Positions 1 to 64,000 of a stretch of DNA of 64,000 nt are shown here, in pieces. The notes under the pieces were generated by a model. It was not told where the DNA came from. It was given only the letters and a program-made list of their open reading frames with translations, and ran no database searches. The stretch covers positions 146,209,036-146,273,035 of the forward strand of contig NC_085842.1 of NCBI RefSeq assembly GCF_035594765.1, given 5' to 3'. This DNA is from Anolis carolinensis (lineage: Eukaryota). How positions within the stretch are numbered: the stretch's first letter is position 1; each line of letters begins with the position of its first letter. The translations under genes and the position numbers were made by a program.

Positions 1-420
1 TGATGGCAGCGGCTAGAATGGAAAATGCAAAATTATGGAAACAGCAAGATATACCAACATTAGAAGACTGGATTACAAGTTTTCAAGATGGCTGAAATAG
101 ACAAATTGACTACAACTCTAGAACAAGTCAACACCAAAAAGTTTAAGGAAGAATGGAAACCTTTCATGGAATGTATCAGAAGAAAATGACTACAGTTGGG
201 TCTGTTGGATAAAGACAACCCCCTTTTTCTTCTATCACCTACGAGACATTGGATACCTGATAATTTTACTTTTACTTTTATTTTTATTTTTGGATTTTTT
301 AAACAAAGATATATAAATGTTATATACTGTTAGAAAAGGAAGAAACAAAGATAGTTAAATATATTATATTAAATATATTAAAGAATAAATTAAATATATT
401 AAGTACGTAGATGAAAGACC
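1..420 (+). mobile_element. L1-like LINE 3' fragment (ORF2 C-terminus plus AT-rich 3' UTR)
   Basis: Frameshifted translation AAARMENAKLWKQQDIPTLEDW...KMAEIDKLT...KFKEEWKPF resembles the C-terminus of squamate L1 ORF2; an AT-rich tail follows. Confidence 0.55.
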
Positions 421-1462
421 ATTAAAGAATATCCGGTGCTATGGGTTATATTTCAGAAGAAGGCTGGCAAAACCATTCTGAGTATCCCCTGCCTAACAAA
501 ACTATATGAGGTTTATGGGATTGTGGTGAGTTGACACGTAATCTAAAGTACTTGCAAACATACAAGTGAAGGAGTTGAAGAAATCTGGTACTAAGAAGGG
601 AAAAACTGAAAAATAGAACAAGTACCACCTGGACACTCCACCATGCTGAACTTTATGGAACAGCAGTCAAAATAAAGTCACTGCTAAAATAAACTATGTC
701 AAATTCTATTTGGAGTTAATAAAAAGGCATTTGGGAGTGACAGTAAACAGAGGTTCTCTGGTCTGATGAGACAAAAATGTTCAAATTGGTGGAGTGTCCA
801 AGACTAAAATGTTAAATTTTGGTCTTGCAAAAACAGAAAACATTTCCTCTGTAGTAAACATTTTATGCATGCAAAAAATTTTGTGTAGTTCTATCTTCAC
901 AAAATAATTCTTCTACTACATTTTGTTGCACTGGAATATGAGATGGATACAGTGAAAGAATGCTACTTTTCTCCTACAGCATTGTTCATCTTTTCATGTG
1001 AAATCAAGGATTTATTTCCCATAACCAAAGTAATATTAGAATGGTTTAAAAATTCCCATCATGACCTAAAGACAGAGGTTGTGCAAAAGGTGCAGATATC
1101 AGAACTTACTCCATTCCAGGGGCACAGTATTAAGAATAAAGAAGGTTATCAACAATGGAAACACTGTTGTAAAGAATGCCCAGAAAGGAAAGTATTGCTT
1201 TCCCATCAATTGCTGTCTTTAAAAATTAGGATTAAAACTATTACATTTTAACCTCGGCTATAACTTTTGAGCAATTAAAAGATCTAGGAGTATTCCAAGA
1301 GAGAGCCATGTGAGGATTAAAATTAGAATATAATTATAGAATTTAACCCTGGGTAGGTTAGGCAAAGGATTGGGTCCAGGGAAGTATCCACAACACAAAA
1401 TTTGACCAATTTGATACTACTCTAATTGTGCTGCAATTATCCTGTAGAAATGAGTGGCTCAC

Positions 1463-2252
1463 CTTTCTAGTTGCATTGTCATGGACCACCACCAAGTGTC
1501 CAGCAAGGTTAAGGCAAATATTATCTGCATCTGGCCAGGTCTGCTGATGACTGGAGAAGTAGTAACATTTTGTCTGGAACTTTTGCCAGTGATCTGGACA
1601 TCGAGGAATAACTGCAAAGCACAGAGACCTGGATAAGACAGCATGACATTGAGAGGATTCTGTCTTCCCAAAATAAACATGCACCACCAACCTCAGCTAC
1701 TATCATAACCACTTCTTCACACTAGCACAGCTTCTACTGGACTCTCCATTATGTGGGTCCAATACTATGAATGTGAATATTTGTTTGTTTGTTTGTTCAA
1801 CCTCAGCCTGAGTACAGACATGTTGTCTTTGGTCACTACCATGGATCATCACATCAGGCTGATGTATTATACAACAAAGGCTTGTTCTGCCCCTTTTCTT
1901 TTGGATTGTGTGGCTCTGAGCGTAATCTTCTCTATAGCAGCCTGGTTACTAGTTCCCACGTATGTTTGTTTGACTATGACTCTAGAGCAGGGGTCCTTAA
2001 ACTTTTAAAGCAGAGGGCCGGTCCACAATCCTTCAGACAGTTGAGGGGCCAAATTATCATTTGGGGGGAAAAACCGAACAAATTCCTATGCACACTGCAC
2101 ATGTCTTATTTGTAGTGCAAAACAACAATAACAATGAAAGAACAATACAATATTTAAAAATGAAAATAATTTTAACCAACATAAACCTATCAGGATTTCA
2201 ATAGGAAGTGTGGGTCTGCTTCTGGCCAATGAGATAGTCAGGTTAATTAGGG

Positions 2253-2295
<43 letters not shown>

Positions 2296-5200
2296 GTGTC
2301 TTCAAGTCATTTCAGACTTTGGGCAAGCCTAAGTCCAAAATTATTTATTTATTCATTTACTACATTTATTTACTACATTTATATCCCACCCTTCTCACCC
2401 CGAAGGGAACTCAGAGCAGCTGTATGTACATACAATATATTATATTATTAGCATAGCACAATATTAGCATTATACTATATTGAACTATACCACTATACTG
2501 TAATATTATATGTAATATATAACATATAATTAATATTATCATATGGTATTATTGTTAGCATTATATTGTATAAAATGATAATATTCTTATCAATATTATG
2601 TATATACAATATATTATATTATTAAAACTAATATAAAAATATTATATTATAAATGAGGGTGGGGGCCAGGTAAATTACCTTGGAGGGCCGCATCCGGCCC
2701 CCGGGCCTTAGTTTGGGGACCCCTGCTCTAGAGACTAGGGTTCAGTTCTCTGTTTGGCAGTGAAAACTCACTGGCTGACCTTGGATGAATCACACATTTT
2801 TAGTCCCAGAAAATCATATGATAAGTTCACTTAGGGTCAATGTAAGTAGGAAATGACATGAAGGTACACAGAACAGCACAGGCACATGCTTCTTATATCC
2901 AAAGAAAACAGTGGCAACTTAGTATTCTTTTTATTCATGAAAAACAAACCCACATTTGAGGATTTTGACAACTGGCCTAAATTTATCTCCATACGCACCT
3001 CATTATGTCCACCTGATCCTCCAACTCATCGAGTCTATCCTTCCTTCTTCTCAAAAAACCAAGTGTGAATTCACTAGCTAGCTACCCACATGCTTTCAAT
3101 CTATATGTGTAAGAGATGAAAATGTAGACTCAGACAATCTACAAAAGGTTTATTTTTATTTCAGAATGAGCTGAGTCTTCTTCATTGGCTAACCACTCTG
3201 TTTATTCCGTTCTTCAACAAAAGTAGTGCTATCATACAAGCTACCATAATATCTCTAAAAATATGTTCAAAATACAAATAATATTAAAAAAGACCCACAA
3301 CAATTAAACATAGTAACAGCAATCTAAATGCCACTCAAAGCCTGAAGGGACAGAGACACTTTCCTCAGGCCGGTTCCACACAGGGGAAAAGTCTGCTCCA
3401 ACCTGGGTTACGACAGACTTCTGTCCCCACATCAGCTTGAAAAACCCATGCTTTTGGAGGGAGGTGTCTAGATGCCCTCCTGGAATCTTCCAGGAGAACA
3501 AGGAGACACCCACACCACCTCCCCAAAACCCCTTTAAAAACCCCCCAAAAGAGAAAACAACTTACCAGACAGCCATTACACTGCTGCCGGAGGTCTCCTG
3601 ATGCGTAGAAAGGACACACTAGGAGAAGGATGGGAAAGGAGCAAAATAGTTCCTTGCCCCCCTTCTCCTGGCACATCATCTTACATGCCAGGAGAACTCT
3701 GGCAGTAGTCTAATGGTGGTCTGATAAGCTTTTTTTTTTCTCTTTTTGAGTTTTTTTAAAGGGGTTTCTGGGGAGGGGGTTGGTGCCCTTGATTCAGCCC
3801 AGATTCAGCCCAGAAGTCACCTATGCAGACTGCCCCCTCGGTAATCCCAGGACTACTGAGGGGCAGCCTAGACAGGGTCCATACTGGATTAGACCCAGGT
3901 CTTTTAGGAATACTCGGGTCTTTCAAGAAGATCCAGATTTAATCCAGTACCAAATTAATTCAGGACAAAGCAGGGTTTTCCTTTGGATGCCCCAGGTAAA
4001 AGAACGAGTGGGCTTTTTTTGGGTGCTGTCTGGATGCACCCTCAGGCTTCTAAATCTGTGAAGATGTTTCTGTCCATTGCATATTTGTTGTTTATTGGCT
4101 ATTGTTTTCACTTAGTTTTAGTTGCCATGAAAAGAAACCATGCATTTAAAAATGATTTGTTGTCACTATTTGAGGCGTTGCTGCACTAGACTAGTGGAAT
4201 TGTCCAACATAAATTCCTTAAAAAAACAAACATTAGCAGAGAAGTTTTAATAGAAGCTCTTTTCTTTGGTGCTAATATATGGGGGGAGAATCCAGATCTC
4301 CTTTTTGTGCTATCCTGATAATCCTTTCCATAGGGTTTTAATTCTTTAAAATTAGAAATGCTTCATTGGAGTCATAAGACTAAATTACATCTAGCAGGGG
4401 TGGGAGGAAGACTAAAGCTGAAGATAAAAGGGAACCAAAATGGTTTAAATCCCCACTCAGTCATGAAAATCCCTTGATTTCCTAAAACAAAGGCAATGGC
4501 ACACTTCCTCTGAACAAATCTTGCTAGGAAGAACTTGTAATGGTGTTGCCATAAGTCAGAGTCAATGTGAAGGCAAGTAGCCTTGCATCTAAAAATCAGT
4601 CTTAGAGCGTGCAGAGAAAGTGTTTCCTTGTCTGAAGAGGAACCCATCCATTGTATTTCTGTATGAGTCCTTGTTTTTGGGACAAGTGAGAGAACTAAAA
4701 TCTGCTCCATCTCTCTGCACCCTGTGTAGATGAATGATATTATCTCAGGAAATGCACAGAAACTGAACAGCATGACCCATCCCCATTTGTGCTTGATTGG
4801 AAGAAAGCAAAAGCAGCATAGAGGACAATCTGCTCATGGATTGGTACTTTAGACACAAATGGGCTCTCTCTTATTTGTTCAGTTTATTGTGGTGATCCAT
4901 TTGCAATGTGGCAAATCGTTTTGGAAGACAGGATTAGCTTGAATATTAACAATGGCATTTTTCAATAATGTCATATAAATTCACTGTGGAACTTACATTT
5001 CAAGAAGGCCAGGACAAAAGCAGAGATGGCTATTAACAGGAAAGCGCACATCAAGATGGAAAGGAGGCCAATCCAAGAATACCGTTTTGTATTGTCAGTA
5101 TGTGTGGTGGGCCTGAGCACATCTGTAAATAACCAAAGTGATCTTATAGCACAAGATAGTTGGTATAAAGCAGTAGGACACATGTGGCCAGCACACATCG

Positions 5201-8200
5201 TAATGAGAGGGAAATAATCATAAACAGGAACTAATATAGCCATCGCAAAAGTTGGGAAACACTGCAGGAGCTGAGATCAAAAAGGACGTAAGATGGGTTG
5301 ATGTGGGAGGACTGATATTCCATCATGCCTTGGTGCATGGCATGTGAGCCTATCATCTTTGCACCTTCTAACTCCAGTACTTTTGAGAAAACAGAGGACA
5401 CGCCTAGGCTGAGCCGATGAAAAAGAATAAAGCCCTGTATTATAAAATCTGGAGCAGGCGAGTTGTGATTTAAGATGAAGAATAAGAATCTTACCTTTGC
5501 ATTCTGTTCTTAGCTCTTAGAGAAAAATGGGTCTAATATGTAGAACTGATAATAGAATAATACATTGGAAGAGACCACAGGGGCCACCTAGTCTGACCCC
5601 CTGCCATGCAGGAAAAGCACAATCAAAGCAGTAGTGCTGAGAAAAGCTATTACTCAAGAGTGTGTTTATTTTACCCCTCTTCTCAAATATGACTCATCAG
5701 TCTGACAAATAATTTTGTTTTATGAATTATAACTTATGGGTTATGAGAACTAAAGATATCTAAAATAATATTATGATGTGGCCTCTCATCTCAAAGGGCT
5801 TCATCAAGCAGCACTTTGGTTAGATGGTCTGTGATAGAGTGACTTCTTAAAAAGACTCTATTGGGATTTATGCAGGTGATGGGTGCTTCCACACTAGACT
5901 TAAATGGGCATTGAAGTGGATTAAAAAAACCTGCTTCGGCACGCATTTAAATCTTCACACACACACCCCAAAAGCCAGGCTTTCCCGGGGTGGGGTCTAT
6001 GTGCCACCCCAAAGCCCCCCAAAATAATTCCTAAAAGTTTAAAAAAAATATCATGCAATATTATCTTCCCTTTTGCGCTCTCCTGGCCTGAGAAAATAAC
6101 ATGACAGGAGACCGGGGGAGGGGGGGATTTTCCTTCTTGCCTCCCCTCTCCTGGCACGTCATTTCCTTGTGCCAGGAAACCACAAGGAGAAAATAATGGC
6201 AACCGGGTAAGTTTATAAAAACCCTTTAGGCGTTATTTTAGGGTTTTGGGGGAGGGGTGGGTGTCCGCTTGGTTTTTTGTACCCATGGAGCCCTAAAAAC
6301 CAAGATGGCTGTGTGGACTGGGCCCAGGGATTGCGTGACGTGGTCCCTGGACTCAATCCACACAGGGCCCACACTTGGTAAGGCCCAGATCTTACCAGGT
6401 TTCTAATTAATTCAGAACATCTAGTTTGTTACAAACTAATTCAATTCTACCAGAGACGTCATTTGAATGCCTCCAGTAAAACCAAGACAGGTTTCAGTTT
6501 AAAGGCCTGTCTGGATGGGCCCAATGAGAATATTAATTTTCCACATTGTTTGCTAAAAGCCTTTTTTAATCTTCAAGCTAGGAAAATATGACTTATGGAT
6601 CTGATGGCCAAGAATGTTAGTGCTGTTAATCATTTCTTACCTGGTCTGGCCTTCATGGTTTGTTCTGGGACTTGTTGCTGCCATTTTAGGAAACTTGAAG
6701 GTATAACATTCTCATAATCCCTTTCAGAATTTGCAATACTGACCTCAGACCCTAGAGAAAGAAACAACTGAGAAATTCTGGTCTTCAAAAGTAAAGCTTG
6801 CTTGTTTAATCCCCATGACAGAGATGTGAAATTGCCATGAATCACAGCATCAGGTAAATATGCCTCAGATCCTATTCATATAAACACATTCACTGGAAAA
6901 ATAACAATTCCTTAAATATCCACTCCCTATTTACAGAGAAGCTTCTCCCTATGACATCTTAAAAATCACATTGGAGGATCTATGTATATGTGCAAACTGA
7001 TCCGCTGGCTGGCTGGCTGGCTAGCTGGCTGGCAAGCTTTTCAGAAGCATTGGCATTGGAAGAAAGGTGAAGGAGGAAAAGCTGGAGGAACACAGTCTTG
7101 ATTTTGTCTGCAGCGTTTGGTAGTAAATAGACAAGATCTTGAACTAGAAAGATAAGGCACATTACTGAAGGCTCCCTCATATTTGGCAATGTTTTCACAG
7201 CCTAAAGGTAAGGCACATCACTGAAGACTACCTCGGACTTGGCAATGTTTACACAGCCTAAAGAAGCGGAGCTTCTAGGATCTTTAGTGCAATGTTTTTA
7301 TGGATAACCTCAGTGGCCTGAGGCCCAGGGAATTTTAATGGTACATGTCGTAGTTATTAAGCTTGTTGTATATGGTTTATGGGGCCCCTGGTGGCACAGT
7401 AGAAATGGAGATGAGCACCAACCCCAAGAGTCAGACACGACTGGACTTAACGTCAGGGGAAACCTTTACCTATATGGTTTATGTAATGTGTTATTTATTT
7501 ATCTGTTATGATGTTGTGCTATCTATGTCATGTAATTTTTGTTGTTTTAACCATCGTTTGCCGCTTTGAATCCCACCCATGGGAGAAAAGCGGGAGAAAA
7601 ATAAATAAATAATAGCTAATCCTATTGTAACAATATGTGGCTCCCAGTGGTGAATATCCTGGAAAGCACTTCCTTTACAAAGGATAGAATTAACAGATTA
7701 TTTGTGTTTGTAAACAAAATGTTTTCCTGGCTGTTCCCTAAGAGGGTATTGGTGGGGAAGGAGTAAAATCATGGGAATGTAAAGACACTTTCTGGAACAT
7801 GGCCACACAGCCCGAAAGACATACAACAACCCTGTGATTCTGGCCATGAAAGCCTTCGACAACATAAAGACACCATTGTTCTGCTGTAATTGTCATTTGC
7901 CTCCCCTGTGTGATAAATTCATAACTAGTAAATAATCTGAATCCAGATGAAATGTAGCACTCTGTCCAGGGTACTACTTTTATCCTTTCTTTACTTTACA
8001 CACTCTCTCACACAAATTGCCCAAAATTTTGAAAGCATTATTTGAATGACATCAACGTTCCTTTCTTTTTCAACCAAAGGCCAGAAAACGCAGAATAGTG
8101 TAACATCCCTAATGACTGCTGGAGAGGAAATGAGGGGTGGATGGAAGGGACATGTGATAGAATGTATGATCTACCACATGAGTTGCTGAACTGCAATTGT

Positions 8201-9159
8201 CAACCCCTGTGAACTATGATGATCTGTCCATAAGCAGTGTAATTATTCTAAGAAAGACACTGAAGAGAAAGCTAAAACCGATACTGAAGATAGACTAGGG
8301 TAAGTCCGATGGGCCAGCATGATGTATTGGTTTGAGTATGGACTCTGTAAACCAGGGTTTTCATCGCCATTTGGTGATGTAAACCCTCTGGGTGATTCTG
8401 GGCAATTCACATTCTCTCAGCCTCAGAGGAAGCCAAAGGCAAACCCTCTCTGAACAAACCTTACCAAGAAAATTCCATCATAGGGTCACTATAAAGTGAA
8501 AACAATCTGAGAGCACCCAACAACAAGTTAATCTTGGATAAAGCACTGCTTCCCTAACATTAAGCTGACATTAAAAACAAGTCAGTCAGAAAACTGGTGA
8601 GAAATCTCATTTAGGATTGAATGCTAGCTTCCTACCAATTCAGATCATCATTCTCCCCTACAATCAGGTTTCCTGGCCACTAAAAGTGAAAAAGCATTCT
8701 CCCTTCCCTTAGACATATTGAGGTTATCCCCACAACCCCTTTAGATTTATTCAGATTAAAGGCCCTTCCACACAGCCATATAACCCAAAATATCAAGGCA
8801 GAAAATCCCACAATATCTGCTTGAAACTAAATTATCTGAGTCCACACTGCCATATATTCTAGCTTAAAGCAGAAAATGTAGGATTTTATTCAGCTGTGTG
8901 GAAGGGGCCTTAGTGGGGCAAATAGCTTCTGCTCTATTTTGCACAGGATGTATCTCTGTTCCAAGACATTTGGCAAGCCTTTCTGCCCCTTGTCAAGTTT
9001 TAGTCTCACTTTGTAAAAGTTGCTTCAGTGATTGGAGTGAATAGCACAATTCATCAGAACAAAGTGTAGATAAGTTATAATATTATAAAGACGTCTTTCA
9101 CGGCAATGTGGTCCAAACTCCCTCCGAGCTTAGTTCTTACCTGGTCTACGGGTCTCCAT
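1463..9159 (-). CDS. Type II transmembrane C-type lectin-like receptor A (partial; remaining CTLD exons not found, probably beyond the left edge)
   Basis: Exons with GT/AG ends and consistent phase: 9159-9141 (METRRP), 6751-6641 (GSEVSIANSERDYENVIPSS...KARP), possible 21-nt micro-exon 5515-5495, 5122-4997 (TM: YSWIGLLSILMCAFLLIAISAFVLAFLK), 1611-1463 (CTLD start IPRCPDHWQKFQTKCYYFSSHQQTWPDADNICLNLAGHLVVV). Confidence 0.8.
1988..2725. mobile_element. Non-autonomous hAT DNA transposon
   Basis: TIRs CAGGGGTCC...GGACCCCTG; 8-bp TSD CTCTAGAG at 1980-1987 and 2726-2733; contains a (GTT)n tract and an AT-rich interior. Confidence 0.85.
2252..2293. repeat. (GTT)n microsatellite
   Basis: Direct reading. 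Confidence 0.95.
7380..7612 (+). mobile_element. Deleted or chimeric Sauria-type SINE
   Basis: GGGGCCCCTGGTGGCACAG head, GGGGAAACCTTTACCT motif and a GAAAAGCGGG...AAATAAATAAAT tail. Confidence 0.5.
8760..8910. mobile_element. Palindromic MITE (Harbinger/PIF-like)
   Basis: TIRs GGCCCTTCCACACAGC...GCTGTGTGGAAGGGGCC; many related copies in the window. Confidence 0.7.
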
Positions 9160-9199
9160 GTGTTGTTCTTCCCTGGTGTTGAGCAGCTTCAATGTGGCA

Positions 9200-9360
9200 G
9201 GACAGTTGAGTCATTTAACATTCTTTCTCAAGTGAGCAGTGTGTCTATTTCCGCAAAGACAATGATCCATTTGTAAAGGAGTGGATCTCAACGGTTGCTG
9301 CATCTTGCAAAAAAGCCTCACAGGCTCTTCCTGTAGCTGAGAAACCACAGACAATGTAGT
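9200..9360 (-). promoter_or_regulatory. Candidate promoter of lectin A
   Basis: AP-1 TGAGTCA 9207-9213, ETS core CTTCCT 9327-9332 and RUNX AACCACA 9343-9349, directly upstream of the ATG exon. Confidence 0.4.
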
Positions 9361-10095
9361 TCCCAAAACATGATTCCTATGCCAGCTCCTTCAGATTACT
9401 CCCCTGTCAGTAAAGGTCAATAAAACCAAACAAGAGAAAAATAGGGAAAAGATTATAATGTATAAGAGTCACAGGGGTTCGTGAAAAAATATATATTTTT
9501 TAAAAAAAATATCAATGTCACTGTATGGACTATTTTTAAAAAATGGACTAGTTATCTCATGAACCCTTGTGAGTCTTATTTTCATTTCTGTTTCTGAATA
9601 AGCAAGAAACAATATAGAAAGGGAAGTCAGGGAATGTAAATGATATTTTCTCCTACTAGATCTGAGGTGGGTAGGTGTGGAGGCAGAGTTGCAGTGGTCT
9701 ACTGTTAAACCATCCCACTGATCAGATGCCCTATCCTACAGTCTGAGGGATTTGAATATATCCATTTAAAGTGCGAAATTGATTCTGTCAGTGCTACCCA
9801 CCATACTGCTCAATGGCCTTCCTTCTTGAGCTAGCTGTGTGGATTGAGTTGGCGCTGGAATTTTTTCCACTAGTGATGCTGGAGGACTTCATGCTAAAGC
9901 TGTTTCATTTGGAGTGGTTCAAGACTTCATGGCTGCCATGACAATCATGAATCTGTCCCATGTAATATTCAGCCTAATTCGTATTGCTGGCCACACTTTA
10001 GAGCTAGATGGGATGATGATGATCTTAGAATGGAGCAAGTTTTTATCATTCTGTTGTCATAGACTGAGAATTGGAGCCTTTGTGGGGGTGGGGGA

Positions 10096-10153
<58 letters not shown>
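10096..10153. repeat. (TTA)n microsatellite
   Basis: Direct reading. Confidence 0.95.
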
Positions 10154-10154
<1 letters not shown>

Positions 10155-10546
10155 GTAAGTAAGTAAAGTAAGTAAGGGGGAAATATTAACATGGCCTATC
10201 CCAGAAGGTTGATGGATGTGGATGGCTTCTTGAAGTGTTTCCTGCTATCTCAGGTTTAAGGTTTAACACTTAACAAAATCAGTTTAGAAATCTTGGACAC
10301 GTTTTCATGTCTTGCTTTATCAATCTGCTTATCTTGTGATGCTGAGTTATAGCTAGATACCCTGTTTATATAATGGGTTAAACATTGGTACTAACAGATC
10401 CCTAGGGTCTATTTACATTATAAAATATAGCACTGGGGTGTCATTTTAACTGCCATGGTTCCATCTTATGAAATACTGAGATTGACAGTGAAACTGGGAA
10501 AATTGAGAGCTCTTGAGTAGAGTGCTCTCTTGCCTCTATGGTAGTG

Positions 10547-10681
10547 CAGTGGTTGTCAACCTAGGGTTCCCAAATGTTTTTGGCCTTCAACTCCCAGATA
10601 TCCTAACAGCCAGTAAAGTGGCTGGGATTTCTAGGAGTTGAAGGCCAAAAACATCTGGAGACCCCAGGTTAAGAACCACTG
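10547..10681. mobile_element. Short hAT-type MITE
   Basis: CAGTGGTT...AACCACTG termini around a hairpin core; related copies at about 43022-43157, 43365-43496 and 61029-61163. Confidence 0.7.
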
Positions 10682-11439
10682 CTCTAGTGGGACTATGATA
10701 ATTAAAGTGGAATAATAGTATTACAATTCTATAGTGAGAATAGACTCCTGGTTGACTGCTGGAATGTGAAAATGGCATGACTGGCTGTGGGTATAGCTTA
10801 TTTCAGAACAGAGCCAAGTCAGCTCCCTGCTTTTTCAAGGAGCTAGCTGTGAGCAAGTGAGATGGAAGGCAGAATAATGTTAGCAGAAAACCTCAAATCT
10901 AACTAAATACATACTGTTCAAAGGTTTACTCTGTAGCAATGCAGGCAACAAAGAAATGATTGTTTTCTGTCATCATTGCATCTACAAAAGAGACATCTGG
11001 CAAAGCTGTTTCAAATACTCCAAGGTCTATTACCTTCCTGTTCCCAAGAAGATAAACCACTCAACACTGTGAAGAAGTTGCAGATGGAAATAGTGTAAAC
11101 TTATCACTAACATGATTCTCGATAAAGCACATATTACATTCCTTCTGAAATTCTTTCAATTTTTCCCATTAGCCAATGCATGGAGTGAATATTGTTCAAC
11201 TTTATTGTAGCTTTCTTCAACCTGCAACCTCCAGTTGTATTTAATGACAATTTCCATTATCATTATTCAGGTGCTTGGATTGCAGTACAATACATCTTAA
11301 GGTCACAGGGTTGAGGACAAAGGATGTGGCTGATAAACCTAGACTATATATATAACAAAATGTCGAATTTGCCTATTTTTCTCCAGGCACAAACTTCCTT
11401 AATTACAGCTGTTGGGGATAAGAGACAAGGCCTTCTTAG

Positions 11440-11883
11440 GCCCCTTCCACACAGCTGTATAAAATCCACATTGAACTGGATTATATAGCAGTGTGGACTC
11501 AGCTAACCCAGTTCAAACCAGATATTGTGCTGTGTGGAAGGGCCCTTAGAGGCTGGTCCTAGGCTTTGAAACTCCCTTTCTAGGCACCCTAGGGCCTTTC
11601 CACACAGCCGTGTAACCCAGAATATCGAGGCAGGAAATCTGGTTTGAACTGGGTTATCTGAGTCCACACTGTCACATATTTAAGTTCAAAGCAGAAAATG
11701 TGGGATTTTATTCAGCTGTGTGGAAGGGGCCTTAGGCTCTTTCTACACTGCCATATAAAATCCAGATTATCTGCTTTTAACTGGTTTATATGGCAGTGCA
11801 GCCTCATTTAATCCAGTTCAAGGTAGATAGTGTGTTTTATCTGCTTTGATAATCTGGATTATATGGCAGTGTAGAAGAGGCAT
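11440..11883. mobile_element. Cluster of three palindromic Harbinger-like MITEs
   Basis: Repeated GGCCCCTTCCACAC / GTGTGGAAGGGGCC-type termini with TTA/TAG flanks. Confidence 0.7.
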
Positions 11884-12335
11884 TAGAGTTCTTCCCTTTA
11901 CAGGCATTTTTAAATTATTATTCTGACAAGGTTTTGATAATCAAAGGTTTTTAAAGAAAGGATTTTAAGAGGTTGCTGCAGTGGCACTTTTTACAATTAC
12001 ATTTTTTAGCTGGATGCTTTTGTTTTTAAATATTGTTGGTATTTTGTTGGAGGTTTTTTTTAAATATATATATATTTAAAGCTATATTGAATTTTGATTT
12101 AAAAACTGTTTGAATCCTGGTTCTGGTGAGATGAAAGCTTATAAAGAAAGATAATAATCATAGAACTGGTTCATAAAATGGCTATTCCCCCGCTGTAAAC
12201 ATGTTACCCCACCTCAATAATGCTGTTGCACCCCTTCCCTTTTCTTTGCTTATATAGTTCACCATAGTCAGCAGTGACTACACAAGAGACTGGCTCCAGA
12301 GTTAAGAAATTCCTTTTGAGTACTTGTGCAGCATT

Positions 12336-14391
12336 TGTTGTCGACCGCACTTTAGGGGATCGGGCCCTTAAGGAGAGACCCGACCCGGTCCTGAGGGAAC
12401 GGACCTTGGCGAAGCCAAAAGAAGAATATAAGCCGCAATACAACCTGAAGCCTGAAATGAAGAAGGTCCGCCAAAGTTGAAGGAAAATCCGCCAAGGAGT
12501 TTTTATTGAGCAATTCAGCTGAAAAGGACGCTAATAGCGATCATTCAATCTACTAGCGTAACATATGTTTCAAATAAAGTCATATTTATACAATGTTTCG
12601 GTCTGACAGCCCTTTGAATTTCCCGCCCCGCTTCCCTGCCCATCTGATCGCGGATAGGCTGAGAGGTTGAACGAGGCGGGCTTTCGTTTCCCGCCTTGCC
12701 CTGCTGGCCCAATGGGGAGCCGTTTTTTGTCCCCCCTCGGGCCAATCAGAGAGGAGGAGGCGGGAGCTATTGAAACAATGAGGTGGCAGGACAGGAAATA
12801 TCAGATTAATTCTGGCCCAGCCGATTTCTAAAGGAATAAATGGCACCCATCAAGGATGTCCGGGGTCCTGTCACGTTCACAGATTTTAGATATGCCTTGG
12901 GGTGTCAGACGGGAAGTGGTGATGGGTGGTGATGAGCCGTCATTGACGGGCCCCACAGGGTGCCTTCCAGCGGCGTCCTGGCCTGGGATATGACAATGTT
13001 TGCCTTGGGGGCGAGTCACCTTTTGGAATTTGGTGACTCTAAACCCTATATTGTCCATGCGATCGGAATGAGATTGGATTAAACTGTGGCAGATTATCCT
13101 TTTGTTTTTGGGAAGGGAGGTCTGGGTCATAGGGCTAAGGTTCACGTTGGGGTCATAATATTTCCCATTTGATTTCATGATTTGGCAATTATATGGGATA
13201 GAATGAAAATTAAAATAAAGTTGGAACATAAACCCAGCTGGGAAAAACACATATTTTCCGGGGATCCCAAAGAGTATAAATACATATAGGCAGATAGCTA
13301 GATTTCAAGGAGGAAAGGGAGAATCCATAGAGGGGGGGTTACATTGCACAAAGGGGAACCATGAATGATATAAGCAATAGAAAACATTTGATAAGGACGA
13401 AGTTCACAACATCTGGGGAACCCGATATGGAAATTCATAAGAGTGGAGTTCTAGCAGCATAATTTCACAATCCATGAAGTTAGCCCAACGATTAGAAATT
13501 CATACAACAGTGAGTCATGAGAGTGTCCAAGTACATAGAATATGAAAATTCATGGATACATGAGGAAAAAGAGTTCATCTGTGATGGGAGGAATTCGTAG
13601 AGGTGGCATGGGGAAGAGGCACATGTGGGTTGCAGTCTTTGGAAGTATAGGATTTCATAAGTCCAGGGGTAGGTCTGGGGAAGAGTGTTCTTCTCCTTCA
13701 TAAAATCATGAAAAGTATGAATGAAACGTGGAGGGCACCCGTCCGGGCATCCCCTGGCAGCTGTAGAGGGTGAGGGTCCTTGGAGAACTATGTCTCCCCA
13801 GCGAGAGAGCGATCCCCCATCCCCAGGTCACAGAAAGGGGGTAGGTATCTCTTAAACCCATTCCGCGGGCCGCGGGGAGAGGAAAATCCGGGATAAGGCA
13901 GCAGCTTGGCTTGAAAGGAGCCGTCGGTCCCGTTTGACAGTCAGCTGTTGAGGTGCCGAAAACTGGACCGATTCCGGTTCTGCTGGTTGTCTTCGAGTCA
14001 GGAGCCTTAGAAAGGGTTAGGACTAAAAGAGGAGCGTTCTAGGGGTAATTTTGATAGAGATATGAGCCAATTTGTATCGTCCGCCATGTTAATCTATGGC
14101 GGAGAAACCTCAACCGGAGTTAAAAGGACGGGAGGGAGAGAGAGAGATTGCATGCAAAGGAGGGAGTCAGAGAAAAGATACAAAATAACCAGATAGAGAG
14201 TGTTATTGTTAAAATAAATGCTACTTTTATTGGGGGATTTTGTTACATAGTTCAGGGAAGGGGAAAATGAAGAAAAAAAGTCTTTTAATAATAGTCTGCT
14301 GCGGTCCCGCTTCGTTCCTTTGGAGAGTAACCTGCGGAACTCTCCGCTGCGTTTTTTTAAATTAATTTAGAAGCCGGGGTTTCGGTCATCA
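12336..14391 (-). repeat. 3' LTR (2056 bp)
   Basis: TGTTGTCG...GGTCATCA; minus-strand TATAAATA at 12590-12583 and AATAAA at 12507-12502; four ORF-track translations identical to the other LTR. Confidence 0.95.
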
Positions 14392-14403
14392 TATTCCCCA
14401 CTC
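14392..14403 (-). promoter_or_regulatory. Polypurine tract of the ERV
   Basis: Minus strand GAGTGGGGAATA immediately precedes the TG of the 3' LTR. Confidence 0.7.
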
Positions 14404-15039
14404 GGTAAGGGCGGGGCGAAGTGGGAGGAGCCCATTTCGCCCCTGCCCTACCGCATAAGCATTATAACCTCTTAGCGGCAGCCTGGCCATCTGCTGAGAG
14501 GGGTTCGAATGGTTCTTTTTGCGACAAATTTGGAACAGAGCGGGCAAATGCGACCAGCAGCAGCTTATTATTAGAAGGAAAAGGATTACAGCTAGAAAGA
14601 GGAGAAAACCTTTGCAAAACCGGGCTAGAATTGACAGGGAGGGTTAGAGAAGAAAGGAGAATTAGGGTTAGGGTTAGTACGCTGGACAGCTCCCCGCGCT
14701 GAAGGATAGGGAAAGAACAGGGAAAAAAAATAGAGTGAAAATTAGAACTCACGGCTCCTGATTCAGCACGCCGGACAGCTCCCAGCAGGGAACCTAAGGT
14801 GTTCAGTTCTTCCGAGCGGGGGGGGGGGGGTTGAAGTGAGGGCCGATTTGACAGCTGTCAAAGTGAGCTGTCAAATGTTTGTAGGTCCAAATAGGGGTGT
14901 TCCCGTGGTGCTAGAAGGATGGGATTTGGAGGGGTCCTTGGAGGGGGTCTTGTGCTTCCGTCTCTGGCGTTTGGTCTTTCTCCGGACCTCGGGAGGGTGT
15001 GGGTCAGGACAGCTTGCGGGCGGCGGACCCTGAGGAGGT

Positions 15040-15850
15040 GTTTTCCGGAACAACACCTTCAGGTCGTCTCCCGGCTCAGCAGTCCACAGGTCTTTGTCTT
15101 CCTCACCGCTGGTGGGGGCTGGTTCTGGTTCAGGAGCACTCTTGATGGATCCTGGCACGGATTCCAGCACCTTGCAAGCGGTGTAGGAGGTCAGGAGGAC
15201 TTCGAGGTGGTTGTGATGCCATCTTCACCAGGCGCCTCCTAGTGTCCACAGCCAGGTCCAGCCCTCCCACCCGGGAGGAGGTCCGAGGGGTAGAGAATGC
15301 CTCAAGACAGCAAAGAAAAGAGATCACGTGTCCCATCCCCCTTCCCCTTCCCCCAAGACCCTAAGTGTGGAGGGTTAGTTTTATAAGGAGGAATAAAAGG
15401 AGAAAAAAATGGAAATAAATCATTCATACCTTCTGGGACATCTTCAATACTGAAGGTTCCTCTGGCACCCTCGCAGCCATGTTAGGGCTCCCCACTCGCG
15501 CCTGACCCAGCGACCAACAGCGAGGGTCCTGTTCGTGGCTCCATGGGGACACACCTTTAGCCTCTTCTCAGGTGAGGGGGGGTCGCCCTTACCTGCCAGC
15601 CTTCTCCTGGTCTCGTGGGGGCGCCCTTCCCTCCCTGCATTAGAAGGGGGATGTTCTTCTGCTCAGGGTCAGCCTTACGACCCCTGCCAGGGGTTGGAGC
15701 CAGCTTGTGGGTGGGGGCCTCATCACCGTGATGGCACCCCACTGGTTGCTCTCGCCTTATCTGAGCTGGGTTTCTCAGAGTCCCTTTATAGCCACAGGAG
15801 CGGATGATGGTCCTGGTAGTCCAGGTCGGAGTGGAGTGCCTTCCATGTGG
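15040..15850 (-). pseudogene. Decayed retroviral integrase relic
   Basis: Fragments in different frames (RPGEGWQ; RW...EVLLTSYTACKV; AGIRARIH; WTAEPGDDLKVLFRK) match, in order, class I ERV integrase motifs PGEDWQ, W.GPY.VLLTT.TAVKV.GI..WIH and CEPLEDLKLLF. Confidence 0.65.
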
Positions 15851-16649
15851 GGTGCCAGGATCCCCATTCTACAATTCCCAACGGTCCCTTTTATACTGAG
15901 AGAGTGTTAGTAAAACCCCTAACCCATTGTATACACAGTCATTCAAGAGATAGCAAACAAGAGGGAGAGAGAGAAACAGAGAGGATAGCTCAAGGAAGAA
16001 AATCATGAGGAAAAGGAACAAAACTTGGTTCCCCACATTTAAAGGACAGACAAAGCTCCAATGTCAAGGCAATCAAACAAAGAATACTACTCAGAGAACA
16101 GGGAAGCCCCAGGCAGGACTCAGCCAGTCTCTGAAGATGGAAGGTTTTCCAAAGATACACAATAACCCCCAGAGAGGAGGGGGGCTGAGAGAGAAAGATT
16201 TAAAAAGGGGGGGTTTTTGCAGGGTTGCCCAAAGGGATTGGGTGAGGAAAAAAGAAAAAGGGAAAGGAGTCTTTGAAGACACAGGATCCTTTTGTTTGAG
16301 CAAATTTCAAGGTGTGACCTGACGATTTGGAAAGAATGCCAGATCAAAGGTCCCACTTACAAATTGTAACCAACAAAAATGCAATTTGACAGTCTAAAAA
16401 TTTATGTTCCTCTGGGATCTTTGGGGAGTTTCTAGAGATTTTGGGTAAAGTTTTGAAAGCAAACAGAAAAGAAGAAGGAAAAAGGGGATTGAACTGTGAC
16501 CCAAGAAAATTCAAAAACAGATAGCTTTTTAAAGGAGGGAGAGAGGGGAAAATGATTCTTTGGAAAACTATTGACAATACATATTCAGGCTTCAGATAAA
16601 ACAGAGGATGGCAATGGATGTCTTATGGTCTCTGAACAGTCAATTCCTC

Positions 16650-17504
16650 CTTCCCCTGCCTCATCCCCCCCAGGGCCCCTCCTTTCCCCCTGTTCCTCTG
16701 GCCAAAAAGGACGAGCGAGAGGAAGAGAGGGAGAGATTAAGGGAGGGGGGCTGCAAGGGGGGAGAAGTCTTGGGGTGGAATGGAAAAAAAGGCTTAGAGG
16801 GATTCGGTTGGGGGGGGTGGAGAGGGAATAGGAGGTTGGGAAATGGAGGGGAGATGGGGCTGAGAGAAAACAGAGGGCTGGGAAGCGGAGGGGGGACGGG
16901 GTGAAATGGCAGGGAGTTGGGAGAGTGAGTCTGGGAGAGTGGGATCCCGGGAAGCAGAGGTTCCCTTGAGGGGTCGATTTGGGGGTTCTGGATCGGTGCA
17001 GGACTCAGGGTGAGGAGAAAAGGTGGGGATGGGGATTGGAGGAGGGGGCTGATGGGGTGGGGAGGAGGCAAGCAAATGTGTCCAGAAAATCCTCTGGAGG
17101 AGGGGGTAAGGGGAAAAGGGTCTAGGGGGGAATCTTTGGGGGGTTGTTTTTGGAGCCCAAATCTCTGCATGGGAAGACGTGGACCCCCCTCCCCCCCTCC
17201 GATTCTCTCCCTGGCTTAAGGCCATGAACATCGCAGCATAAGCAAGTTGGGACCACTTGCCCTCCCCCTGGCGAGTCACCTTAGGTCAACACTCCGAATT
17301 CGGCGACTCAAGCAAGGGGGGGCAAGCTGTTCCCCCTTCAAGGGCCACAAGGGGCCACTTATGTGCTCTGAGTTAGCCCAACCTGGCCTGCACCATGTTT
17401 TTGATGCAAAGCCCACCCCAATTGGCCAGGACCTTTCCCAATGGAGAATCCCTGGGGATGTCTGCTGGGGTGGGACACCCTAGATGTGCTGAACAAACAC
17501 CCAT
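16650..17504 (-). pseudogene. gag: Decayed retroviral gag (matrix plus proline-rich region)
   Basis: ATG at 17504 gives MGVCSAHLGCPTPADIPRDSPLGKVLANW...stop; after a frameshift EGKWSQLAYAAMFMAL. These match the class I matrix pattern IP.DSPLG.IL.NW...EGKWSE.PYVQAF.AL; a Pro-rich stretch follows. Confidence 0.75.
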
Positions 17505-18112
17505 TCTTGGCTCAACCCCTGCCCAGTACCTGACAGTTAACGGAGTAACGACTCACCCAACCGGCTAGGTGCCGCTCGTCCTTCCGAGAGTTCCCTTCAC
17601 CAAGACTGAATGGCTGGCGTCCGTGGAATCCGCAGGTGCCCCGGGAACACAACCGTTCCCCTACCCCGCGATTCTTGGACCTGTAATCTTACAAGCCAGA
17701 CTGTTCTCACACGCCCCCCGGGCGCCAGATGTTCCCGCGTTTCACCAGGAATTTGTTACCGAGCCCTGATCCGAAGTGCAATACCTCCAGGGCTCCTCCC
17801 ACCTGGGTCTCAACAACGGGGCCGGTTCCCTTTTATTTTTTACAGGGCGTCCCCTGTTTCACGTTGGCGCCTTTCCTTCGAGGAGCTAAAAATCTGCTTC
17901 CTCCTATCTGGCTCCTTTGTTCAGTACCCTGAATCAGATCTAGAGAGAGAAAGGGACTGCCAGAGAAATTTGGATGTGAAATGAGGTCAAATTGTTGGTC
18001 GGAGGGCCCTCCTTGCAGCCGTTTCTCTCCCCAACCTGTTCCAGAATATCTGGACCAAGGTCGCCGCTTGGAATTTTAGCCTAAAAAATTGATTTTCGGA
18101 ACTTCCAAGCAA

Positions 18113-18132
18113 GTCCCTTCGTGGTAAAGCCA
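18113..18132 (-). promoter_or_regulatory. Primer binding site, tRNA-Arg(TCG)-like
   Basis: Plus strand GTCCCTTCGTGGTaaaGCCA, 5 nt from the 5' LTR, resembles the vertebrate tRNA-Arg(TCG) 3' end GTCCCTTCGTGGTCGCCA with a small insertion. Confidence 0.7.
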
Positions 18133-18137
18133 AATTA

Positions 18138-20193
18138 TGTTGTCGACCGCACTTTAGGGGATCGGGCCCTTAAGGAGAGACCCGACCCGGTCCTGAGGGA
18201 ACGGACCTTGGCGAAGCCAAAAGAAGAATATAAGCCGCAATACAACCTGAAGCCTGAAATGAAGAAGGTCCGCCAAAGTTGAAGGAAAATCCGCCAAGGA
18301 GTTTTTATTGAGCAATTCAGCTGAAAAGGACGCTAATAGCGATCATTCAATCTACTAGCGTAACATATGTTTCAAATAAAGTCATATTTATACAATGTTT
18401 CGGTCTGACAGCCCTTTGAATTTCCCGCCCCGCTTCCCTGCCCATCTGATCGCGGATAGGCTGAGAGGTTGAACGAGGCGGGCTTTCGTTTCCCGCCTTG
18501 CCCTGCTGGCCCAATGGGGAGCCGTTTTTTGTCCCCCCTCGGGCCAATCAGAGAGGAGGAGGCGGGAGCTATTGAAACAATGAGGTGGCAGGACAGGAAA
18601 TATCAGATTAATTCTGGCCCAGCCGATTTCTAAAGGAATAAATGGCACCCATCAAGGATGTCCGGGGTCCTGTCACGTTCACAGATTTTAGATATGCCTT
18701 GGGGTGTCAGACGGGAAGTGGTGATGGGTGGTGATGAGCCGTCATTGACGGGCCCCACAGGGTGCCTTCCAGCGGCGTCCTGGCCTGGGATATGACAATG
18801 TTTGCCTTGGGGGCGAGTCACCTTTTGGAATTTGGTGACTCTAAACCCTATATTGTCCATGCGATCGGAATGAGATTGGATTAAACTGTGGCAGATTATC
18901 CTTTTGTTTTTGGGAAGGGAGGTCTGGGTCATAGGGCTAAGGTTCACGTTGGGGTCATAATATTTCCCATTTGATTTCATGATTTGGCAATTATATGGGA
19001 TAGAATGAAAATTAAAATAAAGTTGGAACATAAACCCAGCTGGGAAAAACACATATTTTCCGGGGATCCCAAAGAGTATAAATACATATAGGCAGATAGC
19101 TAGATTTCAAGGAGGAAAGGGAGAATCCATAGAGGGGGGGTTACATTGCACAAAGGGGAACCATGAATGATATAAGCAATAGAAAACATTTGATAAGGAC
19201 GAAGTTCACAACATCTGGGGAACCCGATATGGAAATTCATAAGAGTGGAGTTCTAGCAGCATAATTTCACAATCCATGAAGTTAGCCCAACGATTAGAAA
19301 TTCATACAACAGTGAGTCATGAGAGTGTCCAAGTACATAGAATATGAAAATTCATGGATACATGAGGAAAAAGAGTTCATCTGTGATGGGAGGAATTCGT
19401 AGAGGTGGCATGGGGAAGAGGCACATGTGGGTTGCAGTCTTTGGAAGTATAGGATTTCATAAGTCCAGGGGTAGGTCTGGGGAAGAGTGTTCTTCTCCTT
19501 CATAAAATCATGAAAAGTATGAATGAAACGTGGAGGGCACCCGTCCGGGCATCCCCTGGCAGCTGTAGAGGGTGAGGGTCCTTGGAGAACTATGTCTCCC
19601 CAGCGAGAGAGCGATCCCCCATCCCCAGGTCACAGAAAGGGGGTAGGTATCTCTTAAACCCATTCCGCGGGCCGCGGGGAGAGGAAAATCCGGGATAAGG
19701 CAGCAGCTTGGCTTGAAAGGAGCCGTCGGTCCCGTTTGACAGTCAGCTGTTGAGGTGCCGAAAACTGGACCGATTCCGGTTCTGCTGGTTGTCTTCGAGT
19801 CAGGAGCCTTAGAAAGGGTTAGGACTAAAAGAGGAGCGTTCTAGGGGTAATTTTGATAGAGATATGAGCCAATTTGTATCGTCCGCCATGTTAATCTATG
19901 GCGGAGAAACCTCAACCGGAGTTAAAAGGACGGGAGGGAGAGAGAGAGATTGCATGCAAAGGAGGGAGTCAGAGAAAAGATACAAAATAACCAGATAGAG
20001 AGTGTTATTGTTAAAATAAATGCTACTTTTATTGGGGGATTTTGTTACATAGTTCAGGGAAGGGGAAAATGAAGAAAAAAAGTCTTTTAATAATAGTCTG
20101 CTGCGGTCCCGCTTCGTTCCTTTGGAGAGTAACCTGCGGAACTCTCCGCTGCGTTTTTTTAAATTAATTTAGAAGCCGGGGTTTCGGTCATCA
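18138..20193 (-). repeat. 5' LTR (2056 bp)
   Basis: Direct repeat of 12336-14391; adjacent to the PBS. Confidence 0.95.
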
Positions 20194-20484
20194 CATTCAC
20201 TGCATATGGCAGGAAAATATTTAGCATTGGAGAATCCAGATTCTCAGAAATGAGGCATCCCTATTCACAGGTCCTCAGTTTTACCACACTTCATCCTCAG
20301 TTTATTCATTTTTATTCAGAAAGTCTTCTGGTTATTTGTTGGTAATTGGAAATTGGGCTTTTGATTAATTGTTGCTGAACTTCTCATGCCCACATGCATT
20401 TAAAAAAACAACAACCATGCAATACTGTTTTAATAATATAATCTGTTTCTGTTTCAGCTGGAAATGATGATATATAAGTAAGCA

Positions 20485-20515
20485 AATAAATAAATAAATA
20501 AATAAATAAATAAAT
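20485..20515. repeat. (AAAT)n microsatellite
   Basis: Direct reading. Confidence 0.9.
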
Positions 20516-21789
20516 ACTTGCATGGTACAGAAAAACTATTAATTCATGCTTAGAGGAGAGATAAAGGGAGACAGCTTCATAAAAATCTGGTCAACATTTC
20601 ACCTCTACAACATAGATATGAATTCAACACCTTGACCACCAATACATCAGTTGAAGTGCTGGAATATTACTTTTTGACACAATGATTCACAATTGGAAAG
20701 ACACTGAGGAATTGTGCCTGGATTTGATTTAAGCATGCTGAGTGGAAAATGTGTAGGTCTATGATAGCTAAATGTATTAATTTAACTAATGATATGTGTG
20801 TGTGTGTGTGTGTGTGTTTGCAAATGTACTTAAAATTTAAATACAATATAATTTTAAAAGAATTATAATGAGAATGTTTTGACTAAGTTATATTTGCAAA
20901 GTTCCGGCTTCCAACAGAAAGCAGCATTTTGAGATTAGAAAACAGAAGCAGCAGCTGTTGTCAGCCTCCTCGAAACATGCCCTTTGGTGGATAATGCAGA
21001 AGTTGGTTAGTCATTCCTTATTCTTACAAAAGCTTCAAACAGGAATGAATTAACTGCCTGCTTCTGTGCCCATAAATATTTTGTAGCCTATCTAAGATTA
21101 CGTATCATCACAATGGGGTGACCTGCTTCCTTATGATCTCTCCACTCACAATTTTGAATTTGTATTTTTTGTTGTTAATGGCAGCCAAGTCGACTATGAC
21201 TGACAGCAACCCTATGCATGAGCAATCTCCAAAATGTCTCTACACTGTAGAGTTAATGCAGATGGGCATAATTTAATTGCTATGGCTTAATACTATGGAA
21301 TCATGGTACTTGTATTTTTACAAGGTCTTCAGCCATCTTTGTCAAATAGTGCGTGTGTCTCACCATGGAGTCTGTCCACCTGTTAACAGGGCTTTCCTTT
21401 TTTCAACTGCCTTCTACCTTAATAAGCTTGTTTTACTTCTCAAGAACAAATTAAGTCTGAGCCATCCATAGAAGACAAGATGATTAAACTGAGATCAGGC
21501 ATCTCACAGTTTCAGTTTCTTGGCTTCTATGAACGGCTCAGGCTTAATTTGCTTGTCTTTTTTAGTAACACTCCTTATTGTACAATGAGCCTGATAAACA
21601 ATGACAAACAAGAAACTCAAGTCTTGCATCCCAAACTAAACCTTAGGCCATCAAGATTTGCAACAAAAACATCATCTGAAAGGCTGGATATGATAAATTT
21701 TATGCTTAATGCTTCATTTGGACCCAGGTCAATTGATGGACATTCAATCATTCAGAGGCCCACTTAAAGCCCTCTGAATTTTTGAATGC

Positions 21790-22126
21790 AATAGATTGCA
21801 GCTCCCTAGATATTATCCATGTGGAAATGCCAGCCTAACATTTGCGCCATTAGACATTGGCCACGAGATGGAGTCGAAGAACATGCTACGAGGTGGAGTC
21901 CACAACATGCTAGTGTGGAGAAAAGCTAACCACAGACCACCTATGACAATGCAGTCTTAGCCCTACCACATGCACAATGGAGGACCTTCCCATAGCAACA
22001 CCAGAGGCACTCAAGTGGCCAGACACTGGTCATAGGACATTTAGTATCATGCCATGTTTTTAACTTTTTGTTTTCAAATACATTACAACTGTACTCTTGG
22101 TTCACTTCTGACACAATAAATAAATA
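21790..22126 (+). mobile_element. LINE 3' end (family uncertain, Vingi/RTE-like)
   Basis: Cys-rich C-terminal relic ending in CACTTCTGACAC(AATA)n; a similar tail is on the SINEs at about 37.0 and 63.0 kb. Confidence 0.45.
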
Positions 22127-22185
22127 ACTGTCCACAAAACAGTACTTCTATTGGGTCACCCGAAATGTTCACACTGGCAATGAAG

Positions 22186-22612
22186 GTCCACATAGTTAAA
22201 GCAATGATATTCCCCATTGTAACCTATGGATGCAAGAGCTGGACCATAAGGAAGGCTGAATGAAGGAAGATAGATGCTTTTGAACTCTGGTGCTGGAGGA
22301 AAATCCTGAGAGTGCCTTGGACCGCAAGAAGATCCACCCAGTCCATCATCCAGGAAATAATGCCTGGCTGCTCACTGATGAAGTATTTTGGCCACATCAT
22401 GAGAAGACTGGGAAACTTGGAAAAGATTGTGATGCTGGGGAAAATGGAAGGAAAAAGGAAGAGAGGCCGACCAAGGGCAAGATGGATGGACGGTATCCTT
22501 GAAGTGACTGGCTTGACCTTGAAGAAACTGGGGGCGGCGACGGCCGACAGGGAGCTCTGGCGTGGACTGCTCCATGAGGTCACGAGACGACTGAGACGAC
22601 TGAGTGAATGAA
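22186..22612 (+). mobile_element. RTE-BovB LINE 3' fragment
   Basis: PWTARRSTQSII...KYFGHIMRR...LEKIVMLGKMEGKRKRGRPRARWMDGI...DRELWRGLLHEV, the typical BovB ORF C-terminus. Confidence 0.9.
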
Positions 22613-23328
22613 CACACACACACCAAAATATTCAAAATACATAATCCAAGGCTTTGAAACATTGGCTTCTGCTTCTGGGAAAGATGTTAAAAATCCTACA
22701 GAAGCAACCATGGTGGAGTCATCACCATGTCTCAGATGTTGCTTCTGTTATCAGTTAAGATGGTCTGGAGCAGGCATCCTCAAACGGCAGCCCTCCAGTT
22801 GTTTGGGCTTCCAAATCCCAGAATTCCTGACCTCTGAATAAGCTGGCTAGGGCTTCTGGGAGTTGAAGGCCCAAACAGCTGGAGGGTTAACGTTTGAGGA
22901 TGCCGGGTCTGGTGGGATCTCAATGCAGCCATAGGACACATCTCTTCTTAGGTTTTTCTTCACTGCCATATAAGGCAAAATGAAACTGCACTATATGATC
23001 AGTGTAGACACTTAGAATACAGTTTTGACTGCATTACGAGTCTGCACTGATTCTATAAGCTGCTTCAAAATGAATTATATAGCAGTGGACATGGGGCCCT
23101 AATGTGGGGACTAGGGAGCTAGGGAAATAAAAGGTAATAAAATTTCAACTCATTTTTATCAACAAAGTAGCTTATGTTGCCTGAATATTAAGAACTGTTA
23201 CGTTAATACTGCTAACTGAGTTGAAATTAGAGTATATCTTTTGTCCCTAGATCTCCACTCGGCCAAGAAGCAGAGTAGTCCCTCTCCTCCCTGGGATCCC
23301 TGCAGACCATCTAAACTGGCAACAGAAC

Positions 23329-23999
23329 TGGGTTGCTGTGAGTTTTCCGAGATGTACGGCCATGTTCCAGAAGCATTCTCTCCTGACATTTCACCCACAT
23401 CTATGGCAGGCATTCTCAGAGATTGTGAGGTTCATTGGAAACTAGACAAGTGGGGTTTCTCAATCTGTGGAATGTCCAGGGTAGGAGAAAGAACTCTCAT
23501 CTGTTTGAGGCCAGTGTGAATGTGGCATTTGGCCATCTTGATTAGCACTGAATGGCCTTGTAGCTTCAAAGCCTGGTTGCTTTGCACCTGGAGGATTCCT
23601 TTGTTGGAAGGTGTCAGCTGGCCCTGATTGTTTCTTGTCTGGAATTCCTGTTTTCTGAGTATTGTTCTTTATTTACTGTCCTGATTTTAGAGTTTTTAAA
23701 ATACTGGTAGCCAGATTTTGTTCATTTTCAGGGTTTCCCCAGGCAGGAAGCAGCCAGGCTTGGAAGCTGCAAGGCCATTCAATGCTAATCAAGGTGGCCA
23801 ATTGCGACATTCACACTTGCCTCTAACAGACAAGTTTTTCCTCCCACCCTGGACATTTCACAGATCTATAAACCTCACTTGCCTAGTTCCCAACAAATCT
23901 CACAACCTCTGAGGCAGCCTTCTATAGATGTGGGCAAAACGTCAGGAGAGAATGCTTTTGGAACATGGTCATCCAGCCTGGAAAACTCACAGCAACCCA
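23329..23999. mobile_element. Penelope-like element with inverted ends
   Basis: Begins GGGTTGCTGTGAGTTTTCC and ends GGAAAACTCACAGCAACCC, with long internal inverted homology; a fragment also occurs near 7790-7865. Confidence 0.6.
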
Positions 24000-24354
24000 A
24001 AGCAAGTGGCTGAAGGGGAAAAAGAAGGGGCTTGAGGCTGTTAGGAATGGTGGGAATCGAAGTTCAAAACACCCGGAGGCCCCAAGTTTGCCCATACCTG
24101 ATCTAGAATGGATACAGTTTGACCCTATTTTCACTGCCATGGCTCCCAATGCTAGGAGGTCATTGGATTTGTAGTTTATTGAGTTACCAGAACTCTTTAG
24201 CAGGGTGAAGGCTAAGGATTTTATAAAACCACAACACCCATGAGTCCATAGCACTGAGCCAGGGCAGTTAAAGCCGGGCCAAACAGGGCAGAGGCAGCTT
24301 GTGAATCTCGCCCAAGTGATGTCACTATTCCCAACACAGCAAGAGAAGCACTAG

Positions 24355-24596
24355 TCACAGCGCGCATGCGCGTCTCCAATATTGACAGAAGCCAAGCCGC
24401 ACATCCACTCTAGCTGGCCATCGGCTCAAGGGCCTGCTGCAAAGGCCTAACCCTGCTAAGGAACGGCCTCGTCTCCCATAGCAACGTCCCTGCTCCCTCC
24501 GCCGGACTCCTCCCACCTAGTCCCATTTTACGGCGGCCGTAAAGCGAGCGTCGCAGGCGGAAGTGGCAGTGACACAGGCTTTGCATCGGCCGGAGG
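24355..24596 (+). promoter_or_regulatory. TRAPPC5: TRAPPC5 CpG promoter and non-coding exon 1
   Basis: CpG-dense; NRF1 GCGCATGCGC at about 24362, RFX X-box GTCTCCCATAGCAAC 24471-24485, ETS GCGGAAGTG at about 24557, donor G|GTGAGA at 24597; matching acceptor TTTTCAG at 26020. Confidence 0.7.
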
Positions 24597-25210
24597 GTGA
24601 GAGGAATGGTGGGCGAGGGAGGCTGCTGGGGGAAACGCATGGCGGCTTGGGGCATATCTTTTCTCCCCCATTACCAGCATTTTTGTCTTGTTTAGAGAAG
24701 GGTGTATTCACACTGTAGAATTAGTGCAGTTTGACACCACTTTAACTGCCATTTCTGAGTGCCATGGAATTATAGGAGAGGAAGTTTTAAAATGGCTGTA
24801 CCTCCTCTGCTAAAGGGTCCTGGTGCCTCACCAAACTACAGCGCCCAGGATAGAGTAAAACTAGGTACAGGCAGTTTGGTATCTGCAGATCCATGCTGCT
24901 ACACCTGGTTTCTTTCAATCTAGCAGCAGCCTTTAGGCCCAAGAAATTTGAGAAGAGAACTGAGGTCCCTTCTGCACTACCATATAATCCAGTTCAAAGC
25001 AGTTAATCTGGATTTTATATGGCAGTGTAGATGGGGCCTGTGTTAATCCTAGGGGAAGCACTATAATTGCATACAAAATAGTTTTTTGTTAGTCTTGTGA
25101 TGTTGCAAAAATTGTTCTACATTTATTTGGTGCATTCTCCAGGAAAATACAATATATATAGGTAGATGTCAAATGTATGTGGTAATGTAACAATAACAAT
25201 ATCAAATCTT

Positions 25211-25812
25211 TATTTATACCCTGTCACCATCTCCCCGAAGGAACTCGGGGCGGCTCACAAAAGCACTCCAAGTGCTGCACGTAGACAATAATACATAAGT
25301 ATAAACACAGTGACATAAGTATAAAAACAACGCACATAAAATCCCAATTAATAAAGTTATAAAAATTATAAAATTTCCTAAAATGCAGTAAAACCTGCGA
25401 ATAAAGCTGGCTATCTGCAGTAACAAATCAAAGTGCGAAGTGACATAATCGGTGGGTCGTCAAGCTGACTATAGATTACACACAGTCAAAGGCCTGTCTG
25501 AAGAGCCATGTTTTAAACTCCCCTAAAAGGCTTGAAGACTGGGGAATAATCAAATTTTTTTAGGGAAGGTATTCCAGAGCCGGGGAGCCACCACTGAGAA
25601 GGCCTTCTCGTCCCCACCAGCCATACTTGAGACGGTGGTGGGTCCAAGAGAAGGGCCTCCCTAGCAGATCTCGATGCCCACGCTGGCTCATAGAAGGAGA
25701 TGTGATCTTGAAGATAGGTTGGACCTGAAGCGTATAGGACTTTATAGGTAATCATCTGCACTTTGAATTGGGCCAGAAAACTTGTCGGAAGCCAATGGAG
25801 CTGCTTTAATGT
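25211..25812 (-). mobile_element. L2 LINE 3' fragment
   Basis: ITYKVLYASGPTYLQDHISFYEP...RSAREALL followed by a SINE-like AATAAA tail. Confidence 0.75.
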
Positions 25813-26024
25813 AGGCTTGGAGATGATGACTAACTGATTCTGTGGTGGAGATTGGGTCCAAAGCTGGCTCTACGTGGTTTAGTAATCACCCGTTACCTTA
25901 CATTAGCTTGCTTATTTGACTTTTGTATAAATAACATTTATGAATTGCTATGCATTCAGAAAAAAGGTTACATTGGCTCAGCAAGGTGTTAACCATACCA
26001 ATAACTTCTTTTATTTTCAGCACC

Positions 26025-26591
26025 ATGGATGCACGTTTTACCCGTGGAAAGTCTGCTATCCTTGAGCGGTCACTAACTCGACCCAAGACAGACATCAGCC
26101 TCAGTGCCTTTTCACTGCTGTTTTCTGAGATTGTGCAGTACTGCCAGAACAGGGTCTACTCTGTTTCAGAGCTGCAGAACAAACTTTCTGAACTGGGTCA
26201 GCAGGTGGGAGCCCGTATCTTGGATGTGCTTGTGATGCGGGAGAAGAATGGCAAGAGGGAGACCAAAGTCATTAACATACTGCTCTTCATCAAGGTGACT
26301 GTGTGGAAGGCTCTTTTTGGGAAGGAGGCTGACAAGCTGGAACAAGCCAATGATGACGATAAGACCTACTACATCATCGAGAAGGAGCCTCTCATCAACA
26401 CTTACATCTCAGTTCCCAAGGAGAATAGCACTCTGAACTGTGCCTCCTTCACAGCTGGCATTGTGGAGGCCATGCTGACTTGCAGTGGCTTCCCTGCCAA
26501 AGTCACAGCCCATTGGCACAAGGGCACCACCCTCATGATCAAATTTGATGAGTCAGTTATTGCCCGAGACAAAGCTCTGGATGGCCGCTGA
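26025..26591 (+). CDS. TRAPPC5: Trafficking protein particle complex subunit 5 (188 aa, single coding exon)
   Basis: MDARFTRGKSAILERSLTRPKTDISLSAFSLLFSEIVQYCQNRVYSVSELQ...FPAKVTAHWHKGTTLMIKFDESVIARDKALDGR; Kozak CACCATGG just after the splice acceptor at 26020. Confidence 0.98.
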   Translation: MDARFTRGKSAILERSLTRPKTDISLSAFSLLFSEIVQYCQNRVYSVSELQNKLSELGQQVGARILDVLVMREKNGKRETKVINILLFIKVTVWKALFGKEADKLEQANDDDKTYYIIEKEPLINTYISVPKENSTLNCASFTAGIVEAMLTCSGFPAKVTAHWHKGTTLMIKFDESVIARDKALDGR

Positions 26592-27284
26592 CTCCATCCA
26601 ATGTGAAGCAATCTGAAATGTTGTATATATGTACTTATTATTCAAAAATAATACCCCTAGCTATGTTTGGACAGTATACAGTCTAAGCAACAAGGTCCAG
26701 AGTGAAGCCTTGTGTCCCATTCACTAATGCTGACAGTGAATGTTTATACAGTGTTTATTTAGAACCACTTCTGTTTTTTACTCTTGTTAGAAATTTAGGA
26801 TTTAATAGGAAATGGGATTGCTTCCCTTACCAAGAGTTATGTTACCTGTTAAGAAGGGCTAAGCTATGTACGATCAGACGTCAGGCTTTCTTTGCTGCTG
26901 CTTCCTTGCACATTATTATTGTTACCCCACAACCCGTTATTAGAAAATATTAACAAAGGTAAATGTTTCTGGAATGAACTGCAAAACCTTTCTCGATTCT
27001 GTTGCTTCTTACCTAGTCCTGTCAGTTATAATTTTTACTTGCTACTTACTTGCCCCTTTGGCTGCAGGAATGAGCTGAAGGCAGCATGGCAAAACAAGTT
27101 CTATAAGGCTGGTCCGAGCTGTACATACACATTTTCTGTTAAACTAGTCATCGAAACAATCTAGATTTTTAATTGGTTTGTTTAGCAGTTGAGGAGCTGT
27201 TTAAGTTGTTGTGCCCAATTTGCACTTTTGACAGCACAGAAATCGGAAAAAGACATCTGGTATGTGAAGCTCAGCATGGATTAT

Positions 27285-27290
27285 AATAAA
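27285..27290 (+). terminator. Probable TRAPPC5 polyadenylation signal
   Basis: AATAAA about 700 nt after the stop, followed by T-rich sequence. Confidence 0.5.
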
Positions 27291-29309
27291 ACTTTATTTG
27301 TAGACTGTTCTATCTTCCCGAATTAACTTCCCGTATTTCTTCTCAAAGCTGTGAAGGAGAAAGGTGGCATAGGGCGTGGTGTTTTGCTTAGACTGTTATC
27401 TGCTCATGCCACTTATAGTAAATTGGCCTTCCGTAATCTGATTTATTCCAGATAACTGGCACACATGTACAGGGAGGTAAAGAATTTCAGAATAAAATAT
27501 CCCAAGGGACATACCTAGATTGGGGAGAACTGTTCTCAACCATGATTTGGTATAATAATTATAATAACCTTCCTAATTTGTTGTAAGGTATTCTGCAGCA
27601 CTTTTAAAAACTAGTTTGATATTATCTCACTAACTAAAGGTTCTACATGTCTTGAAGAATTGACTTACTGAGTAAAAGTGCTATAAAATGTGTCCTTACT
27701 GATTTTTCCAATGTCTTCCTCTTTGAGCTTGACTTCATTGGTTAGTGAAGCGAACTAAGTCATTCTTGTACTGTACACAACAGATTACTTGTGGTTCTGA
27801 AGGGCACTATTTTTCAGAATGTTGTACTGAATCATATGAGATATATATGTGTGTGTGTGTGTGTAAGTTCACTGAACAGATGAAAATGAAGTTGTGTTTA
27901 GTAATGTTCTTTGAAAATGAACCTTTTCTGTTCTCAGTACAGTTCATTAATTGAGACGTTTAGCATTCATTTACTTAATACAAGAGAGTTCATTTCAAAA
28001 GTCATTAAATTAAGTTTTTTGCTAGGTTCTGTATGCCTTAGTGGCCCTGTTTCTAATTGAGGTTTTGTAGTTTCTGTTCTGTTTGTAAATTCTGTCATGG
28101 TCTTTCTGTCTAAATGGGTAGTAATTGGATCTCAGCAAATCAGATTTTCCAAATGAATTACTAGAGGCCAGGAAAAGTTAGATGTGAAAACATCAGGAGG
28201 GAACAGTTTGCTAGCTCCACTCCAAATCCAGCGAAATTGATCTCCTCTTCAAATGTTTTGATTTCTTCCCATAGACTTTCATTCTGGTTGGAAAGGAATA
28301 AAGTTGATTTGAGATCTTGATCGTATTTATGCCATCCTTCTCTTCTCCTTTTAACCATACCACATGGAGGCATACAAACTCTGTCCTTTTAATGTTTTAA
28401 AAATGAATTCAAGTGAGGTAGTGGCAAATATGGTTCACTTTATAAAGAATTCTGTATATGGCATTGAACAAATATTTGGAGGATGCAACAAGACTTTTGT
28501 CTTAGCTTGGTTAGCATTGTGTCACAGCATAACTCTTTCTGAAAAAAGAAAGCTTAGTTGATTTAAAAAAAAGTTTGTGAAGTGTTGGCACTCTTCCAAA
28601 TTCTACAGAGAAGTCAGTTCCCCCCAAGAGTTTTGTTCAGTAAATATCAGACTTCTGTACATGCATGGAAATCAGCCTATCTTGTGGTGAAGTGATAATC
28701 TCCTTCCTGTCCTGTGGGGGAGGAAGGAGGGGATAAGCCCTGATGTTTTGCTCCTACTGTTATCTGAGCAAAAATAACTGTACAGAAAATAACTATATAT
28801 AGTTATCAAAATAACTATGCACAGAAAAAAGCATATTTTAATACAAGTAATACAATATGCTATTTTCTGAGCATAGGTATTTTGGAGTTGAGCTTTGTTC
28901 ACATTTGTTTCCTGTAAGTGCCAGGTAGGTGTGATAACAGAACTGTTGAGATAGATTTCCTCAACACGAAAGGATTAGGAGGTGGAATCCAATAAATAAT
29001 GTGTAAGAATGAAAAGCTCTCCAGTTCTTTAGAAAATATTCCATTAGACATACTTCGATTAAACATCCATTGTGCTTCTGAGAAAAGGTTTAGTACTTGA
29101 AAACAGGCACCAAAGTAGAATGTATGCATGTCACTTTTACAATTAATGCAGGAGTGCATAAATTTCAATTTTCTCCCTTAAATATATTAAGTTTTTGAAT
29201 ATTTATAATTGCTGGAAAAATAAATGCTTTTCTGTTTTATAACAAATGCATTTGTTTTAAAAAAAACCCTTCAGATTAGCAGAGATCTGGTTTCACAACT
29301 CTACATATT

Positions 29310-29455
29310 GCAGTTACGCAATATGTGGGTTGTATTTTCATACTTCCGGTGTTTCATGCTGATCATATCCTTGTTCATCTACTGTTTCTGAGAAGACTGG
29401 GACTTCCTGGAAATGGCTAATACAAGTTTTTCACAGTTGCCATGCAAGATCTGGT
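29310..29455 (+). promoter_or_regulatory. Candidate promoter/enhancer of lectin B
   Basis: C/EBP TTACGCAAT 29314-29322, ETS ACTTCCGGT 29342-29350 and STAT/GAS TTCCTGGAA 29404-29412; a strong acceptor at 30791 implies an upstream UTR exon. Confidence 0.4.
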
Positions 29456-30881
29456 ATATGACTTGGGGTGCATCTACATTGTAGAATTAATGCAGTTTAT
29501 CACTACTTAGGCTCCTTCCACACTGCCCTATATCCCAGTATCTGATTCCAGATTATCATATTAGCCCAGATTATTTGGCAGTGGAGACTCATATAATCCC
29601 GTATAAAGCAGATAATCTTGGATCAGATCCTGGGATATAGGACAGTGTAGAAGGGACCTTAATTGTTAAGTCTTGATGCTATGTAATCCTGGGATTTATA
29701 ACTTGGTAAGACACCAGCATACTTTGGCAGAGGAGGCTAAATACCTTGTAAAACTACAAGTCCAATGGTTCCATAGCATTGAGGTGAAAGTGATGTCAAA
29801 CTGCATTAATTCTACAGTGTAAATGCATCTTCTCCAAAAGAAAGAATGGTGTGCTGAAGACAAGTGCTTAGTTATGAAGTGTTCCCAGACAAAAGAAAAA
29901 GAACAAGTTGAGGCAGTGAGGGAAGCAGGAAGGCTCTATGGACAAGTGATCTATCTGCTTGTACATTATTTCTTTTGCTTTTGGTTGGGGGATAGTTGTG
30001 TGAGGGTTTTTGATATGTGTAAAACATGCCATACATCAACACAAGGGTGCATAAGCACACATGGTTTTCTGGGAAACCAGTCCAAAAAATTGCTAAGGTG
30101 CAAATCTAGAGATTCTTCTTTAGGATGGTGTAGTTAAATACATTGTTTTTCCCACTGCCTTGCTGAATGTTTACACTCCCAACATCTTATGTCTCCATTC
30201 TTAATCTAAATTTTCTACTCTAGCCTACTTCTGTTCCTAAACTCATTTGGCATCTGAAACTTGAGTGTATCCCACATATCCCTCTGACTGTTCAATGACG
30301 TTTTGATAGGACAGGTAGAGATACAGGTAAAGATAAAACAAGTTGAGCTTACTCAGAGGTGACTGGGCAGAGAACTTAGCTCCTAGTTACCTCCTATTAG
30401 GTTGAAACTAACTCAAAATGCTTGGGGGTTCATCAGAACAATAAGCCAATTGCAAGATGGTGGCTTTCTCAGAATTTGCGATGGCACAAACTGGCCTTTT
30501 AGTGCAACTGGGCATTTCCACAAGCAAGCTCCATTGAACCCTAAGATCAAACTGCATGTGAGAAATATCCAACAGAAAATTGAAAAATCAAAAATGTTAA
30601 TGTTTTGATATGTGTGTCTGACATTCGTGTTAGTTACCAGTAAAAATTGTTCTTGTGTTTCCAACTGTGGTGGCTGTATTGCTACAGCTCAAACCAATAC
30701 TGGCTCCCTATTACTTAGGAACAAATTGAAGGAGCTGCAGTCTCCCATGTCTTTTACATACTAAACGAAACTAACTTCTGTGCTTTATCAGATAGAAAGG
30801 AAACTGATTATGATAGGAAACCCAGGCATCGGACCCCATCCTTCCCAAGAACGGCTACTACTGATATAGCCTCATACCGCC

Positions 30882-33800
30882 ATGGATGATGCCTACCAGA
30901 ATGAAGATTACCATAACAGCAGCATTTTAGCAAAATTGTCTCAGACTCAAGAAGTGCAGTCTGGACCCGAACATGCAAGAATAGTTGATGGGGAAGACGA
31001 GGAGACATTCTCAAAGGGCCGCTCTAGTTCTAGGCATGTTGATGCCAAAGACAGAAAAAGAACTTACTTAGGTAAGTGTTCTGGCCAGATGGGAAGTCTT
31101 ATGCCTAACTCGACCCCCCATAAGTTCAAATCCAAGAGTAATGCAGGCTTCATATTTTTTTATTACATTCTCCCCACATTCATACAGACATAAGGCTGGT
31201 CTTTAAAATGTATGCACTTTAAGGGTTCAAGTTGGGGGGTGAGACTTAAATGGAAAACTATGCATAACTTAAAGTACCTTAATAGAAATTATTCAAAATG
31301 GTTCTTATTTTAGTTGCCTTTTTATTAATTTTTATTTCATTTTATTGGATATTTACTCTAATGTTCTCCCAGATAGGATTTGGGGACCTCTGTCTTATTT
31401 GGGGGTACATTATAGCAAAGGGGGTGACAACCTATACAATCAACAAGTATCAGTTCTGTTTACATAACATTTGCACCTTCAGTGTTGCATGTCATGTGTA
31501 TATCAAGTGGTAACAATGCTAATTAACTAAATTTTACTTCCAGGTTGTTACTCAACAAAAATAAAGTTGATATCTCTACAAAGTATATAGATAGCCAACT
31601 AATTATCAGCAGACAAGTGAATGCATCCCAGGACTAGCCAACTAATAATCGCCCACTATTGTATTAGTACTTTTACAGCTTCTTGAAAAGAAGTGTACAG
31701 CAGAATCAAAATTGCTTCCTGGCAATTGTTTCACGTCCTGTGTTGTTTCATGAATGGAAAGTTCATAAATAGGAAAGAATTTGACAGCTTCTAAGTACAA
31801 TGAGCCCTTGGTATCTCCTGGGGTTTGGTTCTAGGAACCTGTATGGATACAAAAATCCATGGATGTTTAAGTCCTGTTATATACATTGTCTTAGTAAAAT
31901 AATATTCTTTATATATAGTGGCCAAATGAAGGCTTGCTTTTTTTTTTTTTTAATTCCAAGCTATGGATGATTGAATCTGTGGATGCAAAATCTGTGAATA
32001 TGGAGGGCCAACTGTAAATTATTAGAAGATCTTCCTGTGCATGTGTGTGTCATACATATTCTAGATGCAGATTTAATAGTTTTCTTATGTGAACATGCTT
32101 TCTTTGGTGTAGAAATAGCACAATATGTGAAGTGATGTGAACTGTGGTGGGAGAATCCAGTTCTGACACGTTGGGAAGTTTATTAACCTTTCTCTGGATC
32201 AAGGCTTTCCAACTGGAGGGTCACTGACTGGCAGCCCCAGAGAACAAACGATCCCATAGAAATGACATTTCTGTCCCTAGATTCAGTGACTTCAAGCCAA
32301 GTTTATGAGAACGCTTCTGAACTGGAATATGGGTCCTTCTCATTTTCGGGCCTGCGGATGAGGAAGCTGATGGAAGATGGAGTGAAAACTGAGTCATGTG
32401 AAAAATTTACTGCACCTCTACAAATGATATTTGTTATGTCTAAAATGCTTTGGAAAGCAAGTGGGTTCTTCTAAAACAGTATGTCATATAAGAAACTGAC
32501 ATTGTAGGATAGTCCAACAATAAATCATTAAAATTATTCAGGGAATCATGTGGATCATTTGATGGCTATATGTTTTGGTTTCGTGCAGACAGCGATAATC
32601 TTTAGTGTATGTCATCTGTTCGTCATCACCACTTTATAAACTAAATAGAATCTGGGCAAAGCTGCAAAGCATATGACAGGTAAGAAGGCTCTCGTAGTAC
32701 AGAGTGGTGACATGATATACATTGTTTAAAATAAACCATTATTTATAAATTACAAGATTTTGTATAGACACTAAGAAAGTTCAAACAAACAAGGAAACAA
32801 ATGAAAATATAAGTCCAGAAGCATATTAGGGCACCATGCTGTCTTTAAATAGTTGTGGAAGCAGTGGTATTTTCTCAGAGGTTCTGAGGCTATGGTCCCC
32901 AATGCAGCCAATAATTTCACAAGATCACATACAGCTCCACTCTTTGACTAGCCAGATGAGAAGTGAACTAACTGATTGTTGTCCAATGGAGTAATGGCCT
33001 AAGTTTTGCTTTGGTTTTTGGGATGTGCAGGGGTCAGAATATTTGAGCCTTGAATCACATGGCTTAATAAAAGGAAGGGCAATTCTGTGACACCTACATA
33101 TTTTCAAGTCGTACATTTTATGTCCCCACTCTTTAATTGACAGTGTGGTATTTCTGTCAATAGCAAAGCACAAAACAAACTTTTCTCCTTAGCACCCACC
33201 TCATTTAACTAAAGGTGAGTTTACCTCCTAGAGAGTAAGAAAACTGGGCAAAATAAGTAAGTAAGTAAAACTTTATTTCTATCCCGCCCTATTTCTCCAT
33301 GGGGACTCAGGGTGGTTCACAACATAAAAGGCAAAAATACAATACCGTATTGTAGAACAATAGACTAAAACGATTCAAAATAAACATAACTAAGCATTCA
33401 ACAATAAAGCAAATCATATGAAAACAACAATAATAAATTACACAATGTTAATAAAACAAAGTTAAAAGCCATGTCTGAATTCCATTCTGAGGAATTTGCA
33501 ACAGTTGTAATTATGTTTTGCATTGAATAAAAAATGTCTTTGAGAGCCAATCACCATTGGAAGGAGCAATATTAATAAAGATTTTTTCTTGATTTTGTCT
33601 TCTGCATATGCTCTGGAATTAATTTCTCTTTGTACTTTAAGACTTCAGGATATTGATCGCTCAAGTCTAAATCAATCATACAATCCAAAAGAATCTGGGA
33701 GTCATGGTGGTTGTGCTTTCCTCAAACTACACTTTCTTACCCTTAGTGGTGGAGGAAGCGCCCCACTTTGGGAGTAATATAAGCGGTGCCTGCCCTACAT

Positions 33801-36800
33801 GCAACAAAAAGGCAAAACAGGGCAAAAATGCCCCATGTGAATAGGTGGTGAGTTGCAGTAGCATTAAAGACAGCCAACGGCAAAACAGTGAGCAGTAGAC
33901 ATTAGAAGCTTCAGCCTGGATTTCTAGAGTTTCTGCTTAGGGATAGGCAACACCAAAACATGTTTGTTATTGGGTTTTTTACCAGATTTTTTACTGCCCT
34001 TCTAGACAGTCGCTATATCCAGGATCTGATCCCAAGTTTTCTGTTTATCTGGTAGTGTGGACCCATATAATTCAGGTTAGAGTAGAAAACCTGGGATCAG
34101 ATCCTGGCATATGGGGCCTGTCTGTAAAGGCCCTAAGAGAGCAGCATGTTTTCTCCTAAGGATGTAGAATACCTCAGGATGTCAGATTCTGTATTTCAAA
34201 TTATCTGTACACAGATATGTCTTTTTATCCATATAGGAACATTAGAAAGATAAAATCTGACATCCTGAAGGTAGTACATTTTTTAAAAAGTCCAGCTGCA
34301 TTACTACAAAGGCAATGCTTACTTCATTTGGTCAGTGGAACCCTAGAGGCAATTAGTTATCTTTCATTTGTCCTTAACCTATAACATGTATATGGGTGAC
34401 TGGAACTTACTGCCCCAGTAATCCATGACCAACCAAGGGTTTCCTCTCTTGCTCATACAGATAAATGTGTAATTTATTAGCCTTCTAGAATTCTCTGTGA
34501 ATTTGCAGTGTAAAATCTCAGACCTTCCTGTGACTTCCAGAATTATTCTTATTAACAGCACCAGTTTTATTCCTGGATGAAATGGAGGGAAGAGCCTTTG
34601 GCAAGAGACACTTCATCATCTTCTGTGTCACTCTGTTTTGCTCCCTGATATTGGTGATAACAGCTCTTCTGATGGCAAGCTTGCGGTGTAAGTCCAGTTC
34701 CCAAGCTCAAACCTTCCTGGACACTATTTCTATGTATTTGAAAGCATGAGCTAAGGCTGTTCTTAATCCCCATCCCCACTCCTCCATTCCCTCACTCGCA
34801 TTCACAACTGATGCCAGATAGGTGGAGTATCCCTCATCTAGAATGCTTGGGACCAGAAGTGTTTTGGATTTTTCTGAATTTTGAAATACCTGTATTTACA
34901 TATATCTACATAATGAGGTTTCTTGGAGATGGAATCCAAGTCTAGACATAAAATATGTTGATGTAGCATACACACTTTATGCACATAGTATGATAGTGAT
35001 TTAATCCAATAGTTTAAATAACTATGTTAATGAAACAGTTTGTGTACATTGAACCATTAGAAAGTAAAGGCTTCATTATCCCATGTACCCATGTAGACAA
35101 TTTTGGATTTTGAGGCATTTGGGGTTTTGTAATCTGGATAAGTGATGCTGAACTTATATTAATGTAGCAATGAGGTTCTGTAACAAAATAAAATGGGCAA
35201 ATTGTGAAGAAATCAGATGACAAAAGGATATCAATTGCATTCACTGACATGGCTGTAAATGGACTGCTTTCAGTTCAGTCACCTTACAGGGTGGTTTTAT
35301 ACAGCCACTTAAACCGAGTTAGGAAGTGAATTAAAAGGAACCAGTTTCACTGTGAAGCGCCTGCTCAATCATCCCAAGAACCTGAGATGGTGTCCACAAA
35401 TATTCAATGATTGTGGATTGATCCAAACCCAGGAATGATTTTTTACCTAGTCCTCCGGAATACATTGATATGCATTGCCATGATCATTGGGGATCAGCAC
35501 TAGACCAAGGCATAGGGGAGAGAAAAGGGCAGAAAGCGAGAGTTACCATGGAAGCTAAATGGTTTCTTTTCTGCAGGTGTTTACCTTCCAGTCAGCTATA
35601 TTTCTGGGTTTGTAAAATGTGTCAGTACTGGCTCTACTTTAATGGGGCTCCACATTTTTAAAACTCAGATTTGAGCTCTGTGTGGGACATACACCGATTG
35701 GCTTCAGTGGATTTTGTGGCCTGTTCTAGAATTTGCAGTGGGTTTTTAATACTCTGTTTCTGGCTTGATGCATGCTGCAGTGCACATTATACAGGCATTA
35801 TAGTGCCTGTATAGAAGCACTGACAGAAAATTGGAGAAAACGAAATGTGTATTTTCCCTTCTTTTGAACCATGTACAAAGAAAGATGGGAGGGTAAAGAG
35901 GACTTGAAGATAGGCAGAAAGGAAATTGACTACTTAGTTGGTCTTCTATTTCCCCAGTTGTTTCTTATGCTCCTTTTTCCATGGAGGAGGCAGAAATGCT
36001 TGTAACCCCATAGGATATCCCCCACCACCACTCTGTGCTGAATTGTGTAAGAATTAACTGAATATAAATGTGGAAATGCCCTCCTTTCCTTTAACATAGT
36101 GATCCATTTTCTGGACTTCCAGAAGGGAGTCAGGTGCTACAGACCTTTAGCATATCCCCAAAATCATTGTTTGAATTTGCTCTGAAATGAACCTGAATGA
36201 TACAGATGACTTTGGATGCCTATGTAGTTCTTGCTAGAAAAGGGAAAGCTGTTGTGTGAATATAATGCATAGTACAATATTCATAAGACCAAAGAGTCAT
36301 GTTTGTTCACCATTAGCTCCGTATTCATCAGTGGTGGTATCTAATGGCCAGGAGAAAATGTGCCGGGATGTTTAGGATATACTTTCTTTGGCCTGCCTTT
36401 TTTCAAGGATCAATTCATTGCAGGCATTCCCAAATGTCCATCTGGGTGGCAGAATGTCGGAAAGACTTGTTATCTCATCTGCTCAGAAGCAAAGAAATGG
36501 GAAGATGGCAGAGATGATTGCCAAAACCAAGGAGCAGATCTGATAATAATTGGAGATAAACAGGAACAGGTGAGCCTATTGTGTTCCAACTTGTATAAGA
36601 AATTGATATGCTGAGAACAGGGCACAGAAGGATGTCTGCACTTGCTGTTCTTGCACACAAACTCAAGAGTGAGTGAGACATCTGAGTAGATATAAAGCTA
36701 TCTTTTCATCAAAGCTTTATTACAATTGGATCCCAAAATGTTTGAAGATGTGTCATTTTGTATATTTTGGAGAATATGCTTGAATTGTGGCAATCTAATA

Positions 36801-37248
36801 TTACCTGCAGCAAACACAGCTAAATTTCATGTCACCAAAGTGTTAACATGTAAGCTTCGGGGTAACATCATACAGGACTTGGAAAGAAAGACAAGAGACA
36901 ACACCAATCCAATCAGAAACCTCTATGTGAGAAAATGTGAATGTTTCCATATCCTTTAAAGGTTTTTTTTTCCATGTCAGGAGTGACTTGAGAAACTGCA
37001 AGTCACTTCTGGTGTGAGAAAATTGGCTGTCTGCAAGGACGTTGCCCAGGGGGCAACCGGATGTTTGATGTTTCAACATCCTTGTGGTAGGCTTCTCTCA
37101 TGTCCCTGCATAGGGGGCTGGAGCTGACAGTGGAAGCTCACCCGCTCTTCCTGGATTCAAACTGCCAACTTGTCAGTCAGGAGTCCTGCCGGTACAAGGG
37201 TTTAACTCATTCCTCCACCAGGCGCCTTTAAAAGTGAGAGCTTATGTA

Positions 37249-37308
<60 letters not shown>

Positions 37309-40300
37309 AGAGCAAGAAAGGGAATTTGTTGGGACCGGTTTAAGGCTTGACAGTAGTGTCCCTTGCTTTGGGAAGTATGGCCAATGCTGGAAAAAGAAGC
37401 CCAGACTGAAGACACAGATTCCCAACAGCAACAAAACTGGAGACCCAGATTGCAAATACTAATAGCATCATGAGTAGAACAGGGGAAAGTCTAGCTTAAC
37501 CAGGCATGTCAGGACGTATGTTTCTTTTTATTCTTGGTTGAAGACAGCTTACTAAATTTGTAACTTTTCTTTTCACCCCGAAGGGCACTCAGGGCGGATC
37601 ACAATGTACATATACATGTCAAACATTCAATGCCATTAGACAGACATACATTAGACACACACAGACAAAGGCAGAGAGGTTATTTAACATTCCCAGCTTC
37701 TGGCTTCTTGAAGGTATGCTCGATTCCGGCCACAGGAAGAGCTGCTGCTTCATCATCCACTGTGATGGTGAGTCCTTGATGGAGTACTTCCTCATTTTAT
37801 GGCATGCACACACGCTGTTGGACATTTTTATGGTGATGTAAATTAGTTAAATTAGCCTCCCCGCATAAGTGGTCCCTAAATTTCTTACTTGACAGATGTC
37901 TTTCGGGTTGCTTAGGTGAACAATGAGCTGGGGCTATTTAATGGCTATTTGATGGTCGGGCACTCAATCCGACTCGGGCTTCGAACTCATGGCCTCTTGA
38001 TCAGTAGTGATTTATTGCAGCTGGCTACTAACCAGCTGCGCCACAGCCCGGCCCCTGTGTGCCATTTGAAGCAGAACAAGGTAGGAAAATAACTGCTGGT
38101 TAGCAATATTTTTTATGATCATCCCTTTGTAGAAGGTATGTGCACCAGAGAAATCCTTCTGTCTAGTGAACTAATTCATGAGAAAGAAAGTTAGGCTAAA
38201 CCTCTCCTTGATGTTTCTGTATCCTGTTTCCAGGAGAAGGCAAGACAGCACTATCAAATCATTTTACCTAATTTTAAAAACGGTTCTTGTTTTATGCCTC
38301 CCCCCCCCTTCTTCCCATTTTTCCCTAGGACTTTCTAAATTATAAAATGGAGTCCTACCGAGAATTCTGGATTGGCTTAAAGCATGCTGGAGGCGAAACA
38401 TGGAAGTGGGTAAATGGGACAAGCATATTGTCCCAGTAAGTTCCATTCTTCCTTGGATATTACATTGCTTTTACCTGTGTATGTAAGAGAGAGAGTCTCA
38501 GGCATAGGCTTGAGAACTCCATGTAAAATAAAAATTTAATAAAACAAATAGCATTATTGATTGTAAGAAGTAACAAATGTACGAATGCTATCCTTGTTTC
38601 AGAAGGTCAGTGCCTGGATGATGTAGATAACAGAAATTATTTCTTTGGCAGTGTTGGAAGTCAACCTCACACTGCTCAAGTCTGCAGTCCTCATTAGGTA
38701 CAATTAGTTAACATTAGGCTAGGCTATGGAGTAAGAGAGAAGCTTAGACCCAATTCTTTTCCATCAAGAAATATAGTTCTTATATTTTAAATAAACTTTT
38801 TTGAAATTTTAAAGATTGAACTTTGCATCTTTGCCTCATAAGCTCAAGAATTCTTTCACAGCCACAACACTTCACCTTCTGCTTGCTGTGAGCTGACTGC
38901 TCAGTTATGTATCCTGTTCATATTTTTGGATGTTCTGCTATTTTTAGGAGAATTCCCTAACAGGCAGGGCTCCTGATATTTAGAGATGGAAGGCTTCATA
39001 GGTGGCAGGAAAGAAGGGGTCTTTGGAAAACAGCCCTATGCAATATAAGAGTCTAAATAACAATTGCCAAAGATCAAGTGGTCAAAAGTATACTGTAATG
39101 ACAAACCATTTGTGCATTCATGCCTGTGCTAGATGGATGGATGGATAGACAGATTTTAAGAACAGACACACATATCAGGAAACAGAATTACAAGTTGATT
39201 TTTCTTTATCTGAAATGCTTGAAGTGAGCTGTGTTTTGAATTTTTTCAAATACTTGCATATTATGGCATCTGAGCCCTTGCAATTATAGCTGTCCAGAGA
39301 AGCTGAAGAAACTGAAGGAAAATGGCTAAAATGGATCTGTGCAAAGGTCTATCCAGTACTGCCTTCCAGAGTGTCATAGCAATGGAGAATATGCCATTTT
39401 TTCTGCACAGCCAGTGCTCATGTTTTCATGTTCCATGCAGAAAATACACACAGTATCAGTAAGAGGACATTTTGAAGTTGATCTGCGGTGTGAAAGTAGC
39501 ACCACACTTTGTCAAATGCAGGTTTATTGCTTCACAGTCAACATACTCAAGCATAAGAGCCACCTTTACAGTGTTCAGTGCTGTTCACTCTTATGAAACT
39601 TTGTTGTACAAAGCTGCAATCACACAATTATCAATAGGGGTACATGCCAGCAGGAGCATCCTTATTATTTCACATCTCTACTTGTGGAATAGCACTGATT
39701 TGCCAAGCCCTGTCCCATGATTGTACTTCTGTGTACTTTTGTAACCCTATCTCCCTGCACTCCCTGCTCTTGATTTTTTAAATTATTATTTTAACGATTT
39801 TACAGTTCCAGCAATGTTTAATTTTAAAAGTGCCAAATATTGCTATCTTTAAAAAAATTTGTAAATGGCTTGGTAATACTAATGGAACGTGGGATGAGTA
39901 GGAGTGAGGAGGGGCAGAATCTTGCCACTGACATCACGTTGCTGCTGGAACAGAAGTGGAATGGTCCCACTGTACAAGATAGGAGATGAGAACAGGGTGG
40001 AATTGGCAGCTATCAGTTAATAGAGGGAAGGAGGCGGACCAGCAGTAAGATGCACACAGTACCCTGTGATAGGAACCATTGCCAAATGCCACTTTGCTTC
40101 CCTCATGTGATTAAGTCCTACAGTATAGTGGTACGTTAAGGACACTTCAAGTGGTATAAGCCAAACCCTCCTTATTTTAACACCAATATGTGAATATTTT
40201 GTGCTATTTCTTCTTTAACTGGCCCCAACTGCTGCTGCATATTTGGGGAAAATGGATTCCCAGACATAACTTTTTCTCCTAACTTCTAGATCTGTCCCAT

Positions 40301-40532
40301 ATGTCAAATCCCCAATTAGTATGCGGCTCACACTAAGTGCTGATTCTTTTTCAGAAGCCTGAGAACATTGGAAGGATTTGAAGATATAGGTGATGGCCCT
40401 TGTGTTACATCAAAGAAAGAAGAAAATAATCACAAATGGAGCCGCATTGACTGCACAAAGATGCATCCATATGTTTGTGAAAAGTATATGTATGTTAATT
40501 GTGTCCTGCAGTCCCCATTAGGATACTTCTGA
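30882..40532 (+). CDS. Type II transmembrane C-type lectin-like receptor B (about 288 aa)
   Basis: Exons 30882-31071 (MDDAYQNEDYHNSS...), 32281-32397 (VYENASELEY; donor uncertain), 34559-34687 (TM HFIIFCVTLFCSLILVITALLMASLR), 36424-36569 (IPKCPSGWQNVGKTCY...GADLIII), 38329-38435 (EFWIGLKHAGGETWKWVNGT), 40355-40532 (PCVT...WSRIDCTKMHPYVCEK...CVLQSPLGYF*). Phases 1,1,1,0,2 are consistent. Confidence 0.85.
36965..37225 (-). mobile_element. tRNA-derived SINE
   Basis: Close to the copy at 62962-63241; B-box-like head and TGACTTGAGAAACTGCAA tail region. Confidence 0.7.
37248..37307. repeat. (GAAA)n microsatellite
   Basis: Direct reading. Confidence 0.95.
37565..38054 (-). mobile_element. Sauria-type SINE
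   Basis: Minus-strand head GGGGCCGGGCTGTGGCGCAG with GAGTTCGAAGCCC B-box and tail GATCCGCCCTGAGTGCCCTTCGGGGTGA; related pieces at about 42340-42590, 59330-59530 and 62350-62578. Confidence 0.75.
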
Positions 40533-43500
40533 GATTACTTTATTTGGGTGTCTGGATGTGTAAAAATAACAGATTTTGGAAATGAAATTGTTTTTTACTC
40601 GTTTGTATTTCAGTTCTTTCAGCTCTAGGGTCATTACCTGCAGATGGATGTGTTTTGGGAAAACATGAAAGGGATCAAGGAGTGGCTATTTAAATACAGT
40701 CGACCCTCCACACACACTGGGATTAGGGTCATAGCACTCCTGTTAAAGTGGCATATTGAATTGATGATCTTATTGATTATCTCTTCCCCCTTTCCACTTT
40801 TTCTCTTCCATCTCTCTCCATCCTCAAACCTTCCAAAATAATGAGGAGAGATAAGAATGGTCACCTATTTTTCCCTCTATCTTTATGGGTATGGACAGTC
40901 TCCCCACCCCACCACCACACACACATACACAGAGACTCTAGATCCAACAATACAGGACAGTGAAGCAAACAAAAGACTGACAAATCAAGTAATATTGGTT
41001 TCCCCATTAGTAGGAATAAAAAAGAGTGGGGAAGAAGCAAGGAAACACCAAACTTCCTGTAAATATCGATCAGTCTTCTAGAGTTTGAAAAACAATGTTT
41101 TAATTACAGGAATAAAAACAATGATCTCTCCATATATCTGGCTAGCACAAATAAACTCTGTAGCATGCAGCACTTGCCACTGACAAATGTTTAGAAACTT
41201 CAGGTAGATCTAAATGATGGAGCCATAACTAGTTATATGAGGCATGTGTCTGTATCACAGCCTCGCTAACCACTGTCCATTTCCAGATACAGTTTAAAGT
41301 GCTGCTTAGTTGGATGGAACAATAGTAGGAGAACTGAGAAAGCCCTAATGACACAAACCACCTTCCTATCCTTCCTGCTGCTATGTTGTGGGATGCTGGT
41401 CATGAAGTTGAAGGGGCAAAGATGTAAAAGATGTAAAAATACTCCTCTTAATTCAAAGTCAAAGGCAGGAGGCCCCTTTTCTGTGGAGAGGGCGAGGAAG
41501 GACACCACAAAAGTTGGATCTTCAAACTGCAAAAAAACCTATTTATTGCGAGCTTAGCAATAACAACAAAAACATGCATACATCGATGCAATAAAAGGAT
41601 TTGTTGCACTTTCAAAATGGTTGCAAGGGTTTTTATCATTCTACAGAAAATAGTAAGCATATCCTTATAGGCTTTCAAAGATAATTTACCCCATTCATCT
41701 AATGTTGGCTACATCACAAACATCTTAACCATCATGCAATTCCATTGGTTTTCTATGCTGTAACAACATGTGACTCTTTAGACAATGGTGCTTTTCATGT
41801 TATTGACCCTGATGTCAACACCAGCTTATCTTCCTCTTGTTGCAAGTATAGGTTCGAATCCATATGGGAATCCTAGGGAGTAGTGGTTAACTGGTTCTGA
41901 CTTGCTGTATTGTTATTATTGAAAGTAACTTCTTTTTCTCTGGAACAACTCTTTTTCCAAACATCAGCATTTTCTTTCAAACATAGGCTTTTCTCAAGCA
42001 TAGGTCTTTGCAACTTAGGTCAATCAAAGCATATGGGACTTATAGTCATTGGAAGTATCTTTGTCTTTTTAAACCCACGTCCCCCTCAAAGTGATTTATA
42101 GTTTCCAAATCATGACCTCCCTGAACCACCGTAAGCTGGATAGAAAGTATCCCAGAAGCAAGCAAAAATACAGCAGAGGCCTTTCACAGAAAAATATGTG
42201 CTTCAGGCCATTTATCAGCAGAGTCCAACTACCAGGATATGCCGATCCTCTTTACTTGTTCTAGTAAACAATCAGAATCACCAGATAGTAGTCACCAGAT
42301 AGTAATCATCGAAAAGGACATTAATTGGAGGAAGCTTCTTGGCATGGAAGATGGAGCGACAAGACCCCCCCCCCCCCCCAATGGCCGGAGTTGAGCACGA
42401 CCTCCAAGATGCCAGAAATAAGATTGGGGGGGGGGGGGGATAGCCTTCACCTTTGTTGTGTTGTCTGTCCTGGTTAATTGTATGATTGTATAATCGGCAT
42501 TGAATGTTTGTCATATGTGTGTTCTATGAGCCACTCTGAGTCCCCTTCGGAGTGAGAAGAGCAAGGAATAAAAACTGTAAATAAATAATAGTCGCATACT
42601 ACAGTCACATAGGGAAAAAAATATGGATTCTTTCATCCTCCTTATATAGCCACCTGCTAATAGGTCATCAGTAAGGGACACTGGCTGATGTAACACCTTT
42701 GCAATAATTTTTACATGGTTATGACTCATTCCCTTCGGTATTACATCTTGACACTCACAGTCATTTATACTCAGGTGCTATAAATATTCCATATGTTCAT
42801 CAAACAGTATTTTCTCCAAGACTAGAAATGCTATGTCATTTTTATCTAACATGCCATTATACAGGTACCACTGTAGCTACTATGCAAGGTATTTTGTCAG
42901 GCTGGTTACAAGGGAATGTGAGCTAGTAAGGCCATCTGTCTTCCAGGACCTCTGTTCTGAGAATTACTTGGGTATCAAGTCAATAAAAGACACACACAGA
43001 GAGACTAGGGATGCATCTATACCAGTGGTTCTCAGCCTGTGGGTCCCCAGATATTTTGGCCTTCAACTCCCAGAAATCCCAGCCAGTTTACCAGCTGTTA
43101 GGATTTCTGGAAGTTGAAGGCCTAAACACCTGGGGGCCCACACGTTAAGAACCACTGATCTATACTATTGAATTAACGCAAGTTGAAAACCACTTTAACT
43201 ACCACAGCTTAATGCAGTGGAATCATGAGAGTTGTAGTTTACAAGATCTTTAGCCTTCTCTGCCAAAGAGTGCTGAAATATACTACACCAAATTATAACT
43301 GCCAGGATTACATACCATTGACCATGGCAGTTAAAGTGATGTCAAGCTGCATTACTCCACTGCAACAGTGGTTCTCAGCCAGGGATCCCCAGATGTTTTT
43401 GGCCTACAGTTCCCAGAAATTCCAGCCAGTTTACCAGTTGTTAGGATTTCTAACAAGGCCACAACATCTGGAGACTCCCAGGTTGAGAACCACTGATGTT

Positions 43501-44095
43501 GATGCACCCAGGGTCTGACAGATCTCTCCTATGCTCTTCTGAAGGTATATTTCCTCAGGACTAAGACTTTGTGGATAAGGACTGTGAGATAATCTCATTC
43601 TATCATCAATGTTTTCATTTCTGCTTCCACATTTTCATTTCTGCTTCCAGTGCCCAAGGAGTGCCCCTTGGCTATTTTTGTGGCACTGGTCATATGGCAG
43701 CACAGTCAGAGAAAAAACTGCTTTCATTTAAAATTTGCAATGCACCACTACAGAGGCAAAACCATATTCAAAGGTTCTTCTTTAAAATAAGATGTGTGCT
43801 TTGTTTTAATCTAGCAAATCCAGAAGTCTTTAACTGGCTTCAAAATAGGTGATGTATTTCATATAGACCTTGCTTTAAAATGAAACTCCATGTTCTAAAG
43901 AATGAGGGACTTTTGGTGTTGTTGTTGTGATCATGATTATCACATTGAATTCCTGAGGCAGATGTTAGGATCTATCTCTTGGTAGTTTGGGTGTGTTTGC
44001 TATTAACCTCCCAGATCCCAGAAAGCTTTGCATTTATCACAGTGTTTTTTTAATTCAATCATCAGCTGAGAGGTATTTTCGTAAGTACTGCAATC

Positions 44096-44125
44096 ACAGC
44101 AGGAAGAAAACAGATGTGGTTATTT
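44096..44125 (+). promoter_or_regulatory. Candidate regulatory element of lectin C (ETS plus E-box/RUNX)
   Basis: AGGAAG 44101-44106 and overlapping CAGATG/TGTGGTT 44111-44121. Confidence 0.3.
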
Positions 44126-44270
44126 CTTGCTCTTGATGAAAACCCCTCCTCCTCAGAAGAAATTCAGAGGAACACCCACCCAGGACAGTTCCATTGGGAG
44201 CAAACCTTTCCAATGATTTTGAACCCAGAAGCGTACCCAGAAGAACCTTTTCTGCTGAACAGCTACATAT

Positions 44271-44862
44271 CATAGAATCCTAGAATCCTAGAGTTGGAAC
44301 AGATCTCAAGGGCCATCCAGTCCAACCCCCTGTCAAGAAGCAGGAACATCGCATTCAAAGCACCCCCGACAGATGGCCATCCAGCCTCTACTTAAAAGCC
44401 CCCCAAAAAGGAGCCTCCACCACACTCTGGGGCAGACAGTTCCACTGCCGAACAGCTCTCAAGTTCCTCCTAATGTTCAGGTGGAATCTCCTTTCTTGTA
44501 TTTTGAATCCATTGTTTTGCATCCTAGTCTCCAGGGCAGCAGAAAACAAGCTTGCTCCCTCCTCCCGATGACTTCCCCTCACATCTTGATACATGGCCCT
44601 CATAATGTCTCCCCTCAGCCTTTTCTTCTGCAGGCTAAATATGACCAGCTCTTTAAGCCACTCGTCATACGGCTTGTTCTCCAGACCATTGATCATTTTA
44701 GTTGCTCTTCTCTGGACACATTTCAGCTTGTCGACATCTCCCTTAAATTGTGATGCCCAGAATTGGACACAGTATAATTCCAGGTGTGGTCTGACCAAGG
44801 CAGAATAGAGGGGTAGCATTACTTCCCTGGATCTAGACACTATACTCCTATTTATGCAGGCC
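44271..44862 (-). mobile_element. CR1 LINE 3' fragment
   Basis: CINRSIVSRSREVMLPLYSALVRPHLELYCVQFW...VQRRATKMI...LQKKRLRGD; (ATTCTAGG/ATTCTATG) tail. Confidence 0.9.
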
Positions 44863-45007
44863 ATCATATCAGATATGATGTGTGTGTGTGTCCCGTGGCT
44901 GGGTAGATAGAAAGGAAACTGATCATGATAGAGAGAGCCTAAGCATCCGGTCCCAGTGGGTAATATCTGCCCGAAGTATGATTTTTTCCACACAGCCTCC
45001 AACAGCT

Positions 45008-48000
45008 ATGGATGACAATGATCAGAATAAGGACTACCAGAATGAAGGCTACCGCAGTGAGGAATACCAGAATGACACTGCACCAGAGAAATCCTCTCAC
45101 GCCTGCGAAGTACATTCTGCATCAGAAAATGTGAAAAAAGGTAATAGGAGGAGGGGGAAGGGGAATGAGAAGAAACCCTGAGAGAGCTGCTTTAGTCCAG
45201 GTGCTGCACATTAGGTTCACATCAGAGGAAAGAAACATACTTTCTAAACTGAGGTTGGCCACGGCACCCACTAAGTCACATAGACTCAATTTTTCAACAA
45301 GATAAGAAATGCTTTAAGGTAATTTTGTAGATTTCCTGAAAAATTAGAAGATGTATGCAGTAGTGTCAGCATGGTCACATTAAGGTATAATTCTTATTTC
45401 TAAAATAGGAGTTATTGGCACAAATACTGTCAAGCTGTTTGTCCACTTTCTTTATTTGTTTAGCTCTTTGAATAAGAAATTCTATTTTAATTTAGCCTCT
45501 CAGAGGCCCCTTCCACACTCCCCCTATATTCCAGGATCTGATCCCAGATTATCTTATTCCCGTTTATTTGGCAGTGTAGACTCATATAATCCAGTTTAAA
45601 GCATATAATCTGGGATCTGATTCTGAAATATAGGGCAGTGTAGAAGAGGCCCTAGACACCATATCTGATTTTGGAAGCTAAAAGGGGTTAGCCCTAGTTA
45701 GTACTTGAATAGGAAACCTTCAGTGGCTTCCAGGTGCTATAATTCAGAGGAAGGAATTGGTAAAACCACATCCGAGGGCCCTTCCAGACAGGCCCTATAT
45801 CCCAGAATCTGATCCCAGGTTTTATTTTTTTGCTTTAAACTAGATTATATGAGTCCTCACTGCCAGATAATTTGGGATACACAGAAAACCTGGGATCAGA
45901 TCCTGGGATATAGAGCCTGTCTGGAAGATAATCTGGGATAAACAGAAAACCTGGGATCAGATCCTGGCATATAGGGCCTGTATAGAAAGGCCCTGAGGCC
46001 CCTTCCACACAGCTGAATAAAATCCCACATTATCTGCTTTGAATTGGAATATACGGCAGTGTGGAATCAGATAACCTAGTTCAAAGCAGATATTGTAGGA
46101 TTTTCTGCCTCCATATTCTGGATTATATGGCTGTATGGAAGGGCCCTGAGTCTTCTTTGCCTAAGGCCCCTTCTACACTGCCATATAAAATCCAGATTAT
46201 CTGCTTTCAACTGGATTATATGGCAGTGTAGACTCATATAATCCAGTTCAACACAGATAATGTGGATTATCTGATTTGATAATCTGGATTATATGGCAGT
46301 GTAGAAGGGACCTACAGAAACCACATTATATTCATGGGATCATCATAGGTCAACAGGCAGCTTGAAGGTATTTATTATATATATACATTTTAAGACAGTA
46401 ATATTGCTGGGCATGCAGTTTTCCAGTGTTCAGAAGGACCACTCAACCTTGAGGCTCCGGAGCTGGCATCCTAATTAAATAGACAATCCCTCAGGAATGC
46501 TTTTTTTCTTTTCGTCTCTAGAATCTGTGACTTCAGAACAGGGCTGGAAGAATGCTTCAGAACAGGAATATGAATATATCCCATTGTCAGGCATGTGGAC
46601 GAGGTCACTGCCAGAAGAGGAATTAAATGCTGATCCAGGTGAAAGATTCGGTACAATTCCACAAATGGTGTCAGGGATATATTTGTGTTGGATCTTTCTA
46701 GAGCAACCCAATATGTTGCCTGAGGCAGAAAATAAATAGCACCGATTATCCTCTGCTAAGGAGGTTCAACTCTATTTAAAGTTTTGATGTAGAATTGGTA
46801 CACCCTTTTTAATGTCTTTTATGCCTTCTATCTTACATATTGACATGTGAAGCAGGTTGCTCCAGTTGTAACCTGGTTGATATTCCAGTTTCAAATGTGT
46901 ATGGAAGAAAATATGTAATTGTCTATGTAATTGTTATCAGCATTGTCACTCTTCCTAAAGTTCTATGGTGTGTATACATCCAAAATGTGTATGGTTCAAA
47001 GGAGAAAGTATAAGCAGAAATGGAGAAAAGCACTTGACACTTGCCTTGTAGAAGTCTAGTCAGACTTAAGAATACCCTTTCCCAAGTGATTATTTCATTT
47101 GTACTTTACTCCCCACCTCAAAAAAAAAAAATGAATAGGTTGCCTACTTAGGTTGCTGTGCAAGAGTCAACTGTTGGCACTCAGCTTGTACTCCCTCCCA
47201 TGGCTTTATGTCTTATAATGACTGGACTCAGACTGCACAGACTTTTAAACAAAGTCTGTCATCTGCCATCCTTTCAAATGAATCTTCATAGGGAGATATG
47301 GATATTTAGATAGAGTCCCAACATGACTATTCCAAACTCATGGAAGTTGTTTTTCTTTCTTTTTCTTGAAGGGCTGTATATATTTGAGAATGACAAATTG
47401 AATTCCATCCCAAGGAAACTCTTCATCGTCTTCTGCATTGTGCTGCTCTCTTCTCTAGTAATGACAACAGTCGCTCTTGTGATGACATGCTTTAGATGTA
47501 AGTGAACATCTGAAGCACAATCCTTTTTTCTGGACACCACTTCTATTCCATTTATCTTCCTCTTTCCAATTTATAGTTTGGCCTTATTGATTGCATACAA
47601 TGGTAGGGTATAAACACAATACATTGCTCAATAAATTACATATTTTATTATTTGGCTTGTAGGCTTCCCTTGAAACATTATCATTGAAATGAATTTTTAA
47701 ACAAAACTGTTAGTGAATTAAGGTTGTGAGTGATAAAAAATGTAGGGCCACAGTGTTGGTCGAGGAATGATCTTGGTCTGTCTCCTGTGTTAATGATTCT
47801 TAGGTGACAATACTGCACAAACTTTGGGTAAGTCAACACAATCTCTGGGTATTGTGTGTCCTTGGGATGGATGTCTAACTGTGATGCTGTTATCTGACTC
47901 CAGGTGCATAACCATCAGTAAACCCCTTAGGATGTGTTCTGTTCGTGCAGAGTAGCACTTTTTCAAGTCTCCCTGATTTCCAGGCAAGCCAGTTTGTTCA

Positions 48001-48869
48001 GATGGCTGGGACAAATTCCAAGAGAAATGCTACTATTTCACAGAAGAACAGAATCCATGGCAGAAAAGCAGAGAAATGTGCCAAAGCAAAGGTGCTGATC
48101 TCATAGTGATTGATCATAAAGAGAAACAGGTGGGTGTTTCCTATTTCTTCTTATATAGAAAATAGGAAAAGTTGAGAATGTAGCAGAATGGGACACCTCT
48201 TTCCATACTGGGAGAAAAGCAAAATATTCAATATGTTCACTCATTTTGCATCAAAAGGAGTATAGTATCTAGGTCAAAGAAAGTCACGGTGCCTCTCTGT
48301 TCAGTTTTGGTTAGACCTCACCTGGAATACAATTCTGGGCACCACCATTCAAAAGAGATATTGACAAGCTGGAAGGTGTCCAGAGGAGGGCGACTAAAAT
48401 TATCAAAAGTTTAGAGACCATGCCCTATGAGGAGTGTCTTAAAGATCTGGACATGTTTAGCATGCAGAAGAGAAGGTTCAGAGGAGACATGATAGGCATG
48501 TATAAATATGTGAAATGATGTCATAAGGAAGAGGAATCAGGCTTGTTTTCTGCTGCCTTGGAAAGTAGGAGCAATGGGTTCAAATTACAGAAAAGGAGAT
48601 TCCACCTGAATATTAGGAAGAGCTTCCTGACCATACGAGCTATTCAACTGTGGAACTCTCTGCCTCGGAGTGTGGTGGGAGCTCCTTCCTTGGAAACGTT
48701 TAAACAGAGGCTGGATTGCCATCTGTTAGGGATGCTTTGTGCTTTTCCTGCATGGCACAGGGTTGCATTAGATGGCCCATGTGGCCTCCTCCAACTCTAT
48801 TATTCTATGATTCACTGGTGGACCATTATTCTTACAGATACCATCAGCTCTGAGTATTCAGAAAAGATC

Positions 48870-48904
<35 letters not shown>

Positions 48905-51900
48905 CAACAACAACAACAACAACAACACTTTGTTTATATCCCGCCCCCTCTCCCCAAGGGACAGCTTAAAACAAGAGGAAACAATGTACATAATATCAGT
49001 CACACAATCCAAAAAAAGGTCAAATCAAAACAAACAAATCAAGAAAGACAAACAACAATACAAACATAGAAGAAAAATAAATCCCAATAAACATATTAAT
49101 TATAACTCATAAACATTACCATATAAATATAAAAACTTTACAACAATTAAGACATATAGTACCACTAAAAACATCACAACACATGCTTTTGTTAGTAAAT
49201 ATCAATAAATTAAAATTATTCCCATTAAATACTGCAATCTCTTTGTTTACAATTAGCCATAAAGGTTCTTTGAGTGGGGGGGGGGGGGAGTCTAAGCTCC
49301 TTGGGGAGGGCATTTCATCAATACACATGTAATTGATCTTGCAAATTACAACTTCTGTTTTGTAATAATTTCTATTGTCTATTGTATCTTTTTCTTTTAA
49401 TAGTTCCTGAATACGGCCATAAAATTTCCAGGCCGAAACACTGTTTTCAAGAATAAAATACAGTGGGCCCTTGGTATCTGCCAGAATTTAGTTCTCCCCA
49501 TCCCCACCTATCCATTGATTTGTTTGAAATTACTTGTACTACTTTATTCATATATCACTCTGAGATATTTATCTATCGATCTATCATTGATTGATCAATC
49601 TAGCTATCTATCATCTATCTCTCTGTTAAAAGTGAAAATATGTACATGTGTATGTAATTTCCAAGATGGCTACTACATCCAGAGAGCCCTGTGACTCCCA
49701 CCAACAACAGATCTAGATTAAACTTGACACCTCCATGACCCACTAAAAATACTGGAGAGATTTTGGAGGATAACCGGAGTTGCAGTTCACTCACACCCTG
49801 AGACCACAGTGAAGCCCACCAACGATGAATTCGGGTCAAACTTGGCACCCGTACCCCCACCCCTATCAATTTTAAGTACTTGGAGAGTCTGGGGAGCAAT
49901 GAAAAATCATGATGGGAGCTGCAGATCTTCCACATCCAGAGAGCTCTGTGTACCTAACCGATGATGGAACTGGATCAAACGTAGCACCCATACAACTCAT
50001 GCCCAACTTTAAGTACTGATAGGGTTTGGGGGGAGGGCAATGATAGAGGATGATGTGAGTTATAGTTAATCCATACACAAAGTGTACTTGAACCCCGCCG
50101 ACAATGGATCTGGACCAAACTTGACACACATACCCACCATGGCCAGTTTTAAGTGCTGGTGAGGTTTGTGGGGCAAAGACAGAGGGGGATAGGAGTTATA
50201 GTTCATTTATATATGAAGTGCACAGTGAACCCCACCAAAAATGCATCTGGACCAAAATTGTCACACATACCCACTATGACTAACTTTAAGGACTGGCAGG
50301 GTTTGGTGGGCAGTGGCAGAGGACAATAAAAGTTGTAATTCACCCACATCCAGAGAACACTGTGAAGCCCACCAACCATGGATCTGGACCAAATGTGGCC
50401 CACATACATATCACGACCAGTACTGGCAGAGTTAGGAGCAATGACAGATGATGATGGTAATTGTAGTTTACCCATATCCTGATGCATATTCTAATTGAAC
50501 CATTCATAAAATCCAAAAATAAACAATGACTATTTCTAATAAATAGCATTACAAAAGACCTAACTCGGGCATCACTGGACACCTAAACAAGTATCATAAT
50601 GAAGGGTAGAATATAAACATTATACATACATGCATAGAAATTGTAATCTTTTAATACCAACATAGGACATGGTGTAAAGTGCAATTTTGTATTCTTAAAT
50701 AGAAGTGAGAAAAATATTGTTGTGGGCAACCCCACAGGTCTATTGTGTAATCTCCCAAAGCCACCATTTTGGCCCACAAATACCCCCAGCATATTCTGCT
50801 AGTCTGTAAGCTATTCACTGCAAGTCCTTGGAGAGTTTGCAGAATGCAGGAAACAGTTGTAGGCAACAGTTATAGCCAACAAGCACAATCATGGTACTGG
50901 TCCCTGGAACTAGCGCCACCTTTCTGCCTGTCATATGGAGTGGAACAATTTTAAAAAGTTACAAGGGCAACAACATTTAGCCAATATGACAAAAAAAAGA
51001 AATATATTGATATCAATAGATGTTATTAAAGAGCTTTTTCTGCATGCAATCAAAAGCGAACAGCTTCTTGCTGTTACTCCCTTTATGCTTCTTACTGTTA
51101 TTCTCTTTATGATGCAACCTAGTGTGATGCACAGCTGCCTTGTTCTCCTTGGGGACTTTTGGGCTAAGCCATGTTGTTTTTATTTTGTTTTAGGCCTTTC
51201 TGGAAAATAAAAATAAAAACAAAAAAAACATTTGGATTGGCTTAAAGTACCAAGTAGGTGAAAAAGTGTGGAAGTGGGTAGATGGGAAACCTCTTTCCAA
51301 TCTGTGAGTATCTTCAATATCTTTTCACAGCTAGGGCTGTAATACGATTATAAAGAAAAAAAGGATAAAAACTGTGACTTCCTGGCCCTTTTAATCGATA
51401 TAGATACACCTGATCTTACAAGCTGTATAAAACATTGAAATAAAAATCAGGACACACATAAGCTCTATGACAGTGAAGCTGAAAATAAAACTTTGGCTCT
51501 TTCTACATTGGTAAAAAACTGCAAATCAGGGCAGAAGTTGCTTCTGGGTGTCCAGACAATGTTTGCCCATAACCAGAGCTGGCCCTAGGTATTTTTCAAG
51601 TGTAGGCAAACAGAATTTTGGTGCCCCCCCCCCCAAACCAATCACTGAAAAATAAAAGCGTTGGATAAGCGAAAATGTTGGATAATAAGGAGGGATTAAG
51701 CAAAAGCCTATTAAACATCAAATTACATTAAGATTTTACAAATTAAGCACCAAAACATCATGTTTTACAATAAACCAATAGAAAAAGCAGTCTCGACTGC
51801 ACCCCCGTATGTTTTGCGCCCGAAGCAACCGCTTAATTCACCTCATTGTTGGACCGGCTCTGCCCATAACACAGGGTACACTGTGTTAACTAGTTTTATC

Positions 51901-53181
51901 CCTGCATTAGCCATAACTTTGGGATTGGTGTGATGAACTGGACTGATTCTAATTCAAAATAATCAGTCTGTCTACACAAGTCAGTGCTGCCATTCCCTTT
52001 TTTCTGTGCTTTGATTTGTTGCTGCAAAACTGGCCAATGGGGGCACTTCCAGACAGGCACCAAAATGCAGGGCCTGTTGGGCTTTTACTGGAGGTGTCCA
52101 AACGACGTCTCCAGTAAAGGCAACTTAATTTGGGAGAAACCCTGGTAAACCCTGCTTTGTCCCAGATTAATTTGATACCCCATTAGATCCAGGCCTTCCT
52201 GAAAGGACCGGGTCTAGTGGGGTATTGCACCTGTGGGGACTCACCCCGAGTACTCCCAGGCTTCAGTCCCCACAGCCATCTTGTATCTTTTGGGCTTCTG
52301 GATCCCAAAGGTGCAAGATGACACCCACCTCTCTCCCAAAGCCCCCCCCCCTCCAAGTCCTTAAAATGAAAAAAAGTTTACCAGGTCACCATTAAGCTGC
52401 TTTGACAGTCCTCCTCGCATGTAGAAATGATGTACCAGGACAGGAAGGGGGGCAAGGAGTAAAATTTAACTCAGTGCCCCGGGTGGTACTTGGTCATCTG
52501 AAGCTGAATAAGAGCAGGGAATTGGAAACAACATTAGCTTGAAAACACACCAGGAAAGGTTCATTTGGAAGAACTCCCTCAAACCGTATTTACATTGATC
52601 GTTTCAGTATACCTGCAAGTTTAAAACATTTTCCTAATTTTCTTTTTGACTTTTTGACTCTTCTAATGCATATGACCTCTGGTTACAGCTGTCATTATTG
52701 TCCAATTTCAATGACACTTTGAATTACATGTTTTCACCTGCATGCTCTATAAGCACACACTCTTGTTGTCATTGCTGCTGTTTTTTAATATTGTGGTCTG
52801 GTCTCGTCTGGTGTGGGAGGAGGACCATGGGGTAGTATGCAACCTAGTGACATCACTGGTTCTTTTTAAATGTTTTCGGCTTCACTTAACATAAGGTCTG
52901 TTATTTTGAAGCTGCATCCAAACCCAAACAAGCAGCTGCTCCTTCCTCAACAGAAATCCAACATGCTAAATTCCCTATTAGTTTGCCACTGACAGATCAT
53001 TCTCTTTCTTTTTAGAAAGTGGCGAACAGAACCCCCAGAAAATGAAAATGACTGCTTCACTACAGGTCAAAAAAATAATGTGTGGGCCAAATATCCCTGT
53101 GTAAATATCTATGCCTCACCCATTTGTGAAAAGAGCAGACATGTAGTCTGTGTACTACAATCCCCATTTTGGCCACAGTGA
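45008..53181 (+). CDS. Type II transmembrane C-type lectin-like receptor C (about 273 aa), paralog of B
   Basis: Exons 45008-45140 (MDDNDQNKDYQNEGYRSEEYQND...), 46522-46638 (EQEYEYIPL), 47372-47497 (TM LFIVFCIVLLSSLVMTTVALVMTCFR), 47804-47827 (24-nt stalk), 47984-48129 (VCSDGWDKFQEKCYYF...GADLIVI), 51194-51303 (IWIGLKYQVGEKVWKWVDG), 53016-53181 (NDCF...WAKYPC...ICEK...CVLQSPFWPQ*). The 117- and 146-nt exon sizes match gene B. Confidence 0.88.
45503..46312. mobile_element. Cluster of four palindromic Harbinger-like MITEs in lectin C intron 1
   Basis: Units at about 45503-45652, 45775-45993, 45997-46146 and 46164-46312 with GGCCC(C)TTC...GAAGGG(G)CC termini. Confidence 0.75.
48249..48813 (+). 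mobile_element. CR1 LINE 3' fragment
   Basis: NGFKLQKRRFHLNIRKSFLTIRAIQLWNSLPRSVVGAPSLETFKQRLD; TATTCTATGATTC tail. Confidence 0.9.
48870..48927. repeat. Compound (AAT)n(AAC)n microsatellite
   Basis: Direct reading. Confidence 0.95.
49620..50580. repeat. Degenerate tandem repeat of about 120-145 bp, probably TE-internal
   Basis: Recurring GGA(C/T)CAAA(C/T)TTG(G/A)CAC(A/C)CATAC and CACATCCAGAGA motifs, about six times. Confidence 0.55.
51574..51862. mobile_element. Non-autonomous hAT element carrying a Tc1/Tigger-like MITE fragment
   Basis: TIRs CAGAGCTGGCC / GGACCGGCTCTG; 8-bp TSD CCCATAAC (51566-51573, 51863-51870); interior about 51655-51790 matches 57765-57895. Confidence 0.8.
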
Positions 53182-54059
53182 ACTTTTGTGCATCTTAAAG
53201 CATGATGATTACGACTGACGAACAAAGAGCAGAAAAGCTTGCAGTATCTGTGTTATCGAGGACCCCCAACCCACCCCCAATAAAAAGGAGACATAGTTTG
53301 ACCTCTGTGGGAATTGTAGTTTCCCAAGGACAGAAGGACAGATGAACTGGAAGCAGTCTCCATCCCCATGACCTCCCTCGAACCTCCATAAGATCAGCAG
53401 CAGCCCGCACTCCATAGCCCTCCATAGCACACACACACCTAGCTCATCTGTACAGACTGAGCTGGTTCACACCAGGCTTTTATGGAGATCGCCCAGCTTA
53501 TCCTCTCTCTTCTCTCAGCCAAGATACAAGACAAATGGCTAAAATGTATCCAAAGCACCTCCATTTCCAAACCCCTGCTGCTATGTATCTCTCTATATAT
53601 CTTTTATTTTTTTAATCTTTTTTTCTTATGTGGACATGTGGATGTGCGCTTGAGTGGAGAGGATAAACTATAAACAAATAAGGCAAATGACCTTTTCCAA
53701 CTTGTGCTCAGCAATGGCGAGATCTCTCTCTTGATCTCCTCTTCCTTCTGTATAAACCTGTACCAAACTACACATGAACTCTCTTTTATATTTTTATTAT
53801 TGAACTTTATAAAATGAAGGCAAATATACATGAACCCATGAATTCCAGTAACCTCTCTTGAGAAATTCCAGATACCTGTTCCACGCCCTGTGTGAGAACC
53901 AGAGATGGGACATAATCTGTGGGACTGTGGGTCTTGTATCTGTACAATCCTGTCAAATCATTTTATGGACTTTTCTTTGTCTCCAGCATTCCATTGCTAC
54001 ACACCTAAGGGTTGGCTTGACCCCTAATGACCTCACTGCCCCCAAGACCACCTCCGCCA

Positions 54060-54548
54060 GCCCATTAGCCCTGTTGACCAGTTCCACTAGCTGCCAATTT
54101 GCTACTGACCACAACTCAAAGTGCTGGTGTTAGCCTATAAAGCCCTAAACAGTTCTGGCCTAGCTTACTTGTCCAAATATATCTTCCTTTATGAACCTTC
54201 TTGGAGTTTAAGATCATCTGGAGAGGCCCTGCTCTCAGCTCTGCCTTCTTCCCAGGCACGATTGGCGGATACGAGAGACAGAGCCTTCTCGGTGGTGGAC
54301 CAAGCCTTCGAAAATCTAGTGCAATAATTAGATACGAAAGATGTGTAATTGACTTATGGAATGGCCCCAGACTACGCCTATGGATTACATGATTTAACTT
54401 GTATGGATTCAAATGTTTTTAATTGTTTTAATGGTGCACTTGTTTTATTGTACTATGTTTTTCAAGGCATTGCCTATGTTGTGAAGCCGCCTTGAATCCC
54501 CTCCAGGGTTGAGAAAGGCGGGATAAAAGAGCCGCAAATAAATAAATT
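54060..54548 (+). mobile_element. L2 LINE 3' fragment
   Basis: VLVLAYKALNSSGLAYLSKYIFLYEPSWSLRSSGEALL...RDRAFSVV, then an AAATAAATAAAT tail. Confidence 0.8.
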
Positions 54549-55718
54549 AGAATCCCCCGGGCCTCTCTGCCCAGCTGAGAGGAGATCTCTGGCTATGTCA
54601 TTGCCTCATCCTCCGATTATAGCTTTCATTGGCTAAGACTCACCTCCTGACCAGTTAGAGGCCTGCGGGGTGCCGGCCGGCTTCTCGGCGCTGGCCAATC
54701 AAGGGAAAGGGAGGGAGTTTCAAAATGTAGCAATGATAATGCATGAAATGTCTTGTGTATAAAAATGTCTGCTTATGATTATGCTTTCATACTTGTACCC
54801 TTCAAGCGTCCGTGCTGTACAAGTGCCCCTTTTACATAAATCAGATAAAGTCTCTATCATTTGCCTCCAACTTGGTGAGATTCCTGGTTCCTGATTCATG
54901 ACATCCACGGTTAGCGAAGCTTGCCAGGCATCCCTAAGCCATCCATTGGACTTAGAAAAACTCCAAATTTCCAGCATCATCTGATCAATTTCTACATCTG
55001 CTCCCAGCTGAAAGAAGAAACCTCATTACATTTTATAAACTGTTAAAAAATACCCCTTCCTCTCCGCCTCATATCTTCCTTAGAATTCTTCTGTTCAAAA
55101 TTATGAAGGGATTCATTTGATCCCTTTGAGAATTTTCCCAGTAAGGTAAGGTTTGCAACCTTGCTTCTTTTTGTCTGTCCTCAATCTGCCATCAGTCCAT
55201 TTCACAGGGAGAAATCCATTTACTGAATTCACTACTTCAGTCCTATATCTTTTGAAATGTCTGATGAATTCAGTAGGGTCTGGCTACAATAATAAGCATG
55301 TTTACTTGGAAGAAATGTTTTACACAATACTTCATGGGTTGGTCCCAGACTATAAGAACAGTGGATGTATTTGTACCCTTGTGCCATGGAGCAGCGGCAA
55401 ATCACATGCTCCCTTCCACATACCTATGTGATAAGACACACTTAATTCCTGCCTTACAGATATCTCCAGGCTTTCACGAGTGATCTCAAGGGGCCAGTCA
55501 GTGCAGTATCACATCATTATTGCTTCCCAGGGAATCACTTCTGATATTGAATTGGTCTGGTACTGGAAACGTTGGTGTATATTTACTCACCTGCAATTAG
55601 ATATTCAGCTCATGGATTTCATGCTTAAGTAACAACTAGTAAGCACATTTTCATTATGCTGTTGATCTCAGAAATGCTCTGTACAGTTTCTATTGGAACA
55701 GGCAGGAGAGGGGGCAGC

Positions 55719-56526
55719 TGTTGTGGTTCAGCCTGATGACGATGAGGGATTTGTGTCAGGGAGACTGGGAGATGCAGTTTCAGAGCCAAGGGGAATGATG
55801 GATGCAGATACAGCTGCACAGGAGGTGTTATTAGAGCAATCGTGTGAAAGTGCTGATATTTTGGACTCCAGTCAGGGCCATGAACTCTCACCTAGGAACT
55901 GCAGTCAAAATGCCATGAACTCATCTGAGGGAACAGTGGATTTAGATAAACATTCTAGGCTGGCTCTTAGGGAAGAGGGAATCAGGTTGAAACGAAGTGA
56001 GAGACTTTGTGGGAGAGAGAGGGGCAAGCAAAGAGTGCAGAAGAATGTGTTCATGTTTTGCAGCCCTTTAAAGTAGATTTCTGTGAGAGGCTTTCAGATC
56101 TGCCAACGTCTCTATACCTAGGAGGGTTTAGCTTGGTTTTCTATTCAAGTTTGGGATTCATGTTTTATGCTCATGTTTTGTTCCTTGTTCCATGAATGTT
56201 TTGCCATTTCTGTTCCTTGTTATACTACTGGTTTAGACTTCTACTGTCTTCCTGCTCCAGTTCAAAAACCTTTGGGATTATTCTGTCTTTTTGCTACAGT
56301 TTTACACTGGGATGCATGCTGCCTGTGGATTATCTTTTGTACACAGTTTGGCCTGGTGTTACCTCTGGCTTTTGCTTGCATTATTGACTCTTAAATTTTT
56401 ATCCTTTATTCACTCCTTGGTGTTTTACCCTTTTTATATGTGTTCTTTTAATAAACTGTTTTGACTTTTACATTTGGTGTCTTACTGGGTGCTGTGAACA
56501 AAGTGAAACCCTGCTGAGGTGCAATA
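55719..56526 (+). mobile_element. Solo LTR (808 bp)
   Basis: TGTTG...CAATA termini; 5-bp TSD GCAGC (55714-55718, 56527-56531); AATAAA at about 56450. Confidence 0.75.
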
Positions 56527-57004
56527 GCAGCATAACATCCCACATATCTGCCTCTTTGCTACATTTCTCAACATGTAAAAAAATCTCCACATCAGTGCAT
56601 CCTGTGTACAACGTTCACCCAGTTGTAAAATGTTAGCACAAGCTCTTAACTTTCTGTAAAGTCTGTTTTCATGTTTTCCTTCAGATAGTTTTAACATGAA
56701 AGGTATTTGCACAGGTTTGGCTGTTTTGCATAGAAATATGGCTGTGTTAGCAAATTCCTATTCTCTCATAAAGTAGCATTTCATGGGGGAAATCCATAGA
56801 CAGCCATCATCAACCTGTTGCCCTCCAGTAGTTACAGAGCAACTTGGCCACCCTAATGTAACAACAACAACAACACCTGATTGGAATTAATTCTAATCTG
56901 AGAGAAACGAAGGGAATTTGCCACAGTGCACATGGCTGAGAGAACATGTGTCAAACTCAAGACTGTATCAAGCCCACCATGTCATTTTATGTGATCCTCT
57001 AGAT

Positions 57005-57138
57005 CAGGCATAGGCAACCTTTGGCCCTCCAGTGTTTTGGATTTCATCTCCCAGGAACGCCAGTCAGTTTTCAGGCTGTTAGAAATTGTGGGAGTTGAAG
57101 TCCAAAGCATCTGGAGGGCAGAAGTTTGCCCATACCTG
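57005..57138. mobile_element. hAT-type MITE
   Basis: TIRs CAGGCATAGGCAA / TTGCCCATACCTG; TSD CTCTAGAT/ATCTAGAT. Confidence 0.75.
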
Positions 57139-57722
57139 ATCTAGATGCTGGACTACAGCTTTATGACAGAAGCTGATGGGAGTTGTGATAGTAACATCAG
57201 AAAGGCTGCCGTTTGTTCAGTCAGGATAATAGGGTTTGAGCTAAGATACAGAGCTTTTGAATATGATGTCTGATTTTAACCTTTCCCCAACCTCAAAGCC
57301 ACAAGTGCCATTAGGATGTAATTCCCATTATCTCCAGTTTGCATGGTGCATAATCAAAAGTGATGGGAGTCATCATTCAATAACATCTGGAGACCCAAAC
57401 TGGGTAAAAACTAAAGAGCACCAACAACTTCATAAAAAAAATTATAGTTGGTCCTCAGTATCCACGGATTCTCCATCCATGGATTCAACCACTCTTTGAA
57501 GGCAACTGTGGGGGCACGCTGGGGGAAATGGCTATCTATAGGTCTGGCAACCCAAGCGGCATTCGGTTTACCCTTTAATTATACCGCAAACCCCAAAGTA
57601 AACACTCTTGAAGCTGGTTACAGATAACAAAAAATGTGTTTATTGAACACAGGAAATAGTCCTTTTACTGTATTAGAAATAATATGAGGTAAAATCGCTG
57701 AAATTATACAGAAATAAAACTA

Positions 57723-58046
57723 CAGTAGAATCTCACTTATCCAACATAAACGGGCCGGCAGAATGTTGGATAAGCAAATATGTTGGATAATAAGGAGGGA
57801 TTAAGGAAAAGCCTATTAAACATCAAATTAGGTTATGATTTTACAAATTATGCACCAAAAACATAACGTTATAAAACAAATTTGACAGAAAAAGTAGTTC
57901 AATACGCAGTAATGCTATGTAGTAATTACTGTATTTACGAATTTAGCACTAAAATATCATGATGTATTGAAAACATTGACTACAAAAACGTGTTGGATAA
58001 TCCAGAACGTTGGATAAGTGAGTGTTGGATAAATGAGACTCTACTG
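57723..58046. mobile_element. Tc1/mariner (Tigger-like) MITE
   Basis: TIRs CAGTAGAATCTCACTTATCCAAC / GTTGGATAAATGAGACTCTACTG flanked by TA on both sides. Confidence 0.85.
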
Positions 58047-58067
58047 TATATTGATAGAGAACGAAGG

Positions 58068-58362
58068 CTATAAGGACTATAAAGGATAAGCACACAAGCT
58101 ATGAGGAAACTATAAGGTAAGGACTATAGGGTACGTACAAGGCTATGATAAGCACTATCTATAATGGCTATGAGGTAAACTATGAGCTATAATAACTATA
58201 AGGTAAGTACAAGGCTATGATAAGCACTATCTATAATGGCTATGAGGTCAACTATGAGGCAAGTACATAAGGTAAGTACTTCACTATGAGGTATGCTATC
58301 TAAGCTATAGGTAAATACTAGCTATGAAATAACTATAAGGTGATAAGCTATAAGGTAAGTAC
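58068..58362. repeat. Degenerate minisatellite (CTAT(A/G)AGG-based)
   Basis: Repeated CTATAAGG/CTATGAGG units with an exact duplicated block GTACAAGGCTATGATAAGCACTATCTATAATGGCTATGAGGT. Confidence 0.8.
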
Positions 58363-61300
58363 GTGATTTATGTTGCCTGTTTGAATTTGCAGGTCAAAGA
58401 ACCCAGATCAAATTCTAAGACCTATCTCTAAGAGGTTTTCCCCTGGAATCACAAATGGAGGGGGAAAGGACTCTAGAGATTAGCTCCCAGGCTGAACCAT
58501 CTCATCCAACCTACAGGGGAGTCCCAAGCTCCAACCCCAAAATGAGAGCCAATGGAACAGTCCTCCCAAGAACAGCAACCAGGAAATAAGCAAGAGAGGG
58601 AAAGCCAAGTAAGACATCACAGCAATCATAAGGCTGATGTTGCCCTTGATGAAAATGGGTTTGATATTCATGACTTAGAGATAGGAAGCATTATCTGTGT
58701 TGATGGACACAGCCAGTCATACCTCATGACAGAAGACATTTTTATTCCTACAATGCATGGCCAGGCAATGAGATGTATTTCACTGCATAACCAGATAGTC
58801 TATACAAACTACACTGTAGATTTTGATCAGCAGTCACCCATGATGCAGAAATGATTTAAACAGCCCTGCGTGCAAATTAAAGATAGGAAGACACAATATT
58901 TTGTAACTAAGCAACGCAAAGATGTTGAAGATATTTCTCACTTGAACGTCCTGTCTATACAAAAAGAGACCCATTCTGTTCAGAGCTTCTGTGAGTTTTG
59001 TGTCTTCATAAACCAGCAAAGTTTGTTTTCTAACCCTTCGATTTTTGAATAAGTTACTGTTTTCTTTAAAAAACATGACACAGCAATTTAAAGTCTCTGC
59101 ATTAAGGGTTGGAAAAGCTTTCAAAATGGGGAATTAGCAAAAAAAAAAAAGGCAGGAAACAACATGTTTAGAACACTTTGCAACAAATTGCCAATCTGGA
59201 GAAACTAGTTGTTTCTGAAAATACCTGAAGTGTTAGATATTCAGTTCTATGCCTCACTTTATCCCAAACTATAGTTTGTTTAATGTGAAAGGAGGGAATA
59301 AGCTTTCTCAGAACTTCTATCTGTACATTTATTTATTTATTTATTTACAGTATTTATATTCCGCCCTTCTCACCCCGAAGGGGACTCAGGGCGGATCACA
59401 TTATAACACACATAGGGCAAACATTCAATGCCCATAAACACATCAAACAGAGACTGAGAGACACACGTAGAGGCAAGTTAACCTTCTTCTGAGGGGATGT
59501 TCGATTCTGGCCACAGGGGGGAGCAGCTGCTTCTGGAAGTAAACACCACTTGATAGCAAGGGGCCATTGTAGTATAATAATAGTCTAGAAGCAAATAACA
59601 GAAGCTGGAAATTTCAGTTTTCTAAGACTCGTGAGAGTGGGGTTAGCTGCTGATCTAGGAAGGGTGATGAGAGACTTCATCTGAAAGGCAGGATGCCATT
59701 GCAATTCATTTCGGCCTCTTGCCCTTGGAAAACTAAAAATCAATTTCATGTTAAACTATAACTCTTTTGTTAGGGGTGGGGATTGTCATGTTCAATAACA
59801 TAACTAACTCCTTCCAATAATGAATTTCTGAATTTTCTGAGTTTTCTGTTCAAGCCACCGGCCAAGACAAGTTAATAGGTTGGGGCAGATTATATTTTAC
59901 CAGCTTGTGGGAAGAGTGGGCTGAGGGATTTTCTTCCATTGCCTCCTCTAGCTTCATCTGAGGATGTAATACAAAATTGCTGTTGAGTTTTGGTGCCAAG
60001 AACTGTGATGGGCTGTTCTTTTAAAAATTACCCTGTGTTGCAGTTTTACTTCCTGATTCCTATTTCGCTCTCAGTTCAATAAACAAAGTATACTATGGCT
60101 ATTGAGTTCTTCTGAATTATTTATGGTCACATTAGGTTTGCCATCTCTCAGGCCTATTTCCCAGGTCCATGGATTCCAGAAAACTGCCTGCCAGATAGCT
60201 TGGATCTAAAGTGTATAGAAATTTATAGTCTATCATCGATTCTTTGAATTGCATCAACTCACACTAAGGACTTATCTAATGTACCCAACCACCTATTCAC
60301 TGAAGCAGTCTCAAAGCAGATTTACTAAGGAACTAAAAGTCAAACCTCATTTATGGAGAAGGAGGGGTAGCCTCACCTCAAGTGCAGATGCCTCCATTCA
60401 AAAGTATTGGGCATGGTGCCCCTCCACCTGCTCAGACCATCTTCCCAAAAACACTGAGCCTGATTTAATTCCTTAATATGGACTATGAGTTTCTGATGGG
60501 ATGATGTGCTTTATTTATTTACTTATAGATATTTATATGAACAAATTTAGGAAATCTATTCCAATCTTCTTCTGCCAGAATGCTAAGCCCAGCACTTGGA
60601 GCAGGGCCTAGAAATCAGTAGGAGTCAATGAACTTGCTCAATGTTGGAATTATTGGAACAACGTGCTCTCTCTGTCAGATTCTTCTTTGGATATACTTTG
60701 CTGTGCTATACCAAGCAGACCAATTCAAACATTCTTTGAATGTTTGAATTGGTCTCCAGTGTGAAGAGGTCCTGCACATTGAAGACTTTTCACATGTTAG
60801 GGGGAGAGGGGCATACCGTTTTGGCAGCAGTTGCAGGCAAACAGCAGGCGCATGGGGTCCACATGCACCCTCCCTCCTCTCCCTATCACATGTGAGGGGT
60901 GGGACATGGCACCCTGTCCCCATCAGATAAAAGAAAGGGCGGCAACATGTGTTGCTGTGTTGCCGTTTTGTCCTTTTCCCCATCACAAAGGGGAAAGAGC
61001 CCAAAAATGGACGTAGCCCCATCGGCACCAGTGGTTCCCAGCCTTTGGTCCTCCAGTTATATTGGACTTCAACTCCCAGAAATCTCAGCCAGCTTACCAG
61101 CTGTTAGAAATTTTGGGAGCTAAAGTCCAAAACACCATGAGGATCAAAGTTTGGGAACTACTGGTTGGAGCTATCCCAAGCTCACTTACCTCTCCATTGT
61201 TACCAAGGAAGTGTCTTGCAAGGCTTCCTCTGCACTTGGAGGGTAAATGGGGCATGTGATGGTGCTTGGCAGGGACTGTCCTCAAAGTACTTCAAAAGGG

Positions 61301-61799
61301 CAGAAAGCTCTATTGTGGTGAAGTGGTGAATGTATACTGTATTAACTGTATCTATGAAATGACACATCTATGAAAAACAGAAAACAGGTTCAGGAAAGAA
61401 TATTTTCAGTGATGGTCCAAATGAGCTTGAACTGCAATAGTTACACTTGTTTTCATGTAACTAAATTATAATTACGTACAAACATATATGATAGGCGTGA
61501 AGTTAATGTTTGGCCTTCTAAATATTACAAGTCATATCAGTCCTAGCTAATACTGCCTGTGATGAAAGGTAGCAGACATTGTAATCCCACAAAATCTGGT
61601 AGCTCTCCATTATATAATAATACTTCTCAGGACATATCTACAGTGATGATTTAATACCGTTCAAAGCCAACTTCAAACTGCAGTGGCCAGACAATCACCT
61701 TGCTATGCAATGCTGCCCAAGCCCAGGTTGATCACTGGAGTAGGGAAATGGCTTGGGCAATGACAATACAAATCTTCCTAAAATTAATTCACTGGCACT

Positions 61800-62349
61800 C
61801 AGATTTGCAGATGTTTTCTACAAATATTGGAGATGCAAAGTTATAAAGCATTTCTCTGACACGTTTTGAGAATCCTCCATAATCCCAAAGCAAATATTAG
61901 ACTCAAATCTAGTCTCATTTTTTGAATATCAAACATAAACTACTGGAACATGACAAATAATTTCAGAAAAAAGCAACTTATACTTTATTTATTATAGCAA
62001 GGCTTTTGATTGTGTAGATCACAAAAAATGGTGGATCATTCTGAAAGAAATGTGGTGCCATGACATTTAATTCTCTTGAAGAGAAACCTACAAATCAAAT
62101 AAAAAGTTATTGTTGGGTTAGAAAATGGAGGGACAATAGTTTTCATTTCGCAAGAAGGTCAAAACAAGTCTGTATTTTATCTGTTTAATTTATAGCAGAA
62201 CATATAATGTGGAAAGCAGGAATACAGTCAGAGGAAGGAAATGTGAGAACTGGGAGAGGAAGAATCAACAATTTAAGATAAGCAGATGACAGCATATTAC
62301 TTGATAAAAATATCAAAGACTTGGGATGACTAATATTGAAAGTTAAAGA
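61800..62349 (+). mobile_element. Old RTE/BovB-like reverse transcriptase fragment
   Basis: YSKAFDCVDH and NNLR*ADD relics. Confidence 0.7.
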
Positions 62350-62578
62350 AGCCCGGGGCTGTGGCGCAGACGGGAGAGCAAACCAGCTGCAATTAACTGC
62401 AATCAATCACTCTGACCAAGAGGTCATGAGTTCGAGGCCCGCTCGGAGCTATGTTGTTTGTCTTTGTCCTATGTTAAAAAGGCATTGAATGTTTGCCTAT
62501 ATGTGTAATGTGATCCGCCCTGAGTCCCCTTTGGGGTGAGAAGGGCGGAATATAAATGCTGTAAAGAAATAAATAAAT
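62350..62578 (+). mobile_element. Sauria-type SINE (short form)
   Basis: GGGGCTGTGGCGCAG head, GAGTTCGAGGCCC B-box, GATCCGCCCTGAGTCCCC...AATAAA tail. Confidence 0.75.
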
Positions 62579-62961
62579 ACAGAAATATATGCATTAAAAT
62601 GATTTAACTATATTTAAAGAGAAGGTTTTCTATACTTTTGCTCAGATTTTTATACCTTGGCTCAGTTAGTATATTCTCATATCTAAGGATGATGGGTCAC
62701 ACGTGCATGGTTCACTTTTCTTTGTTCACGTCTGCACTGTGTAACCCCTGAGAATCCATCTTTCATCAGCCCTACCTTGAGTGACTGCACCTACCGGTAA
62801 TCCCAGAGGCTCTGTTTATCCAGCCACAGAGAACTGATTTGTTGGCTATGGGATACTCTGGGTAAATATTTTTGTTTTGTGACCCATTTCTACCATTGGT
62901 TTTGAGTGGATGCTGGACTCCATTAGCAAAAAGACTGGCATGCTCATAACTTGCCACTTTT

Positions 62962-63241
62962 TTCTTGTCAGGAGTGACTTGAGAAACTGCAAATTGCTTC
63001 GGTGTGAGAGAATTGGCTGTCTGCAAGGACGTTGTCCAGGGGACGCCCGGATGTTTTGATGTTTTTATCATCCTTGTGGGAGGTTTCTGTCATGTCTGCG
63101 CATGGAGTTGGAGCTGACAGAGGGAGGTCATCCGCGCTCTCCCCAGGTTGGATTCGAACCAGTAACCTTCAGGTCACCAACCCAACCTTCAACTCATCAA
63201 TCCTGCCAGCACAAGGGTTAACCCACTGCACCACCGGGGGC
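62962..63241 (-). mobile_element. tRNA-derived SINE
   Basis: Minus-strand head CCCCCGGTGGTGCAGTGGGTTAA and GGTTCGAATCC B-box; paralog of 36965-37225. Confidence 0.75.
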
Positions 63242-63683
63242 TTACCACTATTAAAGCTTATCGTACAGCAGTAACATGTGACAACATTCAGCACCAAGTA
63301 ATGGAGTTTATCACATTAAGAGGCAAATTGCCATTATGACAGCACAACAGCATCTTTACTTTAGACTTTCCCACCAGGCTCCTGGTAGGAGACCATTGGA
63401 AGGCATTTCTTTTACAAAAGGAGGTCATTAATGGATTATTTGTATTTATAAAAGAAATTATTTTCAGGCTGTTTCCTATCAGGAAAGCAGTGAGAAATGA
63501 GCAACATCATATAAGACCAAGGCAATGACACTGTTGTACTGGTATAATCACAATGTGCCGGCTTTGTGTGATAAACTCCAAATCCACCCAGTTCTAAAAC
63601 AGGATACATACTTTGGCCACATTATGAAATGACATGACTCCCTTGAAATGAGACAAAAAGCAGTGTATAAATAAACATGATAG

Positions 63684-63718
<35 letters not shown>
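63684..63718. repeat. (GAT)n microsatellite
   Basis: Direct reading. Confidence 0.95.
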
Positions 63719-64000
63719 GTGATAGAGTAAATGGCAAAAGGCAATGGTAAAAGACAAAGGCCACAACACAGATGGAATCTACATTCATAAATTCTATAAG
63801 ATCTGAACAGGCCTGTTGATAGAAGGACTTCATGGTGATTTCTCATTCACAAGGTCCCCATAAGTCAAAGTCAACTTGACTGCACATTAACAACAATAAC
63901 GGTATCACAGATCTAGAGAAAACTTTGGAGGAACTCTTTAAGCTATTCACGTTCAGGATGGAGATACAGTGTTCCCTCACCACTTTGCAGTTTGTGTATT

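Follow-up and report, generated by a model that had tools for sequence, protein, structure and literature searches.

The window analysed here is a stretch of 64,000 nt from the genome of Anolis carolinensis. On its minus strand lies an LTR element of 7858 bp (12336-20193), in which two LTRs of 2056 bp, the 5' LTR at 18138-20193 and the 3' LTR at 12336-14391, enclose an interior of 3746 bp. Pairwise alignment bears out the claim of a first-pass annotation that the LTRs are without difference (0 mismatches in 2056 positions), an identity that is known from the assembly sequence, the short-read contigs having been compared with one LTR only. The identity breaks off sharply at either end. The LTR termini are TG...CA and the target site duplication (TSD) is intact, as had been proposed, with the same 4 bp at 20194-20197 (the provirus 5' side) and 12332-12335 (the 3' side). 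A match of this length has a chance of about 1/256. Duplications of 4 bp are typical of gamma-like integrases.

The borders within the LTRs were inferred from CCAAT and GC boxes, a TATA box (LTR position 1802) and an AATAAA signal (LTR position 1885; 12507-12502 in the 3' LTR). They predict a U3 of about 1.83 kb, an R of about 80 bp and a U5 of about 145 bp. Five bases past the 5' LTR is the primer binding site (PBS; 18113-18132, minus strand), which had been described as intact and of Arg type. It is in fact imperfect: an 18-nt PBS listed in the supplement of PMC4724089 begins with the same TGG and has a core of 13 bases in common with it, but is two bases shorter. It is of the Arg/Trp type rather than clearly Arg, as the supplement table types the shared motif as Trp and a near-identical one as Arg (PMC4724089). 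The polypurine tract (PPT; 14392-14403, minus strand) is present as claimed but short, with 10 purines among 12 bases. The structural features of a class I element (TG...CA LTRs, a tRNA PBS, albeit imperfect, a PPT and a short TSD) are all in place.

Downstream of the PBS is a CpG-rich leader (17505-18112, minus strand; CpG observed/expected 0.76), the predicted packaging region. It is more structured than shuffled sequences (fold z -2.8, and -3.2 for the window spanning U5 and the PBS). At the other end of the interior, a non-coding 3' segment (14404-15080, minus strand) contains a strong splice-acceptor-like tract near 14700 and a long hairpin ahead of the PPT. This segment is shared with coding relatives, since C-terminal pieces of the proteins P0005 and P0007 match it at 14853-14806 and 14675-14631. 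When folding was assessed in 38 sliding windows, five had z <= -2.6. These lie on the promoter, U5-PBS, the matrix relic and the PPT, and none lies in the middle of the interior.

Two broken coding relics are found between the leader and the 3' segment, and homology confirms both of those that had been proposed. The larger (17504-16721, minus strand) is a gag relic that corresponds to residues 1-255 of a 679-aa Gag, which is the matrix and a proline-rich p12-like part only. In a frameshift-aware alignment with P0006, 168 of 241 aligned residues are identical, with 7-8 frameshifts and at least one stop; three such alignments gave 67-70% identity and 7-8 frameshifts. Calling this relic barely recognisable was too pessimistic, given 70% identity and a tblastn E value of 2e-57 to an Anolis carolinensis Gag. 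The smaller relic (15224-15081, minus strand) is a broken integrase C-terminal tail, with 39 of 46 residues identical to P0007, two frameshifts and a tblastn E value of 1e-14. P0007 itself carries the MLVIN_C domain (PF18697, E 6.5e-16). It came from a full phmmer scan in which one of four matches was real (the other three, P0008-P0010, share 35-36% identity and were set aside). The tail by itself has no Pfam match, and nothing relevant to it turned up in a word-indexed protein search, the ESM Atlas or the PDB. The lesions number about 8 in the 780 bp of the gag relic and 2 in the 144 bp of the integrase tail.

The relics are separated by a 1.5-kb non-coding middle (15225-16720, minus strand), made up of an AT-rich, CpG-poor part and a GC-rich part with two splice-donor-like motifs. 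It has no Pfam match below E 0.1. Searches of the interior for further coding sequence were likewise negative. Pfam identified no family in any of the six interior frames (stops read through as X), a single chance-level row (E 0.066) in 12 frames of the interior and LTR, and nothing below E 0.04 in 24 smaller pieces of the window. Alignment scores of the capsid-nucleocapsid and upstream integrase regions against the interior fall within the shuffle range. No capsid, protease, RT or env was detected in the interior, in agreement with the earlier statement that RT and env are not visible. Two relics suggested by eye were rejected: an env transmembrane relic at 14643-14392 matches no env family and owes its appearance to T-richness, and an integrase-core relic near 15600 has no PDB or Pfam support. 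Rfam returned four matches, all far under their gathering scores, and the window contains no tRNA genes. CpG content divides the element. The observed/expected ratio stands at 0.66-0.76 for the LTR, leader and 3' end but falls to 0.20 for the gag relic and to 0.04 for the AT-rich middle; the host flanks have values of 0.17-0.22.

The closest coding relatives belong to a class I ERV family of Anolis carolinensis with open Gags (UniRef A0A803SNE1 and A0A803TAJ9) and integrase tails (A0A803TGE3 and A0A803T313). The open Gags P0002 and P0006 each have a Gag_p30 domain (PF02093, E about 1e-39) and one zf-CCHC stretch (PF00098), and their best PDB matches are Gag/capsid p30 chains. The open-Gag proteins are 96-97% alike in the capsid-nucleocapsid and 97-100% alike in the matrix; for the integrase tails the figure is 98%, from P0007 against P0011. 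Such likeness fits a young coding helper family. The element resembles this family in its matrix/p12 part (70% identity), in 39 of 46 integrase-tail residues and in the shared 3' segment. However, in the family the capsid, the zinc knuckle and the complete C-terminal domain of the integrase are all preserved. The element is a class I (gamma/epsilon-like) ERV derivative by comparison with these relatives, a placement that draws on a Gag_p30-type Gag with one zinc knuckle and, through P0007, on an MLV-type integrase C-terminal domain, the element itself having no RT. A recently active helper had been predicted. The young Gag and integrase-tail family fits this, but an open pol with matching LTR ends and PBS was not among the matches: a search for a longer Gag-Pol relative returned only P0002 and no helper pol or RT. 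Searches of viral and metagenome collections yielded no relatives.

Contigs from public short-read runs address how many copies there are and whether this site is always occupied. In run X5 the flank contigs have a depth of 9.5-11, whereas single interior contigs reach 351-755. A 294-bp stretch of the non-coding middle is covered by one contig at a depth of 512 with 4 differences and without gaps, and single contigs of that region stand at roughly 35-75 times the flank depth, although contig depth is not a copy number and any copy estimate from it is rough. This suggests that the decayed interior is present in tens of copies. The claim of non-autonomy is supported: gag is broken, there is no intact pol or env, and the X5 depth indicates that the defective form has itself been amplified.

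The right flank is covered in three runs. In two of them, from different studies, contigs enter the flank at exactly 20194 from non-LTR letters (229 and 15 letters), and in the third (X1) a contig begins exactly at the TSD, at 20194. The contigs of the two runs appear to cross an empty site, which suggests that the site is empty in other animals. The insertion, described at first as very young, is probably recent and polymorphic. The LTR-flank junction is spanned by none of the 32 contig pieces listed, a listing that leaves aside a further 150,256 pieces.

Among the sites listed, the element departs from the majority of the family read depth at 22, and over a 144-bp part of the gag relic a sister contig from run X17 shows 4 gap letters. 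Some lesions may thus be private to this copy or its sub-lineage. Judged by the two readable contigs, sister copies are about 94-99% alike to the element. At two of the listed sites both LTRs bear the minority letter, which argues against polishing toward the family majority. Another X17 contig, of low depth and with a diverged leader, departs from the reference at the PBS-LTR boundary and runs 48 letters further. CpG decay was rejected as the cause of this copy's differences from the family majority (one of nine such G sites is in a CpG). X17 was also set aside as RNA evidence of expression: flanking repeats are deeply covered too, and the run may be DNA.

In our judgement the element is a non-coding class I (gamma-like) ERV derivative that probably inserted recently and was probably copied in trans with Gag-Pol from a coding family related to it in the same lizard. 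The best reading of its history is an old non-autonomous lineage that has recently been re-amplified in trans. The 5' LTR would drive an RNA of roughly 5.9 kb, and the leader would allow its packaging by helper Gag. Working from the imperfect PBS and the PPT, helper RT would regenerate a pair of identical LTRs, and the 4-bp duplication would come from helper integrase. The split of the interior from the helper lineage came long before the present insertion: the relic shares about 70-75% identity with helper Gag, whereas the helper Gags match one another at 96-100% in matrix and capsid-nucleocapsid. This implies that most of the decay predates the present burst. It may have built up gradually through many rounds of mobilization, as first proposed, or during one or a few long periods of dormancy followed by re-mobilization.

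What if the provirus is simply old and dead, its LTRs having been equalized by gene conversion, assembly collapse or polishing? The heavily decayed interior would fit, and the LTR identity does rest on assembly sequence rather than reads. However, a fixed insertion would be expected in all animals, which the apparent empty-site contigs contradict. The deeply multi-copy middle, the minority letters kept in both LTRs and the retained LTR CpGs also speak against it, and we consider it quite improbable. Even less credit is due to a DNA-level duplication or assembler misplacement in which this copy never retrotransposed. Such an event would accommodate the want of a listed contig across the LTR-flank junction, but it is at odds with the exact TG...CA ends and 4-bp TSD, with flanks at single-copy depth up to 20194 and with the start of the X1 contig at the TSD, which is what a two-allele branch would give. 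A variant of the preferred reading deserves more attention. In this scenario a long-dead provirus decayed in place, acquired a new LTR, leader and 3' end by recombination with a younger helper, and then underwent a single amplification. The sharp CpG contrast between those parts and the gag relic and AT-rich middle is what it predicts, as is the difference between sister contigs that are about 94-99% alike and a relic that is about 30% diverged from helper Gag. The diverged-leader contig that leaves the reference at the PBS-LTR boundary also fits, and mosaic ERVs are common in humans (PMC4724089). Nevertheless, lesions are about as dense in the CpG-poor gag relic as in the CpG-richer integrase tail, and a similar CpG contrast would result if cis signals were under selection through serial passages. 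Such a rescue is a genuine possibility, if not the likely one.

The one unusual trait of the element is its U3, about 1.8 kb without a convincing ORF or tandem array. Tandem repeats do not account for the LTR length (only one 19-bp row per LTR was found), and best local scores between the LTR and the interior are inside the shuffle range. A recurring TATGAA-type motif in the U3 was discarded because 17 of 200 shuffles equal it. Perhaps the U3 hides an accessory gene, as with sag in MMTV or nef in HIV, and the element is a cargo carrier. The LTR far exceeds the average length, which is about 600 nt, and ORFs are present in other long LTRs, that of MMTV among them (PMC2664473); there is also a sense stop-to-stop frame of 158 codons at 13304-12828. 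However, an equally long frame occurs in 19 of 300 shuffles, the frame has no Pfam match below E 0.06, and its best score in the ESM Atlas is 0.78 (recognition 1025). A hidden gene is therefore very unlikely.

To return to the trans-mobilized parasite, a bolder joint proposal can be formulated, although we hold it only tentatively and think it improbable as a whole. This would be a living helper-parasite pair in the germ line of a wild reptile. Recombination would have renewed the old, decayed interior, the partner being a young family with the longest class I LTR that lacks an ORF, and the 1.8-kb U3 of this LTR would consist of captured regulatory DNA and be free of tandem repeats. The parasite would still be inserting, here in sense orientation and 5.6 kb upstream of an exon from an immune C-type lectin gene, whose expression the 3' LTR could drive. 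No such pair in a lizard is described in the literature covered, a coverage that most subscription papers and Repbase fall outside. VL30 and ETn are already known for identical LTRs that enclose a dead interior, so the principle is familiar; what is of value here is the lizard setting and the long LTR. A segregating, recently amplified parasite together with a young coding partner would make it possible, in a species for which population genomes exist, to test whether non-autonomous ERVs originate by serial decay or recombinational rescue. The element also raises the question of what a 2-kb LTR does, and cautions that LTR identity and interior decay can imply very different ages.

How does the element compare with known non-autonomous elements? 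Papers on a named anole ERV1/LTR family were sought, and the 15 of 243 matches listed were unrelated. The family may already be included in the repeat library used in PMC7561263. The first-pass annotation offered a LARD/VL30-like parasite. LARDs have long LTRs and a non-coding interior derived from plant LTR retrotransposons. The element, at 7858 bp, shares with them non-autonomy and a size above 4 kb (PMC13570524). However, LARD is a plant size class, and the element is retroviral with recognizable gag and integrase relics in its interior, which leaves that half of the comparison as a size label only. The fitting analogy is VL30, although its LTRs measure a few hundred bp, against 2056 bp here. 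Mouse VL30 has near-identical LTRs, a PBS and a PPT around multi-stop gag/pol remnants without env (PMC4859993, PMC6466679). In 42 of its 86 full-length copies the LTRs flanking the decayed interior are identical (PMC4859993), so the pattern of the element is already known. The 3' end of the VL30 PPT consensus is similar too, with 9 bases in common (PMC4859993). In contrast, VL30 belongs to the mouse and is mobilized by MLV, whereas the element has a lizard host and homology to an anole Gag family. The VL30 PBS types are Gly, Pro, Gln, Met and Thr (PMC4859993), not Arg/Trp, and co-packaging, reported for VL30, is suggested here by analogy. The PBS type and the anole origin of the closest proteins place the element outside the VL30 lineage, a judgement made without direct alignment to VL30 DNA.

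The mouse ETn/MusD and ERV-beta4 groups present a similar picture: a non-coding LTR element with traces of the coding progenitor that supplies proteins in trans, and insertional polymorphism, which is probable for the element too (PMC6466679). In the small non-autonomous ERV-beta4 group, the derivative exists in 15-20 close copies and shows no retroviral homology over its middle half (PMC6466679). However, these groups are class II (beta-like), whereas the Gag_p30 and MLVIN_C relatives make the element class I, and the ETn helper has been shown experimentally whereas the helper here is inferred. The best reading is that the element works like mouse VL30 or ETn but is a member of neither.

The structure proposed for the ERV in the first-pass annotation is real. 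The ERV lies on the minus strand and spans 12336-20193, as delimited by its LTR pair and the flanking duplication. Its 5' LTR (18138-20193) and 3' LTR (12336-14391), both 2056 bp long and on the minus strand, align with 0 mismatches, start with TG and end with CA, and the same 4 bases border the ERV on either side (a 4-bp TSD). The PBS and PPT called with them are both present, with reservations. A primer site starting with TGG lies 5 bases past the 5' LTR end and has a 13-base core in common with an 18-nt PBS from the PMC4724089 supplement, a motif that it exceeds in length by two bases. A supplement table gives the motif as Trp type and a near-identical one as Arg type; according to the text of that paper, the two are scarcely distinguishable. 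The purine tract preceding the 3' LTR is short (10/12 purines), and its last 9 bases are common to the VL30 PPT consensus as quoted in PMC4859993.

The 2-kb LTR is the single odd trait of an element that is well testable in a model lizard. For a class I element this length is uncommon at 2056 bp, since the available text of PMC2664473 puts the LTR average near 600 nt and names as the longest LTRs those of MMTV (1300 nt, containing an ORF), HML and the spumaviruses. CCAAT, GC and TATA boxes and AATAAA cluster in the final 420 bases of the LTR, so the U3 would be about 1.83 kb. A repeat scan indicates that the length is not made of tandem arrays. The longest sense frame has 158 codons, is equalled in 19/300 shuffles, and has no family match in Pfam and no Atlas match. 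A short inverted repeat, with half sites that we take to be AP-1-like, is alike at about 17270-17315 (gag relic) and 18810-18850 (U3, with its counterpart in the 3' LTR); it caused false joints in the read comparison.

The interior contains both relics described earlier, but the gag relic is not barely recognisable. Pfam gave no match in the six interior frames, with stops read as X. From 32 candidates, a matrix-like stretch picked out two proteins of Anolis carolinensis; one of them belongs to a cluster that includes complete Gag ORFs (629 and 679 aa) carrying Gag_p30 and a zinc knuckle. Frameshift-aware alignment to residues 1-255 of the 679-aa Gag (P0006) places the gag relic at 17504-16721 on the minus strand, with 168/241 identities, 8 frameshifts and 1 stop. 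The same method gives 67-68% identity and 7 frameshifts against the other two Gag proteins, and break positions in the proline-rich part vary with the alignment. The integrase tail relic (15224-15081, minus strand) was tied by a full phmmer scan to an Anolis integrase C-terminal protein (PF18697), and has 39/46 identities and 2 frameshifts against the integrase-tail protein P0007. Capsid and nucleocapsid are absent by homology and alignment comparison with the Gag relatives. The 1.5-kb middle between the relics has no match above shuffled scores to capsid-nucleocapsid or to the upstream integrase part of P0007. RT and env, said to be missing, were indeed not detected in Pfam searches of the frames and smaller pieces or in a PDB search.

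What could have copied such an element? A helper had been predicted, and young coding Gag and integrase relatives do occur in Anolis carolinensis; a Gag-Pol protein was not retrieved in a search for a longer relative of Gag. These relatives probably represent the helper family. The coding family looks young, and the ERV interior seems to have split from it well earlier, because similarity among the open Gag proteins reaches 96-97% for capsid-nucleocapsid and 97-100% for matrix, whereas the matrix relic has only 70/93 identities to open Gag. The open Gags are 84-90% alike once p12 is included, and two integrase-tail proteins of Anolis are 98% alike. The 3' segment of the ERV has matches at 14853-14806 (14/16) and 14675-14631 (11/15) to the C-terminal ends of the capsid-bearing P0005 and of P0007, in that order; these ends probably derive from gene models spliced across coding copies with the same segment. 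A perfect 16-base palindrome lies at about 14846-14862, where the P0005-end match starts, and its TGACAG half sites are presumably MEIS/TGIF-like.

The absence of differences over 2056 bp bounds LTR divergence at 0.146% (95%). With rates assumed to be 5e-9 to 1e-9, the LTRs would be younger than 0.15-0.73 million years; with 2.1e-10, the rate taken from the available text of PMC6681179, the limit is 3.5 million years. The description of the ERV as very young thus draws on its apparent polymorphism no less than on the LTRs. Twenty read runs of a single organism, drawn from 8 studies, contain the stretch wholly or partly, and contigs of four were compared over 14392-22700, a region with one LTR only. 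At the right junction, contigs of runs X5 and X9 arrive at 20194 from 229 and 15 letters, respectively, that lie off the LTR, consistent with an empty allele; the start of an X1 contig falls precisely on 20194, consistent with two alleles. X17 does not cover this junction, and among the 32 contig pieces listed there is none that spans it. In the available text of PMC7561263, 28 anoles have 674 polymorphic ERV and 13,946 'other LTR' insertions, and anole LTR elements show a skew to singletons, consistent with recent activity.

The genome-wide copies expected of the decayed interior find support in X5, where single interior contigs have depths of 351-755 against 9.5-11 in unique flank. One 294-bp contig of the non-coding middle (depth 512) has 4 differences and 0 gaps. 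Depths added over contigs come to about 3,800 for the leader and the beginning of gag, and to 8,000-15,000 for two sites in the LTR. Because contig depth is no copy number, only the order is taken: roughly, tens of copies of the decayed interior, more of the leader and most of the LTR. Among 40 differences listed, at least 22 sites lie inside the ERV, nearly all with majority depth against the window copy. At 9/22 such sites, a small pre-filtered sample, the change is a transition of one kind, and only 1/9 is within CpG. Low-depth contigs of X17 and X5 match the leader (17907-18136) at about 80-85% identity and the match ends at the PBS-LTR boundary, beyond which the X17 contig continues for 48 letters; possibly they belong to a related ERV with a different LTR.

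Set beside the directly observed structure, lesions, coding relatives and deep cover of a dead interior, trans-mobilisation is the probable reading: the LTR would drive transcription of a ~5.9-kb RNA, helper Gag would package it, and helper Pol would reverse transcribe and integrate it. Misassembly or DNA-level duplication fits poorly and is very improbable. At two listed LTR sites the other letter has 85% and 93% of X1 depth; both LTRs have the minority letters, evidence against polishing towards the family majority, an artefact that the first-pass annotation had raised. Its other concern, lesions unique to this copy, keeps some force: over 17086-17231, an X17 contig (depth 178) differs by 5 letters and by 4 gap letters, and speaks against all lesions being common to copies. 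An old provirus with homogenised LTRs also fits poorly and is improbable, if slightly less so.

Within trans-mobilisation, the interior may have decayed serially over passages, or recombination may have rescued a long-dormant copy. The LTR, leader and 3' end have CpG o/e values of 0.68, 0.76 and 0.66, and the integrase-tail area 0.40, against 0.20 for the gag relic, 0.04 for the AT-rich middle and 0.17-0.22 for the host flanks. This contrast leans towards long genomic residence of the middle, a lean that the even lesion density does not share. In a fold scan of the predicted RNA (38 sliding windows of 300 nt, 20 shuffles each), five had z <= -2.6, none of them in the middle: one in the promoter region (-4.2), one at U5-PBS (-3.2), one on the matrix relic (-2.7) and two that cover the PPT (-2.7). 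At 14260-14600 (minus) a long hairpin is predicted right before the PPT, inside a long-range stem pairing the interior 3' end with the U3 start (z -4.5, 0/100 shuffles, in a window hand-picked after the fact). One might guess at a candidate export or packaging element.

Nearby, a type II C-type lectin-like gene has exons at 1450-6751 on the minus strand. Its lectin-domain exon lies near 1600 (Lectin_C E 9e-4), a stretch near 5075 is hydrophobic, and a candidate exon with DYENV spans 6751-6641. The ERV shares the gene's strand, and the end of its 3' LTR lies upstream of the candidate exon at a distance of 5.6 kb; no first exon could be placed for the gene. A TRAPP component ORF, presumably TRAPPC5-like, lies at 25944-26591 on the plus strand (PF04051 E 4e-44), 5.7 kb beyond the 5' LTR. 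A degenerate tandem array (six copies, ~137-140 bp units) occupies 49692-50421. Contig depth and frames mark very high-copy repeat fragments at 21871-22700, 44388-45005 and 48519-48800, which we take to be LINE-like; two frames tested had no Pfam match at E 0.001.

Among the papers listed by literature searches, none deals with this ERV family, which repeat databases may contain. PMC5753468 and PMC6001957, in their available text, serve as background only. The earlier LARD/VL30-like label is half apt: LARD, as used in the available text of PMC13570524, is a plant size class, but the anatomy matches mouse VL30. There, according to the available text of PMC4859993, 42/86 full-length copies have identical LTRs, gag/pol remnants are stop-riddled and env is absent. 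Class II parallels in the available text of PMC6466679 are ETn/MusD and a small ERV-beta4 derivative whose middle is non-retroviral. By analogy, the element appears to work like VL30 but is not VL30. The ERV is real, and its logic is already known from VL30.

Follow-up and report, generated by a model that had tools for sequence, protein, structure and literature searches.

We analyzed a window of 64,000 nucleotides from Anolis carolinensis, which carries two intact CTLD genes, here called B and C, downstream of TRAPPC5. The genes lie in tandem on the plus strand, and each comprises six exons with GT-AG introns and matching phases (Table 1). Both encode an N-terminal tail followed by a single transmembrane helix (hydropathy 2.8-2.9 over 21 residues; helix 79-104 in the predicted model) and a domain with WIGL and the core cysteines, so that the tandem pair with complete CTLDs reported in a preliminary description of this DNA stands. 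Pfam Lectin_C is recognized in B (E=1e-18), and exon 6 of C gave no Pfam match when searched alone. RefSeq XP_008102429.2 is letter-for-letter identical to B minus exon 2, and XP_016846766.1 differs from C by one mismatch over the last 221 residues. The upstream regions of the two genes share an identical 18-nt element; the longest word common to them is 19 nt, compared with a maximum of 13 in 300 shuffles. A third gene, A (P0168), whose remainder lies beyond the window start, encodes a more distantly related CTLD protein, likewise neckless, that carries one YENV. No further family exons were found in the window at E<0.5, and a minus-strand stretch near 22,050 that contains WHD was no exception. 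The pair had been assigned to the CD23/DC-SIGN locus. TRAPPC5, whose mammalian neighbors are given as Mcemp1, Fcer2 and Clec4g (PMC4467842), is indeed present, but no FCER2, CLEC4G or CD209 gene lies within the window, and linkage of the B/C family to TRAPPC5 was observed in this window only.

Table 1. Features of the A. carolinensis window (positions counted from its first letter)
Feature	Position	Strand	Remark
Gene A, first four exons	1463..9159	-	9141-9159, 6641-6751, 4997-5122, 1463-1611
TRAPPC5 coding sequence, synteny anchor	26025..26591	+	PF04051 E=3e-44
Conserved 18-nt element	30791..30808	+	~75-90 nt upstream of B start codon
Gene B	30882..40531	+	288 aa with all six exons counted
B exon 1: cytoplasmic tail, YQNE and YHNS	30882..31071	+	RefSeq match
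B exon 2: tail, YENA, weak donor	32281..32397	+	in neither RefSeq version
B exon 3: transmembrane helix, hydrophobic core without charged residue	34559..34687	+	
B exon 4: CTLD part 1, extra N-terminal cysteine	36424..36569	+	
B exon 5: CTLD part 2, WIGL	38329..38435	+	
B exon 6: CTLD part 3, no EPN/WND; cysteine in C-terminal extension	40355..40531	+	
Second copy of 18-nt element, before C	44906..44923	+	
Gene C	45008..53181	+	265 aa
C exon 1: tail, YQNE and YQND	45008..45140	+	
C exon 2: tail, YEYI/YIPL; WKN in place of family YEN	46522..46638	+	
C exon 3: transmembrane helix	47372..47497	+	
C exon 4: CTLD part 1	47984..48129	+	
C exon 5: CTLD part 2, WIGL	51194..51303	+	
C exon 6: CTLD part 3, degenerate loop with EPP, WND absent; C-terminal cysteine	53016..53181	+	

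The canonical EPN, QPD and WND motifs are absent from B and C, as originally described, and of the five ligands of Ca site 2 only one is kept in B and none or one, depending on the alignment, in C. The near absence of a neck was likewise confirmed: 8-9 residues lie between the transmembrane window and the first CxxxW of the CTLD, versus 40-147 in the comparison proteins where measurable. The CTLD of B was modeled with pLDDT 80-98 for the greater part of its length. In the fold comparison (VIA; Z 19, rmsd 1.5-2.4), Dectin-1 (Z 19.1, rmsd 1.5, 119 residues aligned), DC-SIGNR, NKp80 and CLEC-2 (Z 18.8) were tied at Z of about 19, and the model overlays CD69 and LLT1 (rmsd about 2) as well as DCIR. 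Structure prediction, proposed earlier as a check, thus supports a CTLD fold for B but does not separate groups II and V; the model of the Podarcis relative leaned toward group II. The characterization of both proteins as non-sugar-binding must be narrowed accordingly: what is excluded is the canonical Ca2+-dependent site alone, and the fold is tied with those of Dectin-1 and CLEC-2. The candidate class of ligand is probably protein.

Judged by their sequences, B and C are old tandem paralogs. They are identical at 92 of 251 aligned residues (37%), and B pairs with its own Sceloporus ortholog with 100/100 support, which together rule out a recent duplication. The claim that the ligand-facing last exon differs strongly between the two genes did not survive: identity is 16/51 (31%) in that exon against 34/85 (40%) in the two preceding exons of the CTLD (Fisher p=0.36), the exon for the transmembrane helix falls below both (12/42), and the same comparison in ortholog-type pairs gave p>0.2 in five of five. 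The suggested analysis of dN/dS per exon was run on the B-C pair only and was not informative, as synonymous sites are close to saturation (overall pS 0.59, dS about 1.2, dN about 0.5).

The tail of B had been credited with YQNE, YHNS and YENA. All three are encoded, but YENA sits in exon 2, which both RefSeq versions omit. The donor of this exon is the only one of the ten in B and C to lack both -1G and +5G, and by a crude consensus count it ties with two other donors; the orthologs of B in A. sagrei and Sceloporus do possess this exon. We consider that the YENA exon is probably skipped. In the tail of C, YQNE and YQND are YxN sites as described, but YEYI is not, and the position of the family YEN reads WKNA. 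The exon-2 YEN of the family therefore seems lost from both genes in A. carolinensis, with two YxN sites likely in each. B exceeds the shuffled expectation with exon 2 included or excluded (P<0.001); the two YxN among the six tyrosines of C are, taken alone, not beyond chance (P=0.096). The motif is nevertheless credible because it is conserved across the family, where at least one YxN occurs in 15/15 tails and at least two in 13/15 (isoforms and near-orthologs included), as compared with 10/20 and 1/20 in other type II CTLD matches with a clear transmembrane helix. YxN tails are also common in fish CD209-like proteins (9/18), and the motif may therefore be a generic trait. None of the 19 family rows, which include those of gene A, has a canonical ITIM, in agreement with the preliminary description. 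B and C have no ITAM, and the core of their transmembrane helices is free of charged residues; in the lacertid paralog P0076 a Lys is present.

Several YxN receptors have been characterized. The YENI of MCEMP1 is reported to bind GRB2, leading to SOS signaling in concert with KIT (PMC10090139), YxN in prolectin (CLEC17A) to bind GRB2 (PMC2709368), and a YxN-core motif in the tail of Anolis IgY to amplify Ca2+ signaling in a chimeric receptor (PMC4263166). From the motif and these precedents, GRB2 coupling can be soundly predicted for B and C. As to transcription, one low-depth contig in run X8 (tentatively taken as RNA) links exon 2 of C directly with exon 3, and the bin depths are consistent with C exon 1 for its first 46 letters; a contig of this run starts at the acceptor of B exon 6. 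The other three of the four runs (X7, X12, X4) contained unspliced pieces and repeats, with no exon junction among the rows listed; the read comparison covered the stretch with B exons 5-6 and C exons 1-4.

Relatives of B and C were identified in Paroedura, Hemicordylus, Podarcis, Lacerta, Zootoca, Varanus, Sceloporus and A. sagrei, that is, across geckos, a cordylid, lacertids, Varanus and iguanians. They share the N-terminal YxN tail, and most have eight ectodomain cysteines. No snake, bird, turtle, crocodile or mammal member appeared among 50 matches of 3517 candidates or among the best 150 of 7910, the latter list being crowded by multi-domain proteins; both searches are weak evidence of absence. 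The proposed squamate family is thus upheld as a lizard-wide, neckless, Ca-site-deficient family with YxN tails, and "lizard" fits better than "squamate" because no snake member was found in these limited-sensitivity searches. Our literature search, of incomplete coverage, found no published description of this family. Its genes carry automatic names of the snaclec-, lectoxin-, CD69-, ASGR- and KLRG1-like kinds; the venom-lectin reading implied by some RefSeq names is ruled out by the transmembrane helix and tail. Two members, from Varanus and a gecko, keep EPN together with four of the five site-2 ligands and the Asp after WIGL. Neither these members nor the probable skipping of the YENA exon of B had been noticed in the preliminary description.

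The EPN-bearing proteins bear on the origin of the family. A tail-only profile built without them recovers both the Varanus (E=4e-18) and the gecko (E=3e-6) protein, and no fish protein below E=0.6. Among single-domain PDB entries, the Varanus member matches CD23 best (99 bits), followed by Mincle (97) and DC-SIGNR (91), with LLT1 at 62. The family profile ranks group II domains first, a two-domain NKG2D construct being the only group V entry among the best 60. Given that EPN persists in two members and that the top scores of the Varanus protein are with CD23, Mincle and DC-SIGN, derivation of the family from group II (CD23/DC-SIGN stock), with secondary loss of the sugar site, is probable. 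B and C taken alone are not clearly group II on their sequence matches (for B, Mincle 67 versus NKR-P1B 64 bits). The recommended CTLD phylogeny did not settle the deep nodes: the EPN members fall apart from B and C, and a single clade is not rejected (p-AU 0.12). Near-duplicates, a number of fish rows and invertebrate-like multi-domain rows were left out of this tree, our trees held no mammalian CD23/CD209 references, and group V was represented by what we take to be its members, two long-branch domains from one protein.

On balance, and with moderate confidence, we favor the view that B and C are old, tandem, neckless type II CTLD paralogs without a Ca site, likely of group II, which act as predicted pYxN-GRB2 co-stimulatory receptors, probably for a protein ligand. 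They would be expressed on the surface of leukocytes and be clustered by a multivalent cell-surface ligand; such ligand-driven clustering would be needed because they have no coiled-coil neck. A Src-family kinase would then phosphorylate the tail tyrosines, which stand in an acidic context, and GRB2-family SH2 domains would dock on pYxN, leading to SOS/RAS-ERK signaling or BTK-type Ca2+ amplification. The output may boost a partner receptor rather than trigger alone, in the manner of ITT-like motifs or of MCEMP1 with KIT. It is unlikely, in our judgment, that the same tail instead serves Ca2+-independent pattern recognition of glucans, lipids or glycopeptides in the style of Dectin-1, CLEC-2 or LOX-1. 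Dectin-1 and CLEC-2 are among the tied top folds, and in C an acidic stretch precedes YIPL, an arrangement that we take to be loosely hemITAM-like. However, tied folds say nothing on function, and the YxxL is not conserved, most relatives having F at that position.

Other assignments differ in ancestry or mode of action. That B and C are NK-complex-type receptors or ligands of group V (CLEC2/KLR), relocated beside TRAPPC5, would agree with the short stalk, the missing Ca site, the overlay on CD69 and LLT1 and the CD69- and KLRG1-like names. We nonetheless regard it as improbable: the tail is common to EPN-keeping relatives, the family profile favors group II, the long loop has the group II length (21-28 residues versus 24-25 in fish EPN lectins), and most members lack an unpaired cysteine in the neck through which a disulfide-linked dimer could form. 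A very improbable reading, which largely overlaps the co-stimulatory one downstream of phosphorylation, casts B and C as adaptor-like co-receptors whose CTLD binds a partner in cis, such as a receptor tyrosine kinase, the protein mainly supplying GRB2 sites. The neckless geometry would keep the CTLD near the membrane, and MCEMP1, which adjoins TRAPPC5, is reported to act in this way on KIT through YENI (PMC10090139, PMC4467842), but homology to MCEMP1 went undetected in a weak test: an Atlas search with residues 1-90 of gene A, run without an MCEMP1 sequence, returned no MCEMP1 cluster, the best match (0.83) being a lead only. Least probable of all is that B and C are functional counterparts of CD23, serving as low-affinity IgY Fc receptors on lizard leukocytes. 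The avidity of CD23 depends on a coiled-coil stalk, which B and C lack; they have a long signaling tail unlike that of CD23, and neither ranks CD23 first among its matches. The locus, the rank of CD23 as best single-domain match of the Varanus member, and the sugar-free binding of IgE by CD23, of which the human form is described as having lost sugar binding (PMC6791321), speak for this reading.

Reptile immune receptors are poorly annotated, and the names given to this family are misleading. If the co-stimulatory reading is correct, lizards would possess a candidate co-stimulatory system, together with a natural gradation of members, from those with EPN to those without the site, that leads from a sugar-binding lectin to an NK-receptor-like protein. 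The family might also explain the origin of MCEMP1. More speculatively, and in our view improbably, lizards may have built a second NK-complex-like cluster from CD23/DC-SIGN stock at TRAPPC5: an EPN lectin with a GRB2 tail, after losing both neck and sugar site, would have diversified into co-stimulatory receptors for protein ligands, with intermediates surviving in geckos and monitors, and mammalian MCEMP1 would be a lectin-less relic of the gene A lineage. As a relic of a tail-bearing lineage, MCEMP1 would therefore make the CTLDs of B and C a pointer to the ancestral extracellular partner of the module.

Among known systems, CD23/FCER2, CD209/DC-SIGN and CLEC4G share with B and C the adjacent TRAPPC5, the type II topology and the three-exon CTLD, and the EPN-bearing relatives score best against them. 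As in CD23 and DC-SIGN, where it forms a disulfide, an extra pair of N- and C-terminal cysteines is present. B and C differ in lacking a neck and Ca/sugar ligands and in their long multi-tyrosine tail, and no one-to-one orthology emerged. MCEMP1 is likewise a TRAPPC5 neighbor with YxN, and its YENI resembles the single YENV of gene A; unlike B and C it has one YxN site and, to our knowledge, no CTLD. CLEC17A is a type II CTLD protein with a long repeated-tyrosine tail, reported to co-purify with GRB2 (PMC2709368); in contrast to B and C it shows Ca2+-dependent mannose and fucose binding and has a neck and SH3-binding motifs, and its gene lies ~7 Mb from the DC-SIGN cluster. The group V proteins (CD69, LLT1, NKR-P1, NKp80, Dectin-1, CLEC-2) also combine a missing Ca site, a short stalk and a near-identical predicted fold. 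B and C differ from them in their group II-length loop and their locus and in the absence of an ITIM, a hemITAM and a charged residue in the membrane helix; the resemblance is likely convergent. The cichlid cKLR genes, fish-specific and with no common tail claimed, are described as a multigene cluster of type II CTLD proteins that lack the Ca/sugar residues and have no stable position relative to groups II and V (PMC514892). B and C are thus a new mix of known parts, and no principle is overturned, because each feature has a precedent in CLEC17A, MCEMP1, cichlid cKLR or human CD23.

B and C, the tandem type II CTLD receptor genes downstream of TRAPPC5, were found to be intact by reading of the window and assembly of the exons by coordinates. 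In each, two exons encode the tail, one the transmembrane helix and three the CTLD, and intron phases are identical between the genes. The distance from TRAPPC5 to B, its downstream neighbour, is 4.3 kb. One exon of B used as a query retrieved a single protein, Anolis carolinensis XP_008102429, whose newer version corresponds to B minus exon 2; the counterparts of C are XP_016846766/7, older models that lack exon 1. With 37% identity and a dS of about 1.2, the sequences of B and C indicate an old duplication. The last exon, previously described as strongly divergent, shows no special divergence between B and C (16/51 versus 34/85, p=0.36). The search of the window yielded no further family exons beyond those of A, B and C.

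Coordinates of the genes and upstream elements in the window
Feature	Position	Strand	Description
Gene A	1463-9159	-	third, more distant neckless CTLD gene, on the opposite side of TRAPPC5 from B and C
Gene B	30882-40531	+	intact, six exons
Gene C	45008-53181	+	intact, six exons
18-nt element	30791-30808 and 44906-44923		identical copies shortly upstream of the start codons of B and C
Upstream in-frame ORF	30810-30869		stop just before the start codon of B

The two RefSeq versions of B (P0001 and P0002, both A. carolinensis) differ at three residues, and two sequencing runs carry substitutions at 40397 and 40405 in its last exon, one of which equals a P0001/P0002 difference; these differences are allelic variation. 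Between gene A and TRAPPC5, one stretch is present twice (~12270-12480 and ~18140-18280), about 5.9 kb apart, flanking a GC-rich block, possibly as the terminal repeats of a mobile element. The 18-nt element is also read through by a gene model from Lacerta (P0170) and is thus probably conserved across lizards; it looks ISRE/ETS-IRF-like, or else may mark where a 5' exon begins. The upstream ORF of C is far shorter than that of B, whose stop is replaced by a sense codon in the A. sagrei model, giving a 24-residue N-terminal extension.

Four runs were placed on 37400-48800, none of the listed runs being recorded as RNA. In one of the four, X8, a 343-nt contig splices C exon 2 to exon 3 and extends 50 nt into intron 3. 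Its exon-1 bin depth (0.47) is the value expected from its remaining 46 letters, so that it probably covers exons 1-3; expression of C thus has positive, if thin, evidence. A second X8 contig, which begins at the last acceptor of B with 28 letters unplaced, is only suggestive for B. A candidate 24-nt in-frame mini-exon with a strong donor (47804-47827, in the C neck intron) is absent from the RefSeq models, and was not seen in the run contigs.

B and C are real genes and belong to a wider lizard family. Relatives recovered by searches and look-ups come from a gecko, in which two genes have consecutive accessions on a single contig, from a cordylid, from lacertids, which have two paralogs, and from Varanus and iguanians. 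All are neckless with an N-terminal YxN tail; no non-lizard members were found by searches weak for detecting them. Counting isoforms and close orthologs, tail YxN occurs in 15/15 family rows versus 10/20 comparison type II CTLDs, and at least two in 13/15 versus 1/20. In most members the ectodomain has eight cysteines, two of them an extra N-terminal/C-terminal pair; strands occupy both positions in the predicted model of B, and the pair would form a disulfide. The B ectodomain has a ninth, unpaired cysteine, a residue that A. sagrei lacks.

As the preliminary description held, EPN, QPD and WND are missing from B and C, the neck is almost absent (8-9 residues) and none of the rows examined has a canonical ITIM. 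Only 1/5 canonical site-2 ligands is retained by B and 0-1/5 by C; one gecko and one Varanus member keep EPN and 4/5, and a tail-only profile built without these two retrieves both. The family profile ranks group II domains first, and the best single-domain solved-structure matches of the Varanus member are CD23, Mincle and DC-SIGNR, under group labels that we assumed for the PDB entries. Against this lean towards group II, B and C by themselves match groups II and V ambiguously, the two groups tie in fold comparison, and the trees, which contain no mammalian references, do not resolve the deep nodes; we regard a group V origin as improbable. Tail YxN is found in 9/18 fish CD209-like matches with a clear transmembrane helix (P0178-P0200), and GRB2-type tails may therefore be ancestral in group II lectins. 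Gene A (KLRG1-like in RefSeq, six cysteines) carries in exon 2 a single YENV, kept in A. sagrei, Sceloporus and Phrynosoma, which resembles the YENI of MCEMP1, a protein not known to have a CTLD. The boldest reading, in which NK-complex-like receptors radiated convergently and MCEMP1 is a relic, is in our view unlikely.

Of the YxN tails described earlier, two motifs per gene likely stand, since the YENA of B is encoded by an exon absent from both RefSeq versions, and in C the tyrosine of the family YEN position is replaced by W and YEYI does not fit YxN. The YENA-exon donor is the sole one among 10 in B and C with neither -1G nor +5G; the exon is retained in the orthologs of A. sagrei and Sceloporus, whose donors, judging from the junction codon, would have G at -1. 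YxN is enriched over chance in B, and not in C taken alone. The transmembrane cores of B and C are uncharged; by contrast, the helix of one lacertid paralog (P0076, P0153, P0154) contains a lysine, which might allow pairing with an adaptor chain. Since B and C have neither an ITAM nor an ITIM, nor a transmembrane charge for adaptor binding, the acidic-context YxN set appears to be the conserved signalling feature. Papers on MCEMP1 (PMC10090139), prolectin (PMC2709368) and immunoglobulin tail tyrosines (PMC4263166) link such motifs to GRB2, and in the last an Anolis IgY tail amplified Ca2+ signals. Going beyond the anatomy, we infer with slight preference that ligand would cluster the receptor, a Src-family kinase would phosphorylate the tail tyrosines, GRB2 would be recruited and the signal of a partner receptor would be amplified. 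A protein is the most likely ligand; we consider binding of glycans or lipids without Ca2+ unlikely, a cis-adaptor role more so, and IgY binding the least probable of these.

The gene orientations that we take mammals to have around TRAPPC5 differ from those in the window, which weakens positional orthology; the mammalian neighbourhood appears in a figure legend of PMC4467842. Our literature searches listed no published description of a neckless lizard YxN CTLD family. Human CD23 (PMC6791321) and cichlid cKLR (PMC514892) offer precedents for sugar-site loss in group II stock. B and C partly resemble Ca2+-dependent group II lectins, yet without sugar site and neck they fall outside that class, and they partly resemble typical group V receptors, but lack a signalling motif of the group V kind.
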